Counted from the stretch's first letter, positions 1-64,000 are shown. The stretch: 64,000 bases of DNA from Candidatus Palauibacter irciniicola (GCA_009836005.1 VXWG01000010.1:1879-65878), one strand, 5' to 3'. Numbers and translations: made by a program. Notes: a model not told the origin generated them from the sequence alone.

Positions 1-185
1 GGAAGTTCGCCGATCTCGTCATCGTGAGAGGGAATCCGCTCGAGGATGTCCGGGTCGCCCGCGACGTCTGGTTCGTCTTCGCGCGCGGACGCCTCCACTC
101 GCCCGACGAACTGCTCGCGACGGCCGAAGGCAAGATCGGCCCGGCGGATGCCTCCGAGGAATCCGCCTGGCGACCCGGCCGCTGA
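1..185 (+). CDS. Amidohydrolase-family protein, C-terminal fragment (5' truncated by window edge)
   Basis: Frame from nt 3 reads KFADLVIVRGNPLEDVRVARDVWFVFARGR...WRPGR* (TGA 183-185). ADLV-x3-NPL is the typical C-terminal motif of metal-dependent amidohydrolases. Not in the ORF track. Confidence 0.7.
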   Translation, partial: KFADLVIVRGNPLEDVRVARDVWFVFARGRLHSPDELLATAEGKIGPADASEESAWRPGR

Positions 186-275
186 GCGACGCCATTTGCG
201 GCGGACGTCTTGCTCGGACGCCTTGCCGGACCCGAGCTTGCGACACGCGATCCACCCGAGCCGAGGTCTGACACG

Positions 276-1433
276 ATGAGTGAGCGAAACGCGATTCCAC
301 GACGACAGGTTCTGATCCGGGGCGGGGCGGCGGCCGCCGGGCTTGCGGTCCTGCCGACGGACATCTTCCGCGGCTGGCTGGCCGGATTCGATCAGGAGGC
401 CGTGATCCCGTGGGTTCAGCGTCCGCACGCGGGGATGAGGGAGCGGGTCAACGTCCTGAACTGGGAGGAGGTGGACTCCTGGATCACGCCGACCGACCAG
501 ATGTTCCGCGTGGGGCACTACGGGTCCCCGGTGATCGCGGAGAGCGACTGGAATCTCGAGATCGGCGGGCTCGTCGACCGGCCGCGGACGTTCAGCCTCG
601 CCGAACTGAGAGCGCGGTCCCGCCAGGAGGTCGTGTTCACGCTGGAGTGCTCCGGGAACCGGGGCCGCCCCTCCTTCATGGGAGCGGTGCACAACGCGCG
701 CTGGGCGGGGACCCGACTCGCCGATGTCCTCGCGGAGGCCGGCGTTCAGGAGGACGGGATCGAGGTCGTCTTCTTCGGCGCGGACGAGGGCGAGGAGGAG
801 ATCCGGGGCAACACCGTGACGCAGAACTTCGCGCGCAGCATGTCGCTCGAGGACGCGATGGACCCCGGCGTCATCCTCGCGTGGGAGGTTAACGGGGAGC
901 CGCTGCCGAACGAGTACGGCTTCCCGCTGCGCGTCATCGCCCCCGGCTGGTACGGGATCGCGAACGTGAAGTGGCTGACGCGCATCGAACTCCGCGACCG
1001 CCGCTTCATGGGCAAGTTCATGGCCCGCGACTACGTGACGCTGCGGGCGGAGGAGCGCGACGGCGCGACCGTATGGACGGAGACCTCGGTGGGGCGCGCG
1101 AACATCAACTCGGTCCCCTCGAAGGTCACGAGGAACGGCGATGCGTACGCGATCCACGGGGCCGCGTGGGGCGCGGACATTGCCGCCGTCGAGGTCCGCG
1201 TCGACGACGGGCCGTGGGAGCCGGCGACGCTGGGCGAAGGCCAGGGCGACCCGCACACGTGGACGTTCTGGCGCAAGGACTGGGATGCCACGCCGGGCCA
1301 GCACGCGATCGTCTCGAGGGCGATCGACGCGGACGGCAACGTCCAGCCGGCGGCGGACGACCCGATGCTCGTGAACAAGCGGACGTACTGGGAGAGCAAC
1401 GGCCAGCTCACCCGGGACATCGTGATCGACTGA
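276..1433 (+). CDS. Tat-exported sulfite oxidase family molybdoenzyme (SorA/SoxC-like)
   Basis: Twin-arginine-like leader PRRQVL, Mo-ligand motif TLECSGNR, NARWAG, NGEPLP-x2-YGFPLR-x3-PGWYG-x3-VKWL, C-terminal Ig-like dimerisation domain. ATG 276 preferred to the ORF-track start at 210. Confidence 0.88.
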   Translation: MSERNAIPRRQVLIRGGAAAAGLAVLPTDIFRGWLAGFDQEAVIPWVQRPHAGMRERVNVLNWEEVDSWITPTDQMFRVGHYGSPVIAESDWNLEIGGLVDRPRTFSLAELRARSRQEVVFTLECSGNRGRPSFMGAVHNARWAGTRLADVLAEAGVQEDGIEVVFFGADEGEEEIRGNTVTQNFARSMSLEDAMDPGVILAWEVNGEPLPNEYGFPLRVIAPGWYGIANVKWLTRIELRDRRFMGKFMARDYVTLRAEERDGATVWTETSVGRANINSVPSKVTRNGDAYAIHGAAWGADIAAVEVRVDDGPWEPATLGEGQGDPHTWTFWRKDWDATPGQHAIVSRAIDADGNVQPAADDPMLVNKRTYWESNGQLTRDIVID

Positions 1434-1442
1434 CGGCCCCGT

Positions 1443-1465
1443 CCCCCCGCCGCGCGAGCGGGGGG
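1443..1465. terminator. GC-rich hairpin between convergent genes, possible terminator
   Basis: CCCCCCGC-7 nt-GCGGGGGG, 10 nt after the stop at 1433. No clear U-tract. Confidence 0.35.
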
Positions 1466-1495
1466 CGGCAGCTCAGCGACCGCGGCGGCGGCGGC

Positions 1496-1876
1496 TCAGC
1501 GGCCGCTGCGGGCGCCCCGGCTTAGTCGGCGCAGGAGCCACGCGTACGCCACCGCGTTCAGCGCGAGCACGGACAGGCCGAGCCAGATCTGCATCTCCCG
1601 GGTCAGCGCGCCGGGGTAGATCACCGGCAACAGGTAGTGCTCGATGAACCCCCCGGAGTAGCCCGCCTGGCCGCTCGCGATCCGCAGATCGTTCTCCAGC
1701 GGCGTGAGCGGGCAGATCCAGCCGGCGAATTCGATCAACGCCCCCCACGCGAAACACGGGATGTGCGCCCACGCCAGACGCGGCCAGCGGACCGCGGCGA
1801 AGCCGCCGGCGACGACGAAGGCGATGAAGAGGAAGTGGACGACGAGGACGAGATCCGCGAGCACCCGGTACAGCAA
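1496..1876 (-). CDS. DUF2784 family small membrane protein
   Basis: LADLVLVVHFLFIAFVV, WAHIP, ICPLTPLEN and GFIEHYLLPVIYP are characteristic of DUF2784. TTG start. Confidence 0.8.
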   Translation of the reverse strand: MLYRVLADLVLVVHFLFIAFVVAGGFAAVRWPRLAWAHIPCFAWGALIEFAGWICPLTPLENDLRIASGQAGYSGGFIEHYLLPVIYPGALTREMQIWLGLSVLALNAVAYAWLLRRLSRGARSGR

Positions 1877-1915
1877 AGCGATCCGGCGGGCGTCAGGAAC
1901 TCGGGCGGCGCCCGC

Positions 1916-3127
1916 TCATCCCACCTGCACGGGGTGCGGGAGCGGGACGTTAAGCAGGTAGCCCTTTTCGTTCATCAGCGGCTCGTCCGGCTGCGTATTC
2001 CCCGCCGCGTCCGTGGCGCGCGTGGCCAGCGTGTGCGCCCCCGGGGTCGCGTCCCACTCGAACTCGAAGCGTTGCCAGGCCAGGGGCAGCACCGGATCCA
2101 CGATCTCGGCCTCCAGCCAGGTCGCTCCCCCGTCCGGACTCCACTCGACGGCGGACACCGGCCCCGCCGGCGCGTGCGCGAACCCGTGCAGGACATGGGA
2201 TCCCGGCTCCAGCTGCGCGGGCCGCGGAAGGGCCAGCGCGCTCTTCACGACGAGTTCCGTGATCACCGGACCCTGGGCGGGCGCGTAGTCCGCTTCCGGC
2301 CACTGGTCGCCGATGAGGACGTAGGACGACGTGTTGTTCCGGTTCCACACCCGCTCGGTGGAGATCTGAATGGACCCCAGCCACTTGATGCTGCTGGACC
2401 CCGACCAGCCCGGAACGACGGATCGCGCCGGGAAACCGTGATCGGCGGGGAGCGGCTCTCCGTTCATGCGCAGCGCGATGATCGTGTCGGGATCCCGCGC
2501 CTTGGCCAGCGGCATGGCACGCTCGAAGCCGCCGTCCAGCCCCACGAGGTTCACGTCGACCGTCTCCGGCCGCACGCCGGCCAGGTCGAGCACCGTGCCG
2601 AGCGACGGACCCGACCACTCCGCGCACCCCACGGCGCCGGTCGTCCATTGGCCGCCGCTCGCGCGGGTGCCCGTGAGTTCCGGGTACAGGCCGCGCCAGT
2701 TTCCGGCGCACTCCAGGTACGCGGTAATCGTGTGCTGCGGCAGCGACTCGAGGGTGGAAAGGTCGAGCCGCAACTCGCTCTCGGCGCCGTCCCCCTCGAC
2801 TCGAAGCGAGTAGTCCGCCGGGTCGATCGTCGGGGTGGGCGAATGGTTTCGGACGAAGAACAGTTCGTTCGGCGTGATGAACCCGTCGATGAGCTCGAGC
2901 CGCGTCTCCAGGTTCGTGACGCGCTGGATGAAGGGCGACGGATCCTTCACCCACCTCGGCGGCTGCTCCTGCTCCGCCCGGGCGGCGATGGCGGCTTCGG
3001 CCTCCGCGGCTGACCCGGCGTCTCCCGCGCGGTCGCAGGCGGCGAGCCAGGCCGCGGCGGGCCCCACGCTGGCGGCACGAACGAAATCCCGCCGGGTGAG
3101 GCGATACATCTCGCTGGTCTGCTTCAT
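1916..3127 (-). CDS. Tat-lipoprotein sulfite oxidase family molybdoenzyme
   Basis: Real gene is the C-terminal part of the 944-aa ORF. ATG 3127 follows SD GGAGAGG. TRRDFV Tat motif, WLAAC lipobox, FFVRNH, YLECAGN, NGEPLPADHGFPAR, SIKWL. Confidence 0.88.
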   Translation of the reverse strand: MKQTSEMYRLTRRDFVRAASVGPAAAWLAACDRAGDAGSAAEAEAAIAARAEQEQPPRWVKDPSPFIQRVTNLETRLELIDGFITPNELFFVRNHSPTPTIDPADYSLRVEGDGAESELRLDLSTLESLPQHTITAYLECAGNWRGLYPELTGTRASGGQWTTGAVGCAEWSGPSLGTVLDLAGVRPETVDVNLVGLDGGFERAMPLAKARDPDTIIALRMNGEPLPADHGFPARSVVPGWSGSSSIKWLGSIQISTERVWNRNNTSSYVLIGDQWPEADYAPAQGPVITELVVKSALALPRPAQLEPGSHVLHGFAHAPAGPVSAVEWSPDGGATWLEAEIVDPVLPLAWQRFEFEWDATPGAHTLATRATDAAGNTQPDEPLMNEKGYLLNVPLPHPVQVG

Positions 3128-3205
3128 CGACGGCACCTCTCCACTTGGCAGGCTGCGGGCCCGCCGGACGCTTGGCAGGGCCGCGCGATAAGGCATATTA
3201 GATGT

Positions 3206-4786
3206 ATGCCACCGAGGAGAAACACACGCGCGCTCCCTGCGTTCCTGTGTGTTACGCTGGGGATGCAGTGGGCCGCATGCAATCCCGACGACGGCTCCGG
3301 CGCCGCCTTCGAGGTCGTGGAGGCGACGATCAGCGGGGTGCAGGCGGCGATCCGCGATGGGACGACGACCTGCCGCGAGGTCGTGGAGCGGCATCTCGCG
3401 CGGATCGCGGCCTACGAAGACGCGATCAACGCGATCACCGTGCTCAACCCGCTCGCGCTCGAGCGCGCGGATCGGCTCGACGCGGCGCTGGCCGCCGGCG
3501 AGACGACGGGACCGCTCTTCTGCGTCCCGATGCTGGTCAAGGACAACTTCGACACGCACGACATGGTCACGACCGGCGGGTCCATCGCGCTCGCGGACAA
3601 CCTCCCGCCCGACGACGCCTTCATGGTGCGGAAGATCCGGGAGGCCGGCGCGATCGTCCTCGCCAAGACGAACATGGCGGAATGGGCGTTCAGTCCGCGC
3701 CAGTCCGTCAGTTCCTCCTTCGACACGACGCGCAACGCTTACGCGCTCGACCGCGTCCCGGCCGGATCCAGCGGCGGAACGGCTTCGGGCGTCGCCGCCT
3801 CGTTCGGCGTCATCGGGCTGGGCAGCGACACCGGCAACTCGATTCGCGGACCCAGCTCCCACCTCGCCCTGGTCGGGATCCGTTCGACCATCGGCCTCAC
3901 GAGCCGCGACGGGGTCATCCCCCTCTCCTTCGACCGCGACATCGCGGGTCCGATGGGCCGCACCGTGGAGGATGTCGCGCGCGTGTTCAACGTCGTGGCC
4001 GGCTACGACCCCGCGGACCCGTACACGGAAGCGGGGCGCGGCCGCGAGGAAGAGGACTATACGGCCTTCCTGGACGCCGACGGGGCGCGCGGCGCGAGGA
4101 TCGGCGTCCTGCGCGCGCTGGCGGATCCCGAGGAGACCGACGGGGAGATACTCGCGCTCTTCGACGCGGCCATCGACGATCTCGCGGCGCTCGGAGCGGA
4201 GGTGATCGACCCCTTCGAGTTCGACGTCGCCGCGGAACTGGGACGCGAGGGGATGTTCTGCCGCCGCTTCCGCTATGACATGTGGGTCTACCTGCAGTCG
4301 CTGGGCCCGACGGCGCCGCTCACCGATGTCCTCGAGGTACTGGAGGACGGGCGCTACTCGGATTATGCGCAGGCGTCGCTGCGGCGGAACGAGGGGGCGC
4401 CACTCGACGTACATCCGTCCGGCTGGGACGAACCCTGCCCGGACTACGCGGAGAACGAGGGCCGGCAGGCCTACCTGGCGAGCCTCGTGGAAGCGATGGA
4501 TTCCGAACGTCTGGACGCGATCCTCTACCCATCGTGGCTCTGCGTCCCCGCCCATATCGAGAGGGGTGACGAGGAGTACTGCGGCGATAACAGCCAGCGC
4601 GTGGCCCCCGCCACCGGCATGCCCGCGATCACGGTCCCGATGGGATACGCGCGCGGCACGCTTCCGGCGGGACTGCAGATTCTCGCGCGGCCGTACGACG
4701 AGGGGGTCCTCTTTCGACTCGCGTACGGCTACGAACAGGCGACACGACACCGCCGTCCCCCGGACGGCTTCCCGGAGATCCGATGA
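3206..4786 (+). CDS. Amidase signature family enzyme (probable lipoprotein)
   Basis: VKDNFD (catalytic Lys), AGSSGGTA and GSDTGNSIRGP (Ser-cisSer-Lys triad). N-terminal WAAC lipobox-like signal. Confidence 0.9.
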   Translation: MPPRRNTRALPAFLCVTLGMQWAACNPDDGSGAAFEVVEATISGVQAAIRDGTTTCREVVERHLARIAAYEDAINAITVLNPLALERADRLDAALAAGETTGPLFCVPMLVKDNFDTHDMVTTGGSIALADNLPPDDAFMVRKIREAGAIVLAKTNMAEWAFSPRQSVSSSFDTTRNAYALDRVPAGSSGGTASGVAASFGVIGLGSDTGNSIRGPSSHLALVGIRSTIGLTSRDGVIPLSFDRDIAGPMGRTVEDVARVFNVVAGYDPADPYTEAGRGREEEDYTAFLDADGARGARIGVLRALADPEETDGEILALFDAAIDDLAALGAEVIDPFEFDVAAELGREGMFCRRFRYDMWVYLQSLGPTAPLTDVLEVLEDGRYSDYAQASLRRNEGAPLDVHPSGWDEPCPDYAENEGRQAYLASLVEAMDSERLDAILYPSWLCVPAHIERGDEEYCGDNSQRVAPATGMPAITVPMGYARGTLPAGLQILARPYDEGVLFRLAYGYEQATRHRRPPDGFPEIR

Positions 4787-4809
4787 CCATCAAGATAGAG
4801 AGAAAAGCC

Positions 4810-7800
4810 ATGTTCAGAGCCAGCCTCGTTACCGCGCTCGCGCTTGTGTGGCCGGCGGCCGCCCTCGCGCAGGACGGAGCCGTCACCGGAACCGTGACCA
4901 ACGAGCAGGGCCTCGCGATGCCCACCGTGACGGTCACGGCGACGGGGGCGCCTCTCGGCGACGAATCGCGCACCGCAACGACATCGGCGCAGGGTGTGTA
5001 CACGATCACCGGCCTCCCCGCGGGTACATATTCGCTGCGCTTCACCTTTCCCGGCTTCGTCGTGGGAGTGAGTGCAGGCGTGGTGATCCGCGCCGGCGAG
5101 CGCACGAACGTCGACATGCAGATGGCCTCCCAGAGAACCATCGCGCTGGAGGAGCTGACGGCCGTGGTGACCGGGACGCACTTTTCGGCGCCGCCGGAGA
5201 ATCTGCCGTATGCGGTCGACGTGACCGACCGCGAATCGCTGCAGGAGCAGGGCGCGCCGCAAGCAGTGGACTTCTTCAAGAAACTGGGCGCCGCGCACGG
5301 CACGATCGGCGAGCGCAACGGCTGGTACAACCAGAGCGGGACGCTCGTTCCGGAGACCGCGACCAACGTCAATCTGCGAGGCCTGGGCGCCTCGCGAACA
5401 TTGACGCTGTTGAACGGTCGCCGGCAGGTGTACACCCCGGCCAGACTTCCCGGCGGCCGGTTCGTGGACATCAACGCCTTCCCCGCCATCGCGCTCGACC
5501 GAATCGAAGTCCTGAAGGAGGGCGCCTCGGCCATTTACGGGTCCGACGCCGTGGCCGGCGTGGCCAACTTTGTGACCCGAAGAGATTTTCAGGGATTCGA
5601 GCTGTCCGCTTCGCACGACTACTTCAGCGGCGCCGGCGACACGAACATAGGCGCCATCTGGGGCACGAGTCTGGGCGAAGGAACAACCGCGGTCCTCTCG
5701 GCCGATTGGGCCATGCGCCGGCAGCTGGAAGCCGAGGAGCGCGACTGGGTGCTGCGCCCCTATCCCGGGCCGGGCGGCGGCGGCTGGTCCTACTACGGGA
5801 ACCCCGGGGCCTTTCTGCGGCCGACACTGGCCGGGACCGAGACCCCCGGCGAATTCATCAGCGCGCTGATCCGCTCCCACTACGGGGACAGCCAGGGAGA
5901 TGCCCGTCTGTTCGTGGATCCGGGCTGCGAGGGGCTGGGCGGAACGGATGCCGGCGTCACCTGCCGGTTCCGATACGGGCCGTGGGACAACCTGATCGAG
6001 AACCAGTGGCACGCCCGGGTGTTCGGCGAACTGAACAGCGAGTTGAGCGAAAACACCACGGTTCACGTCGAGGGGCTGTGGTCGGAGGCCGCCATCCCGG
6101 ACTGGTACACCACCCCCTCCTTCCCGCCTACGTCGCTATACGACGGCCTTCAGGTGGTCATGCCCGAGAATCCGGGCAGGCAGGCGTTCTGCAGCTCGAG
6201 TGCGGGCGCGGCCGGCTTTGCCTCGCAGGCGGCGTGCCTCGAGGACGACTGGTTCTTCTTCGGGCGCCTCGTGGGCAACAGCGGTCCCGGACGAACTCTG
6301 AGCCGTTCGTCGCGTACGCAGAGGATCGCGGCTTCGCTGGACCACCACATCGGCACGACGGGCGAGGTGGACGTGGCTGTCGGCTACTCTCGGGCGGCGG
6401 GCAACGTGAACCAGCCCGCGGAGTATGCCTACCGCAAATATCTGGCGTTTCGCGGCTTCGGGGGGCCGGACTGCGGAGTCGGCGTAGTCGTCGACCCCAC
6501 GTCGGCAGCCGGGATGAGCCTCGGAGCCACGGGCGGCGCCGTGGCGGGCCAGGGCAACTGCATGTTCTACAATCCGTTCAGCAATGCGATCCTTCGCGCG
6601 CAGCAGCCGGGCACGACGTACACCAACGCGGACAATCCGGGTTACGACCCCGCGGTCGCGAACTCGCCCGCGCTGATCGACTGGATCAACGAGGAGGTGG
6701 ACCTCTTCAGTACGGCCGAGCTTCTCACGGCCGAGGCTACGTTCACGAACTCGCTGACCGACGCGATCGGCTACGCGATCGGCTACCAGTTCCGCTGGTT
6801 CGATGTGACCGGCCAACCCAACGATCCGGGGAACCAGCGTCTCAATCCGTGCCAGGTGCCGGGCGACCGGAGCTGCCTCGACCAGGCGGGGCCGTTTACG
6901 TTCACGACCGGGTACTTCCCCTACGCGAGTTCCCAGACGGTCCATCGGTTCTACGGTGAGTTGCCGATAAACCTCGGCGATCGGGTGGATCTTCAGTTCG
7001 CCGCCAACTATGAGTTCCACGATGTTGCCAGCAGCTTCGACCCGAAGGCGGCCCTCGCCATCCGGTTGCTGGACTCCAACGACTATCAGCTCTCGGCACG
7101 GGCATCCCTGCAATCCACGTTCCGCGTCCCGTCCGTCGACGATGTCAACACGGACAAGATCACGGCTCTCGAGTATGTGTGGGAGACGGATGTCTACAAG
7201 GCGGTGGATACGTACGGGAGCGAGGATCTGGTGCCGGAACGGGCCACCACGGGGAACGTGGGCCTCGTCCTCTTCCATTTCCCGAGTCGTACGCAGGCGA
7301 CGTTCGACTACTGGACGTACGACTTCAAGGACATCATCAACGTCGTTCCCTATACGGCGGTCACGAGGCTCTACGACGAGGGCGGCGCCAGCCGGGAGGC
7401 CGTGAAGGAGTTCATCAGGTGTCCGGACGGTTGGGGGACGGGAACGTGCGACGCGGCTTTCATCGAACGTATTCAGATCGACCTCGTGAACTGGCCGGGC
7501 ATGAAGACATCCGGCCTGGACTGGAGTTTGTCGACGCGCCAGCCGGTGGGGAGCGCCGAGATGTCGTTCGGGATCGACGGCACCTACACGCACAAGTACG
7601 ACATCCTGGCGCTCACGCGAGGAGGCGTGGAGCTGCAGGCGGCGACCAGCGGGGCCGGGCTTCTCAACCGGAACAACCCCATCGCGTGGCCTCTGCCGCA
7701 GTGGAAGTGGACGGCTTCCGTCGGGTTCCACACGGAGCGTCTCTCGGCGGTCGGGACCTATTACTACATCTCTTCCTACGACGATCCGGACTCCGCCGAC

Positions 7801-8006
7801 GAGAACTATCGCGTGATCGATTCCTTCGGTACGCTGGACGCGACGCTCATGATGAAGGTCACCGACCAGATCGATGGTTCGTCACGGGGTTCAACCTGCT
7901 GGGAACGCCTCCGCCCCTCGTCAACTGGGAGACCTCGTACGATGGCTTCACGCACGACCCCAAGGGACGGCGGATCAAGGTTGGGGTGACGTACACGATC
8001 AACTAG
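4810..8006 (+). CDS. TonB-dependent receptor with a frameshift near the 3' end (about 7873-7877)
   Basis: Signal peptide MFRASLVTALAL..., carboxypeptidase-regulatory-like N domain, plug motifs NLRGLG-x2-RTLTLLNGRR and RIEVLKEGASAIYGSDAVAGVANF. The conserved C-terminus (GFNLLGTPPP...YD...DPKGRRIKVGVTYTIN*) lies in another frame ending at 8006. Alternative start at 4783 overlaps the amidase stop. Confidence 0.85.
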
Positions 8007-8021
8007 CCGTTGAGCGCGGGG

Positions 8022-8049
8022 CGGCCGGGGAGCGGGGGCGCCCCGGCCG
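8022..8049. terminator. GC-rich hairpin between convergent genes
   Basis: CGGCCGGGG-10 nt-CCCCGGCCG. No U-tract. Confidence 0.3.
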
Positions 8050-8069
8050 GGATGGCGGGGCCGCGCGGG

Positions 8070-9059
8070 CTACTCGCGCGCCGGATCGACGGGGCGCGCG
8101 ACCATGATGCCGTCCTGGGAATCGATGGAGAGGATCCGCTCCGCGAGGGGGCGTTCCGAGATTTCCACGGACCTGCCGACCAGGGGGGCGTGCAGGAGGT
8201 GAAGCGCCCCGTCGCGCCACACGGCGAATCCGGTGTGGGCGACGTCCAGCCCTTCGACGGTCGACGTAGCCGCAATCACGTCGCCGTTGCGGATCCGGTC
8301 GGCCACCCGCGCGATCCGGTCCTGCGGCACGTATTCCCGGCCGGGACCCTCGTCGAGCCTCGCCTCCGTGGCGGCGATCGCCCGGAGCACGCCGGGCTCG
8401 GCGAGTTGCCGATACGATTCCGGGTGCCGGGACATGAAGTTCACCGGCTCCGGATCGAGGGCGGGATCCAGGTCCCCGGTCGTGGTGCGCACGGTTCCCC
8501 GGGCTTCGTTGTCCGCGAGCCACTCCGAGAAGTAATGGAGACGGCTCGGGTATCCGTCGAGCCGGCCCCCGCGGTATCGGAGCGCCGTCAGGTGGGCTTC
8601 ATAGCCGGCCTGCGCGCCGGGGGGATCCGAAAGGGCCTCGACGCCCTGCTCCCGGACGAACCGCGTCAGGGCGAGGACGGTCTCGACGAGGGTCACGCAG
8701 TCGAGGGCGCGGAAGTTGATCACGAGGCGCTCGGGTCCGGGGACCTCGAGCGTGCCGGGCTCGTACGTCGTCCCGACGAAGGTCTCGGCGAGCTGCACGA
8801 TGGCGTCGCCCAGATCCATCTCCGCGAGCCCGCGCTCCGCGGCGAAGCGCACTTTCTCCTCGAAGATCGCCCAATCCTCCGGCGCCCACGCGGACCGGTC
8901 CGCGAGCTCGGATGCTGCCGCGCCGACGCCGGCCGTTTCGTCAACCACCGTCGAGGTGGAAGGCTGGGCCTGCGACCAGGCGAGCGCCGCAATGGCGGCG
9001 ACGGTCGCAAGGATACAGGCGACGACCTTCGCCAGCGTGAAGACGTTGCGCCATCTCAT
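8070..9059 (-). CDS. DUF1460 / NlpC-P60-like N-acetylmuramoyl-L-alanine amidase, exported
   Basis: FVGTTY-x2-GTL...ERLVINFRALDCVTLVE (catalytic Cys), RLHYFSEW, GLDVAHTG, LHA. N-terminal signal sequence. Confidence 0.85.
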   Translation of the reverse strand: MRWRNVFTLAKVVACILATVAAIAALAWSQAQPSTSTVVDETAGVGAAASELADRSAWAPEDWAIFEEKVRFAAERGLAEMDLGDAIVQLAETFVGTTYEPGTLEVPGPERLVINFRALDCVTLVETVLALTRFVREQGVEALSDPPGAQAGYEAHLTALRYRGGRLDGYPSRLHYFSEWLADNEARGTVRTTTGDLDPALDPEPVNFMSRHPESYRQLAEPGVLRAIAATEARLDEGPGREYVPQDRIARVADRIRNGDVIAATSTVEGLDVAHTGFAVWRDGALHLLHAPLVGRSVEISERPLAERILSIDSQDGIMVARPVDPARE

Positions 9060-9143
9060 GCGTCTACTATATGCGTCCCCGGGGAAGGTCGGCTATCTTG
9101 GCGGCTTCCACACTGAAGTCCACTCCCTCTCCGAGAGCTATCG

Positions 9144-11981
9144 ATGAAGATGTCCCGCTTGCCCGGCGTCGCTTTCGTTTCGACCGCCGTCGTCCTTTTC
9201 TCCTCCCTCTCCGCTTCCGGAGCCGCGGCGCAGACGCCGGCCCCGACGGATCCGATCCCGCCGGACCCGGCCGTCATCACCGGGACCCTGGACAACGGCC
9301 TGCGCTACTTCGTGCGCGAGAACGATCAGCCGGAGAACCGGGCGGAGCTGCGCCTCGTGGTGAACGCGGGCTCCATCCTCGAGGAAGAGGACCAGCTCGG
9401 ACTGGCGCATTTCGTCGAGCACATGGCGTTCAACGGCACGGAGAACTTCGAGAAGCAGGCGCTCGTCGACTATCTGGAGTCGATCGGGATGCAGTTCGGC
9501 CCCGACGTCAACGCGTATACGAGCTTCGATGAGACGGTCTACATGCTCCAGGTGCCGATGGACGACCCGGAGGTGCTGGCCACCGCGTTCCGGATCCTCG
9601 GGGACTGGGCCCAGGGCGTGCGCTTCGACCCGGAGGAGGTCGACAAGGAGCGCGGCGTGGTGATCGAGGAATGGCGCGGACGGCGAGGCGCCCAGGCGCG
9701 GATGCAGGACCAGCAGTTCCCGGTCATGTTCGAGGGGTCGCTCTACGCGGAGCGTCTCCCGATCGGGAAGACGGAGATTCTTGAGACCGCGCCCGTCGAG
9801 CGGCTGCGCAGCTTCTACGAGGACTGGTACCGGCCGGACCTGATGGCGATCATCGCCGTCGGCGACTTCGACGGCCGGGAGATCGAGTCGACGATCCGGG
9901 CGCAGTTCGCCGGGCTGACCTCGCCCGAGGAGCCCCGTCCGCGGGTCTTCGCCGACATCCCCGTCGACCACCCGCCACGCGTCGCGATCGCGACGGACAC
10001 GGAAGCCACGCAGAGCCAGGTCGGCGTGCTGTACAAGCAGCCGCCGGCCCCGCGCGGCACCGTCGCCGACTTTCGCCGCGGCCTCGTCGAGGGCCTGTAC
10101 TCCGGCATGCTGAACGCCCGCCTCGATGAACTCCGGCTGCAGGCCGACGCGCCGTTCCTGGTCGGGTTCACGGGGCAGGGCCAGTTCGCGCGGGGAGTGG
10201 ACGCCTACCAGCTCGTGGCGCTGGTCGGGGATGGCGGCATCGAGCGCGGGCTCGAGGCCCTGCTCACGGAAGCGGAGCGCGTCGTGCGGCACGGCTTCAC
10301 GGAGACGGAACTGGAGCGGCAGAAGACGGACGTGAGACGCGCCTACGAGCGGCGGCTCGCGGAGCGGGAGAACCAGGAGTCGATCGTGCTCGCGAACCGC
10401 TACCTGCAGGCGTTCCTTCAGGGAAGTCCGTACCCGTCCATCGAGACGCAGATGGCGTTCGTGGACGCCCTGCTGCCGGGGATCACGCTCGCCGAGACCA
10501 ACGCCGTCGCCCAGGCGTGGCTGGCGGAGGAAGGGCGCATCATCCTGGTCAACGCGCCCGAGAAGGAAGGTCTCGAGACCCCTGCGGAGGAGGACCTGGT
10601 CGGCGTCTTCGCGTCCGTGTCGGCCGCGGAGATCGAAGCGTACGAGGACGCGGCAGCCGATGCGCCTCTCCTCCCCGTCGTCCCCGAGGGCACTCCGGTC
10701 GTGGCCGAGGAGACGCTCGACGAGGTGGGCGTCTCCATCTGGACTCTGGAGAACGGCGTGCGCGTCGTCCTCAAGCCCACCGACTTCAAGGACGACGAGA
10801 TTCTCTTCTCCGCGACGAGCCCCGGCGGCACGTCGCTGCTTCCCGACGATCTGATGCGGAAGACGTCGTTCGCCCTCAACGTCATCGCCCAGTCGGGAGT
10901 CGGGGAGTTCGATCAGACCGAGCTCGGGAAAAAGCTCACCGGCAAGGCCGTTCGGGTCTCTCCGTTGCTGGGGTCGCTTTCGGAAGGGATCGGAGGGTCG
11001 TCGTCCCCGCAGGATGTCGAGACGGCGTTTCAACTCATCTACCTGTACTTCTCGGCGCCCCGCAGGGATGAGACCATGTTCGACGCGCTCAAGGCACAGC
11101 AGACGGCAGTGCTCGCGAACATCGGGGCCAATCCCAACCTCGTGTTTTCCGACACCGTCTCGGCCATCATGTCCCAGGGACATCCGCGGGTCCAGCGGGT
11201 GAGCCAGCTCATGGATGACCTCCTGCAGGCCGACCTCGACGCGGGCTACGAGGTGTTCCGGGAGCGCTTCGCGGACGCCAGCGACTTCACCTTCTACTTC
11301 GCGGGCGCCTTCGATCTCGCGATGATGCGTCCCCTCGTGGAGCGGTATCTCGGTGCGCTCCCCAATCTGGGGCGGGTGGAGAACTGGGTGGATCACGGCA
11401 TCGATCCTCCCGCGGGCGTGATCGAGACCTTCGTGTACAAGGGGCTGGAGCCGCAGAGCCGCACGCAGATCATCTTCGCGGGAGACGCCGAGTACTCGCG
11501 CGAAGAGGCGGGCGCGGTCTACGCCATGGCGGAGGTTCTCCAGATTCGGCTGCGTGAGCTGCTGCGCGAAGACCTGGGCGGGACGTACAGCGTGGGCGTG
11601 AACGGCCGGCTCTCGTACCGGCCCGACGAGGAATACAGCGTGACCATCGCGTTCGGGTCCGCCCCCGAGCGCGCCGAGGAACTCTCCTCCGTGGTCTTCG
11701 AGGAGATCGAGCGGCTCAGGACCGAGGGGCCGGACGCGGAGACGGTGGGGAAGGTCCGCGAGACGCAACGGCGGGGGCTGGAGACGAGTCTGCGCGAGAA
11801 CCGGTTCTGGCTGAACCAGTTGGCGAGTTTCGAGCGCGGCGGCTGGGACCTGAACGAGATCCCGAGCTTCGAGGGGATCGAAAGCTGGACCGCGGAGCAG
11901 GTGCGGGAGGCCGCCGTCCGTTACCTCCGCACCGACCAGTACGCCCGGTTCGTGCTGCTCCCGGAGCAGAAGGTCCCCTAG
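9144..11981 (+). CDS. pqqL: M16 family zinc peptidase (PqqL-like insulinase)
   Basis: GLAHFVEHMAFNGTENF (inverted HxxEH), NAYTSFDETVY, ERGVVIEEWR, WYRPDLM, second-half LENGVRVVLKPTDF, LREDLGGTY. Signal peptide. Confidence 0.9.
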   Translation: MKMSRLPGVAFVSTAVVLFSSLSASGAAAQTPAPTDPIPPDPAVITGTLDNGLRYFVRENDQPENRAELRLVVNAGSILEEEDQLGLAHFVEHMAFNGTENFEKQALVDYLESIGMQFGPDVNAYTSFDETVYMLQVPMDDPEVLATAFRILGDWAQGVRFDPEEVDKERGVVIEEWRGRRGAQARMQDQQFPVMFEGSLYAERLPIGKTEILETAPVERLRSFYEDWYRPDLMAIIAVGDFDGREIESTIRAQFAGLTSPEEPRPRVFADIPVDHPPRVAIATDTEATQSQVGVLYKQPPAPRGTVADFRRGLVEGLYSGMLNARLDELRLQADAPFLVGFTGQGQFARGVDAYQLVALVGDGGIERGLEALLTEAERVVRHGFTETELERQKTDVRRAYERRLAERENQESIVLANRYLQAFLQGSPYPSIETQMAFVDALLPGITLAETNAVAQAWLAEEGRIILVNAPEKEGLETPAEEDLVGVFASVSAAEIEAYEDAAADAPLLPVVPEGTPVVAEETLDEVGVSIWTLENGVRVVLKPTDFKDDEILFSATSPGGTSLLPDDLMRKTSFALNVIAQSGVGEFDQTELGKKLTGKAVRVSPLLGSLSEGIGGSSSPQDVETAFQLIYLYFSAPRRDETMFDALKAQQTAVLANIGANPNLVFSDTVSAIMSQGHPRVQRVSQLMDDLLQADLDAGYEVFRERFADASDFTFYFAGAFDLAMMRPLVERYLGALPNLGRVENWVDHGIDPPAGVIETFVYKGLEPQSRTQIIFAGDAEYSREEAGAVYAMAEVLQIRLRELLREDLGGTYSVGVNGRLSYRPDEEYSVTIAFGSAPERAEELSSVVFEEIERLRTEGPDAETVGKVRETQRRGLETSLRENRFWLNQLASFERGGWDLNEIPSFEGIESWTAEQVREAAVRYLRTDQYARFVLLPEQKVP

Positions 11982-11987
11982 TGTCAT

Positions 11988-13931
11988 GTGGAGGAGCCAC
12001 GGCCGGCCGGTGATCGGATGAGCGGCGCCGCCCACGCGCGCCGGGAGCGCGTGCCCGTCCGGGTCATGCCGGACCACGACAGCATCGCCGCCGAAGTCGC
12101 CGGCCGGATCGCGGCGCTCCTGCGAAAGCGGGCCGAGAACGGGAGCCGTGCCGTTCTCGGCCTCGCGACCGGCGCCACGCCCGTCGGCGTCTACCGGGAA
12201 CTCATCCGCCTGCACCGGCACGAGGGACTCGACTTCTCCAACGCGGTCGCCTTCAACCTCGACGAGTACTTCCCGATGCGGCCCGGCAGCCTCCACAGCT
12301 ATCACCGCTACATGCGGGAACACCTGTTCGACCACGTGAACATCGCGCCGGAGCACTGTCACATCCCTCGCGGAGATGTGCCGGAAGCGGAGGTCGAGGC
12401 ACACTGCGTCGAGTACGAGCGCCGCATCCGGGAGGCGGGCGGGATCGACTTCCAGATTCTCGGGATCGGGCGCAGCGGTCACATCGGTTTCAACGAGCCG
12501 GGGTCCGAGCGCGACTCGCGCACCCGGCGGCTCTACCTGGACACCGTCACCCGCGGCGATGCCGCGTCCGATTTCTTCGGCGAGGAGAACGTGCCGCCGC
12601 AGGCGATCACGATGGGCGTGGCCACGATCCTCGAAGCGCGGGAGGTCGTCCTGCTCGCGACGGGGGAGCACAAGGCCGGGATCGTGTGCCGAGCCGTCGA
12701 GGGGGAGGTCCACGCGGACGTCGCCGCGACCTTCCTCCAGCAACACGCCGCCGCGACGGTCTATCTCGATCCGGCCGCCGCTTCCGATCTCACCCGCGTC
12801 CGCACGCCGTGGCTCGTGGGCGATGTGGAGTGGACGGCGGAGCGCGAGACGGCGGCCGTCATCTGGCTGAGCGAACGCACCGACAAGTCGATCCTGCACC
12901 TCGCGACCGACGACTATCGCGCGAACCACCTCGCCCCGCTCACCTCCCGTCACGGTTCGGCCGAGCCGCTCAACGGACAGGTCTTCAACGCGCTCATCTC
13001 CAAGATCCGGGGAAAAAGCAGGCTGCCGCGCGGCCAGGACATCGTCGTCTTCTCGCCCCACCCGGACGACGACGTGATCTCGATGGGCGGACTGCTGCGC
13101 AAGCTGGTCGAGAACGGCAACCGCATCACCGTGGCATACCAGACGTCCGGGAACATCGCCGTCTTCGACCACGAGGTGCGCCGGTACCTGGACTTCCTGC
13201 GGCGCGCGGCGGGCATCATCGATCTTGGCGATGCCCCGAACCTCGAGGAGGTGCTGCGGTCGCTCGAGGACCGTCTCGCCCGCAAGGAGCCGGGGGATGT
13301 CGATCCGGGGGTGGTTCAGCAGCTCAAGCGGATCATCCGCGAGACCGAGGCCACGGCCGCGATCGAATCGCTGGGTCTCTCCGCCGACCGCGCACGCTTT
13401 CTGAACCAGCCGTTCTATCAGACGGGAGCGGTGAGAAAGAACCCGATCACGTCGGAGGATGTGGAGATCGTCGCGCAACTGCTGGAGGAGGTGCGGCCGA
13501 CGATCGTGTTCGCCGCCGGGGACCTGTCCGATCCGCACGGCACGCACCGCATGTGCCTCGAGACGGTCGAGGCGGCGCTCGCCGGCTACCGCGGCGACCC
13601 GCCGTGGCTCTGGCTCTATCGAGGCGCGTGGCAGGAGTGGGATCTGGACGAAGCGACCGTCCTCGTGCCTCTCTCCGAAGGCGAACTGCGCGGCAAGGTC
13701 CAGGCGATCTTCCGACACGAGTCGCAGAAGGATTCGGCGCCATTTCCGGGACCGGATCCGCGGGAATTCTGGCAGCGGGTCGTCGAGCGAAACCGGGATA
13801 CCGCCGACCGGCTGGCCGCGCTGGGCCTGCCGGCCTACTACGCCATGGAGGCTTACGTGACGCTGCGGGATGGGCAGCGGGTCGAGGGTCCGGAGATCCC
13901 CACCTCCTCCCTCGCGGACGCGGAGGCGTGA
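11988..13931 (+). CDS. nagB: Glucosamine-6-phosphate deaminase fused to a PIG-L/LmbE-like domain (long-form NagB)
   Basis: LGLATGATP, FNLDEY, LGIGRSGHIGFNEPGS, AITMGVATI. C-terminal FSPHPDDDVISMGG and GDLSDPHGTH. Start may be ATG 12018. Confidence 0.92.
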   Translation: MEEPRPAGDRMSGAAHARRERVPVRVMPDHDSIAAEVAGRIAALLRKRAENGSRAVLGLATGATPVGVYRELIRLHRHEGLDFSNAVAFNLDEYFPMRPGSLHSYHRYMREHLFDHVNIAPEHCHIPRGDVPEAEVEAHCVEYERRIREAGGIDFQILGIGRSGHIGFNEPGSERDSRTRRLYLDTVTRGDAASDFFGEENVPPQAITMGVATILEAREVVLLATGEHKAGIVCRAVEGEVHADVAATFLQQHAAATVYLDPAAASDLTRVRTPWLVGDVEWTAERETAAVIWLSERTDKSILHLATDDYRANHLAPLTSRHGSAEPLNGQVFNALISKIRGKSRLPRGQDIVVFSPHPDDDVISMGGLLRKLVENGNRITVAYQTSGNIAVFDHEVRRYLDFLRRAAGIIDLGDAPNLEEVLRSLEDRLARKEPGDVDPGVVQQLKRIIRETEATAAIESLGLSADRARFLNQPFYQTGAVRKNPITSEDVEIVAQLLEEVRPTIVFAAGDLSDPHGTHRMCLETVEAALAGYRGDPPWLWLYRGAWQEWDLDEATVLVPLSEGELRGKVQAIFRHESQKDSAPFPGPDPREFWQRVVERNRDTADRLAALGLPAYYAMEAYVTLRDGQRVEGPEIPTSSLADAEA

Positions 13932-13975
13932 ACCCGTGACGTACCCGGGCGGACGGCGCGGCGCGACAGGCTGAC

Positions 13976-14680
13976 ATGGGCGGGTTCTTCGGGACGGAAC
14001 GGGTGTCGTTCGATCTCTTCGGCCCGGTCCATCTTGCGACGATCGGCGCCCTGGCGGTGGTCGGCATCTGCCTGATTCGCGCCGGTCTGGTGGCCGATGA
14101 GCGGGGTCGCCGCCACCTCCGCCTGGCACTGGGCCTCACGATTCTCCTCCTCCTCCTTGCGAGGCACATCTGGAAGGCCGCATCGGGGCTGTGGACAGTG
14201 GAGCACGACATACCCCTGCACCTCTGCAGCGCCATGGCGTTGGTGACCATTTACGGGCTGTGGACCCGGGAGCCCCGAGTTCTCCGCCTCATGTACTTCC
14301 TGGGCGTGGCGGGGGCGGTGCAGGCCGTCCTGACCCCGGATTCCGAGTTCGGCGCCGTGCACTTCACCTTCTTCGAGTCGCTGGGATCGCACGGGGCGGT
14401 CGTCATCGCCGGCGTGTGGGCCGTGATGGTGGAAGGCTATCGGCCGACGTCCCGCGATCCGTGGATCGTGTTCGGACTGCTGAACCTGTACGCGGCCGTC
14501 GTCTATCCGATAAACCGGCTCCTCGGGTCAAACTATCTCTACCTGATCGACAAGCCGCCGGGGCCCACGATCCTCGACTTCTTTCCCGGCTGGCCCTGGT
14601 ACATTCTGCTCATCGAACCCGTGGCCATCGGGCTCTTCCTGGCGTTGCGGCTCCCCTTCCGGAACCCGGCGGCCGGTTGA
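13976..14680 (+). CDS. YwaF/TIGR02206 family integral membrane protein
   Basis: PLHLC, GAVQAVLTPD and NRLLGSNYLYL-x2-KP-x3-ILDF-x3-WPWY motifs, multiple TM segments. Confidence 0.8.
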   Translation: MGGFFGTERVSFDLFGPVHLATIGALAVVGICLIRAGLVADERGRRHLRLALGLTILLLLLARHIWKAASGLWTVEHDIPLHLCSAMALVTIYGLWTREPRVLRLMYFLGVAGAVQAVLTPDSEFGAVHFTFFESLGSHGAVVIAGVWAVMVEGYRPTSRDPWIVFGLLNLYAAVVYPINRLLGSNYLYLIDKPPGPTILDFFPGWPWYILLIEPVAIGLFLALRLPFRNPAAG

Positions 14681-14708
14681 CGGTACTCAGGTTTCTCCCT
14701 GTACCAGA

Positions 14709-14753
14709 AACCCTGTGCGAAGAACCCTGTACGAAGAACCCTGCGCGAAGAAC
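14709..14753 (+). repeat. Three tandem 14-nt direct repeats (AACCCTGYRCGAAG) upstream of lysW
   Basis: AACCCTGTGCGAAG (14709-14722), AACCCTGTACGAAG (14723-14736), AACCCTGCGCGAAG (14737-14750), then AAC. Confidence 0.85.
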
Positions 14754-14773
14754 TTCAATGGAGGATGGACGGC

Positions 14774-14938
14774 ATGCCGGTATGTCCTGTATGCGATGCG
14801 GAACCAATGATCTCCGACGACCCCGTCGAGGGCGAGTTGCTCGAATGCGAGGATTGCGGCGTCGAACTCGAGATCCTCGCGCTCGACCCCATCACGCTCG
14901 GTGAGGCGCCGGACGCCGAGGAGGATTGGGGCGAATGA
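14774..14938 (+). CDS. lysW: Amino-group carrier protein LysW (54 aa)
   Basis: Read directly: [54 protein letters not shown]. Two CxxC pairs, acidic, C-terminal EDWGE, SD GGAGGA. Stop overlaps the lysX ATG. Below the ORF-track length cutoff. Confidence 0.96.
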
Positions 14939-15783
14939 GAGTCGGCTTTCTTCATTCCCTCATCCGCAAGGACGAGAAGCTGCTGATCGCGGAGTTGCGC
15001 GGGCGCAGCGATGTGGAACTGGTGTTTCTGGACGACCGCAAGCTCGCGTTCGACTTCGCGAGCGTCCCGGACGTCGATGTCGTCCTCGAGCGCTGCATCA
15101 ACCATTCGCGGGCCATGCACGCGCTGCGGCTGTTCGAGGGCGGCGGGCTGGATTGCGTCAACCGCTACGAGGTGTCGCGCCGCTGCGGGGACAAGATCCT
15201 CACCGCGGCGTCGCTCCGGGAATGCGGCGTCCCGCAGCCCGAGGCCAGGGTCGCGTTCACCGAGGCCTCCGCGCTCGAGGCGATCGAGGAACTGGGCTAT
15301 CCCGTGGTACTCAAGCCGGCGGTCGGTTCCTGGGGGCGCCTGCTGTCGAGGATCAACGACCGGCACGCGGCGGAGACGGTCCTCGAACACAAGGCGATCC
15401 TGGGCAGCTATCATCACTCGATCTTCTTCGTGCAGAAGTACGTGGAGAAGGGAGGGCGCGACATCCGCGCGTTCGTCGTGGGCGGGGACTGCGTGGCCGC
15501 CATCTACCGGTCGTCCGGGCACTGGATCACGAATACGGCCCGCGGCGGCACGGCCTCCAACTGTCCGGTGACGAGCGAGATCGGGGAGCTGTCCCTGCGC
15601 GCGGCGGAGGCCGTGGGCGGGGGCGTGGTGGCCGTGGACCTGTTCGAGAGCGACGGCGGACTGCTCGTGAACGAAGTGAACTACACGATGGAGTTCAGGA
15701 ACAGCATCGAGGCGACGGGCGTGAACATTCCGGAGCGGATCGTGTCGTACGTCGTCTCGCCGGACCGGGCGGGGAACCGATGA
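14935..15783 (+). CDS. lysX: LysW-alpha-aminoadipate (or glutamate) ligase LysX, ATP-grasp
   Basis: [31 protein letters not shown] and [15 protein letters not shown] closely follow Thermus-type LysX. Adjacent to lysW. Confidence 0.93.
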
Positions 15784-16802
15784 TCCGCGCGTCGATCGCG
15801 GGCGGATCGGGCTACGCCGGGGGGGAACTGCTGAGGCTCCTGCTCGGCCATCCCGATGTCGAGGTGCGGCAGATCACGTCGGAGCGCTTCGCGGGACGGT
15901 TCGCGCAGCGGGTGCACCCCAACCTGCGCGGCGTCACGCGGCTCCGCTTCTGCGCGCTCGACGAGTTGTCGGAGTGCGACGTGCTCTTCCTCTGTCTCCC
16001 GCACGGCGAGTCGTCCCGCCGCATCGACGAGTTTCGGGCCGTGGCCGGACGGATCGTCGACCTGGGCGCGGACTTCCGGCTCAAGGACGGCGCGGACTAC
16101 GAGCGCTTCTACGGCCGGCCGCATCCCCGGCCGGAACTCCTGGGGTCGTTCGTGTACGGGATCGCGGAAGTGAACCGCGAGGCGCTGGCGGGCGCGGACC
16201 TTGTCGCGTGCGCCGGCTGCAACGCGACGGCCTCCATCCTCGGGCTGCTTCCGCTGTACCGGGAGGGGGTCGCGGATTCGGCCGTGATCGAGGTGAAGGT
16301 GGGCTCGAGCGAGGCGGGCAACCGCGCCAGCGAGGGCAGCCACCACCCGGAGCGCAGCGGCGCGATGCGGTCGTACCGGCCGACCGGCCACCGCCACGCG
16401 GCCGAGATCCGAACGGTCCTCGGCGGCGACGTGCACTTCTCGGCCACTGCGGTCGAGATGGTGCGCGGCGTCCTCGCCACCTGCCACGTATTCCTGAACC
16501 GGGAGCTCGACGAGAAGGCGTTGTGGAAGATCTACCGGGGCGCGTACGCCGACGAACCGTTCGTGCGCATCGTCAAGGAGCGGACCGGCATCCACCGCTA
16601 TCCCGACCCCAACCTCCTGGCGGGCGCGAACTACTGCGACGTGGGGTTCGAGCGCGATCCGCTCTCGAACCGGGTCGTGGTCCTGAGCGCGATCGACAAT
16701 CTCATGAAGGGGGCGGCGGGACAGGCGGTGCAGGCGTTCAACGTGATGCACGGGTTGCCGGAGTCGCGGGGGCTCGAGTTCCCGGGCCTGCACCCTGCCT
16801 GA
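15780..16802 (+). CDS. lysY: [LysW]-aminoadipyl/glutamyl-phosphate reductase (LysY/ArgC)
   Basis: [37 protein letters not shown]-x2-RSY and [17 protein letters not shown] 15780 overlaps the lysX stop. Confidence 0.92.
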
Positions 16803-16824
16803 GCCCGGCCCCCGGAGCTGAATC

Positions 16825-17484
16825 GTGTGCCGCATCCTCTGCGTCCGGAGCGATGAGCCCTTCGACATGGCGCCGCATCTGGCCGCCTTCGCACAGATCG
16901 CCCGGGAGAGCCGCGAGTACCAGGGCGACGGGTGGGGGTGCGCCTGGATCGATGCCGACGGGTGGCGCGTCTACCGCGACATCGCGCCCGTCTGGGAGGA
17001 CGCCGCGGCGCCGTCCGGACGGACGACGCTGCTGCTCGCGCACGCGAGGAGTGCGTATCGCGGGGAAGGGATACGGGTCGAGAACAACATGCCGTTCTTC
17101 GACGGGGAGCGCGTCTTCATCTTCAACGGGGAACTGCACGGCGTGCGGATCAAGGAGCGGGGGCGGATCGGCGCGGAGAAGGTGTTCAATTTCGTCAAGC
17201 GCTTCGCCGACGGAGACATGGGCCTCGCGCTGGAGCGGGGACTCGACGCGATCGAAAAGCGCACGCGTTACGTGCGGGCGATGAACCTGATCGTCGCCGA
17301 CACGGCGCGGCGGGTCCACTTCGCGACCCGGTTCAGCGAGGATCCGGACTACTTCCGGCTGCACGCCTCCCGCCGGGGCGGCGTTCGGATCCTGTGCTCG
17401 GCGCCCTATCCGGATTCGCACCCGGCGTCGGACGGGCGGTGGGCGTGGACGCCGGTCGCGAACGGCGCCATCGGGACGTTCTGA
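16825..17484 (+). CDS. Class II glutamine-amidotransferase-like Ntn hydrolase (EgtC/YafJ/Dug3-like) inside the lys operon
   Basis: Starts (M)CRIL with N-terminal nucleophile Cys. GDGWGCAW, P-x-WED, LLAHARSA, NNMPF, FNGEL. GTG start with GGAG SD. Confidence 0.85.
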   Translation: MCRILCVRSDEPFDMAPHLAAFAQIARESREYQGDGWGCAWIDADGWRVYRDIAPVWEDAAAPSGRTTLLLAHARSAYRGEGIRVENNMPFFDGERVFIFNGELHGVRIKERGRIGAEKVFNFVKRFADGDMGLALERGLDAIEKRTRYVRAMNLIVADTARRVHFATRFSEDPDYFRLHASRRGGVRILCSAPYPDSHPASDGRWAWTPVANGAIGTF

Positions 17485-17487
17485 CCG

Positions 17488-18312
17488 ATGCCGGGACCGA
17501 TGCCGGACGAGTCCGGCGGACTGCTCATCGTGAAGATCGGCGGCGGAGCATCCATCAACCTGGACGGGATCGCCCGCGACCTGGGGGGCCTGTCCGGTCC
17601 GTTCGTCATCGTGCACGGCGCGAACGCGCTGCGCGATTCCCTCGCCCGGCGGCTCGGCGTCGAGAAGCGCGTCCTCACGTCGGTGTCCGGACACGAGAGC
17701 GTGCAGTCCGACCGCGACCTGATCGACGTGATGCTCATGGCCTACGCCGGCGTGCGGAACAAGCGCATCGTGGAACTGCTGCAGGGTCACGGCGTGAACG
17801 CGGTCGGGCTCACCGGGCTCGACGGGGCGCTCGTGCGCGGCCGACGCAACCGGGGGATCCGGGTGAGAGAGGGCGGCAAGACGCTGATCAAGCGGGACCT
17901 GTCCGGGAAGCCGGCGGAGGTGAACCGCAAACTGCTGGGGTTGCTCCTCGGCGGCGGCTTCACACCGGTCGTGACCGTGCCCCTGATCGACGAACACAAC
18001 GCGGCGATCAACTCGGAGAACGATGACGTCGCGGCCCTGCTCAGCGCCGAACTGGGACCGGAGTGCGTGATCCAGTTGATCGAGGCGCCCGGCTTCCTGG
18101 AGGATCCGGACGATCCGGCGTCCGTCGTCGCGCGGCTCTCGCGGACGGAGTTGGCGCGTCGCGAGAGCGAGGCGCGCGGGCGCATGAAGCGGAAGCTGCT
18201 CGCCCTGCAGCGAGTCGTGGAATCCGGCACGACGCGCGTCGTGATCGCGGACGGTCGCATCGAACGGCCGGTCTCGGAGGCGCTGGCCGGAAGGGGCACG
18301 GTGATCGGATGA
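17488..18312 (+). CDS. lysZ: [LysW]-aminoadipate/glutamate kinase (LysZ/ArgB)
   Basis: IVKIGG, IVHGAN, LTSVSGHES, GLTGLDG, KRDLSGK, GRMKRKL. Start 17488 or 17500. Confidence 0.9.
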   Translation: MPGPMPDESGGLLIVKIGGGASINLDGIARDLGGLSGPFVIVHGANALRDSLARRLGVEKRVLTSVSGHESVQSDRDLIDVMLMAYAGVRNKRIVELLQGHGVNAVGLTGLDGALVRGRRNRGIRVREGGKTLIKRDLSGKPAEVNRKLLGLLLGGGFTPVVTVPLIDEHNAAINSENDDVAALLSAELGPECVIQLIEAPGFLEDPDDPASVVARLSRTELARRESEARGRMKRKLLALQRVVESGTTRVVIADGRIERPVSEALAGRGTVIG

Positions 18313-19463
18313 AATCGAGCGAACTGGAACGGGCGCACGCCCTCGAGGTCTTCCCCAAGCGGGACTTGACCATCGTGCGGGGCGAGGGCGCGTGCGTGTG
18401 GGACGACGAGGACCGACGCTACATCGATTGCGTGGGTGGCATCGGCGTGGCGAGCATCGGCCACGCCAACCCGGCGGTCGCCGAGGCGGTGGCGGAGCAG
18501 GCGCGCGTGCTCGTGTCCTGTCCCGGGATCTTCTACAACGACGTCCGGGCGCGGTTGCTGGCCGAACTCGTTTCCATCGCGCCGGCCGGGCTCACGGGCG
18601 CCTTCCTCTGCAACTCCGGGGCGGAGGCGGTGGAGGCGGCGATCAAGTTCGCGCGGCTCGCGACGGGGCGGACAGGGGTCGTGTCCGCGATGCGCGGCTT
18701 CCACGGGCGGACGCTCGGAGCGCTGAGCGCGACGCACAAGAAGGAGTACCGGGAGCCGTTCGGGCCGCTTGTGCCGGGGTTCTCGTTCGTGCCCTTCAAC
18801 CACGTCGAGAAGCTGCGCGCGGCCGTGGGCGAGGACACGGCGGCGGTGATCGTCGAGCCGGTGCAGGGAGAGGGAGGCGTGCGGCCGGCCAGCCCGGACT
18901 ATCTGCAGGCGGCGCGCCGCATCTGCGACGAGGCCGGTGCGGTGCTGGTGTTCGACGAAATCCAGACGGGCTTCTGCCGCACCGGCCGCATGTTCGCCTG
19001 CGATCGCTACGGCGTCGCGCCGGACGTCCTCTGCCTCGCCAAGGCGATCGCGGGCGGCGTGCCGCTGGGGGCGGTCCTGGCGCAGGAACGGCTGCAGCCG
19101 CCGCCCGGGCGGCACGGCACGACCTTCGGCGGCAACCCGCTCGCCTGCGCCGCCGCCCTGGCCGCGATCCGGTTCATGCGGGACGAGCGGCTCGACGAGC
19201 GGGCCGAGGCGCTGGGCGCCCGCTTCAGCGAGCGCTTCGCCCGACACGGGCCGGCCCGCGTGCGCGCCGTGCGGCAGGTCGGCCTCATGATCGGCGTCGA
19301 ACTCCGCGAGCGCTGCCGCCCCTACCTCGAGCCCCTCGCGGAGCGCGGCATCCTCGCCCTTCCGGCCGGCACCACGGTCATCCGGCTGCTACCGCCCCTC
19401 GTGATCACCGAAGCCCAGATCGACGAGGTGGCGGACACGCTCGCCCGGGTCCTGTCCGATTGA
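18309..19463 (+). CDS. lysJ: [LysW]-semialdehyde aminotransferase (LysJ/ArgD), class III PLP
   Basis: CNSGAEAVEAAIKFAR, GFHGRTLG, EPVQGEGG, FDEIQTG, LAKAIAGG, HGTTFGGNPLA. ATG 18309 overlaps the lysZ stop. Confidence 0.92.
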   Translation: MKSSELERAHALEVFPKRDLTIVRGEGACVWDDEDRRYIDCVGGIGVASIGHANPAVAEAVAEQARVLVSCPGIFYNDVRARLLAELVSIAPAGLTGAFLCNSGAEAVEAAIKFARLATGRTGVVSAMRGFHGRTLGALSATHKKEYREPFGPLVPGFSFVPFNHVEKLRAAVGEDTAAVIVEPVQGEGGVRPASPDYLQAARRICDEAGAVLVFDEIQTGFCRTGRMFACDRYGVAPDVLCLAKAIAGGVPLGAVLAQERLQPPPGRHGTTFGGNPLACAAALAAIRFMRDERLDERAEALGARFSERFARHGPARVRAVRQVGLMIGVELRERCRPYLEPLAERGILALPAGTTVIRLLPPLVITEAQIDEVADTLARVLSD

Positions 19464-19481
19464 CGCTCCGGGCCGACTCCC

Positions 19482-22088
19482 TCAGCGGGCCGGCGTCAGA
19501 CGAACGGTCGCCGGGACGCGGCCTTCTCCCTCGGCGAACTCGACCTCGATGACGCCAGCGCCCCGATCCGAGACGAGGGCGGCGCCCTGCATGACCGTCG
19601 ACACCACCGGGGTGCCGAACGACGCGATCCGGTAGGTGTGGCCGGCCGTCCCTTCCAGGGAGAGACGCCACGCATCCGCCTCGGCGTCGAAGTCCAGAAT
19701 CCGCAGGCCGGTGCTCGTCCGGCCGGGCTCGAGGTCGACGCGGGGCGGGGCGACCGCGAGCCCGCCTTCCCACGCCACGACGATCTCCGCCCGGTTCCCC
19801 GCCGGCGCCGCATCCCCGACGGTCACTTCGAGGATTCCGTCGGGCGACAACTCCGCGGTGGCCCCGTTCACCCGGAACGTCACGTTGTGCGCCCCCGCCG
19901 GCACGTCGGGCACGAACTCGAAGGTCAGAGGCGGTCCGGAGGTCGTAAGCGTCGTGCGCCGCCCTCCGCCGCCCGCCGTCCACCGTTGCAGGATTTCGAC
20001 GTCGGTCGTCGTCCCCCCGGCCCGGAGCCGCCTCACCGCCGCCTGCGGCCAATCCGGCGGGAGTTGCGGGGCGAGCCGGGCCCTGCCGAGGGGAGCATCG
20101 GGTTCCCAGCCGATGACGCCGCGCAGTAACGGTGTCACCAACGCCGAGGTCGCGAAGAACTGGTGGGGGACGGTCTGGTCGAGGGGCTGGTAGAAGGTGC
20201 CGGAGAGCAGCTCCGGATGGCGCCCCAGGCTCCAGTCGAAGGTCATCTGCTTCACCGCGTTCACGAGGTGGAAGCCCGCCCATGGACGCCGGTACCGGTA
20301 CTGGGCCCACGACACGTATCCCGTCACGAAGGGCCACACCGTGCCCATGTTGTACTGGAGCGGGTGATACAGTTCGCTCTCCGTCGAGAGCATGTGGGCG
20401 CCCCAGTCCGACGAGATTCGGTCGCCCGCGAGCCGGACGAGGGTCGATCGCGCGCGCGCCCCGTCGAACAGGCCGAACGCGGCCGCCGTGGCGGGCCACA
20501 CGGTCAGGTTGTCGTTGGTGCCGCCGTCGGCGAGGATCCCGAACGCATGGTGCCCCGCCTCCTCGAGCCAGTACGCATCGTTCAGGCTCGCCCGCGCGCG
20601 GGGAGCCATCTCCCGCGCCCGATCCGCGATCTCGGCATCGCCCATGCGCTCCGCCAGCGCCGTGGTCCCCTCGAGGGCCGCGGTCCAGACCCCCGCCAGG
20701 TAGACATCCTGGTGGAGCGCCGCCCCGAGGCCGCCGACCTCGACCGCCGCGAGCCCGCCCACCGTGTTCTCGATGAGCCCGTCGCCGTCCGTCTCGGCGC
20801 TGAGGCACCATTCCCACGCGCGCCGGTAGGCGGGCCACAGCTCCCGCAGGAGTTCGTCGTCCCCGCTGGCCCGCCAGTACTCGTAGAGCGCGACCATCCA
20901 GTACGGGGTCGTGTCGGCGTGGTAGTACGTGTACGGATACACGTCGAACCACGGGATGCGCGCGGCCGCCTGGGAGATCTCGTGCGTGATCTTGCCGTCT
21001 TCGCGCTGGTATCCCGCGAGAAAGGCGAGTTCCTCCGCCACCAGTTCCCACTGCCCGAGCGCATCCATGGCGAAGCTCGTCTGCGCCGCGTCGCCGCCGA
21101 AGAACCAGCCGAAGCCGGGACGCGTCCCGTTGCGCGACAGGCCCCAGCCCGCGACGAACCCGCACCCGAGGTCGGGATTGCAGACGCGCTGCTCCTCCAG
21201 GTTGATCTTCGCCCACTCCAGGGCGAGATCGAGCCGTGGCTCCGGCGACTCGATGGAGACGGTGGAGGCGAGCACCGAGTCGGCCCAGGCCCGCTTGGCG
21301 CCGTACAGCGAGCGCGCCTCGGCGATCAGCCGATCGTAGCCGGCGAAAACCTCCTCGCGGGGCGCGGTTCCGCCCGTTACCGCGATCGGGATGAACTCCC
21401 GTCGCGCGCGTTCCGGGTCGACCGGGATCACCATGGTGCGCGGCGCCTCGCCCAGTTGATGAGCCGGGTGCTCCACGGAGTTCACGGCCCACGGCGACCC
21501 GACGACGGCGTTCGTCTCCTGCAGGCTCTCGGACAGCACGAAGGCGCGCCGGTCCGCGTCCCAGTAGGCGTACTGCCCCCCGAGCGACCCCGGCCACATG
21601 TAGTTCAGCACGGGCTCGAACTCGGCGACGATCTCGAGCGGTTCCGGGCTGTCCACCTCGAGCAGGACCAGGAGGCCGGGGAGCTCGGCGGGCGCAAGGA
21701 TGTGCTGGCGCACCTGGAAGGCCGCGTGGCTGTAGGCGATCGTCGTGAGTTCGGGCCGCACGTGCACCGTGCGCGCGACGGCGCTACCCGGAATCGGCGC
21801 TCCGTAGGCCGGGGTCGAGAAGCCGAGCCGGAACCGGTTTCCGACCTTGAGGGGGTGGATCCACAACTCCGCCTCTCCGGTCTCCAGGCCGAGCCACGCC
21901 GAGCGGGGTCCGGTCACGCCCAGGTATTCGCCGGGACGGACGGGGCCGGTGAGTTCGATCGGCGACGCTGCGATCTCGAAGCGCGGAACCCCGGCCGCCG
22001 TCTGGCCGGAACCGTTCGCCGGCAGGCCGGCGGTCATCGCGGCCAGGAGCATGAGAAGCGAGATGCGCGACGCGGGATCCAGAGTCAT
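19482..22088 (-). CDS. Exported (alpha/alpha)6-barrel glycoside hydrolase (glycogen-debranching/amylo-alpha-1,6-glucosidase-like)
   Basis: Signal peptide. GWFFGGDA, YQREDGKITHEI, YYHADTTP, DGDGLIEN, YNMGTVWPF, PELLSG and HQFF motifs. Confidence 0.75.
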   Translation of the reverse strand: MTLDPASRISLLMLLAAMTAGLPANGSGQTAAGVPRFEIAASPIELTGPVRPGEYLGVTGPRSAWLGLETGEAELWIHPLKVGNRFRLGFSTPAYGAPIPGSAVARTVHVRPELTTIAYSHAAFQVRQHILAPAELPGLLVLLEVDSPEPLEIVAEFEPVLNYMWPGSLGGQYAYWDADRRAFVLSESLQETNAVVGSPWAVNSVEHPAHQLGEAPRTMVIPVDPERARREFIPIAVTGGTAPREEVFAGYDRLIAEARSLYGAKRAWADSVLASTVSIESPEPRLDLALEWAKINLEEQRVCNPDLGCGFVAGWGLSRNGTRPGFGWFFGGDAAQTSFAMDALGQWELVAEELAFLAGYQREDGKITHEISQAAARIPWFDVYPYTYYHADTTPYWMVALYEYWRASGDDELLRELWPAYRRAWEWCLSAETDGDGLIENTVGGLAAVEVGGLGAALHQDVYLAGVWTAALEGTTALAERMGDAEIADRAREMAPRARASLNDAYWLEEAGHHAFGILADGGTNDNLTVWPATAAAFGLFDGARARSTLVRLAGDRISSDWGAHMLSTESELYHPLQYNMGTVWPFVTGYVSWAQYRYRRPWAGFHLVNAVKQMTFDWSLGRHPELLSGTFYQPLDQTVPHQFFATSALVTPLLRGVIGWEPDAPLGRARLAPQLPPDWPQAAVRRLRAGGTTTDVEILQRWTAGGGGRRTTLTTSGPPLTFEFVPDVPAGAHNVTFRVNGATAELSPDGILEVTVGDAAPAGNRAEIVVAWEGGLAVAPPRVDLEPGRTSTGLRILDFDAEADAWRLSLEGTAGHTYRIASFGTPVVSTVMQGAALVSDRGAGVIEVEFAEGEGRVPATVRLTPAR

Positions 22089-22143
22089 CGCCCGTATTCC
22101 TCACTTTCGCGAAATCCGTTGCGGCGGGCCGCCACCACTCTAG

Positions 22144-22180
22144 TTGACGCACCGGCGGGACCGAAACCAAGTTCGCCCGC
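22144..22180 (+). promoter_or_regulatory. Putative sigma70 promoter for a leaderless Rieske gene
   Basis: TTGACG-18 nt-CAAGTT-7 nt-ATG(22181). No SD. Confidence 0.4.
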
Positions 22181-23224
22181 ATGGCTACGTACAGCGATGA
22201 GCTGCCGCCGTTTCCCGAAGGCTGGTATTTCATCGGACACCGCAAGTCGATCGAGCGCGCGAAGCTCATCGAAAAGACGTGGATGGGCGAGGAAATCGTC
22301 GCGTGGGCCGACGAAGAGGGCCGCATCTGCGTGGCGGACGCCTTCTGTCCCCACCTGGGTTCGCACATGGGACCGACGACCGGCGGCCTGGTGCGCGACG
22401 GCTGTCTCGTCTGTCCCTTCCACGGGTTCGAGTTCGATGCGACCGGCCAGTGCGTGGCGACGCCCAATGCCCCGCCCCCGAAGGCCGCGAGGTTGAAGCT
22501 CTACGAGACCCGGGAGATCCTCGGCATGATCTTCGCATGGTGGGGGAGCGGCGGCCGGGCGCCTCAGTGGCACCTGCCGGATGAACCTCCCACCGGCGCG
22601 GACTGGACCGGATTGCGCTCCACGATCCTCCGGTTCCGGGGCCACCCCCAGGAAACGACGGAAAACTCCGTCGACGTGGAACACCTGGAGTACACGCACG
22701 GATACCACGACGTGAAGCCGACCGACTTCTCGGTCGACGGCGCCTACCTGAAGAGCTGCTTCGACTTCAAGGCGGTTCGCCGGATCCTGGGTCTGGTGGA
22801 CATTCATTCCGAAGTCTCGGTCATCACGCACGTCCACGGAGTCGGCTATTCCTTCGTCGAGATTTACGAGAAACTGGTCGGCATAAAGTCGCGCATGTGG
22901 GTGCTCACAACGCCCGTCGACGGCGAATTCGTGGAGTTGACGATGGTGAATCAGGTGCGGGAGGTCCGTAAGCCGGGGCGGTTCATCTCGGGCCTGGGCT
23001 TCCTGCCCGTGCCGCTGCGCCACCGGCTGCTGAATGTCTTCATCCTGCGCGAGGAGAGGCGGTTCGTCCTGCAGGACATCGTGATATGGGACAGGAAGCG
23101 CTACCGGTCTCCCCCCCGGCTGTGCCGGACGGACGGCCCCATCGGGAAATACCGCCGACACTGCCGACAGTTCTATCCGGACCCGGCGATGGCGCCTCGA
23201 AGCCCGGACCGCAACGCCGACTAG
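22181..23224 (+). CDS. Rieske non-heme iron oxygenase/desaturase, Neverland/DAF-36/KshA-like (sterol-acting family)
   Basis: FPEGWY, Rieske CPHLG...CPFHG, mononuclear Fe motif ENSVDVEHLEYTH, and C-terminal QDIVIWDRKRY-x2-PP-x-L-x3-DGPIGKYRR-x3-QFY shared by cholesterol 7-desaturases and 3-ketosteroid 9alpha-hydroxylases. Confidence 0.85.
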   Translation: MATYSDELPPFPEGWYFIGHRKSIERAKLIEKTWMGEEIVAWADEEGRICVADAFCPHLGSHMGPTTGGLVRDGCLVCPFHGFEFDATGQCVATPNAPPPKAARLKLYETREILGMIFAWWGSGGRAPQWHLPDEPPTGADWTGLRSTILRFRGHPQETTENSVDVEHLEYTHGYHDVKPTDFSVDGAYLKSCFDFKAVRRILGLVDIHSEVSVITHVHGVGYSFVEIYEKLVGIKSRMWVLTTPVDGEFVELTMVNQVREVRKPGRFISGLGFLPVPLRHRLLNVFILREERRFVLQDIVIWDRKRYRSPPRLCRTDGPIGKYRRHCRQFYPDPAMAPRSPDRNAD

Positions 23225-24274
23225 CTAGCAGCCCGTGGACTGCCAGGGTTTGCGCGCCAGGAAACAGTACAGGGGCGTGAAGATGCCCGTCTTGCCGCCC
23301 GCGACGTAAGCCTCCGCGGTTCGGTCGAGGAGTCGAACCACCTCCGCCGAGCCTTTCGGAAAGAGCCGCAGCAACTCGGCCAGCTTCGACCCCGCGATGA
23401 ACGCCTTGCGGCCCCAGGGAAGCCTGCGCACCGCGGTCCCCAACGTCCCGTGGCGGCTCTCCATGGGTTGATACCAGGGCGTGGAAGGTCCTTCCCGGAC
23501 GTCCCAGTCGCTCCCCTCGATGACCTGGAATCCCGCCCCTTCGAGAGCGCGATTCACTTCCCCGAACGTGGCGATGTCGTGCAGCGCGATACCCCGCATG
23601 AGGTCCCGCTTGATGGTCCGGTGCCGGCGGTCCCGCGGGTCGAACCGGTCCGTCAGGCACATTTCCTGACCCCAGAACAGGGCGCCCGGCTTCAGTACGC
23701 GGAATATCTCCGCGAACGCGCCTTGCTTGTCCTGCGCATGGCACGTCGACTCTATGGCGTAACCCCCGTCGAACGAGTCGCCCTCGATGGCGCTCATGTC
23801 CTCGAAGCTGCACTTCCTGAAATCGGTCAGGTGCTCCAGCCCCGCCTCGGCGTTCAACTTCTTCGCCTCCGCCAGCTGGATCTCGTTGATGTTGATTCCC
23901 ACGGCCCTGACACCCGCCTCACGGACGACTCGGCGCATGGGGCCGCCGACTCCGCAACCGACATCGACCACCTTCATGCCCCGTTTCAGCTCCAACTTCG
24001 AGATCATCGCCCGCTGGTGCCGGACCTTGGACTCCTCCAGGCTCTCCTGGGGCGTGAGGGGCGCGAAATGCAGGGATTCACCCCAGCCGTACACCATGAA
24101 GCCGTTGCACAGCTCGTAGTAGTCCCTGACCGTTTCCGTATGGTCGTAGGCGCCCGCGCCCTCAGCCTCCGGTGCCGCCCGGTAAAGCCAGCCGTCGAAG
24201 TGCCGGACTCGACGCGCGACGCCCGATCCCGGGTGCGCATCTCTCAGCGCTTTCGACAGTTTGCGCAGTCGCAT
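23225..24274 (-). CDS. Sterol C-24 methyltransferase (SMT/Erg6-like)
   Basis: YYEL...YGWGESLHFA (region I), VDVGCGVGGPMR (SAM), YAIESTCHA (region III), EIFRVLKPG, and C-terminal GGKTGIFTPLYCFLARKP. ATG 24274 is 11 nt from the P450 stop. Confidence 0.88.
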   Translation of the reverse strand: MRLRKLSKALRDAHPGSGVARRVRHFDGWLYRAAPEAEGAGAYDHTETVRDYYELCNGFMVYGWGESLHFAPLTPQESLEESKVRHQRAMISKLELKRGMKVVDVGCGVGGPMRRVVREAGVRAVGININEIQLAEAKKLNAEAGLEHLTDFRKCSFEDMSAIEGDSFDGGYAIESTCHAQDKQGAFAEIFRVLKPGALFWGQEMCLTDRFDPRDRRHRTIKRDLMRGIALHDIATFGEVNRALEGAGFQVIEGSDWDVREGPSTPWYQPMESRHGTLGTAVRRLPWGRKAFIAGSKLAELLRLFPKGSAEVVRLLDRTAEAYVAGGKTGIFTPLYCFLARKPWQSTGC

Positions 24275-24285
24275 TTTGGGGGGGC

Positions 24286-26313
24286 TCAGGCGGGCAGCTC
24301 CCGCCTCTGCTCGGTGATGCGGAATCTTACCTTCTTGCTCGGCTTCAGCGACGGAACCGGATTGAAGCGGAGCTTCCGTGCGTACTTCGCCGGCGTCACC
24401 TCGACCGTGAAGTAGTGCGCCAGCATGAGCAGGTTGACCGCCAGGTGCATCTCCATCCAGCGGGTGCCGAGACATTTGTGCGTACCCAGCCCGTACGGGG
24501 CGAACCCGAGGCTGCGATGCTCACGACGCGACGGCAGGAAGCGGTCGATGTCGAACTTGTAGGGTTCGGGAAAGACATCGCTCATGTAGTGCGTGGCGGT
24601 CATGGCGATGTGGATCCGTTCCCCCAGGGGCAGCTCGTAGTTCCCGACCGTGCAGGTATTCATCACGTTCCGAACGGACATGGACACGATCGGGTACATG
24701 CGCATGCACTCCATGAGGAAGCGGTGCGTCACGTCGATGTTGGCGGGGGTGAAGTCCTCGCTCCCGGGGTCGCCGTTGGCAAACAGGGCATCCGCTTCGG
24801 CGCGGATTTTTTCGTAGAGGTCCGGCTGCGACGCCATGGAGTAGACCACGAGGCTGAACGTATCGCCGAGGTACACACTGGCGATCAGGGCCGCGGAAAA
24901 GGCGAAGAGCAGGTTGGACTCCGGGAGGAACCCCGGGTCGCTGGCGTGCAGGCTGAGGTAGTCGTCCACCAGGTTCCGCGGGCTGTCGACGCGCTGGGCG
25001 GGAGTATGGACGCTCAGGATCCGTTTCATCAGCGTGTCCAGGACTGCCGCCCGACGTCTCATGCCCGGGGTACGTAGCGTGAACTCGGGCAGGACCTTCG
25101 CGATGTGCACGCTCAGGGCCCGCTCCTTGTAGCCCATCAGGTCGCCCATGAGATCCTGCGTGTCGACGCCGATGAACAGCGGCGACAACTGGGCGTTCAC
25201 CATTGCCCGGCTCATGGACGTGGCGCGGTAGGAATCCCCGACCGTCAGGGTCGACATGTACGCGCGCCCCCTGCTGTATAGCTCGTCCATCTGCCCTGCC
25301 AGCCTCGTGCGGGAATAGGCCGGCGACAGGAATTTGCGAAGCCGGAAGTGGTCGGCTCCATCCAGGGCGGGCAGAACGCCGGCCGCGCCGTAGACTTTCT
25401 CGAAGTCGGCGAAGTAATCCCTGGTTCGCAGGTACATGCGCCCGCGCTTCTGCATCCACTCGTTCGTCTCGAGTCCGGCCAGGAAGATCATGCGCTTCGA
25501 GAAGGGAGGACGGATCTGGAACACCGGGCCGTACTCCTCCGCGAGGTTCGCGAAGAGCGCGTTCAGGTTGCCGTCCCGGACATGCGGGTTGCGCAGCAGC
25601 CTGGTCAGCGAAACCGTCGGAATTTTCTTCGCGAGAGCCGTGTGTCTGCGGATCGGGCCGACGAGGTTCTCGGAGACCGCGGCGGCGATGGAACGGCCGA
25701 TCAAGTCCAGCTGGCAGATGAACTTGATGCGCTCTTCCGCCGCTTCATCGAGTTCGAAGATCAGGCGAAAGACGTCGCAGGTGTTGACGAGGCACACGAT
25801 GACGACGTCTCTCGGTTCGGGAACCTCGTCGGCGAAGACGACGTTGCCGATGCGCGCCTTGATGAACTGGTCGGTCGCGCCTTCCTCGAACATCCCGTAC
25901 TGCTGCCGATGCATGACGGGAGGAGCCAACGTCCAGAATTCGCCTTCGTGGTGTTGGAGGATCCCCCGTTCAACCAGGCGGTCCAGGGTCAGGTCGACGA
26001 TCGACTCCGCGCGGGGGGCGAGCCGTTCGACCCAGTACCGGGCAGTGTGTTGGACCGGTTCGTCCGCAATCTCCTTCAGAATGGGATCCAGAACGGGGTC
26101 GCCCGTTTCGGCCCGGTCCACCACGTACAGGGATGTCAGATCCGAGTCGAGCCGCGACTGGAAGGAGAGTTCCGCCAGCACTCCGCCGACGACAGCGCAG
26201 TTCAGCTGCCAGCCGGGTACCTGATGGAAGTAGCCTCCCTTCTCGTCGAGAAGCATCAGGATGAGTTCGTCGACGAGGCTCAGGGATTCGACCTTCAGAC
26301 TCTCCACCGTCAT
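24286..26313 (-). CDS. GOLPH3/VPS74 (GPP34)-domain and cytochrome P450 fusion protein
   Basis: N-terminal ~215 aa LSLVDELILMLLDE...GGVLAEL...DPVLD...LVERGIL resembles GPP34. C-terminal P450 has ECMR (ExxR), FDIDRF and heme motif PYGLGTHKCLG. Start ATG 26313. Confidence 0.85.
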   Translation of the reverse strand: MTVESLKVESLSLVDELILMLLDEKGGYFHQVPGWQLNCAVVGGVLAELSFQSRLDSDLTSLYVVDRAETGDPVLDPILKEIADEPVQHTARYWVERLAPRAESIVDLTLDRLVERGILQHHEGEFWTLAPPVMHRQQYGMFEEGATDQFIKARIGNVVFADEVPEPRDVVIVCLVNTCDVFRLIFELDEAAEERIKFICQLDLIGRSIAAAVSENLVGPIRRHTALAKKIPTVSLTRLLRNPHVRDGNLNALFANLAEEYGPVFQIRPPFSKRMIFLAGLETNEWMQKRGRMYLRTRDYFADFEKVYGAAGVLPALDGADHFRLRKFLSPAYSRTRLAGQMDELYSRGRAYMSTLTVGDSYRATSMSRAMVNAQLSPLFIGVDTQDLMGDLMGYKERALSVHIAKVLPEFTLRTPGMRRRAAVLDTLMKRILSVHTPAQRVDSPRNLVDDYLSLHASDPGFLPESNLLFAFSAALIASVYLGDTFSLVVYSMASQPDLYEKIRAEADALFANGDPGSEDFTPANIDVTHRFLMECMRMYPIVSMSVRNVMNTCTVGNYELPLGERIHIAMTATHYMSDVFPEPYKFDIDRFLPSRREHRSLGFAPYGLGTHKCLGTRWMEMHLAVNLLMLAHYFTVEVTPAKYARKLRFNPVPSLKPSKKVRFRITEQRRELPA

Positions 26314-26347
26314 TTGTCGGTTCTCGCCTCGCCGCAGTCGACGTGCA

Positions 26348-29300
26348 CTACGCGGCGCCCGGAATCGAGGCACGCCGCGACGGCATCAAGCGCATATGTA
26401 ACGTGCATAGCGCCGGAACCACCATCATAAGTATGACCGTGATGAAGAGAATGCCGCAACCGAGTGACGCGGCAAACGGTATCAGGAATTGGGCCTGGAT
26501 GGCGCGCTCCAGGATCAGGGGCGTGAAGCCGAGGAACGTGGTCAGGGAAGTGAGCATGATCGGACGAAAACGCCCCTTTGCCCCCTCCATGATCGCGGTT
26601 CGCGGCGGGGCGCCTTCCCGGAGTTTCTGATCGATGAAGTCGATCATGACCAGGGAATCGTTCACCACGACCCCGCTCAGACCGAAGATCCCCATGAAGG
26701 ATACGGCGCTCAGGGCGACTCCCAGGATCCAGTGGCCCAGGATCACGCCGATGAACCCGAAGGGGATGACGGCCATGATGATGAACGGCTTGGTATATGA
26801 ACGGAGGGGGATGGCGAGGAGCGCAAAAATCAGGATCAGAGCGACCGCGAAGCCGCGGTAGAGCGCGTCGATGGACTCCAGCTGCTGCTGCTGCTCGCCC
26901 CCGAACGTGTATGTCAGGCCCGGGTACGCCGCGGTCAGGTCCGCGAGGATCGAGTTTTCCAGAATATCGTTGGCTTCGTCGCCGGAGATCACCGAGGCGT
27001 CCACATCGGCGGTGACGGTGACGACGCGCTGGCCATCCCTGCGCCGGAGGGCCGACGGCGACACGCCCGGGCTCAGCGAGGCCACACTGATGATCGGCAC
27101 CTCGTCCCCGCCCGGCGTACGGAGCAGGTAGCCTTCGATATCGGTGATCGAGTTCCGCTCTTCCGCGGGCAGCCGAACATAGACTCGTACCTCTTCGCGG
27201 CCGCGCTGCACCCGGACGGCTTCCGCGCCGAAGAACGCGCCCCTCGCCTGTCCGGCCAGCTCCTGCACGGTGAGACCGAGGGTCCGCGCTTCGGGCCGCA
27301 ACTCGAGCTGAACTTCCGGGATGCCCGGGGCGTGATCCGACCGTATGTCGTAGACGCCGCTCACGCTGCGGAGTCCGTCGACCACCGAGCTGGCGATCCC
27401 GGCGAGGCGCTCCGGGTCCGGATGGGACAGTACGGCCTCGACCGGGTTCCCAAGGGTGAAGATCTCGCCGCTGAAGGTGATGCCGCGCACGTAGGGCAGC
27501 ACACCCACCTCCTCTCGCCACGCCTGCACGACGTCGCCGGTGGAGATCCGTCTCTGCTGCGCACTGAGGAGCTTGAACTCGATGGTGGCGATATTGGCCT
27601 GCGGATTGACGGTGGGCTGCGGGTTGAGTCCGCCTTCGAGTCTCGATCCCAGTCCGACCGTCACCGTGACGCCGGTCAGCAGCGGCGGCGCGTCCCCGGG
27701 CCGGCTGAGAGAGAGTCGTTCGATGACCCGGTGGCCCGCGGCCTCCAGCTCCCGCGCCACTTCGTACGTTCTCGGAGCGGTCGTCCCGTCGGGCATCTCC
27801 AGCACGACCGTCACGATGTCCCCCTCCACGTCGTCGGCCAGCGTGGTGGGGACGATTCCCGCGGGCACCAGGGAGATGCTCAGCACGAGCATTCCAACGG
27901 CCCCCGTCATCGTCACGCCGGGCCGGGCCGTGGCAAACCGCAGGGCCCGGTCCAGGGGCCCCTGCACGAACCGCTGCAGCTGGGCGTCGACACGACTCTG
28001 TAGTCGCGAGAAGAACCGGTCGAAGGCATTGCCCGGCACCCAGTCCGGACCGGGCAGGTGGGACAGGTGGTTGGGCAGGACGAACAGCGATTCCACCAGC
28101 GAAACCATCAGCATGGCGATCATGATGATCGGCAGGGCCCGCCATACGTCACCGACGCCGCCCGGGATGAACAGCAACGGGACGAACGCCACCGCCGAAG
28201 TGAGGACCGCGAACGTCAACGGTACCTTGATCCGCCGGACGCCGCGGATCGCGGCCGCGACCCCTGGGGTTCCGCGACTGCGTTCGTATTGGATGTGCTC
28301 GGCCACGACGATGGCGTCGTCCACGACGATCCCTATGGCGAGCACGAAGGAGAAGAGGCTGATGGTGTTGATCGCCACGTCGAACGCCATCATGACGGCG
28401 AGGGCGCCTATGCCGGAGACGGCGAGGCCCACGGCAACCCACAGGGCAAGCCGAATCTGGAGAAACAGGCTGAGTGCGACCAACACCAGCAACAGACCCA
28501 GAATCCCGTTCTTCAGAAGAAGATCGGCGCGTTCCTCGTAGGCCTGGGATTCGTCGTTCCACAAGGTGATGCCCACGCCGTCCGGCAAAGACGGGATCAC
28601 CTCGTTCGCCAGGTGCTCGCGGACGGTCGTGGCCACATCCATCACCTGCTCGCCGCCGGCCCGATACACCTCGACGAATACGGCGGGCCGGTTCTGATGG
28701 CGGACCATCAGGTCTGCCTCCTGGAACCCGTCGCGGACCTCGGCGATGTCGCCGAGGCGCACGACCGTGCCGTCGCGGCCGCTGAGAAGGACGATCTCCT
28801 CGAAGTCCTGCTGGTCGTAGTTCTGCCCGAGGGTCCGCACTCGAACCTGGGATTCCCGGGTATCGATGCTGCCGGCCGACAAGTCGAGCGAACTGCGGCG
28901 GATCGCGGCGGCAACGTCGGTAAGTGTGAGCCCCAGGGCTCTCAGCCGGTGAAGCGGCACCTCGATGGAGATCTCGTAGTTCCGGACCCCGCTGACCTCG
29001 ACCTGGGAGACGGAGGGCAGCGTGGTAAGGTCGTCCTCGATCCGGTGCGCCAGTTCCTTCAGCGAGCGCTCGGAGACGTCGCCGTGGACGATGAGCCGCA
29101 TCATGCTGAAGCGGTTGTCCATCTCCTGGAAACGGGGACGTTCGGCACCGGCCGGGAAGGACTGGATACGATTGACGGCGGATTCTATGTCGTCCAAAGC
29201 CCGATCCATGTCCGTACCGGAATCCATCTGGATCCGCACGGAGGCGATGCCCGGAGCCGCCAGGGACTTGACCGCCTGCACGTCATCGAGCCCGCTGACC

Positions 29301-29554
29301 TGGTCCTCGATCTTGACGACGATCGACTCCTCGATCTCCTCCGGCGTGGCGCCGGGATACGCCATCGAGACTTCGATGTGGTAGAAGGGGGTTATGGGCC
29401 ACGCTTCCCGCTCGAGGCCGGTCAGGGACACGAGTCCGGCCGCAACGATGCCCATCATCAGGAGATTGGCCGCGATGCCGTTGCTGGCCATGTAGGCGAG
29501 CGGGCCGGACCGCTCGCGGCGGTCGCCCGGTTCGCGACCCGCGTCGGGATTCAT
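26348..29554 (-). CDS. RND efflux permease (AcrB/AcrD/AcrF family)
   Basis: YPGATPEEIEE, IGIVVDDAIVVAE, GVVVNDSLV, RFRPIMLTSLTT. 1068 aa. Confidence 0.95.
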   Translation of the reverse strand: MNPDAGREPGDRRERSGPLAYMASNGIAANLLMMGIVAAGLVSLTGLEREAWPITPFYHIEVSMAYPGATPEEIEESIVVKIEDQVSGLDDVQAVKSLAAPGIASVRIQMDSGTDMDRALDDIESAVNRIQSFPAGAERPRFQEMDNRFSMMRLIVHGDVSERSLKELAHRIEDDLTTLPSVSQVEVSGVRNYEISIEVPLHRLRALGLTLTDVAAAIRRSSLDLSAGSIDTRESQVRVRTLGQNYDQQDFEEIVLLSGRDGTVVRLGDIAEVRDGFQEADLMVRHQNRPAVFVEVYRAGGEQVMDVATTVREHLANEVIPSLPDGVGITLWNDESQAYEERADLLLKNGILGLLLVLVALSLFLQIRLALWVAVGLAVSGIGALAVMMAFDVAINTISLFSFVLAIGIVVDDAIVVAEHIQYERSRGTPGVAAAIRGVRRIKVPLTFAVLTSAVAFVPLLFIPGGVGDVWRALPIIMIAMLMVSLVESLFVLPNHLSHLPGPDWVPGNAFDRFFSRLQSRVDAQLQRFVQGPLDRALRFATARPGVTMTGAVGMLVLSISLVPAGIVPTTLADDVEGDIVTVVLEMPDGTTAPRTYEVARELEAAGHRVIERLSLSRPGDAPPLLTGVTVTVGLGSRLEGGLNPQPTVNPQANIATIEFKLLSAQQRRISTGDVVQAWREEVGVLPYVRGITFSGEIFTLGNPVEAVLSHPDPERLAGIASSVVDGLRSVSGVYDIRSDHAPGIPEVQLELRPEARTLGLTVQELAGQARGAFFGAEAVRVQRGREEVRVYVRLPAEERNSITDIEGYLLRTPGGDEVPIISVASLSPGVSPSALRRRDGQRVVTVTADVDASVISGDEANDILENSILADLTAAYPGLTYTFGGEQQQQLESIDALYRGFAVALILIFALLAIPLRSYTKPFIIMAVIPFGFIGVILGHWILGVALSAVSFMGIFGLSGVVVNDSLVMIDFIDQKLREGAPPRTAIMEGAKGRFRPIMLTSLTTFLGFTPLILERAIQAQFLIPFAASLGCGILFITVILMMVVPALCTLHMRLMPSRRASIPGAA

Positions 29555-30771
29555 CGCACCGGGTCGGTCTGGACGCGCATCCCTTCGGTGGCGAACTGAA
29601 GTCCACCGGTGATCACTGCCTGGCCGCCCCGCAGGGCGCCGGTGACGAACACCGCATCGTTGGCGCGTTGCAGCACCTGAACCGGAACGATGCTCACGAC
29701 GCCGTCGCGGTCCACCGTCCAGGTTTCGTTGCCGGGTTGCAGCGCCGCTCGCGGGATCCGGAAGTAGTCCTCCGGTGAGAGTCCCTCGATCTCCACCTCA
29801 ACGAACTTGCCGACCAGCAACGGAGGATCGCCCCCGACGGCAGCGGACCGGCCCGCCGGCGCGCTTGCGTCGAACGGATCCGGCACGCGCACGATCACAT
29901 CGATGGTGCGTGTCTGCGCGTCAACGGAACTCTCCCCCCGATCCACGTAGCCCTCCCAGGCGTACATCACCTCCCCGTAGTGGGCGATCACACGAGCCGC
30001 GACGTCCCGTGCCCCGTCGCCCGCCTCGAGCTCCCACAATCCCGGGACCAGGGCGGCGTCGGCATCGGAGAGGGGCACGACGACCTCCACCGCCTCCGAC
30101 GCGAAGAGGCGTCCGACGGGCTGCCCGGGGTTCACGACCTGCCCCGCATCGACCGATTCCTCGCGCACGAAGCCGTCGAACGGTGCGGTGACCCGGGTCC
30201 TGGAGAGCGCAAGCTTCGCCTCCTCAAGCCGGGCTTCGTCGCGGCTCAGCGCGGCGCTGGCCGCTTCCAGTTGAGGCTCCCTCAGCGTGAGCGGACTCGC
30301 CTCCGAAGGCGGGGGGCCCGTCTCGCGCCGCTCCGAGTACAGTTCATACTGGGCGCTGGCGATCGCTGCCCGTTCCTGTTCCTCGAGGAAGGCGACGCGG
30401 CTTGCCGCAACGTTCGCTTCCGCTACCTGAACGCGGTACGCGTAATCGGCTTCTTCGATGCGGAAGAGCGTCTGGCCCGACTCCACGCGCCCTCCACTCT
30501 GGAACCGCGGACTCACCCAGACGACCTTGCCGCCCACCTGCGGCGCGACATCGATCTCCTCGCTTGGCCGCACGGTCCCGGATCCGAACACGGGAATCGC
30601 GCCCGACCCGGCCACAACACTGGCGGTTTGCGCAAACGGGATCTGGGGAGGCGGTTCCCGGCTCTCCGGCTCGGGGGCCAGCGAGAGCATGAGTGCCGCG
30701 ACCGTAATCGTACCGACGATGATCACGGCGATGATCCTGAGACTGGATCCGAACAGCAATCTGCGCAGCAT
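29551..30771 (-). CDS. RND periplasmic adaptor (membrane fusion protein)
   Basis: N-terminal TM, PQVGGKV, LSRTRVTAPFDG, VDAQTRT, IPRAAL. Overlaps the permease start. Confidence 0.92.
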   Translation of the reverse strand: MLRRLLFGSSLRIIAVIIVGTITVAALMLSLAPEPESREPPPQIPFAQTASVVAGSGAIPVFGSGTVRPSEEIDVAPQVGGKVVWVSPRFQSGGRVESGQTLFRIEEADYAYRVQVAEANVAASRVAFLEEQERAAIASAQYELYSERRETGPPPSEASPLTLREPQLEAASAALSRDEARLEEAKLALSRTRVTAPFDGFVREESVDAGQVVNPGQPVGRLFASEAVEVVVPLSDADAALVPGLWELEAGDGARDVAARVIAHYGEVMYAWEGYVDRGESSVDAQTRTIDVIVRVPDPFDASAPAGRSAAVGGDPPLLVGKFVEVEIEGLSPEDYFRIPRAALQPGNETWTVDRDGVVSIVPVQVLQRANDAVFVTGALRGGQAVITGGLQFATEGMRVQTDPVR

Positions 30772-30829
30772 TGTGCCTTATCCCATGGAGGTGGAGGAGC
30801 ACCAGCTTGAGCATAGGAATCTACGGTTT

Positions 30830-30850
30830 GTTCGGTCAACGGGACCGAAC
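30830..30850. other. Perfect 8-bp hairpin at the right edge of the sterol island
   Basis: GTTCGGTC-AACGG-GACCGAAC, immediately after the stop of the M8-like protease. Terminator or operator. Confidence 0.45.
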
Positions 30851-32080
30851 CTACCGCGGCGAACGGTCGCGGAGCACGCGCACGACGCGGCCTTCCGCAT
30901 CGACGACCTGCACCGGACCCCTGAGGACATCGTCGCCCAGGTCGACCGCGCGGCCGGGTTTCTCGTCCGCGGCCCCGACGCCGGGGAGCGTGTACGGCTC
31001 CGCCAGACTCGCGTCGACCCTGTAACCCAGGTCGGCCAGCGACCGGATCGTGATCGCGCTGAGGGTCTCGCGGGATCCGATCCTGTTGAGCGGCCTCATG
31101 AGTTCCCCGCGGAGGACGGAGCCCCGCCAATGGAGGTTCGCACTCCCGACCCCGCCGAAGTTCTCGACCGGGACCTTCGCCCCGCCCGTGTAGTCCGTGC
31201 CGCCCGCCGCGTCGAAGGCGGCGATGGCCTCGGGACCGACGAAATGCGCGTCGATCGCTCCCACGCCGAGGGCGGGATCCCGGAGGAGATCGAGAGGGCG
31301 CCACAGCAGGCCGAATCCGAGCGCGTGCGCGATCTCGTGGACGGCGAGTTCCGTCGCGTCGCCGGAGTCGATGAGGCCATCGAAGTCCGACACGTCGAAG
31401 AACGCCACGCTCGCGACGGGCAGCATCGACCCTTCGCGCAGGCGGCACACGCCGGCCTGGGCGAGCGTGCGGCCCGGCCCGTCGATGTCCCGGAATTCGA
31501 TGAGGATCATCAGGTCATCGATGGTGCCGACCGGCTCCGCCGTGTTCGCGCCGTAACACTCGATGCGGTCGTCGACCGCAACCTCCGGCAGGTCCGTATC
31601 GGCCAGCACCGACATCCAGAGTTCCGCCGCCGCGAGGACCACGGCCCGCCACGGCTCGGTCGCCGTGGTGTCGAAGCGGACGTCGATGTCGAACCTGTTC
31701 GGCACGGTGACCTCGAACCTGAGGGCGGCGGCCCGGCCTTCGGGATCGCGCGCCGTGATCGCCACCGTCGACGTCCCCTGCGCCAGGGCGACGACGCGGA
31801 CCGTGCTCCCCGAGACTTCGGCGCCCGCAACTTCCGCCGCGGACGACCTCACCTCGAAAGAGAGGACATCCCCGTCGGGATCCCGGAAGTAGCCGGACGC
31901 TTCCAGCGTCGCCGTGTCCCCGACCACCAGTTCGAAGTCGGCGACGGTACCGATGACCATCGGCGGCCGCGTCAGAGGAGGGTCCGTGCTCCCGTCCCCG
32001 CAGGCCGCAGCCGAGGCGGCGACGAGCAGCGCGCAACCCCGGAAGCGGAGCTTTCGCGCGATCCGCCCCGCTCCGAGCAC
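30851..32080 (-). CDS. Leishmanolysin-like (M8) zinc metalloprotease lipoprotein with Ig-like domain
   Basis: AAAC lipobox, F-x-DPDGD Ig-like repeat, DGPGRTLAQAG, HEIAHALGFG (HExxH), HW-x5-GELM Met-turn. Confidence 0.8.
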   Translation of the reverse strand: MLGAGRIARKLRFRGCALLVAASAAACGDGSTDPPLTRPPMVIGTVADFELVVGDTATLEASGYFRDPDGDVLSFEVRSSAAEVAGAEVSGSTVRVVALAQGTSTVAITARDPEGRAAALRFEVTVPNRFDIDVRFDTTATEPWRAVVLAAAELWMSVLADTDLPEVAVDDRIECYGANTAEPVGTIDDLMILIEFRDIDGPGRTLAQAGVCRLREGSMLPVASVAFFDVSDFDGLIDSGDATELAVHEIAHALGFGLLWRPLDLLRDPALGVGAIDAHFVGPEAIAAFDAAGGTDYTGGAKVPVENFGGVGSANLHWRGSVLRGELMRPLNRIGSRETLSAITIRSLADLGYRVDASLAEPYTLPGVGAADEKPGRAVDLGDDVLRGPVQVVDAEGRVVRVLRDRSPR

Positions 32081-32082
32081 GT

Positions 32083-32502
32083 CTATTGGCCGAGGGCGTG
32101 CAGCACGACGGTCCGCCGGTGGGGGCGGCTCCGGTGCTCGAACAGGAAGATCCCCTGCCAGGTTCCCAGGGACGGCGCCCCGTCGAGCACCGGGATGGCC
32201 AGGTGCGTCTGGGTCAGGGCCGACCGGATGTGCGCCGGCATGTCATCCGGCCCCTCCATCGTGTGCCGGTAGTGGGGGTCGCCTTCCGGAACGAGCCGGG
32301 CGAAGAAGTTCGAGAGGTCGTGCAGGACGTCCGGATCCGCGTTCTCCTGGATCGTCAGAGACGCCGACGTATGGCGGATGTAGACGGTAAGCATGCCCGT
32401 CTCGATCTCGAGCCCGGCCGTCCACTCGAGGACCGGGCGGGTGATCTCATACAGGCCCTTTCCCCGCGTCTCGACGCCGAGTTGTCGGACGAACTGCTTC
32501 AT
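32083..32502 (-). CDS. yjbQ: YjbQ/UPF0047 family protein
   Basis: HTSASLTIQENADPDV, EGPDDMPAHIRS and LGTWQGIFLFEHR. C-terminal part of a long ORF-track ORF. Start 32502 or 32517. Confidence 0.92.
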   Translation of the reverse strand: MKQFVRQLGVETRGKGLYEITRPVLEWTAGLEIETGMLTVYIRHTSASLTIQENADPDVLHDLSNFFARLVPEGDPHYRHTMEGPDDMPAHIRSALTQTHLAIPVLDGAPSLGTWQGIFLFEHRSRPHRRTVVLHALGQ

Positions 32503-32555
32503 TCCGGCGGGGGGCATTCGCCGCTCGAGCGCGGCGGGGCTTTCGCCATGGACTG

Positions 32556-34970
32556 TCAGGCGACGTCCTCGCGCGCGGCCCCGGCGGCGTGCGCGCGCAG
32601 GGCTCTCCACACGCGCTGCGGCGTGAAGGGGAGCGCATCGATGCGGACGCCGACCGCGTCGTGGATCGCGTTCGCGATCGCCGGGAGCGACGGGTGCAGC
32701 GGCCCCTCGCCCGCCTCCTTGGCGCCGTACGGGCCTTCCGGATCCACCGATTCGACGATGAGCGCCTCGAACTCCGGGCAGTCCATGGAGGTGGGGATCC
32801 GGTAGTCGAGGAGCGACGGCGACGTGTGCAGGCCGCCCTCCACGTCCCCCTCGCGGAAGAGTTGCTCCTCGAAGATCGCCTCGGCGAAGCCCATGTAGGC
32901 GGAGCCCTCGATCTGGCCTTCGACGAGCGCCGGGTTGAGCGCGCGGCCGCAGTCGTGCGCCACCCAGATGTTCTTCACGCCGACGACCCCCGTGTCCTCC
33001 TCGACCTCGACTTCGGCCACGTGCGCGGTGAAGGAGTAGGCGGGCGACGACCCGATCGTGCCGCCGCGGTAGTCGCCGTGCACATCCTTCGGCGTGTCGT
33101 AGGAGCCGACGGCGCCCAGCAGGCCGAACTTCGCCTCGGCGAGGTTGAACGCCTCCGAGATCGGGATCCGGCGGCCGGCGTCTTCGGGAGCCTCCGCGTC
33201 GAAGGCCCAGCCGCGCGCGAGACGCACGCGGGACGCGGGCACGCCCCACGGCTCCGCGACGGCCTCCGCGACCTGCGCGCGCAGCGTACGGCAGGCCTCG
33301 ACGCAGGCGTTCCCCACCATGACCGTCTCGCGCGACGAATACGCCCCGAGGTCCACCGGCGTGAGGTCCGTGTCGGCGGAGAAGACGCGCACGTATTCGA
33401 GCGGGACGCCGAGTTCCTCGCACGCGATATAGGCCATGGTGGAGTCGGAACCCTGCCCGATCTCCGAGGCGCCGTGGAGGATCGCCACCCGTCCCGAGCG
33501 CTCGATCTGGACCTGCACCGCCGCCTGGGGCATCTCGTTCGGATAGATCGGGTAGTTCGTGCCGGAGATGTAGGAGGAGGCCGCCATCCCGAGACCGCGA
33601 CCCTTCGGCATCCGCCGGTGACGCTTCCTCCAGTCGCTGGCGCGTTCCACCGCCTCGAGGCACTCGAGGAAGCCGTTGGACCGCACCTTGAACTCGTTCA
33701 CCGTCCGACCCGTGCCCATGAAGTTGCGGCGGCGGAGTTCGAACGGGTCGAGGCCGAGCTTCTCCGCCATCTTGTCGAGCGAGATCTCGTACGCGAAGCG
33801 CGGCTGCACCGAGCCGTGGCCGCGCTTGGGGCCGCACGGGGCCACGTTCGTGTAGACCCGGGTCGAGTCGAAGCGGTAGGACTCGATGTGGCAGGGCGAG
33901 GTGAGGAGCTGTCCCGAGTAGTACGTCGTCACGAGCCCGAACGAGGCGTAGGCGCCGCCGTCCAGGGTCGTGTGCGCGTCGAGCGCCCGGAGCTTCCCGT
34001 CGCGCGAGGCGCCGAGCCGATACTTCATGTGCATGGGGTGGCGGCCGCGGTGCGAGTAGAAGAGCTCCTCGCGCGTGTAGAGGATCTTCACCGGACGGCC
34101 CGTCCGCATCGCGAGGAGCGCCACGCAGAACTCGAGATCGAACGGCTCGGACTTGCCGCCGAAGGCCCCGCCCACGGCCGGCTGCACGACCCGCACCTTC
34201 GCCACGTCGTGGTCGAGCACCCGCGCGAGATCGCGCTGCAGGTAGTGTGGGACCTGCGTCGAGGACCACACCTCGAGCACGCCGTCCGGGTTGAGGCGGG
34301 AGATCGCGCAGTGGGGTTCGATCGGCGTGTGCGTCGTCCCGTGGAAGAAGTACTCCCCCTCGATGGTGACGTCCGCCTCCGCCATCCGCGCGTCCACGTC
34401 CCCGAACTCGAGGTGGACGTGCTTGAGGACGTTTCCGTTCGCCCCCGGCTTGCGCGGCGCGTGGATGGGCTCCGCGGCGGCCTCGGGGGTCAGCGACTCC
34501 TCGGGCGAGAGATAGACGGGAAGCGGCTCGTACTCGATGTGGATGCGCTCGAGCGCCGCGTTCGCCGTGTCCTCGTCGACCGCGGCCACCGCCGCCACCG
34601 CGTCGCCGATGAAGCGCACCTTGTCGAGACAGAGCGCGTGCTCGTCGCGGGTCCAGGGGATGATCCCGTACGGCGTCGGCAGGTCCCGCCCCGTGATGAT
34701 GCCGTACACGCCTTCGAGGGCCTCGGCTTCGGCCGTGTCGATCGAGACGATCCGCGCGTGCGCCTCGGTGGAGCGGAGGATCTTCCCGTGCAGCATCCCC
34801 GGCAGGACGATGTCGTCCGTGTAAATCTCGCGGCCGGTCGACTTGCGCAGCCCCTCGACCCGGCGCGCGCGGCGGCCCAGCGCCGTGAACTCGGCGTCGG
34901 CGAGCCCGGGGAGCCGATCCGGATCCTCCGCGGCGGCCTGCTGTGCGGGCGTCAGTTCGTGCGGGTGCAT
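32556..34970 (-). CDS. Xanthine dehydrogenase family molybdopterin-binding large subunit (4-hydroxybenzoyl-CoA reductase alpha-like subfamily)
   Basis: STQVPH, VGGAFGGK, KRGHG, EIGQGS, GAYSSR, EGQIEG, GAKEAGEG. Confidence 0.9.
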   Translation of the reverse strand: MHPHELTPAQQAAAEDPDRLPGLADAEFTALGRRARRVEGLRKSTGREIYTDDIVLPGMLHGKILRSTEAHARIVSIDTAEAEALEGVYGIITGRDLPTPYGIIPWTRDEHALCLDKVRFIGDAVAAVAAVDEDTANAALERIHIEYEPLPVYLSPEESLTPEAAAEPIHAPRKPGANGNVLKHVHLEFGDVDARMAEADVTIEGEYFFHGTTHTPIEPHCAISRLNPDGVLEVWSSTQVPHYLQRDLARVLDHDVAKVRVVQPAVGGAFGGKSEPFDLEFCVALLAMRTGRPVKILYTREELFYSHRGRHPMHMKYRLGASRDGKLRALDAHTTLDGGAYASFGLVTTYYSGQLLTSPCHIESYRFDSTRVYTNVAPCGPKRGHGSVQPRFAYEISLDKMAEKLGLDPFELRRRNFMGTGRTVNEFKVRSNGFLECLEAVERASDWRKRHRRMPKGRGLGMAASSYISGTNYPIYPNEMPQAAVQVQIERSGRVAILHGASEIGQGSDSTMAYIACEELGVPLEYVRVFSADTDLTPVDLGAYSSRETVMVGNACVEACRTLRAQVAEAVAEPWGVPASRVRLARGWAFDAEAPEDAGRRIPISEAFNLAEAKFGLLGAVGSYDTPKDVHGDYRGGTIGSSPAYSFTAHVAEVEVEEDTGVVGVKNIWVAHDCGRALNPALVEGQIEGSAYMGFAEAIFEEQLFREGDVEGGLHTSPSLLDYRIPTSMDCPEFEALIVESVDPEGPYGAKEAGEGPLHPSLPAIANAIHDAVGVRIDALPFTPQRVWRALRAHAAGAAREDVA

Positions 34971-35091
34971 GCGTCCAATCTACGTGCGGCCCGCGAACCG
35001 GGCATGAGCCGCGGCCGAGTGCCGACGAGCTCGATCGTGCGGCGTGCTCACGGGGGCGTGACCCCCCTCCGAACATCGGCTAGTGTGCTTC

Positions 35092-36492
35092 ATGATGCTC
35101 CGCCACCGCGTGTCGCCAGCCGTGGGGTTGTCGGCGCTGACGTCGCTCCTGGCCTGCAACCCCGGCGCCGAGCCGTCCGACGCCCGGGCCACTCTGGCCA
35201 TCGAGCGGGTCTCGGTCATCCCGATGGACGGCGAGCGCGTGCTCACCGGCGTGACGGTGCTCATCGGCGACGGCCGCGTGCTTGCCGTGCAGCCGTCGGC
35301 CGAAGCGGAGGTCCCCGACGGCGCCGTGCGGGTCGACGGCCGCGGCCGCTTCCTCATCCCGGGCCTCAACGACATGCACGTCCACTTCGGCGAGGAGTCG
35401 GCGCTCGGGCGGTTCCTGGCCACCGGAGTCACCGGCGTGCGCATCCTGTCGGGCGGGCCACACACGCTCGCCCTTCGCGACCGCGTCCGGAGCGGCGAAC
35501 GGGCCGGCCCGGACATCCACACGGCGGGGCCCATCATCGAGGGGTTGCCGCCGCCGGAATTCGCCGCCGTCATCGACACCGCGGGACGCGCGATGGTCCG
35601 CGACAGCCTTGACGGCGACCGCACCGTGCGGGAGCAGCATGCCGCCGGGTACGACTTCATCAAGGTGTACAACAACGTGCCCGCGGCGGCCTACCGGGGC
35701 ATCGTCGCCGAGGCGCGCCGCCTCGGGATCCGGGTGGCGGGGCACGTGCCCTTCGAGGTGGGCCTCGATGGCGTCCTCGCGGCGGGCCAGGCCAGCATCG
35801 AACACCTGCGCGGGTACATCTGGCACCTCGTGCCCGAGGAGGCGCCGGCCCAGCCCGGCCCCGACCTGCGATCGCGCACGCTCGCCTGGGCGTACGGAGA
35901 CCCCTCGCGGATCGAGGCGCTCGCCGAGCGGACCCGCGAGGCCGGGTCGTGGAACGTGCCGACGCTCTCGGTCCGCATGATCCACAAGCCGGACCGCCTT
36001 CTCGATGCCTACCTTGCCACGGAGGAGGCGTCGCACATGACCGCCGCCATGCGCCGCTTCTACACCGAGCGCATGTCGATCCCGTGGATGAGCAACTTCA
36101 CGCCGGACGACTTCGAAGCCGCGCTGGATGGTTTCGGGGTGGCGGATTCCCTGATCCGCGCCCTCGTGGCCGCCGGCGCTCCCGTGATGGCCGGTACGGA
36201 CACGCCGCCCCTCGGCTTCGCCCTCCACCGCGAACTGGAGGAACTCGTCGCCGCGGGTCTGTCACCGTACGAGTCGCTGCGGAGCGCCACGGTCAACCCG
36301 GCCCGCTTCCTCGGACGGGAGGAGGGCGCCGGCATGGTGGTCGAGGGGAGCCCGGCCGACCTCGTGCTGCTGGAGGGCAATCCGCTGGAAGCGATCGGCA
36401 ACACGCGCCGCATCGCCGGCGTCGCGAGGCGCGGCGAATGGCTGGACCGCGCGACACTGGACGCCATGCTGCGGGAGGCCGCGGACCGCTGA
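35092..36492 (+). CDS. Amidohydrolase family lipoprotein
   Basis: LLAC lipobox, PGLNDMHVH, DFIKVY, AGHVP, SIEH, AGTD, ATVNPA, ADLVLLEGNPL. Confidence 0.88.
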   Translation: MMLRHRVSPAVGLSALTSLLACNPGAEPSDARATLAIERVSVIPMDGERVLTGVTVLIGDGRVLAVQPSAEAEVPDGAVRVDGRGRFLIPGLNDMHVHFGEESALGRFLATGVTGVRILSGGPHTLALRDRVRSGERAGPDIHTAGPIIEGLPPPEFAAVIDTAGRAMVRDSLDGDRTVREQHAAGYDFIKVYNNVPAAAYRGIVAEARRLGIRVAGHVPFEVGLDGVLAAGQASIEHLRGYIWHLVPEEAPAQPGPDLRSRTLAWAYGDPSRIEALAERTREAGSWNVPTLSVRMIHKPDRLLDAYLATEEASHMTAAMRRFYTERMSIPWMSNFTPDDFEAALDGFGVADSLIRALVAAGAPVMAGTDTPPLGFALHRELEELVAAGLSPYESLRSATVNPARFLGREEGAGMVVEGSPADLVLLEGNPLEAIGNTRRIAGVARRGEWLDRATLDAMLREAADR

Positions 36493-36603
36493 ACGCACTT
36501 GCAGCGCGGCGCGGCGATCGGTGAGGTTGGCCGTGAGATCCGGGTGCGCCGCCGGCTGCGGCGAGACCCCGTTGGACCGGATCCGGGCCATCGCAACGAG
36601 GAA

Positions 36604-37851
36604 TTGAACATCCGCTACCGCACGCTTCCGGCGCTCTGCGCCCTTCTCTTGCTGCCGCAACCCGCCGCCGGGCAGGAAGCCGTACGCAGGGTCTCGCTCG
36701 CGGCGGCCCTCGAGGCGTTTGCGGACAACAGCCTCGCGCTGAAGATCGCGCGCTCCGAGGCCGCCGAGATCGCGGGATCGGCGCGCCAGTCCCGTGCCTG
36801 GTTCAACCCGTCGCTCTCGGCCAGGCGCGACGATCTCGACCGCAATGGCGACGAGTACTGGGAGGAGAATCTCCTCCTCTTTCAGCCCCTGGAGTGGCCG
36901 GGCCGAACCGCGGCCCGCTACCGGGCGGCCGCCCACACGATCGAAGCGAGCACCGCCCGTTTCCGCGGCGACTCGACCCGGTTCGCCTTCGAGGTTCGCG
37001 AGGCCTGGGCGCTCGCGTGGTTTGCGGAAGCGGCGGAACGCACGGCGCGGCAGGCCGCCGCCGTGATCCGGGAAGTGGCCGAGGACGCGGAGATCCGCCT
37101 GGAGGAGGGGGACATCTCCGCCTACGAAACGAGGCGGTTGCGACTGGAACGGGTGCGGGCCGAGCAGGGTGTGGCGGAGGCCGAACTCCGGGCCCGCGAC
37201 GCGCGCCGGCGCCTCGCCGCGCTGACCTTTCCCGGGACGGGAATCGAGGAGGTCGGACCGTCCGCGGGGCTGGAAGGGCTGCCGCCCCCGGTGACTCGGG
37301 ACGACGCGCTCGGCGCGATGGTCGAGCGGCCGGACCTGGAGGCCGCGGCGCGGGATCTGGACGCCGCGCAAGCCGAACTCGCCGTGGCGAGGTCCCGCTG
37401 GATGCCCGATCCGACCGTCAGCCTCGGATATCGACGGCAGGAGGGCGGATTCGAGGGACTCAGCCTGGGTCTCGATCTCCCGTTGCCGCTGTTCGACCGG
37501 GGAGGGGGAACCCGGCAGGCAGCCGACGCGAGGAGCGCGGCGGCCGCCCATCGCCTCGACCTCCGGAGACGGCTGGCGGAGAACGATCTCCTGACGACCT
37601 CGGACCGGTACGCCTCCAGTCGCGCCCGTCTCGAAGCCGCGGCCGATGGCCTGTCGGCGGATGCCGAGGCGTTGCTGGCCTCCGCGACGGCGGCCTACGG
37701 CGAGAACGAAATGTCGCTCCTGGAGTTGCTCGACGCGGCGAACGCGTTCCGGGGCGCCCGGATCAGCGCCCTGTCCATGCGATCCACGGCATGGATCGCC
37801 TACTGGGATCTCCTGCGCGCGATGGGACGGGCCCCGGAACGGGAGCCGTGA
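36604..37851 (+). CDS. TolC/CzcC family outer membrane efflux protein
   Basis: Signal peptide, NPSL, RPDL, LPLPLFDRG and YGENEMSLLELLDA. Start uncertain (TTG 36604; ORF-track start 36499). Confidence 0.82.
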   Translation: MNIRYRTLPALCALLLLPQPAAGQEAVRRVSLAAALEAFADNSLALKIARSEAAEIAGSARQSRAWFNPSLSARRDDLDRNGDEYWEENLLLFQPLEWPGRTAARYRAAAHTIEASTARFRGDSTRFAFEVREAWALAWFAEAAERTARQAAAVIREVAEDAEIRLEEGDISAYETRRLRLERVRAEQGVAEAELRARDARRRLAALTFPGTGIEEVGPSAGLEGLPPPVTRDDALGAMVERPDLEAAARDLDAAQAELAVARSRWMPDPTVSLGYRRQEGGFEGLSLGLDLPLPLFDRGGGTRQAADARSAAAAHRLDLRRRLAENDLLTTSDRYASSRARLEAAADGLSADAEALLASATAAYGENEMSLLELLDAANAFRGARISALSMRSTAWIAYWDLLRAMGRAPEREP

Positions 37852-37865
37852 ACCGGAACCCTTTA

Positions 37866-39230
37866 CTACGTTGAGGAAGCCCCGATGGTCACGCCCAGCA
37901 CGTCCCGCAGCAGCCACCAGGCGCCGACGGCGAGGATCGCGGCGGGGATGACGAAGCGGAGCCAGTAGTAGAGCCAGAGGGTGGGCACGCGCCGCCCGCG
38001 GGGCCCATCCTCGCCCGCCGCCAGTTGTCGCAGCACCTCGGAGCGGTCCAGAGCCCACCCCACGGCGACGACCGAGAGCAGCGCGCCGAGGGTCTGGAAA
38101 CCCGATCCGAAGGTCAGATCCCACGGCGTGAACACGTTCATGTTGATCATCGGGGGCAGCGCGAACGCGAATACGACCACGGTCGTCAGGGTGACGGCGC
38201 GCGAGCGGGGGATCCCGGTGTTGTCGGTGACTCCGGCCACCAGTACCTCCAGCGCCGCCACGTCCGACAGGTAGGCGCCCCCGAACAGCGCCAGGAAGAA
38301 GAGCGTCCCGAACACGGCCCCGGCCGGAATCTGTCCGAACACTTCGGGCAGCGTGACGAAGAGGAGACCGGGACCGCTCGCCGGTTCGAGTCCGAACGCG
38401 AACACGGCGGGGAAGATGACGAGCCCCGCCAGGAGTCCGGCGCAGAGGTCGCCGCCCGCGGTGAAGACCGCGTTGCCGCGCAGGGGGTCGTTGCGGTTCA
38501 GGTAGGAGCCGTACACGACCATGAACGTTCCGCCGAGCGACAGGCTGAAGATCGCCTGGCCCAGCGCCCCGAGCATGACGGGCGGCGTGAGCGCGCCGGG
38601 ATCGAAGGCGCCGAGGTACCAGCGGAGACCCTCTCCCGCCCCGGGAAGCGTGAGCGAGCGGGCGATGAGGATGACGAGTCCCGCGAGGAGCGCCGGAACG
38701 ATGAGGCGGCTCGCCTTCTCGATCCCGCCCCGGAGGCCGCGCCGCAGCACCGCGGCGCAGGTGAGGAGGACCACGCCGGTGCAGGCGCACTGCAGGAGGA
38801 AGGAACGGAGGGAGAACCCCTCGTCCGGCGGCAGGATCGCGGCGGCGTCGATCTCGACCCCGATGCCGGCGAGCAGCCCGGCCAGGGCGTGGTACAGCAC
38901 CCAGCCGAGCGCGTTCGAGTAGTAGCCGGTGGCGGCGGTGACGCCGACGAAGAAGATCCAGCCGAGGGCGCGGCCGAAGGGGAGGCCGGCCGTCTCGAAC
39001 GCGCCGACCGGGCCGCGGCGGGTGTGCCGGCCCAGGGTCCATTCCGCCATGAGCGCGGGAACGCCGATCAGCACCACGGCCAGCACGTAGAAGGCCACGA
39101 AGGGCGCCCCGCCGAACTCGCCGACCATGTACGGGAAGCGCCACACGTTCCCGAGACCGACGGCGACGCCGATCATCGTGGCCACGAGCCCGAAGCGGGA
39201 GCCGAACGTCTCGCGTCTGTCTCGTTCCAT
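37866..39230 (-). CDS. Sodium-dependent transporter, NSS/SNF family
   Basis: GVAVGLGNVWRFPY, GIEKAS, QAIFSLSLG, YGSY, GPGLLFVTLP. Confidence 0.92.
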   Translation of the reverse strand: MERDRRETFGSRFGLVATMIGVAVGLGNVWRFPYMVGEFGGAPFVAFYVLAVVLIGVPALMAEWTLGRHTRRGPVGAFETAGLPFGRALGWIFFVGVTAATGYYSNALGWVLYHALAGLLAGIGVEIDAAAILPPDEGFSLRSFLLQCACTGVVLLTCAAVLRRGLRGGIEKASRLIVPALLAGLVILIARSLTLPGAGEGLRWYLGAFDPGALTPPVMLGALGQAIFSLSLGGTFMVVYGSYLNRNDPLRGNAVFTAGGDLCAGLLAGLVIFPAVFAFGLEPASGPGLLFVTLPEVFGQIPAGAVFGTLFFLALFGGAYLSDVAALEVLVAGVTDNTGIPRSRAVTLTTVVVFAFALPPMINMNVFTPWDLTFGSGFQTLGALLSVVAVGWALDRSEVLRQLAAGEDGPRGRRVPTLWLYYWLRFVIPAAILAVGAWWLLRDVLGVTIGASST

Positions 39231-39351
39231 CCCCGGCCTCTAGCTTGGCGGGTCGCATGTGGCCGCCGGCAACCGGCGCCCCGGTCGGCTCGCCCCTCGC
39301 TGACGGGCGAAACCTTGGGGCAGGGGCCGGCCGAGAGAAAGGGACGCCAGC

Positions 39352-40479
39352 GTGAAAGCTCCCTGGTTCCGCCGCTATCTGCTGCCGGGGCTCGTTTTCC
39401 AGTCGGCCGTCATCGCGGGCGGATACGGCACGGGGCGGGAGAACGTCGAGTTCTTCCTCTCCATCGGCCCCACGCCCGGCCTGTGGGCGATGGCGCTCTC
39501 GACCGCCATCTGGAGCGCGGTGTGCGCCGTCACGTTCGAACTCGCGCGGCAGTCCCGCAGCTACGAGTACCGCAACTTCTTCAAGCGGCTGCTCGGTCCG
39601 TCCTGGGTCCTGTTCGAGGTCACGTACGTGCTGCTGACGCTCCTCGTACTGGCCGTCATCGGGGCGGCGGCGGGCACGATTGCGAACGAGACGTTCGGCC
39701 TCCCGTACGCGCTGGGCGTCATCGTGGCGTTGGGGGCGGTCGCGCTGCTCCTCTTCTACGGCAGCGTGGCGATCGAGCGCTTCTTCGCCGGCTGGTCATT
39801 CGCGCTCTACGCAGTGTTCGTAGCGCTCGTCGTGTGGTCGCTGGTGCGCTTCGGGTCCACGCTGGGCCCGAGCTTTGCCGCCAGCAGCCTCAACAGCGAC
39901 TGGCTCGTGAAGGGGGTCCAGTACGGCGGCTACAACCTCTCGGCGGCCGCCGTGGCGCTGTTCACCGTGCGCCACATCCGGACCCGCAAGCAGGCCGTGT
40001 GGGCCGGCCTGCTCGCCGGCATCATCGGGATGCTGCCGGCGTTCTTCTTCTACCTCGCGATGGTGCCGCACTACCCCGCGATCGTCGGCGCGGCCAACCC
40101 CTCGAACTTCATCCTCGGAGCGCTCGGGTCGACGACGTTCCAGGTCGCGTACGCGATCATCCTCTTCGGCACCCTGATCGAGACCGGGACGGGGATGATC
40201 CACGCGGTGAACGAGCGGCTCGCCGTCACGCGGCGCGAGCGGGGCGCGGGAATGCCGAGCTGGGCGAGGCCGGTGGTCGCGGCGGTCTTCCTCGGGGTCG
40301 CGCTGTCCCTCACGCCTCTCGGCCTCATCGACCTCATCCGGCAGGGGTACGGGACGATCACCTGGGGGTTCATCGTCTACTACGTCCTGCCCGTTCTCAC
40401 CATCGGCGCGTGGCTCGCGTTCCGGAAGCGGGGAGCAACGGGAACCGCCGGGACAGCCGGAGGGAGTGAGGGGACGTGA
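39352..40479 (+). CDS. YkvI-like membrane transporter
   Basis: VIAGGYGTGRENVEFF N-terminal motif, about 10 TM segments. Confidence 0.78.
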   Translation: MKAPWFRRYLLPGLVFQSAVIAGGYGTGRENVEFFLSIGPTPGLWAMALSTAIWSAVCAVTFELARQSRSYEYRNFFKRLLGPSWVLFEVTYVLLTLLVLAVIGAAAGTIANETFGLPYALGVIVALGAVALLLFYGSVAIERFFAGWSFALYAVFVALVVWSLVRFGSTLGPSFAASSLNSDWLVKGVQYGGYNLSAAAVALFTVRHIRTRKQAVWAGLLAGIIGMLPAFFFYLAMVPHYPAIVGAANPSNFILGALGSTTFQVAYAIILFGTLIETGTGMIHAVNERLAVTRRERGAGMPSWARPVVAAVFLGVALSLTPLGLIDLIRQGYGTITWGFIVYYVLPVLTIGAWLAFRKRGATGTAGTAGGSEGT

Positions 40480-41708
40480 ACACCCGCGCGATTCTCATCG
40501 GCCTCGTGCTCGGACTGGGGCTCGGCGTCGCCGCCTCCGCCACCGGATCTCCCGCGCTCCTGCGGGCGGCCGAGGCCGCCGCGCCGCTCGGGCAGGTCTT
40601 CCTGCGCGCGATCCAGATGGTCGTGATCCCGCTCGTGGCCGCGGTCGTGTTCGTCGGCGTGGGGCGGATCGGGAACCTGCGCAAACTGGGGCGGATCGGC
40701 GGCCTCTCCGTCGGCTTCTTCTGGGTCACGACGCTGCCGGCGATCCTCATCGGGATGGGCGTGATGGGTTTCGCGCTCACGTTCACGGCGCCGGTGCCGC
40801 CGCCGACCCCGACCACGGAACTGAACACGGCGAACCCGGGCGTGATCGACTTCCTCGTGAACCTCGTGCCGAGGAACCCGATACAGGCCGCGGCGGACGG
40901 GTCGCTGCTCTCGATCCTCATCTTCACCGTCCTTCTCGCGGCGGCCACGACCACGCTGCCAGCCGAGAAGCGGGAGACGCTCACGTCCTTCGCGGAGTCG
41001 GTGGGCGATGCCCTCATCAAGCTGATGAACTGGGTTCTGTGGACGGCGCCCGTGGGCGTGTTCGGCCTCGCGGCGCCGGTGGTGGCGCGCACGGGGCTGG
41101 CACTGCTCCAGAACCTCGCCGTCTTCATCCTGGCGGTCGTCGTGGGCCTCTTCATCCTGAAGGGTTTCATCCTTCTTCCGATCGTCCGCTTCGTGGGCGG
41201 CATGCGGGCGGGGCGCTTCATCCGCGGCACGGTGGGGACGTACACGGTGGGCTTCACCACGACGACGTCGGTGGGCACGCTGCCGATGATGCTGCAGGAG
41301 GCGGAGAAGCTCGGGCTCCGGCAGGACCGCTACCGGCTCATCCTGCCGCTGGCGGCCTCGATCAACCGGCCGGGGAGCGCCCTCTTCCAGAGCGCCTCGC
41401 TGGTCTTCCTCGCCGCGATGTACGGGGTCCCGCTCGATGCGGGGCTGATCGCGGCGGCGGTCCTCGCGATCTTCCTCGCCGCCATGACGGTGGCGCCGGT
41501 ACCGAGCGCGAGCATCGTGTCGATGGTGCCCGCGCTCGACGTGGTGGGGGTGCCGCTGGCCGGACTCGGGATCCTGCTCGGGATCGACCGCGTGCCCGAT
41601 GTCTTCCGCTCGGCGACGAACGTCATCGGCCACATGGCCGCCGCCACGACCGTCGATGCGATGACGCAGAACGATGAAGAGGTGGACGAAGGGACGGAGG
41701 ACGGATGA
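40476..41708 (+). CDS. Dicarboxylate/amino acid:cation symporter (DAACS)
   Basis: FLRAIQMVVIPLV, NLVPRNP, APVGVF, FTTTTSVGTLP, LPLAASIN and IDRVPDVFRSATNV. Confidence 0.9.
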   Translation: MNTRAILIGLVLGLGLGVAASATGSPALLRAAEAAAPLGQVFLRAIQMVVIPLVAAVVFVGVGRIGNLRKLGRIGGLSVGFFWVTTLPAILIGMGVMGFALTFTAPVPPPTPTTELNTANPGVIDFLVNLVPRNPIQAAADGSLLSILIFTVLLAAATTTLPAEKRETLTSFAESVGDALIKLMNWVLWTAPVGVFGLAAPVVARTGLALLQNLAVFILAVVVGLFILKGFILLPIVRFVGGMRAGRFIRGTVGTYTVGFTTTTSVGTLPMMLQEAEKLGLRQDRYRLILPLAASINRPGSALFQSASLVFLAAMYGVPLDAGLIAAAVLAIFLAAMTVAPVPSASIVSMVPALDVVGVPLAGLGILLGIDRVPDVFRSATNVIGHMAAATTVDAMTQNDEEVDEGTEDG

Positions 41709-42109
41709 CGAGACTCCCCGCCGCGGGTCCGCTGCCGCGGCCCCGGGACCCGGAAGAGGGACGCGAGACGCTGCGCGCGGAGGCGATCCCGGCGGCGGAC
41801 GTCCAGCGCGTCCGGCTGCGGGCACTGGAGTTCACGTCGCTGTGCCCGAAGACGGGCCAGCCGGACTTCGGGCGGGTGACGATCGACTACGAGCCGCGCG
41901 ACCGCTGCCTGGAGTCGAAGGCGCTCAAGTTCTACCTGTGGTCCTTCCGGGACGAGGGCGAGTTCTGCGAGACGCTCGCGGCCCGGATCGCCGACGACGT
42001 GGTCTACGCCGTGGCGCCGCGCCGGGTGCGCGTCGAGGTGGAACAGAACGTGCGCGGCGGCATCGAAATCGTCGCGACGGCGGAGCGCGGGGAGGCTGCC
42101 GCCGACTGA
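41705..42109 (+). CDS. queF: 7-cyano-7-deazaguanine (preQ0) reductase, unimodular QueF
   Basis: EFTSLCPKTGQPDF, ESKALKFYL (QueF motif), VRGGI. Confidence 0.9.
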   Translation: MTRLPAAGPLPRPRDPEEGRETLRAEAIPAADVQRVRLRALEFTSLCPKTGQPDFGRVTIDYEPRDRCLESKALKFYLWSFRDEGEFCETLAARIADDVVYAVAPRRVRVEVEQNVRGGIEIVATAERGEAAAD

Positions 42110-42130
42110 AGCTTCCGCCCTCTCCGCGAG

Positions 42131-43699
42131 CTAGGGCGCCCGGCGGATCGCGCGGCCGGGGCGGGCGCCGGTCGGCTCGCCGGCGGACCAGGTCTCCACG
42201 CCGCCGAGCCACACGCTCTCCACGCCCTCCGCCTGCCGAGTCCCGTTGTCGAACGTCGACCGGTCCACCACGCGCTCCGGGTCGAAGATCACGAGGTCCG
42301 CTCGGGCCCCGGCGCGCAGCACGCCCCGGTCGTCCAGCCCGAGCCGCCGCGCCGGCATCGAGGTCGCGCGCCGCACCGCCCGCTCCAGCGTCAGGATGCC
42401 GCGCTCCCGCACGTAGTGGCCCAGCACGCGCGGGAAGGTGCCCGCCCCGCGCGGGTGCGCGCTCCGCACCCCGCCGTCGCTCGACGTCATCACCCACTCC
42501 GAAGCCATGAACGCGTCGACGTCCCCCTCGTTCATCGTGTGGCCGATGAGCCCCGAGCCCCCGTTCTCCATGATCCACATGTAGGCCTCGACCTCCGTCA
42601 TCCCCCTGCGCCGGGCGATCTCGTCGAGCCGCAGTCCGTTCAGTTCGGGCTCGGACCAGAAGGCGACGATCTGCAGCCGGTTCCCGCCGCCCGCCGCGGC
42701 GATCCCTTTCGCCACGGAATCGGGGTTCGAGAACATCCTCGAACGGACGACGATCGCGAGCCCGGATTGCCAGGCCTGGTAGGGGTACTGGTCCGCCGTC
42801 ACGTCGAGCCCCGCCTCGTTGGCCCGCCGGATCCGCTCCAGCACCTCGGGCGCCCTTCCCCACACGGAGGCGTTGCCCGCCTTGATGTGCGAGATCTGCA
42901 CGGGGAGGCCCGCTTCGCGCCCGATGCGGATGGCCTCGTCGACCGCCTCCAGGAGCCCCCCCTCCTCGTCGCGCATGTGGGTCATGTAGAAACCGCCGTG
43001 GCCGGCGGAGGCCCGCGCGAGGGCGATCAACTCCCCCGTGGAGGAATAGAAGCCGGGGTCGTACTCGAGGCCGCTCGAGAGGCCGAACGCGCCCTCGGTC
43101 ATCCCGCGCTCGACGCGCACCGTCATGTCCGCGATCTCGGCGTCGGTGGCGGTGCGCCGGAAATCCTCATCCATCACGAGACTGCGCACGGTCCCGTGTC
43201 CGACGAGCGTCGCGACATCCACCGTGGGCCGGAGTTCGTCGATGCGCCCGAGGTAGTCGGAGATCGGCCACGGCGAGGAGCCGTCCGCCCCGACCACGAT
43301 TGTCGTGATCCCCTGCGCGAGCTGGGTCGTGGCAAGCGGGAAGTCGAACAGGCGGGTCGTGGAGTGGTTGTGGATGTCGATGAAGCCCGGGGCGAGGACG
43401 AGACCCGTGAGGTCGCGCCGTTCCGCGTCGGGCGGAGCCTCGATGGAGCCCGGGGCGCCGAGCGCCGCGATGGTTCCGCCCTCGATGAGCAGGTCGCCGA
43501 CGTAGCCGGGCGCCCCCGTCCCGTCGACGAGCGTCGCGTTCGTGAACAGGACGGTGGCCGGTTCTTCCGTCGCGCCCACGGCCGCCTGCGCGGCGACCCG
43601 TTCCGGAGCGCCGGCGCCGACCGCGATCCCCGGGATCAGCACCGACAGGAGGCGGACGCTGCGCCCGCCGTGGCGTGCGCGTTTCGTTCGTTCGGACAT
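42131..43699 (-). CDS. N-acyl-D-amino-acid deacylase (D-aminoacylase) family, exported
   Basis: APGFIDIHNH, QGITT, GAFGLSSGLEY, THMRDE, QISHIK, ADQYPY, HPRGAGTFPRVLG. Confidence 0.9.
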   Translation of the reverse strand: MSERTKRARHGGRSVRLLSVLIPGIAVGAGAPERVAAQAAVGATEEPATVLFTNATLVDGTGAPGYVGDLLIEGGTIAALGAPGSIEAPPDAERRDLTGLVLAPGFIDIHNHSTTRLFDFPLATTQLAQGITTIVVGADGSSPWPISDYLGRIDELRPTVDVATLVGHGTVRSLVMDEDFRRTATDAEIADMTVRVERGMTEGAFGLSSGLEYDPGFYSSTGELIALARASAGHGGFYMTHMRDEEGGLLEAVDEAIRIGREAGLPVQISHIKAGNASVWGRAPEVLERIRRANEAGLDVTADQYPYQAWQSGLAIVVRSRMFSNPDSVAKGIAAAGGGNRLQIVAFWSEPELNGLRLDEIARRRGMTEVEAYMWIMENGGSGLIGHTMNEGDVDAFMASEWVMTSSDGGVRSAHPRGAGTFPRVLGHYVRERGILTLERAVRRATSMPARRLGLDDRGVLRAGARADLVIFDPERVVDRSTFDNGTRQAEGVESVWLGGVETWSAGEPTGARPGRAIRRAP

Positions 43700-43810
43700 A
43701 TCGCGTTACTTTCGTGTTTCCGTGACGATCAACCCGTGACGATGTACCCGGGCGCGGTCCCCATGATTGGACCGGCTCGGACGTCGGCAGGTTCCAATAG
43801 AGGGACAACG

Positions 43811-44368
43811 ATGAAAAGATACGCACGTCTTCCGCTTTCGTCCGCCGCCCTGCTCCTGGCGCTGGCGCCGGCGACGCTGGCGGGACAGGCCGAGGGCCAG
43901 GCCGCCGACACGCCGCTCAGCATCGGCGTCATCGATCTGGACGCCGCCGCGTTCGGCTCGCCGGCGGGTCAGGCGCTCGCGCAGCAACTGACGGACTTCC
44001 AGCAGGAACTCGCCGCCGAGCTACAGGTGCGCCAGGAGGCAGTGCGCGCGATCGAGCTACGCGTGGCCGAGGCCGACAGCCTGACGGTCGATGAGCAGCG
44101 GGTGCTCGAACGCGAGTATCAGGACGCGCTGACGGCCTTCCAGCGCTACCAGCAGGACAAGCAGGAGGAAGCCACCGCGCTGCAGAACGACGGACGCGAG
44201 CGGATCCGCGCGGAACTCGCGCCGGTGATCGAGGCGATCCAGGCGGAGCTGGGGTACGACCTGATCCTGAACGCGACGAGCCCCATCATCATCCTGTTCA
44301 GCGAACGCGTCGACATCACCCCCCTCGTCATCGACCGCCTCGCCGCGGAGCCCCCCGGCGGTTCATAA
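43811..44368 (+). CDS. OmpH/Skp family periplasmic chaperone
   Basis: Signal peptide, IGVIDL, long coiled coil, GYDLIL and VDITPLVI. ATG 43811 with SD-like AGGGA. Confidence 0.82.
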   Translation: MKRYARLPLSSAALLLALAPATLAGQAEGQAADTPLSIGVIDLDAAAFGSPAGQALAQQLTDFQQELAAELQVRQEAVRAIELRVAEADSLTVDEQRVLEREYQDALTAFQRYQQDKQEEATALQNDGRERIRAELAPVIEAIQAELGYDLILNATSPIIILFSERVDITPLVIDRLAAEPPGGS

Positions 44369-44406
44369 CCCGCGTCCGGCCTGCGACGCCGGGTGGGCCT
44401 CGCCGG

Positions 44407-45207
44407 TCAGCCCTCGGGACGCAGCATGCCCAGCAGGTCGGCCCGTGCGGGCACGTCGCCGCTCTCAAGGAAGGGGCGGACGTCCGCCTCGACCGCTTTC
44501 CACTCCACGCCCGCAACCCTCGCCGCGACGGCCTGGCGCCACGTGTCCTCCGTGAGCGCCGGCGCAGCGGGGTCCGTCTGGCGGCGGGCCGCGTTCAGGA
44601 GATCCAGGTTCGGGTGTGGCCACGCGGGATCGCTCAGGTACCAGGCGAGATCGTAGATGTCCCTCCCCTTCAGCCACGGTCGGTGGAGCACGGCGTGCAG
44701 CTTGCCGGCCAGCAGTGACGCCCGGTCGTGGTGATGGATCCGCAGTGACACGTGTCGCCGTACAAGGCGCGTCTCGGTCACGGCGCCCGCGGGCGGGCGG
44801 GTGTCGGCCTCGAGCTTGATCCGGAGCGTTTCGTCGCGGTGGCTCGACAGGCCGAGCTCGTGGGGGAGTCCCTTGAAACGGAACCATCCGGCGTGGACGG
44901 CGCCGTCATCGCGCAGCGAAGCCGTCGCGCCGTAGCCCTCTCGCCGGAACTGCGCCGTGATGGATGTCAGCCAGCGGCGCGGATCGTAGCGCTCGCGCGA
45001 CCCCTCGAGGGCGAAGTCGAGATCCTCGGAGTATCTCGGCAACCTGTAAAGGAAGCGCAGCGCCGTCCCGCCCTGGAACGCCAGCGGCGACATGGCACCG
45101 GCCCTCTGCAGACCCTCCAGGATTCGAGCCTGCAGGTACTCCCGCATCGCGTTGCGTCCGGCGTGCGGATCGAGACCCCGGATCAACTCCCGGAGATGGT
45201 CCTTCAC
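44407..45207 (-). CDS. abiEii: AbiEii/AbiGii nucleotidyltransferase toxin (type IV TA)
   Basis: REYLQ, FQGGTALR, RYSEDLDF, KLHA, KGRDIYDL. GTG start overlaps the antitoxin stop. Confidence 0.9.
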   Translation of the reverse strand: MKDHLRELIRGLDPHAGRNAMREYLQARILEGLQRAGAMSPLAFQGGTALRFLYRLPRYSEDLDFALEGSRERYDPRRWLTSITAQFRREGYGATASLRDDGAVHAGWFRFKGLPHELGLSSHRDETLRIKLEADTRPPAGAVTETRLVRRHVSLRIHHHDRASLLAGKLHAVLHRPWLKGRDIYDLAWYLSDPAWPHPNLDLLNAARRQTDPAAPALTEDTWRQAVAARVAGVEWKAVEADVRPFLESGDVPARADLLGMLRPEG

Positions 45208-45851
45208 GGGACGGGCAGAGGTTCGTACGCCGAAGCGGGATCGCTCGCGCGGCGGATGACGTGGGCCGCCGCGCGGGCCAGCTTCGGACTCCCGGTGGCG
45301 GCCGCCGCCGCTCGCAGGTGCGCGGGCGAGAGTTGCTCGAAGTCCAGACGCAACTCGTCGATCCAGGCCGGGGCATCGCCGCCCGGCTGCAGATGCGCCA
45401 AATCGAGGAAGGCCTTCTCGGGGCGGGCGACGAACGCGCTCTGTCCGTCGACCAGACCCACGAGTCGATAGCCCGTTCGCAGCGCCGGCTTGACGTAGCG
45501 GAAGGAGAACCGCCCCAGCGGCGTCTCCCTCACGTGGGGACGCGCGGGACCGCAGCTGGTGACCTCCGGGACGTATTCCGGGACCGCGTTCGCGAAGGCG
45601 AGCGCCGACAGCCCGCTCACGTACGAGCCGGGCGAGAGCCGGTTGGCGACGAGGAAGGGATGCGGCTTCACTTTCCGGTACGGAGGCGCCAGCGCGAACA
45701 ACCCGCGCCGGAGCCGCAGCAGCTTGCCGGCGGCGCACCAACGGCTGAGCTGCGCCTCCAGACCCGGCTCCGGAGCCCGCCCGCTGCGGAGGAACCCGGT
45801 CTCGAACACGGGCTCATCCGCGACGATTTCCAGCAGTTCTGCAAACTTCAT
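45204..45851 (-). CDS. abiEi: AbiEi-type antitoxin / transcriptional regulator
   Basis: wHTH-like LSRW-x3-G-x-L-x-RLRRGLF, SYVSGLSAL, PEKAFLD. Directly upstream of the toxin. Confidence 0.85.
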   Translation of the reverse strand: MKFAELLEIVADEPVFETGFLRSGRAPEPGLEAQLSRWCAAGKLLRLRRGLFALAPPYRKVKPHPFLVANRLSPGSYVSGLSALAFANAVPEYVPEVTSCGPARPHVRETPLGRFSFRYVKPALRTGYRLVGLVDGQSAFVARPEKAFLDLAHLQPGGDAPAWIDELRLDFEQLSPAHLRAAAAATGSPKLARAAAHVIRRASDPASAYEPLPVP

Positions 45852-45886
45852 GCAGTAAATGTGCGGTAATCAGCAAGTACACGCAA
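45852..45886 (-). promoter_or_regulatory. Putative leaderless promoter of the abiE operon
   Basis: Minus strand TTGCGT-17 nt-CACATT-6 nt-ATG. AT-rich, no SD. Confidence 0.45.
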
Positions 45887-45936
45887 TGAATATGACTGTC
45901 CCGCAACCCGGCTTGGAAGCCGGAAGAAGGAGTCGT

Positions 45937-47406
45937 CTACCGGGGGAGGGGGCGGGTCAGCTTGATGAAGAGCAGGTTCCGGACCCGGCCGCCGCCTACG
46001 CGCATCGCCGGGACGGAGCCGTCCGGCGCGCGTTCGAAGCGCACCTCGCGCATGAACCAGCGGTCCGTGGCGAATTCGTCGCGGGCGCGCGGCTCGAGGG
46101 CGATGTCGCCGTGCCGTATGTGGCGCGCGACGAGTCCTTCGTCCGTCGCCTCCAGGTGATATAGCGCGTCGACTTCAGGGCTGTAGTAGCTGCCCGCGTA
46201 CGCGGCCAGCGTCGCCCGGTCGGGGGTCGGCAACGGGACGGAATCGGCGGCCGGAGACGGCGCATCCTCTTCCTCCTCCGGAGCCGCCTCGGGGAAGACC
46301 TCGGCGAGGACGACTTCCGCCACCTGCCGCGCCCGGCCGCCCGGGTTGCCGTTGGCGACGTTCGAGAGGACGACGACCCCGACGTTCGCCTCGGGATACC
46401 AAATCGCCTGCGTCCGGAACCCCGCGTCGGCGCCCCCGTGCCCCACCGTGCGCAGGCCCCGGTGGTCGCCGATGCTGAGGCCGTGCGCGTAGGGGATCGT
46501 ATCGCCGCTGTTCAGGACCCCGCGCCTCGTCATCATCTCCATCACCTCCGGCCCGCCGACCGTCTCGTGCCGGAAGTTGTCGAGCCAGCGGGCGAGGTCG
46601 TCCGCCGTCGTGAAGAGGCTCGTCGCCCCCGCGTTCGCGTAGCTGAGGACCGCCTTCGTGTACTCCGCGCCGTCTTCGTCCCTGGGCGCGGGCCGGTAGG
46701 AGTAGGCGCGACCGGGAACGATGTGCTCATGGTCGTCGTGGAAGTGGGTTCGGTCCATGCCGAGCGGCCGGAAGATCCTCGCGGCGGTGAACTCGGGGAA
46801 GGACCTCCCGCTGACCGCCGCCGCCGTCTGCCCCAGGAGCGTGTAGCCCATGTTGGAGTAGAGGTACTCCGAGCCGGGCACGAAGTTGAGTTCCCGCTGG
46901 CGCGACATGAGGCCGAGGATCTGCTCGGTCGTGATCACGTCGTCGAGGCGCCAGCCGGAGATCCCGAGAAGCTGCCACTGGTCCCGGATCCCGCTCGTGT
47001 GGTGGATCATCTGGCGGACGGTGACCGGGTGCTCGAACTCGGGGACGAACCCGAGGTGCGCCTGCACGCGGTCGTCCAGCGAGAGCGCCCCCTCGGCCGC
47101 GAGCATCGTCACCGCCATGGCCGTGAACTGCTTCGACACGGAGGCAACGTGGAAGACCGTACTGGGGGTGACGGGGACGCCATGCTCGATCTGCGCGTAG
47201 CCGTAGCCGCGCGAGTGAATGATCTCGCCGTCGCGGATGACCGAGACGGCGGCGCCCGGCGAGCCCGGGCGGTCCAGGTCGGCGAACACGGCGTCGATCC
47301 CGCGCGCGAGGTCGGAAGACGGAGCCGGATCTCCGGCGCCTCCGCACCCGGCGAGCAGGGCGACGGCGACGAGCGGGAGGAAGGCGGCGGGGGCTACCGG
47401 ACGCAT
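45937..47406 (-). CDS. Serine hydrolase, beta-lactamase class C/AmpC-like lipoprotein
   Basis: LLAGC lipobox, ASVSKQF (SxxK), YSN, HGG. Confidence 0.9.
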   Translation of the reverse strand: MRPVAPAAFLPLVAVALLAGCGGAGDPAPSSDLARGIDAVFADLDRPGSPGAAVSVIRDGEIIHSRGYGYAQIEHGVPVTPSTVFHVASVSKQFTAMAVTMLAAEGALSLDDRVQAHLGFVPEFEHPVTVRQMIHHTSGIRDQWQLLGISGWRLDDVITTEQILGLMSRQRELNFVPGSEYLYSNMGYTLLGQTAAAVSGRSFPEFTAARIFRPLGMDRTHFHDDHEHIVPGRAYSYRPAPRDEDGAEYTKAVLSYANAGATSLFTTADDLARWLDNFRHETVGGPEVMEMMTRRGVLNSGDTIPYAHGLSIGDHRGLRTVGHGGADAGFRTQAIWYPEANVGVVVLSNVANGNPGGRARQVAEVVLAEVFPEAAPEEEEDAPSPAADSVPLPTPDRATLAAYAGSYYSPEVDALYHLEATDEGLVARHIRHGDIALEPRARDEFATDRWFMREVRFERAPDGSVPAMRVGGGRVRNLLFIKLTRPLPR

Positions 47407-47422
47407 GCGGGTGGCCGTGCGA

Positions 47423-47992
47423 TCAGGGATCGTGGAGTTCGACCAGCATCTCGATCTCGACCGACTGGTCGCGCGGAAGCGACGCCATCCCCACGGCCGC
47501 GCGGGCGTGCTTCGAGATCGCGGGGCCGAACACCTGCTCCATGAGGTCGGAGCAGCCGTTGATGACCTGCGAGTGCTGCGTGAAGTCGGGAGGCGTGTTC
47601 ACCATCCCGAATACGCGCACGATGCGCTTCACGCGGGAGAGGTCGCCGATTTCCCGCGCGAGCGACGCGAGGAGGCAGACGCCGACCCAGCGGGCGATCT
47701 CGTAGCCTTCCTCGACGGTGTGATCGAGACCGACCTTCCCCGTGTTGCTCTCGTCGAGGCCGCCGCAGGGACCGTGACCGGCGAGGAAGACGAGATTCCC
47801 GGTCGTCACGGCCTTCACGAAGTTGGCGGTCGGCGCATCCGGAGTCGGGAGTTCGATCCCGAGTTCCGCGAGGCGCTCTTCCGGAGTCTGGGCGGCGGCT
47901 CCGCTGGCCAGGGGCAGGAGGACGAAGAATCCCGCGAGCACGCCGACGACGGGGCGCGGCGCGTGCCCGGATCGCGACGAGGGCGAAGTCAT
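47423..47992 (-). CDS. RidA/YjgF family protein with N-terminal signal peptide
   Basis: EERLAELGIELP, GNLVFLAGH, GKVG, VINGCSDL, HARAAVGMASLP, VEIE. ATG overlaps the upstream stop. Confidence 0.85.
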   Translation of the reverse strand: MTSPSSRSGHAPRPVVGVLAGFFVLLPLASGAAAQTPEERLAELGIELPTPDAPTANFVKAVTTGNLVFLAGHGPCGGLDESNTGKVGLDHTVEEGYEIARWVGVCLLASLAREIGDLSRVKRIVRVFGMVNTPPDFTQHSQVINGCSDLMEQVFGPAISKHARAAVGMASLPRDQSVEIEMLVELHDP

Positions 47993-48513
47993 GCGGTCCC
48001 CGCCGGATCGCGCCGCCGGGAGACGATCGCCTCGGGGGTCTCGCCGGTGCGGATCGCTTCGGCCGCGATGTCCACAGCCTCGAAGATCTTCGTATAGCCC
48101 GTGCAGCGGCAGAGATTGCCGGAGAGCGCCCGCGCGACGTCCTCGCGAGCGGGGTCCGGATCGCGGGCCAGCAGTCCGTGGGCCGAGCAGAGGATGCCCG
48201 GTGTGCAGAAGCCGCATTGCGCCCCTCCCGTGAGATCGAAGGCGTCCTGGAGCGGGTGGGGGCCGGACGCGTCCGCGAGCCCTTCGACGGTCGTGATCTC
48301 GTGACCCGTGGCCTCGTGCACCGGCATGATGCAGGAGAGCACCGCCTCGCCATCGCGGAGCACCGTGCACGCCCCGCAGTCCCCCTTGTCGCACCCCTGC
48401 TTCGATCCGGTGAGGCCCAGCGCGTAGCGGAGGGTCTCGAGGAGGGTGTAGTGGGACGGTACTCCGACCCGGCGCCGGTCTCCGTTTACCCGCAGTTCCA
48501 CCACCTTGTGCAT
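47989..48513 (-). CDS. (2Fe-2S)-binding small subunit of a xanthine-dehydrogenase-family enzyme (CoxS/HcrC-like)
   Basis: GSKQGCDKGDCGACTV, SC, QCGFCTPG, GNLCRCTGY. Confidence 0.92.
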   Translation of the reverse strand: MHKVVELRVNGDRRRVGVPSHYTLLETLRYALGLTGSKQGCDKGDCGACTVLRDGEAVLSCIMPVHEATGHEITTVEGLADASGPHPLQDAFDLTGGAQCGFCTPGILCSAHGLLARDPDPAREDVARALSGNLCRCTGYTKIFEAVDIAAEAIRTGETPEAIVSRRRDPAGTA

Positions 48514-48673
48514 GATGACCAAGTTGTTCGGGGCGCTCACGGGCGGCAACCGAAATCGGGCGGCCGACGAGGTTCGCGAGCGCGGTCCGGGTGCGCATCG
48601 TGTGACGAAAGCCCCATGTTCAACCGTCTGGAGAGAGTCCGCCCGTGTATACCGCCACATGAGGGAACGCACG

Positions 48674-50260
48674 ATGCATCGCCCGCTTCGACGAACTCTG
48701 CTTTCGCTCCTGCTCTCCGCTTCGGGAGTGTACGCGCTCGCCCCCGAAGCCGCGTGGGCGCAGGAGGTCCCGGTGGACCGATGGCTGGTCACGGGCGCGG
48801 AGCACGTAGCGGGCGACCACCCGCTTCCCGTGGCCGGGCCGGACCGGTTCCCGGACCGGAACCTCGAAACCGCCGCGGGCACGTGGTCGCTCTTTCGCCG
48901 CGACGGACAGGCGACGCTGGATTTCTCGGAGTTCTCGGAAGGCGGACAGGCGACGCTCGCCCACGTGTACCTGAAGTCACCGGCGGACGCGAGCGTGCGG
49001 CTCGAACTGGGCGTCGAGCCCTGCACGCGGATCGAGGCGTGGCTGAACGCGCAGTCCATCGCGGACTCCGGAACCGCGCACGAAGTGCGGCTGGCGGCGG
49101 GTTGGAACACGCTCCTCGTCGTGCTCGACGGCGAACCCGGATGTGAGCGCACCCTCTCCGCGCGGCTCTCCCCGGACACGGGTCCGAACGTGCGGGCGCG
49201 CCGCGACGACCGCTCCGGCGACCGGTTGACCGTGCAGGCCTCCCGACCTCCCGGCGTGCGGCCGGCCTGGCCCGCGGGCGTCGTGACGGTCTCCACCCCC
49301 CGCATCGCGGGGCTCGCCTGGCGCCCGGACGACGACGATCTGCAGGCCGCCATCCGCTACGAACTCGCGAGCTGGGGTCGCGAATTCGCAGCCGGCATGG
49401 ACGGCGCCGGCGCTCCGGGGATCCAGCGTCCGCTGGTCGGATTCCGGAACCCCTTCGACCTTCCCCCCCGGAGCGGCGGCGCCCCGGGCGAAGCGGGCGA
49501 GGCGGGTGAGGGAGATGACGAGACCGGTCCCACCGACCCGGAGGGAATGCGGGCGCGGATGGTCGCGCAGCTGCTGGGCCGGCCGGAGCCCCGCGCCCCG
49601 GCGCCGAGACAGGGCTCCGCGGAGCTGCGTCTCGCGGACGAGTCGTTCGTCGCCGCGTCCAGCGACCTCGAGCCGGGCGTGCCCGTCTCCTTCGAGGGCG
49701 TTCTCCCCTTCCGGAAGCTCCGTGAGGCCGCGCTGCGCGACGACGGCATGAAGGGCGAGTTCCGATGGGACGGTGGAGACGGAGAGGGCGAGGGGCGCAT
49801 GCCGGCGGCGCCGGTGCTGAGGGCGCTCCACGGCGCGCTGGATCTGGCGCTCGAGGCCGGGACGGACGGCGTGTGGCGCGGCAGGTTGCGGGTTCCGGAC
49901 GTCCTCGCCGGCTTCACGCTCCGAGGTGAGGAGGGATCGTGGACCGTCGACGGATCCACGGTGGAGGACCGCCTGCTGTGCGACCCGTGCGAGCGCGGCC
50001 GCCGGCTGGAAGTCGAGTTCCGCGGGACCGCCGGCACCGATTCGCAGCCGCCGCGGGCGCGCATCGAGGGCCTCGGGTTCCCGGACCTGCCCGAAACCGG
50101 CGCGCCCTCGGCGGTCGAGTTGCTGCGGGCGCTGGAAGGGGATAACCGCCGTTACCGCGCTCTCATCGAGCGTCCGTCGCCGGATCCTCCCCTTCCGTCT
50201 GCTCAGTCGGTTCGGCCGAATCGACCGTCGGCGCGGGCTCCGTCGTCGGCGGGGCGATGA
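48674..50260 (+). CDS. Exported hypothetical protein with a PA14/galactose-binding-like N-terminal region
   Basis: Signal peptide ending AWA-Q. AHVYLKSP...EAWLN...VRLAAGWNTLLV pattern. SD GAGGG. 3' end overlaps the tat gene. Confidence 0.6.
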   Translation: MHRPLRRTLLSLLLSASGVYALAPEAAWAQEVPVDRWLVTGAEHVAGDHPLPVAGPDRFPDRNLETAAGTWSLFRRDGQATLDFSEFSEGGQATLAHVYLKSPADASVRLELGVEPCTRIEAWLNAQSIADSGTAHEVRLAAGWNTLLVVLDGEPGCERTLSARLSPDTGPNVRARRDDRSGDRLTVQASRPPGVRPAWPAGVVTVSTPRIAGLAWRPDDDDLQAAIRYELASWGREFAAGMDGAGAPGIQRPLVGFRNPFDLPPRSGGAPGEAGEAGEGDDETGPTDPEGMRARMVAQLLGRPEPRAPAPRQGSAELRLADESFVAASSDLEPGVPVSFEGVLPFRKLREAALRDDGMKGEFRWDGGDGEGEGRMPAAPVLRALHGALDLALEAGTDGVWRGRLRVPDVLAGFTLRGEEGSWTVDGSTVEDRLLCDPCERGRRLEVEFRGTAGTDSQPPRARIEGLGFPDLPETGAPSAVELLRALEGDNRRYRALIERPSPDPPLPSAQSVRPNRPSARAPSSAGR

Positions 50261-50732
50261 CGGGCTCCGAGGGGGGGTTGGGGCCGAACGTCGGACGCGA
50301 GGAATCCGTGGACCAGGGATCGATGAACTCCTGAGCCGGATCCACCTCATCGCGCGGCGTGGGCGGCTCCTGTTCCTCGACGACCGGATCCGCAACCGCT
50401 TCGGGGGCGTCTTCTTCGTCCCCTGTCTCGTCCGCGTCGGCGGTGGACGCTCCGGCGGCCGCGGCGGTTCCGGCCGCAGTGGCGGTCGCGGTTCCGGCGA
50501 TCGTCGCGCGGCTCGCGGTCGGCGGTTTCGGAGGGGCGGGCGGCGACTTCCATTGCGTCTCCCGCCCGGCGGCCTCGAGTTCGCGCTGGATCTCGTTCAT
50601 CCCCTTCCGGAACTCGCGGATCCCCTTGCCGATGGTGCGGGTGATCTCCGGGAGGCGGCGGGGCCCGAACACGATGAGCACGAGCATCGCAATGAGGAGG
50701 ATCTCGCCGATTCCGAACCCGGTCATATTCAT
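50163..50732 (-). CDS. Twin-arginine translocase TatA/TatB family subunit
   Basis: GIGEILLIAMLVLIVFGPRRLPE plus amphipathic helix. The Glu in the TM and long acidic tail favour TatB. Start 50732 or 50726. Confidence 0.85.
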   Translation of the reverse strand: MNMTGFGIGEILLIAMLVLIVFGPRRLPEITRTIGKGIREFRKGMNEIQRELEAAGRETQWKSPPAPPKPPTASRATIAGTATATAAGTAAAAGASTADADETGDEEDAPEAVADPVVEEQEPPTPRDEVDPAQEFIDPWSTDSSRPTFGPNPPSEPVIAPPTTEPAPTVDSAEPTEQTEGEDPATDAR

Positions 50733-50765
50733 GACGGTGCGATCAACCGGCCGTCCGGGGCGAAC

Positions 50766-51314
50766 TCAGGGCGTCAGCGCCTGCAGCACGTCCTCGCCAT
50801 AGAACATGCCGATGTACCGCGCCTGCACCGGCGTGACCCGGCGGACGGCCCAGATCAACTCGACGTGGTTGGGTTCGCGGGGTTCCACCGGGAGCGAGAA
50901 CCCGCATTCGGCCAGCAGACGGTCCGCCTTCTTCAGGTTGCACTTGCTGCAGGCCGTGACCACGTTCGACCACCCGTTGTCTCCGCCACGCGAGATCGGA
51001 GTCACGTGATCGCGGGTGAGCGACTCGCGATATCCCAGCTCCCGCCGGTGACGGCCGCAGTACTGACAGCGATAGGCGTCGCGCGCGAACAGGAAGGTGT
51101 TCGTGACCTGGCGGCGGAAACGGCGGGGGATCTGGATGAACCGGACGAGGCGGATGACGACGGGCGTATCCATCCGTACGCGCTCGGATCGGATGGGACG
51201 TGCCGAATCCACCTCCAGCGCGTCGGCCTTCCGGTCGATGAGCAGGCGAACGGCGCGCCGGACCGGAATGATCGTCAACGGCTCGTATGAAGCGTTCAGG
51301 GCCAGACAGCCCAT
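50766..51314 (-). CDS. HNH endonuclease (McrA-like)
   Basis: LALNASYEPL, RDAYRCQYCG, TRDHVTPISRGG, WSNVVTACSKCN. Confidence 0.9.
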   Translation of the reverse strand: MGCLALNASYEPLTIIPVRRAVRLLIDRKADALEVDSARPIRSERVRMDTPVVIRLVRFIQIPRRFRRQVTNTFLFARDAYRCQYCGRHRRELGYRESLTRDHVTPISRGGDNGWSNVVTACSKCNLKKADRLLAECGFSLPVEPREPNHVELIWAVRRVTPVQARYIGMFYGEDVLQALTP

Positions 51315-51365
51315 GAGCGACCCCCCATTGGATGCGGTGCGGAAAACAAGCAATCCGGCTGCGAC

Positions 51366-53696
51366 GTGTCAAGCGAAGGCCCCCGCGTGACGGCGCCGCG
51401 GGAGGCGGGCTCCGGCGGCGTGTGCGAGGTCGCCGTCGCGCGGACGTTCCTCGGCACGCTCGCGTACTCGATCCCCGCCTCGCTCGTCGGCGCCGTGGAG
51501 CCGGGCATGCGCGTTCGCGTCCCGCTCGGCGGCGGGACGGCGGTCGGCATCGTGGACCGCCTCGGGCTGAGGGCCGACCGGGGACGTAAACCGCGATTGC
51601 GGGAACTGCGTGGCGTCCTCGACGAAGCGCCGCTGATCGACCCGCCTCTCCTCGATCTCTGCCGCTGGATCTCGGACTACTACGTGGCGCCCCTCGGCGT
51701 GGTCCTGAGAGCGGCCCTCCCCCCGGGGGCGCTCGGGTCCCGGGCCGGCGGGGGCGGGAGTCCCGGAAGACCGCGCACCGAACGCGTGCTGCGGCTCGTG
51801 CGCGAACTGCGAACGCTGAGCGAACGCGACCTCGCCTTCGGGCGGGCCAGGCGGCAGCGCGAGTTGTACGAGACGCTCGAATCGGTCGGCGGGCAGGCGA
51901 GCGTCGGGCACCTGGTGAAGCAACTCGGCTTCAGCCGGGGCGTGCTCGACGGACTCGTGGAGCGGCGGCTGGCGGAGTTCTTCGAGCGCGAGGTGGAGCG
52001 GGATCCGTTCGCCGGCCCCGTCGAGCCGGAGGCCCGGTTCACGCTGACGCCGGACCAGGCTCGCGTCGTGGGCGACCTCGAGCGCCTCGACGCGCCGGGG
52101 CGCGTCGCGCTCCTGCGCGGCGTGACGGGCTCGGGCAAGACCGCCGTCTACCTCGAGGTGCTGGAGCGTCTACTCGCACTGGGCCGCTCCGGCATCGTCC
52201 TCGTGCCCGAGATCGCGCTCACCCCCCAGACGGTGCAGCGCTTCCGGGCCCGCTTCGGCGACGAGGTCACGGTGCTGCATTCGGGGCTCTCGACCGGGGA
52301 ACGTTTCGACGCCTGGCGAAGCCTCCGCGAGGGAAGGAAGCGGATCGCGATCGGCCCGCGGTCGGCCGTGTTCGCGCCGGTCCGGAATCTGGGCGCGATC
52401 ATCGTCGACGAAGAGCACGAGAGCAGCTACAAGCAGTCGGACGTCCCGCGCTACCACGCCCGTTCCGTCGCGATCCTGCGCGCGCGCCTGGAAGGGGCTC
52501 TGTGTGTGCTCGGGTCCGCGACGCCGGCCCTCGAGAGCTGGGAGAATGCGCGGACCGGGCGCTACCGCCTGCTCGAACTCGACGAACGGGTGACGGGCCA
52601 CGGGCTCCCTGCGGTGGAACTCGTCGACCTGCGCGCCGATGCCGGCGAGGGTCCGGGGGGGGACGCGGAGGACCCCCCTCCGGGCGGCGGACCGCGAGTC
52701 TTCTCCAAACGGTTGCGGGAGGCGATCGCCACGCGTCTGGAACGGGGCGAGCAGACGATCCTCTTCCTCAACCGCCGCGGATACGCCTCCTTCGCGGAGT
52801 GCGCGGCCTGCGGTCACGTGTGGAGTTGCGACGCCTGTTCCGTGACCCTGACGTATCATCGCCGGCGCAGGCAACTCGTGTGTCATCACTGCGGCGCGAC
52901 GAGCCCGCCACCGTCTGGGTGCGGCGAGTGCGGCGGCCCGGCGCCGCGCTACGCCGGCATCGGCACCGAACAGGTCGAACGCCGCGTGGGCGAGCTTTTT
53001 CCCGAAGCCGGCATCGCCCGCATGGACCTCGACACCACGGGCTCCAAGTGGGCGCACGTCGAGATTCTGGAGGCGTTCCGCAGGCAGGAGGTCGACATCC
53101 TGCTCGGCACGCAGATGATTGCCAAGGGCCTCGACTTCCCGCAGGTCACGCTCGTGGGAGTGATCAACGCGGATGTCGGTCTCCATCTTCCGGACTTCCG
53201 CGCCAGCGAACGCACCTTCCAACTCCTGGAGCAGGTCGCCGGACGTGCGGGGAGGGGCGAGGAGCCGGGCGAGGTGCTCGTCCAGACCTCGCGCCCGCGG
53301 CACTACGCGCTCGCCGCGGCCGCGGAGCACGACTATGTCGGTTTCGCGGACCGGGAACTCGGGGACCGGGAGGAACCGGGCTATCCGCCGCACCGCCGGC
53401 TCGCGAACCTCGTCATCTCCGGGAAGACGGAGTCCCGCGTGATCGACGTCGCCGAAGAACTGTCCGAGTGGACGCGGCGGCTGATTCGAGATCGCCGTCT
53501 CGCCGGGATCGAGGTCATCGGACCGGCCCCCTGCCCGATCGACCGACTCCGCGAGCGGTGGAGGTGGCACTTCCTGATCAAGGCGGAGCGCGCCGCGACG
53601 CTCGGCGGCGTCCTGCGCTTTCTCGGAGAGGAGCGGGGCCAGCCCGGTTCGGGCCTCCGCCTCGAGATCGACCGCGATCCCGAGGCGCTGCTGTGA
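51366..53696 (+). CDS. priA: Primosomal protein N' (replication restart helicase)
   Basis: GVTGSGKT, LVPEIALTPQ, DEEH, SATP, LNRRG, four CxxC pairs, GTQMIAKGLDF, QVAGRAGR. Exact start uncertain. Confidence 0.96.
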   Translation: MSSEGPRVTAPREAGSGGVCEVAVARTFLGTLAYSIPASLVGAVEPGMRVRVPLGGGTAVGIVDRLGLRADRGRKPRLRELRGVLDEAPLIDPPLLDLCRWISDYYVAPLGVVLRAALPPGALGSRAGGGGSPGRPRTERVLRLVRELRTLSERDLAFGRARRQRELYETLESVGGQASVGHLVKQLGFSRGVLDGLVERRLAEFFEREVERDPFAGPVEPEARFTLTPDQARVVGDLERLDAPGRVALLRGVTGSGKTAVYLEVLERLLALGRSGIVLVPEIALTPQTVQRFRARFGDEVTVLHSGLSTGERFDAWRSLREGRKRIAIGPRSAVFAPVRNLGAIIVDEEHESSYKQSDVPRYHARSVAILRARLEGALCVLGSATPALESWENARTGRYRLLELDERVTGHGLPAVELVDLRADAGEGPGGDAEDPPPGGGPRVFSKRLREAIATRLERGEQTILFLNRRGYASFAECAACGHVWSCDACSVTLTYHRRRRQLVCHHCGATSPPPSGCGECGGPAPRYAGIGTEQVERRVGELFPEAGIARMDLDTTGSKWAHVEILEAFRRQEVDILLGTQMIAKGLDFPQVTLVGVINADVGLHLPDFRASERTFQLLEQVAGRAGRGEEPGEVLVQTSRPRHYALAAAAEHDYVGFADRELGDREEPGYPPHRRLANLVISGKTESRVIDVAEELSEWTRRLIRDRRLAGIEVIGPAPCPIDRLRERWRWHFLIKAERAATLGGVLRFLGEERGQPGSGLRLEIDRDPEALL

Positions 53697-53802
53697 CGGG
53701 GCCATCGAGCTTCCCGCTTCGCTTGTTGGGAGGATCGCGCTCCGTCAGGTTGTGCCTCGGGTTCCAGCCCGTTGTCCGTCGGTGCGAAGCGAGGGAGAGG
53801 GA

Positions 53803-55089
53803 ATGAGTCGTCACGTTCGGGGCCGTCCGTTTTACCGCGGGCCGTGGGTCGTCATGGCGATCGGGATCGCGGCGGCGGCCTGCGGGGGGCCATCGCTGCC
53901 TCCGATCGCTTCGGCCGAGGCGGCGGCCGCGTTCGAGGCGTGCCGCGAGTTGGCGTGGGAGGAGAAGCAGGGGTGCTATGAGGCACGGCTTCTCGACGAG
54001 CTCGGCGCGGCCGGGGCGGGCGCGGCGCTGGAGATGCTCGAGTCGCTGGCCGCCGCGGACAGGACAGCTCAGGCACAGGCCCACGTCCTCACTCATGCGA
54101 TCGGCATCAATGCCTACGGGCCTGGAGAGACCTTCACCGATGTCTTCGAGGAGTGCACGGAGGTCTTCCAGTCCGGGTGCTACCACGGCGTCGTCCAGGC
54201 CTATTTCATCGCGATGGGCGAACCGAACGCGGAGATGGTCGCCGGGCTCTGCGCGCCCTATGAAGCGGACCCCGCCGACCGCTGGCTGCTCTTCCAGTGC
54301 CTGCACGGGCTCGGACACGGTCTCACGATGTACTACGGCCACCACCTTCTCATGGCGCTCGAGGGCTGCGACCTGCTGACGACCGGATGGAACCGGAACT
54401 CCTGCTACGGCGGGGCGTTCATGGAGAACGTGGTCAACGCGGTCGCGCCTCATCATCCGGCCGCCGCACTGGTGTCCGACGGGACCGCCGCGGAGGACGG
54501 AGCGGGCGAAGGGGCCGAGGCCCCGGACCACGGCGCGGGCGCGCACGTCCACGGGGCGATGGCGATGGCGGACCCCGTCGAACCCTTCGAGCCGCTGCGC
54601 GCCGACGACCCGCACTATCCCTGCTCGATTCTGGACGAGAAGTACCTGACCTCCTGTTACCAGATGCAGACTTCCGCCATGCTCTGGCACAACGACGGAG
54701 ACATCGGGGACGCGGCCGCCGCCTGTGTCAATGCGCCCGACGCCTGGCGAGACGACTGCTTCGTGAGCCTCGGCCGCGACATCAGCGGCCGCACGCTGCA
54801 GGACGAGGACGATGCGCGCCGCGAGTGCCGGAAGTCGCCGGAGGAGTACCGCGAGTGGTGCTACGTGGGTGTCGTCAGAAACTTCGTGGACGTCACCGCG
54901 ACGACCGAAGCCGGATTCTCCTTCTGCCACACCATCGAAGACCGGGCCAAGCGCCAGTGTCACGAAGCGATGGGAGAGGCGCTGTACTCGCTCTACGCGG
55001 ACGAGGCCGCGCGGCGCGAGGCGTGCGAGGCCTCGGAAACGGAGGAACTCGCGCTCGCCTGTCGGCGCGGCGCCCTGGTGACTGGCTAG
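53803..55089 (+). CDS. Cys/His-rich repeat lipoprotein of unknown function
   Basis: AAAC lipobox. Repeated helical units with GCYHG, QCLHGLGHG, SCYGGAFMEN, CFVSLGR and CHEAMG. His-rich linker. SD GAGG. Confidence 0.75.
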   Translation: MSRHVRGRPFYRGPWVVMAIGIAAAACGGPSLPPIASAEAAAAFEACRELAWEEKQGCYEARLLDELGAAGAGAALEMLESLAAADRTAQAQAHVLTHAIGINAYGPGETFTDVFEECTEVFQSGCYHGVVQAYFIAMGEPNAEMVAGLCAPYEADPADRWLLFQCLHGLGHGLTMYYGHHLLMALEGCDLLTTGWNRNSCYGGAFMENVVNAVAPHHPAAALVSDGTAAEDGAGEGAEAPDHGAGAHVHGAMAMADPVEPFEPLRADDPHYPCSILDEKYLTSCYQMQTSAMLWHNDGDIGDAAAACVNAPDAWRDDCFVSLGRDISGRTLQDEDDARRECRKSPEEYREWCYVGVVRNFVDVTATTEAGFSFCHTIEDRAKRQCHEAMGEALYSLYADEAARREACEASETEELALACRRGALVTG

Positions 55090-55757
55090 TTCTTCCCGCT
55101 GCCTCTCGCCGCGCGCATGAAGCGTCGCAGCCGCTCTTCGTCGAGGCGTCCGTCCGTTCTCACCCCCGAGCAGACATCCACGCCGAAGGGACGGACCGCG
55201 CCCAGGGCCGCGGCCAGGTTGCCCGGCCGGAGGCCGCCCGCGAGGTAGACGGGGCAGCCGGCCCGCTCGACGATGGCGCGGCTGTGGCTCCAGTCGTGGA
55301 CGCGACCCGTGCCCCCGAGTTGCCGCACGGGGAGGTCCGGGTTGCCCGAGTCGAGCAGGACCGCGTCGACGAGCGGCGCCACCGCGACGGCCTCCTCCAC
55401 CGAGTGCTCTCCCCGGACGTGGACGACCTGAACGAGCGAGACGCCCGGCAGCCGGCGGCGCAGGCTGCGGAGCGCGTCGGGCGCGAGCCGGTCCACGAGC
55501 TGGAGCGTGTCGGCCCGGGTCCGGCGCTGCTGGGCCTCGATCTCCTCGGGGTCCGTCCGCGACGTGAGCAGGAAGGTCGCGACGCCGCGCGGGGCCGCGG
55601 CCACGATGCGGCGGATCGTGGCCTCGTCGATGACCCCCGGCCCGCTCGGCATCGCCGAAACGAGCCCGATCGCCGTCGCCCCGCAGCTGGCGGCGAGCGC
55701 GGCCTCCTCGCGGCTCTCGATGCAGCAGATCTTGACCGCGGGCCTTCGATCGTTCAG
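55086..55757 (-). CDS. trpF: Phosphoribosylanthranilate isomerase (TrpF family)
   Basis: VKICCI, LLDSG, LGGTGRVHDW, LAGGL, GVDVCSGV. The only plausible start is CTG 55757, overlapping the upstream TGA. Confidence 0.85.
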   Translation of the reverse strand: MNDRRPAVKICCIESREEAALAASCGATAIGLVSAMPSGPGVIDEATIRRIVAAAPRGVATFLLTSRTDPEEIEAQQRRTRADTLQLVDRLAPDALRSLRRRLPGVSLVQVVHVRGEHSVEEAVAVAPLVDAVLLDSGNPDLPVRQLGGTGRVHDWSHSRAIVERAGCPVYLAGGLRPGNLAAALGAVRPFGVDVCSGVRTDGRLDEERLRRFMRAARGSGKN

Positions 55758-56791
55758 GCGGGCGCCCCCGTGGCCGCGCGCTCGACGCCGAGTCCCGGAC
55801 CGTCGGGCAGGACGATCCGACCCTCCTCGAGGTGCGGGCCCGTGAACGGATCGGTACGGAGGAGCGCGGCGCCATCCAGGTCCGCGTAGTCCACGAGCGA
55901 GGCCAGGTGCGCCGCCGGCGCGATCCCGAGGCTCGTCTCGAGCATGCACCCGAGCATGACGGAGAGGCCGCACGCGCGCGCGGTGTGGATCATGCGGAGC
56001 GCTTCTCGCGGACCTCCGCACTTGGCGAGCTTGATGTTGATGCCGTCGACGAGGCCGTCGAGTCGCGGGATGTCGGTCGCCACGATGCTCGACTCGTCCA
56101 CGACGATGGGGAGAACCGCGCGCGAGCGGACGAAGGCCAACTCGTCGTTCTCCGTCGGCGGGAGCGGCTGCTCCACGAACTCCACCCCGTACTCGGCGCA
56201 CATCGCGATCCCCTCGACGGCTTCCGCGGGCGTCCAGGCCGCGTTCGCGTCCACGCGCAGGACCTTGTCGGGCGCCGCGCCCCGGACGGCGCTCAGCCGC
56301 GCTTCGTCGTCGTCGCTCCCGAGCTTGATCTTGAGGATGGGCCACGCCTCGGCCTCGCGCGTCTTCCGGGCCATGGCGTCCGGAGCGTCGATGCCGATCG
56401 TGAACGAGCTGAGCGGCGCGTCGGCCGGATCCAGGCCCCACAGCTTCCAGAGCGGAAGTCCCGCGCGCTTTCCGACCCAGTCGTGGAGCGCCGACGAGAT
56501 GGCGCAGCGGGCCGACCCGTTGCGGCCGAGGAGGCTTGCGAGGTCCCGCTCGATGTTCTCGAGCCGGAAGGGATCCTCCACCTCCTCGATGCGGGGGGCC
56601 AGCTTTCTCAGCGCGGCCTCCACCGTGTCCGCGGTCTCTCCGTAGTACCCGGACGGATCCGCCTCGCCCCAGCCCTCGATCCCCTCGTGCTCCAGCCGCA
56701 CCCACACCAGGTCGTCGCCCGTCTTCACGCCGCGGCTGATGCCGAAGGGGTGCGCCGTCTCGACGTGGAACGGCTCCCACGAGATTCTCAT
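55754..56791 (-). CDS. Dipeptide (L-Ala-D/L-Glu) epimerase, enolase superfamily
   Basis: FGISRG, GWGEA, KIKLG, DANAAW, EQP, DES, NIKLAKCGG, GCMLE, DLDG. Confidence 0.92.
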   Translation of the reverse strand: MRISWEPFHVETAHPFGISRGVKTGDDLVWVRLEHEGIEGWGEADPSGYYGETADTVEAALRKLAPRIEEVEDPFRLENIERDLASLLGRNGSARCAISSALHDWVGKRAGLPLWKLWGLDPADAPLSSFTIGIDAPDAMARKTREAEAWPILKIKLGSDDDEARLSAVRGAAPDKVLRVDANAAWTPAEAVEGIAMCAEYGVEFVEQPLPPTENDELAFVRSRAVLPIVVDESSIVATDIPRLDGLVDGINIKLAKCGGPREALRMIHTARACGLSVMLGCMLETSLGIAPAAHLASLVDYADLDGAALLRTDPFTGPHLEEGRIVLPDGPGLGVERAATGAPA

Positions 56792-58023
56792 TTCCCGGCC
56801 GTCCGCCAGAGACTGTACTGGATGCGGGACGGAGTGACTTCGGGCCCGTCCTCGCGCATGTAGACATCGATTTCCGTCCGGTGGCCGAAGCGTCCCTCCA
56901 GGTAGACGCCGGGCTCGACGGAGAAGCCGACGCCCGCCACTAGCCGCCGGTCATCCCGCATCTCGATGCTGTCGAGGGTGGGGCCGACGCCGTGGAGTTC
57001 GCGGTCGATCCCGTGCCCGGTGCGATGGAAGATGGCGTCCTCATAGCCGCGCGCGATCAGCGTATCCCGGGCCGCGCGATCCGCGTCCGCTCCGGTGGCG
57101 CCCGGGTCCTGCCGGATGACTTCCACCGCCGCGTCGCGGGCCGCGACGACCGCATCCCAGGCGGCGGTCACTTCGGCGGGCGGCTCCGGACCGAGAAAAC
57201 CCATCCATGTCTGGTCGGCGAAGACCGCGTCGGGCTCCCCCGCCACGCGCCCCCACAGGTCCACCATGAACACCTGGTCCGCCGCGAGGGACGACGATCC
57301 CTCGGCGCGGGGTTCGTAGTGCGGTTTTGCGGCGTTGGGACCCACCGCGACGATCGTGTCCGTTTCCGTCAGGCCTTCGGCGCGCAGCCGCGCCCGGATC
57401 CATTCGGCGAGGTCGTGCTCCGTGACGGGGGTCGGCTCGCCGGAGGTGTCGAAGGCGGCGGCCGTCGCGGGATCCGGATCGGGCGCCAACCCCGCCGCGG
57501 CCGCCGCCAACTCGAACGCCGTCCGCGCCGTGCGGGCCAGGATTTCGGCCGCCGCGTGGTGCAGGGCGTGCCCGTGCGCGCCCCACTGGGCCGCCGTCCC
57601 GGAGATCAGGTCCACCGAACTGACGACCCGGGGCCCGAGCGATTCCACCAGTTCGACGACGCCGGCAGGGACGTGGTCCACGTACGGAATCGAGTCCCGG
57701 GGGCTCACCTCCATCGCGACCGTATCCATGCCCCGCAGCATCTCGCGCAGCGCCGTCTCCATCTCGTCCCAGCCGACGTAGCTCGTGAGCCGGTGCGGCC
57801 AGCCGTCCCATCCGGACACTTCGATCTTCTGGACGAGCGCGTGCGGCGTCCGACCCGGTTCGATGAGGACGAAGTACCGGCGTTTCTGGCCTTCGGGCAG
57901 CCCGACGAGGTGCGCCGCGAGCGGATTGAGGGCCCGGAAGTCGTACAGCAGCCAGGCGTCGATTTCCTGTCGTTCGAGTTCGCTGGAGGCGGTCTCCAGG
58001 AAGGGGGCATCAAGGTCGGGCAA
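56788..58023 (-). CDS. M24 family metallopeptidase (Xaa-Pro peptidase-like)
   Basis: PHY, DLW, ADQT, HRTGHGI, SVEPGVY, RTE. Confidence 0.88.
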   Translation of the reverse strand: MPDLDAPFLETASSELERQEIDAWLLYDFRALNPLAAHLVGLPEGQKRRYFVLIEPGRTPHALVQKIEVSGWDGWPHRLTSYVGWDEMETALREMLRGMDTVAMEVSPRDSIPYVDHVPAGVVELVESLGPRVVSSVDLISGTAAQWGAHGHALHHAAAEILARTARTAFELAAAAAGLAPDPDPATAAAFDTSGEPTPVTEHDLAEWIRARLRAEGLTETDTIVAVGPNAAKPHYEPRAEGSSSLAADQVFMVDLWGRVAGEPDAVFADQTWMGFLGPEPPAEVTAAWDAVVAARDAAVEVIRQDPGATGADADRAARDTLIARGYEDAIFHRTGHGIDRELHGVGPTLDSIEMRDDRRLVAGVGFSVEPGVYLEGRFGHRTEIDVYMREDGPEVTPSRIQYSLWRTAGK

Positions 58024-58063
58024 GGCCGGGCTCCTGTTCTGCGGGGGCGCGCGCCCGGGGCGG

Positions 58064-59032
58064 TCAGCCGGTGGCGTCGCGCAGGGCGGTCAGGTGCGAG
58101 ACGACGTTGCGTCCCAGTTCGTCGGGATTGTAACCGCCCTCGAGGAAGGAGACCACGCGTTTTCGGGCCGTGGCCCGGGTCCGCCCGACGACCTCGTGCG
58201 CCAGCGTGTCGAAGTGCGCCGGGGTGAGGGTGAATCCCCCCAGCGGATCCTCCGCCCCCGCGTCGAACCCGGCGGAGATGAGCGTCAGGTCGGGCTCGAA
58301 GCGGGCCAGCGCCCGATCGACGCCGTCGAGCAGCGTCTCCACGTAGCGCTCGGGTGGAAGACCCGCGGGCATGGGCAGGTTCAGCGTCGTCCCTTCTCCC
58401 GCTCCCCGTCCCCGTTCGGCGGCGGACCCGGTGCCGGGGAAGAGGGGATGCTGGTGCATCGAGAGGAAGAAGACGGAGGGGTCGTCGTAGAAGATGTCCT
58501 GGGTCCCGTTTCCGTGGTGCACGTCCCAGTCCACGATCAGCACCCGTTCGACTTCCGGCCGGGCCAGGGCGTGACGGGCGGCCACGGCGATGTGGTTGAA
58601 CAGGCAGAAGCCCATCGCGCGCTCCTGCGTCGCGTGGTGGCCCGGCGGGCGCACGGCGCAGAAAGCCGCGCGGCAGGTTCCATCGAGGACCGCGTCCACC
58701 GCCGCGATCCCGCACCCCGAGGCGGCGACGGCGGCGTCCCAGCTTCCCGGCGAGACCGGAGTATCGGGATCGATCCGTACGATCCCTCCGCTCTTGATGA
58801 CTCGGTCGCAGACCGCCCGCATGCGTTCCACGTGTCCCGGCGTGTGGGCCCGTTCCAGTGCGGCGACTTCGGCCGGAGGCGGCATGACGGGGAGGACATC
58901 CTCGTGAAGCTCGGGCAGCGCCCGCTCAAGCGCGGTCATCAGGGCGCGGAGCCGCCCCTGGTGTTCCGGGTGACCCCAGCCTGTGTCGTGCCGGCTGCAG
59001 TCGGGATGCTGAAACAGGCCGACCGGCTTCAG
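58064..59032 (-). CDS. Histone deacetylase family (acetoin-utilisation/acetylpolyamine amidohydrolase-like) protein
   Basis: RPPGHHA, GFCLFN, DWDVHHGNGTQ, SAGFDA, LEGGY. The conserved HDTG-x-GHPE-x3-RL lies upstream of the ORF-track ATG 58939, so the start was extended to CTG 59032. Confidence 0.88.
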   Translation of the reverse strand: MKPVGLFQHPDCSRHDTGWGHPEHQGRLRALMTALERALPELHEDVLPVMPPPAEVAALERAHTPGHVERMRAVCDRVIKSGGIVRIDPDTPVSPGSWDAAVAASGCGIAAVDAVLDGTCRAAFCAVRPPGHHATQERAMGFCLFNHIAVAARHALARPEVERVLIVDWDVHHGNGTQDIFYDDPSVFFLSMHQHPLFPGTGSAAERGRGAGEGTTLNLPMPAGLPPERYVETLLDGVDRALARFEPDLTLISAGFDAGAEDPLGGFTLTPAHFDTLAHEVVGRTRATARKRVVSFLEGGYNPDELGRNVVSHLTALRDATG

Positions 59033-59069
59033 CGCGGCCGCCTCGAACGGGCGTTTTCGGGATCCGCCA

Positions 59070-59909
59070 CTAGGTGGCGAAGGTCGCGAGGCTCTGTCCC
59101 TCCGGACCTTCCCGCAACTCCCGGAGCGCCCGGTCCCGGAGCTGCCGGACGCGTTCGCGCGTCACGCCGAGCAGGCGGCCGATCTGCTCCAGCGTGTGCG
59201 GGTCTTCGCCCTGCAGTCCGTAGTACAGCCGCACCACGCGCGCGTCGCGTGGCCGCAGGCGGCGCAGACCCTCGGCGATGTGCCGCTTCAGCAGACGCTG
59301 CTCGACGACTTCCTCGACATCCGTCTCGTCCGCGAGGAGCCGCTCTGCGAGATCGCTGTCGTCGGAGGTCCCGACCCGTGCGTCGAGCCGAACCTCTCGC
59401 GCGTTCAGTCTCCGCAGCAGCGCGATCGTGGGCAGCGTCAACCCCGTCTCCTCCGCGAGCTCCCGATCGCTGGGCTCACGGTCGAGGGTCTGACGCAGTT
59501 CGCCCCGCGCGCGGATCATGCGCGCCAGCTCGTTCGCCCGATTGAGAGGCACCCGCACCGGCCGGCCCTGCTTCGCGATGGCGGACAGGATCGCCTGGCG
59601 AATCCACCACACGGCGTAGCTGATGAACTTCACGCCGTGGTCCGGGTCGAACTTCCGGGCAGCGATGACCAGGCCGACGTTCCCCTCCTGAATCAGGTCG
59701 AGGAAGCTCAGCCCCTTGTTGCGGTATCGTCGGGCGATGGAGATGACGAAGCGCAGATTCGCGCGGATGAGACGGTCGAGGGCGGAGGAGTCGCCGCTGC
59801 GAGCCGAGCGGGCGGTCTCACGTTCCTCGCTGGGGCTCAGGAGCGGATAACGACCCAGCTCCTCGAGGTAGCGTTCAAGGATGTTGGGCGACAAATCCTC
59901 GCGATCCAT
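59070..59909 (-). CDS. RNA polymerase sigma-70 factor, RpoD/SigA-family short form (no region 1.1)
   Basis: YLEELGRYPLL, ANLRFVISIARRY, DLIQEGNVGL, KFISYAVWWIRQAI, TLEQIG-x4-VTRERVRQ. Confidence 0.93.
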   Translation of the reverse strand: MDREDLSPNILERYLEELGRYPLLSPSEERETARSARSGDSSALDRLIRANLRFVISIARRYRNKGLSFLDLIQEGNVGLVIAARKFDPDHGVKFISYAVWWIRQAILSAIAKQGRPVRVPLNRANELARMIRARGELRQTLDREPSDRELAEETGLTLPTIALLRRLNAREVRLDARVGTSDDSDLAERLLADETDVEEVVEQRLLKRHIAEGLRRLRPRDARVVRLYYGLQGEDPHTLEQIGRLLGVTRERVRQLRDRALRELREGPEGQSLATFAT

Positions 59910-60075
59910 CGCAACTTCCTCTCTTTGCGGGACGTCGACCCGGTCAGGCTGTCGGGCCGAGCTACCGATTCCGGCTCCGTCGCGCACGGACCATCCGACG
60001 CTTCAATGAAGCTAAACGCGGATCGGCCACCCCGCAAAATGCATGTCCCGGCGGGCACGAGACCCGGGGGGTACG

Positions 60076-60879
60076 TCAGAAGCGGCCGCGAGCGCGTTCG
60101 CGGGCGGGGAGGACTTCGAGGCAGGTGGTCCACCAGCCCGTGAGGATCGTCTCCACGAACTCCTCCGGCAGTTCTTCGTCGCGCATCTCGCCTGCGAGGC
60201 GCTCGTGATCGTAGCCCACCGGCACGAACTCGAGATTCGGCTGCGCCCCCGTGTCGGCGCCGAAATCGAGAAGTGCGTACCACACCTCGGTCCGCCCGTC
60301 GTTCGCGGGCCGGCCCAGGACGCCGACGTTGGCGAAGAGTCCGCCGCCGGGCAGCGAGCGCTGCCACGGGATCCCGGTATGGGTCGCGAGCATGATGTCC
60401 GCCTCGTGCTCCCGGGCGAGCCACGTGAGGAACTGCGTGGAGGTCGCCGATTCCCAGAGGAATTCGTTCATGCGCCGAGGGCTGCCGTGACACATGAGCA
60501 CCCGCGCGCCGTTCGCCTCCAGGCGGATCTCGCCGGGGAGGCGGCCCATCCAGCGGCGCCACCGTTCGTGCGTGTTCCGGAACGTGTAGCGGTACGAGAG
60601 CCGCGCGAAGTAGTTGTCGCGCGGGTCGGTATATCCGCACTGGCAATCGTCGAGGCCGCGCGCGATCGAATCGTCGTAGTTCCCGCGCAGGACGCGGACA
60701 TCGTGGTCGATGAGGAGCGGGAAGACCCGGTCCGGGTGGGGACCGAACGCCCCGAGGTCGCCCAGGCAGTAGAGCGTTTCCGCCCCCCGGGCGGCGGCGT
60801 CCCCGATCGCGGCCGCCAGCGCCAGGTGATTGCTGTAGACGCCGCCGAAGACGGCGATCCGGCGCGGTTCAGGAGACAT
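60076..60879 (-). CDS. Calcineurin-like metallophosphoesterase family protein with divergent motifs
   Basis: FGGVYSN, CLGDLG, RGNYD, CHGSP, THTG, NVGVLGRP. Overlaps the radical SAM stop. Confidence 0.82.
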   Translation of the reverse strand: MSPEPRRIAVFGGVYSNHLALAAAIGDAAARGAETLYCLGDLGAFGPHPDRVFPLLIDHDVRVLRGNYDDSIARGLDDCQCGYTDPRDNYFARLSYRYTFRNTHERWRRWMGRLPGEIRLEANGARVLMCHGSPRRMNEFLWESATSTQFLTWLAREHEADIMLATHTGIPWQRSLPGGGLFANVGVLGRPANDGRTEVWYALLDFGADTGAQPNLEFVPVGYDHERLAGEMRDEELPEEFVETILTGWWTTCLEVLPARERARGRF

Positions 60880-61867
60880 CCTGTCCGATGCCCCCGTAGT
60901 TGGAGCAGATCGCACCGTGCAGCCAGCACGTGTAGCACGCGGACTCGTCGAGCCGCACCGGGCGGGACGCCTCCTCCAGCGTCGAACCCATGCGCGCCGC
61001 CGGCGTCTCGATGAGGATGGGACAGGCGTAGATGCCGCGGTTCGTCACCACCCGGCTCGAGGCGCAGAGCAACTGGCGCTCGTCGTACCCCTCCATCATC
61101 GCCTCCGTCACGTGCTCCTCATTGGTATAGGGGCGCACGCGGTCGGCCTCGCGTCCGATGCGGAGCGACGGGAGGATCTTGAGCCGCGGGTTTTCGTACC
61201 CGAGCCCCCGAAGCCGGGCGACGAACGCCTGCCGCACCTCTTCGTCCCGTTCCGGTTCCCACACCTGCGTGGCGGTGATGATCGGAAGGAACCCCTCCTC
61301 GAGCAGCTTCCGGACGCCTTCCATGGCGCGGTCGAAGGTGCCGTCGCCCCGGATGGGGTCGTTCATCTCGGGCGAAGGCCCGTCGAGGGACACGCGCATT
61401 TCGAGCGAGTAGCTCGCCGCGCGGGCGGTCCGGGCGATGGGCTTCAGGGCCCGCGCCGGGAGCAGGGTCCCGTTCGTCAGCACGGAGGCCGGCCCCCGCT
61501 CCAGGGTCCGTTCCAGCATGGCGGGGAGGTCGGGGTGCATGAAGGGCTCGCCGCCGGTGAAGTAGTACTCCTTGACGCCCCACGTCTCCGAGCGCCGGAG
61601 CCAGTCCTCGACCTCGGCGAGCGAGAGGAACTCGAAGCTGTCGTTGTCCGGGGCACAACTGATGAAGCAGTGGACGCAGCGCAGGTTGCAGATCGTCCCG
61701 GTGACCTGAAACCAGAGCGTATCCAGGTGGTCCAGCCGCACGAGCGGCGCATCCGCGCGCGACTCCGCAGCCGGACCCGCGCCGTTCGACGCGGGCGCGG
61801 GCGAGTGGATCTTCCGCGCTCTCGCGATGTCTCGCTGTGGTTCGATCGGCAGCGCCGATCCAGGCAT
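60869..61867 (-). CDS. Radical SAM protein
   Basis: CNLRCVHC (CxxxCxxC), FTGGEPF, LTNGT, VSLDG, additional C-terminal cysteines (C...CPIL...CYTC...C). Confidence 0.92.
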   Translation of the reverse strand: MPGSALPIEPQRDIARARKIHSPAPASNGAGPAAESRADAPLVRLDHLDTLWFQVTGTICNLRCVHCFISCAPDNDSFEFLSLAEVEDWLRRSETWGVKEYYFTGGEPFMHPDLPAMLERTLERGPASVLTNGTLLPARALKPIARTARAASYSLEMRVSLDGPSPEMNDPIRGDGTFDRAMEGVRKLLEEGFLPIITATQVWEPERDEEVRQAFVARLRGLGYENPRLKILPSLRIGREADRVRPYTNEEHVTEAMMEGYDERQLLCASSRVVTNRGIYACPILIETPAARMGSTLEEASRPVRLDESACYTCWLHGAICSNYGGIGQDVS

Positions 61868-61887
61868 CGGACAAACCTTTCCTTACC

Positions 61888-61972
61888 GCAGGCTGTTGAT
61901 CCTACCGCGTGCGCAGGGCTGCGCGCGAACGAGGTCCAGCAGCCGCAGCGGGGTTTTGCCACGGGCTGCTAG
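61888..61972. mobile_element. Possible degenerate IS-end/MITE remnant at a CTAG site
   Basis: Left GCAGGCTGTTGA and right TTTTGCCACGGGCTGCTAG form imperfect inverted ends. The right 14 nt match 23225-23238 exactly in reverse complement. Confidence 0.35.
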
Positions 61973-63321
61973 ATCAGGAGGCCCGCTCCCGACTCGAGCC
62001 GAGCTTCCACTTCCTCTTCGGCGGCCTCGATCAGCGCCAGCACCGGCTTCGGATCGCGCGGAGCGGAAGGCTCGAAGGAGAAGATGCGCAGCACCCGCGC
62101 CGAGTGGTGCAGGGAACGTCCAAGCCGCGGGATGTCGATGAGACCGCGCTCGCCCAGCGCGGTCAGCCGGCGGACTTCGCCGTCGTTCCGCACGAGGAGC
62201 AGGTTGAGTTCGAGCATGCCCGGGTAGCTCGGGTAGTCGAGCATCACCGCACCCTCGGAGAGCCCCCACTCGTGCGCCATGCGCCGTTCGAGCGCGGCGA
62301 CGAGATCCGGGCGCCGCGAGGGCCACGACGACAACGCGTCCGGGAGCTGGTCGCCCGTCAACTCCACGAGCCGCTTCGGGAGGCGCCGGTCGACGAGCGC
62401 CCCCAGCAGCTTCGCCGCCCGGCCGACGGCGGATGCGCCGTCGTAGCCCGGGCCCGCCGACGACCGTTCGATGCGCCGGCCGATGAGCGACAGCAGTTCC
62501 TCGTCGCTGGGGCCCGCCAGGTCTTCGGACGCGAGCAGGCCGCTGTCGAGCGCCGTCTGGACGAGGCGCACGAAGGTCAGCGTCGCGGCGCGCACGGCGT
62601 GGTGCCAGTAGACGTTGCGGAACATCTGGTACTTCGAGAAGAGGAGCGTCTCCAGCGCGCTGAGCCCCTTCTCGCTCACCGCGAGTTCGAGCCGGCTTCC
62701 GGCCCCTGCGCGGGCGACGGTGAGCGCGGGGAGGAGACGGTCGACGTCCACGGCTCCGTACGGCACGCCGCAGAAAAGGGAGTCGCGCCGGAGGTAGTCG
62801 ATCTTGTCGAGGTCCAGCGATCCCGAGATCAGCCCCTGCAGCGGGTGGCCGGACCGCCCGCGGATGAGGGCGCCGATGCGCGCCGGGGCATCCGGGCCGT
62901 GCCGCTCCAGGACGCGCCGGATGGGGTCCGCCGTCATGAAGCGCGCCGCGATCTCTTCATGGTCTCCGGGGATCGCGCTCGGACCGAGTTCTTCCACCGC
63001 GTGCGAGAAGGCGTAGTGCCCGACGTCGTGGAGGAGCGCGCCGAGACGAACGACCGGCAGTTCGCTCATGTCCCCCGCATCGAGCACCTCGAGGTGGCCG
63101 TCGCGCTCGAGACGGGAGATGGCGCGCGAGACGAGGTGGTAGACGCCGAGGGCGTGCAGGAAGCGGTTGTGCACGCCGCCGGGATACACGAGGTGCGCGA
63201 AGCCGAGTTGCTTGACCCGCCGCAGGCGCTGGAACTGGGGCGCGTCGAGAATCTCGGCCGCGTCCCCCTCCACGCGGACGTTCCCCCACAGGGGATCACG
63301 GATCGTTCGTAGTCTGGCCAT
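61969..63321 (-). CDS. HD-domain phosphohydrolase (dNTPase/SAMHD1-like, YdhJ family)
   Basis: IRDPLWG, FQRLRRVKQLG, YPGGVHNRFLHALG, LLHDVGHYAFSH, DLDKIDYLRRDS, VYWH. Confidence 0.92.
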   Translation of the reverse strand: MARLRTIRDPLWGNVRVEGDAAEILDAPQFQRLRRVKQLGFAHLVYPGGVHNRFLHALGVYHLVSRAISRLERDGHLEVLDAGDMSELPVVRLGALLHDVGHYAFSHAVEELGPSAIPGDHEEIAARFMTADPIRRVLERHGPDAPARIGALIRGRSGHPLQGLISGSLDLDKIDYLRRDSLFCGVPYGAVDVDRLLPALTVARAGAGSRLELAVSEKGLSALETLLFSKYQMFRNVYWHHAVRAATLTFVRLVQTALDSGLLASEDLAGPSDEELLSLIGRRIERSSAGPGYDGASAVGRAAKLLGALVDRRLPKRLVELTGDQLPDALSSWPSRRPDLVAALERRMAHEWGLSEGAVMLDYPSYPGMLELNLLLVRNDGEVRRLTALGERGLIDIPRLGRSLHHSARVLRIFSFEPSAPRDPKPVLALIEAAEEEVEARLESGAGLLI

Positions 63322-63515
63322 GGGCGTCGCTGAACATGCTCCGCGCAGCGTTCAACGGCCAATCAACCGAGACGGCGGCATACGGCCCGCGGCATACGGC
63401 CGGTTTGAGGTGTCGGCGGTGTTGCGGCGCGGTTGGGACGTTCGCGAGCTTGGACCCGTCAGGGCTCCAGCAGGGGCTTTCCCACGGGAGCACGAGCAGG
63501 CGGAACGGAGGCGGC

Positions 63516-63899
63516 GTGGAGATCAAACGCGACCGGATGGTGCACCTCGGGTACGCGAAGTACTGGCGCTCCGACCAGATCGTCGGGCTGCTCCCGATCG
63601 AGGAGGATCGGGGACCCGGCCGGCGTACGGAGGTCTTCGTCGCCAGCCGGTCCGAGCCCGTCACGGCGTCTCGATCCGAGGCTTCCATCCTCCGGGACAT
63701 GGCGTCGCTCCCGGACGAGGCCCGGGTCGCCGAGGCCGGCTCCATCGCCGAGGACCTCGTGGGCGCGCTGCGCGACCTGTCGCCGGTGCTCAAGCGGATG
63801 CTGAAGAACGAAGAGGGGTTCGACGTCGAGTACTGGGCCGGCAGACTGCGGCGGGTCATGGAGTCGGACGATGACGGGCAGGAGGACCTCTTCGGCTGA
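63516..63899 (+). CDS. Hypothetical protein
   Basis: GTG start after GGAGG, typical codon usage. VHLGYAKY...IVGL...GRRTEVFV is faintly RemA/DUF370-like. Confidence 0.65.
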   Translation: MEIKRDRMVHLGYAKYWRSDQIVGLLPIEEDRGPGRRTEVFVASRSEPVTASRSEASILRDMASLPDEARVAEAGSIAEDLVGALRDLSPVLKRMLKNEEGFDVEYWAGRLRRVMESDDDGQEDLFG

Positions 63900-64000
63900 C
63901 GGGCGACGGGTGGCCGCCGCGGCGGCGGTCGCCGTGGCGGCGCTCTGCTTCGCGTCCGGGGGCGGAGCCCAGGAGATCCCCCAACCGCCGGCCGAGGTTC
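63871..64000 (+). CDS. Exported protein, N-terminal fragment (runs off the window)
   Basis: MTGRRTSSADGRRVAAAAAVAVAALCFASGGGAQEIPQPPAEV is signal-peptide-like. GGAG upstream. Confidence 0.5.
   Translation, partial: MTGRRTSSADGRRVAAAAAVAVAALCFASGGGAQEIPQPPAEV

Follow-up and report, generated by a model that had tools for sequence, protein, structure and literature searches.

A conserved five-gene island of sponge-associated bacteria with a probable role in sterol modification and transport

We consider it probable that the five adjoining genes described here form a mobile accessory island of sponge-associated bacteria, whose products would modify sterols and move them across the cell envelope. 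The genes lie in a 64,000-nt stretch of DNA (the window) from Candidatus Palauibacter irciniicola, represented by a Gemmatimonadota metagenome-assembled genome (MAG). Conserved synteny, a genome devoid of oxidosqualene cyclase (OSC), squalene epoxidase (SE), CYP51 and SdmAB, sterol-cluster neighbours in other carriers and a sponge habitat together make remodelling with a coupled pump the best reading. The initial annotation had proposed that exogenous sterols are remodelled and exported; its overall picture stands, while for substrate, products and transport direction we infer rather than observe. It had also supposed the combination to be undescribed, which holds in part. Symbiont sterol methyltransferases (SMTs) with their clusters (PMC10070321, PMC9531527) and the GPP34-P450 fusion, as a hallmark of sponge symbionts (PMC11706023), are published, but we found nothing in print on the linkage of these parts, the pump or the missing cyclase.

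Organization and composition of the island

ORF calls and Pfam searches place five genes at 22181-30771 (Table 1), with the domains, overlaps and gaps given in the initial annotation. The adaptor, RND, GPP34-P450 and SMT-like genes form a minus-strand operon, in which the last 4 nt of the adaptor gene are shared with the RND start (29551-29554), and gaps of 34 and 11 nt separate RND from P450 and P450 from the SMT-like gene, respectively. The operon abuts the convergent Rieske gene, stop against stop with zero gap. The chosen starts are backed by relatives, as tblastn alignments open at residue 1-2. No redox partners, outer-membrane channel or sterol uptake system are encoded within the island. 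Upstream of the adaptor gene, a gap of 79 nt holds a promoter match that is suggestive by position only, since one site was found against 1.0 expected by chance.

The block is also more AT-rich than its surroundings, as had been suspected. In 1-kb bins from 22001 to 30000, GC content ranges from 0.618 to 0.696 (0.664 or less in seven of the eight bins), compared with 0.70-0.745 in the bins on either side, which amounts to about 65% for the island and about 70% for the flanks. This GC dip was also counted as support for transfer.

Table 1. Features of the island and its surroundings (positions within the window)
Feature	Position	Strand	Evidence
Rieske oxygenase, KshA-like, 347 aa	22181..23224	+	Pfam Rieske + KshA_C
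SMT-like SAM methyltransferase, 349 aa, divergent Region I	23225..24274	-	Methyltransf_11 + Sterol_MT_C
GPP34 (GOLPH3-like)-cytochrome P450 fusion, 675 aa	24286..26313	-	GPP34 + p450, one frame
HAE1-type RND inner-membrane transporter, 1068 aa	26348..29554	-	ACR_tran
Periplasmic membrane-fusion adaptor (HlyD-type, MFP), 406 aa	29551..30771	-	NCBIfam TIGR01730
Sigma-70-like promoter match	30810..30839	-	TTGACC-18-TATGCT, 9/12 matches; weak evidence
OEP gene	36499..37851		

Conservation, transfer and decay

All 49 ORFs called in the window were compared by tblastn with 80 SMT loci of other genomes, many of them on contigs of 2-6 Mb. The SMT-like gene recurs in all 80 loci, the GPP34-P450 fusion in 75, the Rieske gene in 70, the RND gene in 42 and the adaptor gene in 19. 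Genes flanking the island recur in 5-8 loci, all of close relatives, so that just five of the 49 ORFs recur widely. The block is a discrete conserved island, beyond what chance would produce, and the synteny search suggested in the initial annotation thus had a positive outcome. The labels of the loci cover 11 phyla: Gemmatimonadota, Acidobacteriota, Rhodothermales, Latescibacterota, Chloroflexota, Nitrospirota, Nitrospinota, Actinomycetes, Opitutales, Binatia and Gammaproteobacteria.

Relative to the Acidobacteria locus L009, dS is 0.27 for the SMT-like gene and 0.24 for the RND gene; it is about 0.55 relative to Latescibacterota and 0.76-0.83 relative to Opitutales. The N-terminal part of RpoB is 41-62% identical to that of the same genomes. 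Such a low dS against the Acidobacteria copy at this level of RpoB identity indicates a fairly recent transfer between phyla. In the SMT tree, an Acidobacteriota clade is nested within the Gemmatimonadota clade with a support of 95-97. The dN/dS values of the island genes are 0.08-0.32, and these genes are under purifying selection.

Within the order of the window's organism, SMT homologues occur in 18 of 144 genomes, all of its own genus, and in none of 110 genomes of other genera. Four genomes of the same genus without the SMT gene keep the flanks together with broken remnants of the Rieske, SMT or RND genes, and the adaptor is retained at the scarred site of same-genus genomes that lost other island genes. 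The island has decayed in these relatives, which points to conditional usefulness.

Habitat

Among 20 sequencing runs holding island sequence, 11 are labelled sponge metagenome, and these come from six of nine studies. Such sponge-labelled runs contain near-identical island DNA, which also places the fusion protein in the sponge setting described for the published fusion family, GPP34_L. The host-associated habitat expected by the initial annotation is borne out by these runs. On the RNA side, contigs of the locus were recorded in one RNA-labelled run, which is no proof of transcription.

Methyltransferase, Rieske oxygenase and pump

The SMT-like protein contains Methyltransf_11 (60.9 bits) followed by Sterol_MT_C (59.1 bits, cut-off 21.7) and is encoded by the sole Sterol_MT_C gene of the genome; its homologues in all 80 loci share 72-93% identity. 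For closer inspection, the Region I and II motifs were taken from the preprint of Brown and Welander (10.64898/2025.12.19.695621). Region II is kept as DVGCGVGGP, fitting the SAM-binding pattern DxGxGxxGP, which is matched by 70 of 81 rows of the clade alignment. Region I, which reads FMVYGWGESLHF, departs from the GWGxxFHF of functional SMTs: Leu replaces F89, and Met occupies position 81, where Tyr or Phe is expected, as at 83. This change is clade-wide, and in some clade members G84 or G86 is altered as well. Canonical SMT paralogues in four loci show (Y/F)E(Y/F)GWGxSFHF, and the island SMT shares only about 40% identity with the canonical paralogue found alongside de novo clusters. In the preprint's account, the Region I motif is present in every functional SMT tested, and Region I deviations were seen in 7 of the 11 SMTs that showed no activity on desmosterol or 24-methylenecholesterol (10.64898/2025.12.19.695621). 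The island clade may therefore not accept these two sterols. The C-24 methyltransferase claimed initially is retained as an SMT-like protein on the strength of its domains, while a canonical C-24 SMT was ruled out because Region I is without residues conserved in functional SMTs.

The Rieske protein matches Rieske (62.1 bits) and KshA_C (76.8 bits), and its translation shows the CPH..CPFH ligands of the [2Fe-2S] cluster and the D-x2-H-x4-H motif for non-haem iron in a KshA-type catalytic domain. Its top PDB sequence matches are the KshA chains 4qdc and 2zyl (E 8e-22 to 7e-20). From the earlier label "Neverland/KshA-like", the KshA-like half is thus kept; none of the tests assigns Neverland. 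An SdmA identity was rejected: the NCBIfam equivalog NF052579 has a cut-off of 600 bits, and the protein reaches 36.9. It shares 22-28% identity with the SdmA-like protein of locus L092, which has VanA_C and not KshA_C.

The RND protein matches ACR_tran over its full length (532 bits) and has about 13 hydrophobic segments. It is 69-99% identical across the 42 loci and 90-92% in Acidobacteria MAGs, compared with only 48-50% for the RND paralogues of its own genome. The adaptor scores 154.9 bits with TIGR01730 (cut-off 94.9) and has a single N-terminal hydrophobic anchor. Of a tripartite pump, the island thus encodes permease and adaptor in overlapping genes and no OEP gene; one lies 5.7 kb away, and 13 other loci have an OEP gene ahead of the adaptor. 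An HpnN-like identity for the RND protein was rejected (22-25 bits against cut-offs of 752-1100). Since RND pumps export many hydrophobic molecules, the family does not establish the cargo of this one.

Sterols or another substrate

The divergent Region I also suits a different explanation, in which the oxygenases, methyltransferase and pump modify and expel another hydrophobic compound of the sponge environment, such as a terpenoid of host or microbial origin, a squalene-like or polyprenyl chain, or a defence metabolite active on membranes. In Botryococcus, SMT-like enzymes use squalene and botryococcene as methyl acceptors, and the single SQS_PSY gene means that the genome makes some C30 or C40 isoprenoid. 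In addition, the succession of oxidation, methylation and efflux looks like detoxification, and HAE1 RND proteins are the classic multidrug class. We nevertheless regard such xenobiotic or non-sterol lipid handling as unlikely, given a Sterol_MT_C score well above its cut-off and the genes found around the island elsewhere. In 8 of the 80 loci (L036, L037, L042, L044, L047, L048, L057 and L070), a true de novo sterol cluster directly adjoins island genes, with SdmB, SdmA, ERG24, CYP51 and/or an SE-OSC fusion next to the SMT; this links the island to sterols. An associated FAD oxidoreductase, present in 39-40 of the 80 loci, also occurs within the de novo cluster of L092 (78% identity). The window genome carries it on contig C86 and an ERG4/ERG24-like reductase on contig C51, a family matched in none of 14 control genomes; the module thus reaches beyond the window. 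Finally, 10 of the 80 loci have a transporter of the MMPL type with a sterol-sensing domain, beside TPR and outer-membrane barrel genes in most cases, and the HAE1 pump is absent from all 10. This substitution suggests that transport is a recurring need of these loci.

A bolder form of the sterol reading takes the altered Region I as a mark of sponge-specific side-chain alkylation beyond canonical SMTs, for example C-26 methylation, with the pump returning the products and GPP34 serving as a membrane or sterol-delivery module instead of acting as a secreted effector. We think this distinctly unlikely. If true, C-26 methylation would give aplysterol or 26-methylstigmastane-type sterols, and a long-sought enzyme would have been found, acting on sterols from the sponge or from sterol-making co-symbionts. 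Some "sponge" sterane biomarkers would then trace back to bacterial genes passed between phyla of symbionts.

The GPP34-P450 fusion

In the 675-aa form, GPP34 covers residues 13-214 (102.6 bits) and is followed by a C-terminal p450 domain (116.9 bits) in one open frame, which is the single-polypeptide architecture of GPP34_L. This is the sole GPP34 domain in the genome. The haem-ligand motif of the P450 is FAPYGLGTHKCLG. A CYP51 identity was rejected at the family level: Methylococcus CYP51 heads the PDB sequence matches with only 70 bits, and identity to the CYP51 of a symbiont de novo cluster is 20-27%. The AlphaFold model shows two folded parts (pLDDT 72, pTM 0.74), and Foldseek returned generic P450s.

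According to PMC11706023, GPP34 is enriched in sponge symbionts of at least 16 phyla, and its P450 fusion, reported from sponge symbionts only, is expressed in situ. The GPP34 proteins are proposed there as phagocytosis effectors, secreted and binding phosphatidylinositol-4-phosphate (PI4P). Applied to the island, the fusion would be secreted, bind host PI4P and block phagosome maturation, its neighbours being functionally separate. The solid 103-bit GPP34 match agrees with this, but we judge a host-manipulation effector to be improbable. The fusion gene shares its strand with RND and the SMT-like gene, following the former after 34 nt and preceding the latter by 11 nt, and it co-occurs with SMT in 75 of 80 loci; no signal-peptide-like N-terminus was seen in the protein, and a P450 requires haem and cytoplasmic redox partners. 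The GPP34 domain aligns weakly to human GOLPH3 (chain 3kn1, E 0.04), with a glycine at the position of R90, a PI4P-binding arginine; this is a hint only, as the alignment is uncertain by 1-2 residues. The published account looks at gene neighbourhoods only for the short form of GPP34, in Actinobacteriota, and the words sterol, methyltransferase, lipid and RND are absent from its main text, so that the gene context of the fusion is not weighed there (PMC11706023). The rare GPP34-Rieske fusions that it reports link GPP34 to both oxygenase types of the island.

Absence of the sterol-synthesis core

The 35 window ORFs scanned with Pfam, a set without the small ORFs, include no squalene epoxidase, cyclase or steroid ring-degradation families (KshB reductase, KstD, Hsa genes), in agreement with the initial annotation. 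Its further question, whether OSC or squalene epoxidase is encoded elsewhere, was answered for the whole genome. Profile searches found neither SQHop_cyclase_N nor squalene epoxidase, the sole SQHop_cyclase_C match being weak (36 bits), and tblastn found no SE-OSC, CYP51, SdmA or SdmB. Absence calls in MAGs hang on completeness, which is 98.4% here (0.9% contamination, 114 contigs). The near-identical relative G001 (locus L003), a 4.0-Mb record titled chromosome, is also without a cyclase.

Among the 80 other carriers, an OSC-type cyclase (TIGR03463, 690-740 bits) is present in 14, where the island also fits de novo synthesis, and 66 are without OSC; five strong SQHop_cyclase_C matches checked against family models were all squalene-hopene cyclases. 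A canonical second SMT occurs in nine loci, and eight of these nine genomes have OSC, so that it is the canonical SMT that goes with the de novo route, and not the SMT of the island.

That the island belongs to ordinary de novo sterol biosynthesis, its cyclase and other core genes merely missing from an assembly in 114 contigs, would agree with two papers that take symbiont SMT clusters for de novo pathways (Brown et al. 2023, PMC10070321; Kelly et al. 2022, PMC9531527) and with the SE-OSC fusion in 14 of 80 carriers (including L040, which has the title Candidatus Palauibacter sp. and shares the label Gemmatimonadota with the window's relatives), but is very improbable in view of the high completeness, the cyclase-free relative, the 66 OSC-free carriers and the association of OSC with the other SMT.

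Proposed mechanism

Because this MAG is without the sterol-synthesis core, the substrates of the proposed sterol remodelling must come from outside. Their source would be the sponge, and may also include co-resident symbionts with the SE-OSC/CYP51/ERG24/SdmAB cluster. In the cytoplasm, the SMT-like enzyme would use SAM to alkylate a side-chain double bond, at a position left open here because the sterol-binding Region I is altered. The P450, presumably held at the membrane by the GPP34 lipid-binding domain, and the KshA-like Rieske oxygenase would carry out oxidation or desaturation, while the FAD oxidoreductase and the ERG4/ERG24-like reductase may adjust double bonds. The RND pump and its adaptor would then extract the product from the inner membrane and pass it to the outer membrane or the host.

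Comparison with known systems

The Bst sterol transport system of Methylococcus capsulatus reportedly comprises the RND protein BstA together with BstB and BstC. Like the island pump, it belongs to the RND superfamily, is encoded with sterol-modifying genes and is presumed to transport sterols outward across the envelope. However, the island pump is of the HAE1 type with a membrane-fusion adaptor and is not HpnN-like; the MMPL/sterol-sensing-domain transporter of the 10 loci is the closer analogue of Bst.

With KshA, the Rieske protein shares the Rieske and KshA_C domains, and the KshA chains 4qdc and 2zyl are its nearest solved relatives (E about 1e-21), with alignable identity confined to the Rieske domain and a short segment near the C-terminus. 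The context in the island is methylation and export, not catabolism.

The fusion has the same architecture, multi-phylum spread and sponge association as GPP34_L, which is proposed as a secreted effector (PMC11706023). In contrast to that account, the island fusion sits in an operon, between the RND pump and the SMT-like gene, and has links to a Rieske oxygenase and sterol-synthesis clusters.

Published bacterial SMTs (PMC10070321; 10.64898/2025.12.19.695621) have the same Methyltransf_11 and Sterol_MT_C domains and conserved Region II, and they too are sponge-associated and clustered with other sterol-related genes. They differ in Region I, which is (Y/F)E(Y/F)GWGxSFHF in the published proteins and FMV(W/Y/F)GWGESLHF in the island clade. 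Moreover, the papers on them argue for de novo synthesis, whereas island carriers are mostly without OSC.

Clusters of steroid genes (CSGs; ERG24-CYP51-lanosterol synthase) are described from Ircinia symbionts of about 10 phyla, often flanked by SMT (PMC9531527). The same cluster type (SdmB-SdmA-ERG24-CYP51-SE/OSC) stands beside island genes in the eight loci, while all three CSG core genes are absent from the window island. Compared with CSGs, the island corresponds to a tailoring and transport part without the core, and it is the commoner of the two among the 80 loci (80 versus 14 genomes).

Composition and boundaries of the island

Open-reading-frame calls and a domain search bore out the five genes of the initial annotation at 22181-30771 with the domains named there, as well as their spacing, namely a 4-nt overlap, gaps of 34 and 11 nt and a zero-gap convergent junction. 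The proposed lower G+C of the island was likewise found: eight 1-kb bins (22001-30000) lie at 0.618-0.696, compared with 0.70-0.745 on either side, in a window of about 70% G+C. Gene calling used a crude longest-ORF procedure with a GC3 filter, which initially ranked an antisense ORF above the sterol-methyltransferase-like (SMT) gene. A promoter and terminator scan gave a site count not above that of shuffles.

Positions of the island genes, further window features, sterol-related genes on other contigs and island remnants
Feature	Location	Strand	Basis or remark
Rieske + KshA_C oxygenase	window, island 22181-30771	+	domain search
SMT-like methyltransferase (Methyltransf_11 + Sterol_MT_C)	window, island	-	convergent with Rieske gene
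GPP34-cytochrome P450 fusion	window, island	-	domain search
AcrB-type RND permease	window, island	-	domain search
Membrane-fusion adaptor	window, island	-	domain search
TonB-dependent receptor with carboxypeptidase-regulatory domain	window 4783-7989	+	
TMEM164-family protein	window 13976-14680	+	183 bits
Leishmanolysin-like protein (Peptidase_M8)	window 30851-32080	-	weak, 28 bits; directly upstream of adaptor, same strand
Amidohydrolase gene	window 35083-36492		
OEP gene	window 36499-37851		
ERG4/ERG24-family reductase	C51:78743-79792 (contig of the same genome); locus L093:7744-9066	- (L093)	120 bits
FAD oxidoreductase	C86:89275-90630 (contig of the same genome)		82% identical to island-associated type
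Squalene epoxidase-oxidosqualene cyclase fusion	L092:5563-8922	-	one frame of ~1120 aa (SE, FAD_binding_3, SQHop_cyclase_N, SQHop_cyclase_C)
Island remnant, same genus	L096		660-bp scar; Rieske residues 215-300, SMT in three pieces, RND residues 1-71
Island remnant, same genus	L097		intact adaptor alone
Island remnant, same genus	L098		broken RND, residues 10-535
Island remnant, same genus	L099		RND residues 13-71 and truncated adaptor

A scan with one genome per species returned 557 relatives of the SMT, and all 49 called ORFs of the window were run by tblastn against the best 80 of these 557 loci (SMT identity 72-93%). Only the five island genes recur widely, the SMT in all 80, the GPP34-P450 in 75 (58 at an identity of at least 60%), the Rieske gene in 70, the RND permease in 42 and the adaptor in 19. 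The immediate outer neighbours, a GH116-like gene (8 of these best 80 loci) and the leishmanolysin-like gene (5), are shared with close relatives only, and therefore the island edges are those first proposed. The linked set recurs in other genomes of this sample, while lineages differ in gene order; Acidobacteria loci, for example, show RND-SMT-P450 with the Rieske gene a few kilobases away.

Several other features of the window were recorded. The TMEM164-family gene, from a family of eukaryotic membrane acyltransferases, which would make it unusual in a bacterium, is kept in close relatives (2 of the best 80 of 557 loci, and also the same-genus loci L097-L099). Leishmanolysin belongs to a family typical of eukaryotes, and relatives without the island have the leishmanolysin-like gene in this very position. 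A second stretch of low G+C (0.625-0.675 at 5001-8000) contains the TonB-dependent receptor, which has nothing to do with the island and found no match in the loci compared (best 80 of 557). L096 and L097 have an inverted homologue of the OEP gene directly beside that of the molybdopterin oxidoreductase, and the amidohydrolase gene is missing from that site, which suggests a local rearrangement or insertion at 35083-37851 in the lineage of the window.

Gene partners and transport

Further genes accompany the island in part of the best 80 of 557 loci: an FAD oxidoreductase of the amine-oxidase family (39-40 loci, about 80% identity), an outer-membrane factor upstream of the adaptor (13), an MMPL-type transporter with a sterol-sensing domain (10) and a second, canonical SMT (9). 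A canonical SMT paralogue lies, for instance, at L066:3893-4912. All ten loci with the MMPL-type transporter lack the HAE1 pump, and most of them also possess TPR and outer-membrane barrel genes. The RND pump and adaptor are typical exporters, and their replacement by a sterol-sensing-domain transporter in ten of the loci without them speaks for lipid movement as part of the putative function of the island.

Two further genes lie elsewhere in the genome of the window. The FAD oxidoreductase on contig C86 is a lone insertion within a separate patch of low G+C (0.63-0.65, compared with about 0.69); one TGA was reported inside its matched open frame. The reductase on contig C51 belongs to the ERG4/ERG24 family, which matched none of 14 control genomes. 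This gene stands alone, adjoining a flavin reductase gene with an AbiEii toxin gene nearby in a local G+C dip (0.59-0.65), and is 81% identical to a gene of carrier locus L008 but only about 32% to ERG24 of the de novo clusters. A 477-aa cluster representative, P0062, combines SMT domains and KshA_C in one predicted protein, which could be either an artefact of gene calling or, in some lineage, a true fusion of the neighbouring SMT and Rieske genes.

Relation to de novo sterol synthesis

Sterols are the putative substrate because of the Sterol_MT_C and KshA_C domains, and the stronger argument is the physical linkage to sterol genes. In eight of the best 80 of 557 loci, seven from Nitrospirales and one unclassified, the SMT adjoins SdmB-like, SdmA-like, ERG24, CYP51-like and/or squalene epoxidase-oxidosqualene cyclase (SE-OSC) genes. 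Evidently, Kelly et al. 2022 (PMC9531527) describe the same core, in the text consulted, as a 'cluster of steroid genes'. The core cluster of one Gammaproteobacteria MAG lies on another contig than the island and holds the island-type FAD oxidoreductase (78% identity). The SE-OSC fusion of this MAG is 74-76% identical to those of Nitrospirales MAGs, and the fusion was also seen in loci L036, L037, L044 and L048 and in the 14 OSC-bearing genomes described below.

As initially noted, squalene epoxidase, cyclase and steroid-degradation families were not found in the window (Pfam, 35 window ORFs). Genome-wide (3.6 Mb in 114 contigs, completeness 98.4%, contamination 0.9%), neither a cyclase N-domain nor a squalene epoxidase was found, the sole cyclase C-domain match was weak (36 bits), and SE-OSC, CYP51, SdmA and SdmB gave no tblastn match. 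Among the carriers of the best 80 of 557 loci, an OSC-type TIGR03463 match (690-740 bits) was obtained in 14 of 80 genomes, always in an open frame of 986-1522 aa, while other matches to this model scored 146-293 bits. Five strong SQHop_cyclase_C matches were compared with family models, and each passes that for squalene-hopene cyclases but not the one for OSC; of two strong cyclase matches in carrier genome G007, one is an SE-OSC fusion within a full sterol cluster. No OSC was found in the other 66 of these 80 carriers, several of which are titled complete chromosomes.

It is the canonical second SMT that goes along with de novo synthesis, as eight of its nine loci lie in OSC-bearing genomes, while the island SMT is present in all 80 (best 80 of 557). 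Most simply, the tailoring and transport genes are read as moving on their own, separately from the core; the island proteins of most hosts, that of the window among them, would then act on sterols from the sponge or from sterol-making neighbours. The original proposal of exogenous-sterol remodelling and export thus gains from the sterol-gene linkage and the missing core, but is refined in that the methyltransferase is not a plain C-24 SMT.

Methyltransferase, oxygenase and P450

The island SMT keeps the SAM-binding Region II. Its Region I reads FMVYGWGESLHF in the window, and the clade consensus is FMV(W/Y/F)GWGESLHF, compared with (Y/F)E(Y/F)GWGxSFHF in the canonical paralogues. In the consulted text of a preprint (10.64898/2025.12.19.695621), GWGxxFHF belongs to a set of 25 residues shared by all functional SMTs tested, seven of the 11 inactive ones differ at positions of this kind, and G84 is kept in all SMTs tested; G84 is changed in some members of the island clade. 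Since the altered Region I departs from the residues of functional SMTs, the protein is filed as SMT-like, and the earlier C-24 methyltransferase label fails on this defining feature. Judged from these motifs, the enzyme may direct alkylation to another position or another sterol, and may take neither desmosterol nor 24-methylenecholesterol. A PDB sequence search with the island SMT found no informative solved SMT.

For the Rieske protein, the KshA-like part of the original Neverland/KshA-like assignment stood, but the only pointer to Neverland, counted as a lead and not as evidence, was an ESM Atlas cluster named 'cholesterol 7-desaturase family' at rank 21; otherwise, the Atlas returned generic Rieske/KshA_C and amine-oxidase clusters. 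Identity with SdmA was rejected (36.9 bits against a cut-off of 600).

The P450 is not CYP51 either, with 70 bits to the Methylococcus enzyme and only 20-27% identity to symbiont CYP51. A Foldseek search of the PDB with the AlphaFold2 model of the fusion (pLDDT 72, pTM 0.74) gave generic P450s only (CYP184A1, Methylococcus CYP51, BM3) and no substrate clue; the whole fusion was used, and its P450 part swamped the GPP34 signal. Against PDB sequences, the GPP34 domain matched GOLPH3 at E 0.04 only, too weak for mapping pocket residues. We read GPP34 as a putative membrane- or lipid-targeting module for the P450, which fits the uncommon fusions of GPP34 with Rieske or ABC-ATPase partners that the consulted text of PMC11706023 reports. 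The same text proposes the GPP34-P450 as a phagocytosis effector, whereas its operon partners here point to membrane sterol chemistry and not to a secreted effector. No signal-peptide-like N-terminus was found in any of the three island enzymes.

Transfer between phyla

By locus title, the carriers of the best 80 of 557 loci include MAGs of Gemmatimonadota, Acidobacteriota, Rhodothermales, Latescibacterota, Chloroflexota and Nitrospirota, and further Nitrospinota, Actinomycetes, Opitutales, Binatia and Gammaproteobacteria. Many of the loci come from contigs of 2-6 Mb that are titled chromosomes; therefore, the spread across phyla is not a binning artefact. The SMT tree, a quick search whose stars should be read with caution, has very short branches, and phylum labels mostly cluster on it (14 changes required against a minimum of 10). 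A seven-member Acidobacteriota clade is nested within the Gemmatimonadota clade of the window (SH-aLRT 95-97), and Rhodothermales and Bryobacterales rows are nested in another Gemmatimonadota subclade. L025, L029 and L031 are short contigs of MAGs with Gemmatimonadota in their titles, and their SMTs branch within the Latescibacterota clade, which could reflect further transfer or a binning or labelling error.

Over its N-terminal 663 residues, RpoB of the window's genome shares 41-62% identity with that of five carrier genomes, while the SMT is 76-88% identical and the RND permease 82-90% in the four with a pump; the genome's own RND paralogues reach only 48-50% to the island pump. Synonymous divergence is unsaturated, with dS of 0.27 (SMT) and 0.24 (RND) against Acidobacteria locus L009, about 0.55 against Latescibacterota and 0.76-0.83 against Opitutales. 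These values are incompatible with vertical descent between phyla, and the island therefore moved between phyla fairly recently. With a dN/dS of 0.08-0.32 for the genes compared across phyla, it is under purifying selection.

Retention, decay and habitat

Within the order of the window, SMT homologues (E ≤1e-30) occur in 18 of 144 species genomes, all in the window's genus, and in none of 110 genomes of the other 31 genera. The island-type SMT (at least 83% identity) is present in 13 of the 18 same-genus genomes, the window's own included. Four same-genus genomes without the SMT gene keep the flanking synteny and hold remnants at the island site (L096-L099 in the table). Insertion into an empty site within the genus was rejected because these sites hold gene remnants, so that loss fits better than independent gain; the island was therefore in the genus ancestor and then decayed in several species, as expected for a trait useful in some niches only.

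Parts of the island were found in 20 public runs from nine studies, 11 of them (six studies) labelled sponge metagenome and the remainder carrying coded organism names or none. Contigs of the RNA-labelled run X20 cover 30 of 30 bins of 21000-32000 but were not counted as expression, because contigs cannot show transcription, strand or level and the library may hold DNA. Read depth of island versus flanks is confounded by homologous islands of other symbionts. The consulted text of PMC11706023 reports 656 GPP34-P450 proteins, from sponge symbionts only but from many phyla, and their expression in Aplysina aerophoba metatranscriptomes.

Comparison with known systems

The initial annotation knew of no description of the combination. 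Its parts are published: functional bacterial SMTs in sponge metagenomes, some clustered with sterol genes (PMC10070321), steroid gene clusters in symbionts of about 10 phyla, horizontally transferred and under purifying selection (PMC9531527), and the GPP34-P450 as a hallmark of sponge symbionts (PMC11706023), each according to the text consulted. Their linkage, however, was not found in print. Supplements aside, the literature searched contained neither the GPP34-P450 as an operon partner of SMT-like, KshA-like and pump genes, nor a tailoring set far commoner than the cyclase core, nor decayed island copies in relatives. The island SMT was not found there as a divergent subfamily, although supplements may include an assayed clade member.

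Because most carriers cannot make sterols, the picture moves from de novo synthesis by symbionts to shared remodelling, a division of labour within the community or between host and symbiont. Unusual side-chain-alkylated steranes are taken to be the earliest chemical trace of animals. By 2025, it had not been settled whether the sponge, its bacteria or both harbour the methyltransferases behind them (PMC12541326, text consulted). The consulted part of PMC10070321 knows no enzyme for C-26 methylation, and literature searched from 2023 on 26-methylstigmastane and bacterial sterol methyltransferases reported no 26-SMT. The divergent methyltransferase of the island is a candidate that is sponge-symbiont-specific, widespread and directly testable. 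Should the enzymes turn out to work on lipids other than sterols, the island would remain a clear symbiosis-linked trait, common to 11 phyla and lost when unneeded. It is of real interest for work on sponge symbiosis and sterol biomarkers. One mobile genetic unit joins the three published threads of sponge-microbiome SMTs, symbiont steroid gene clusters and GPP34-P450.
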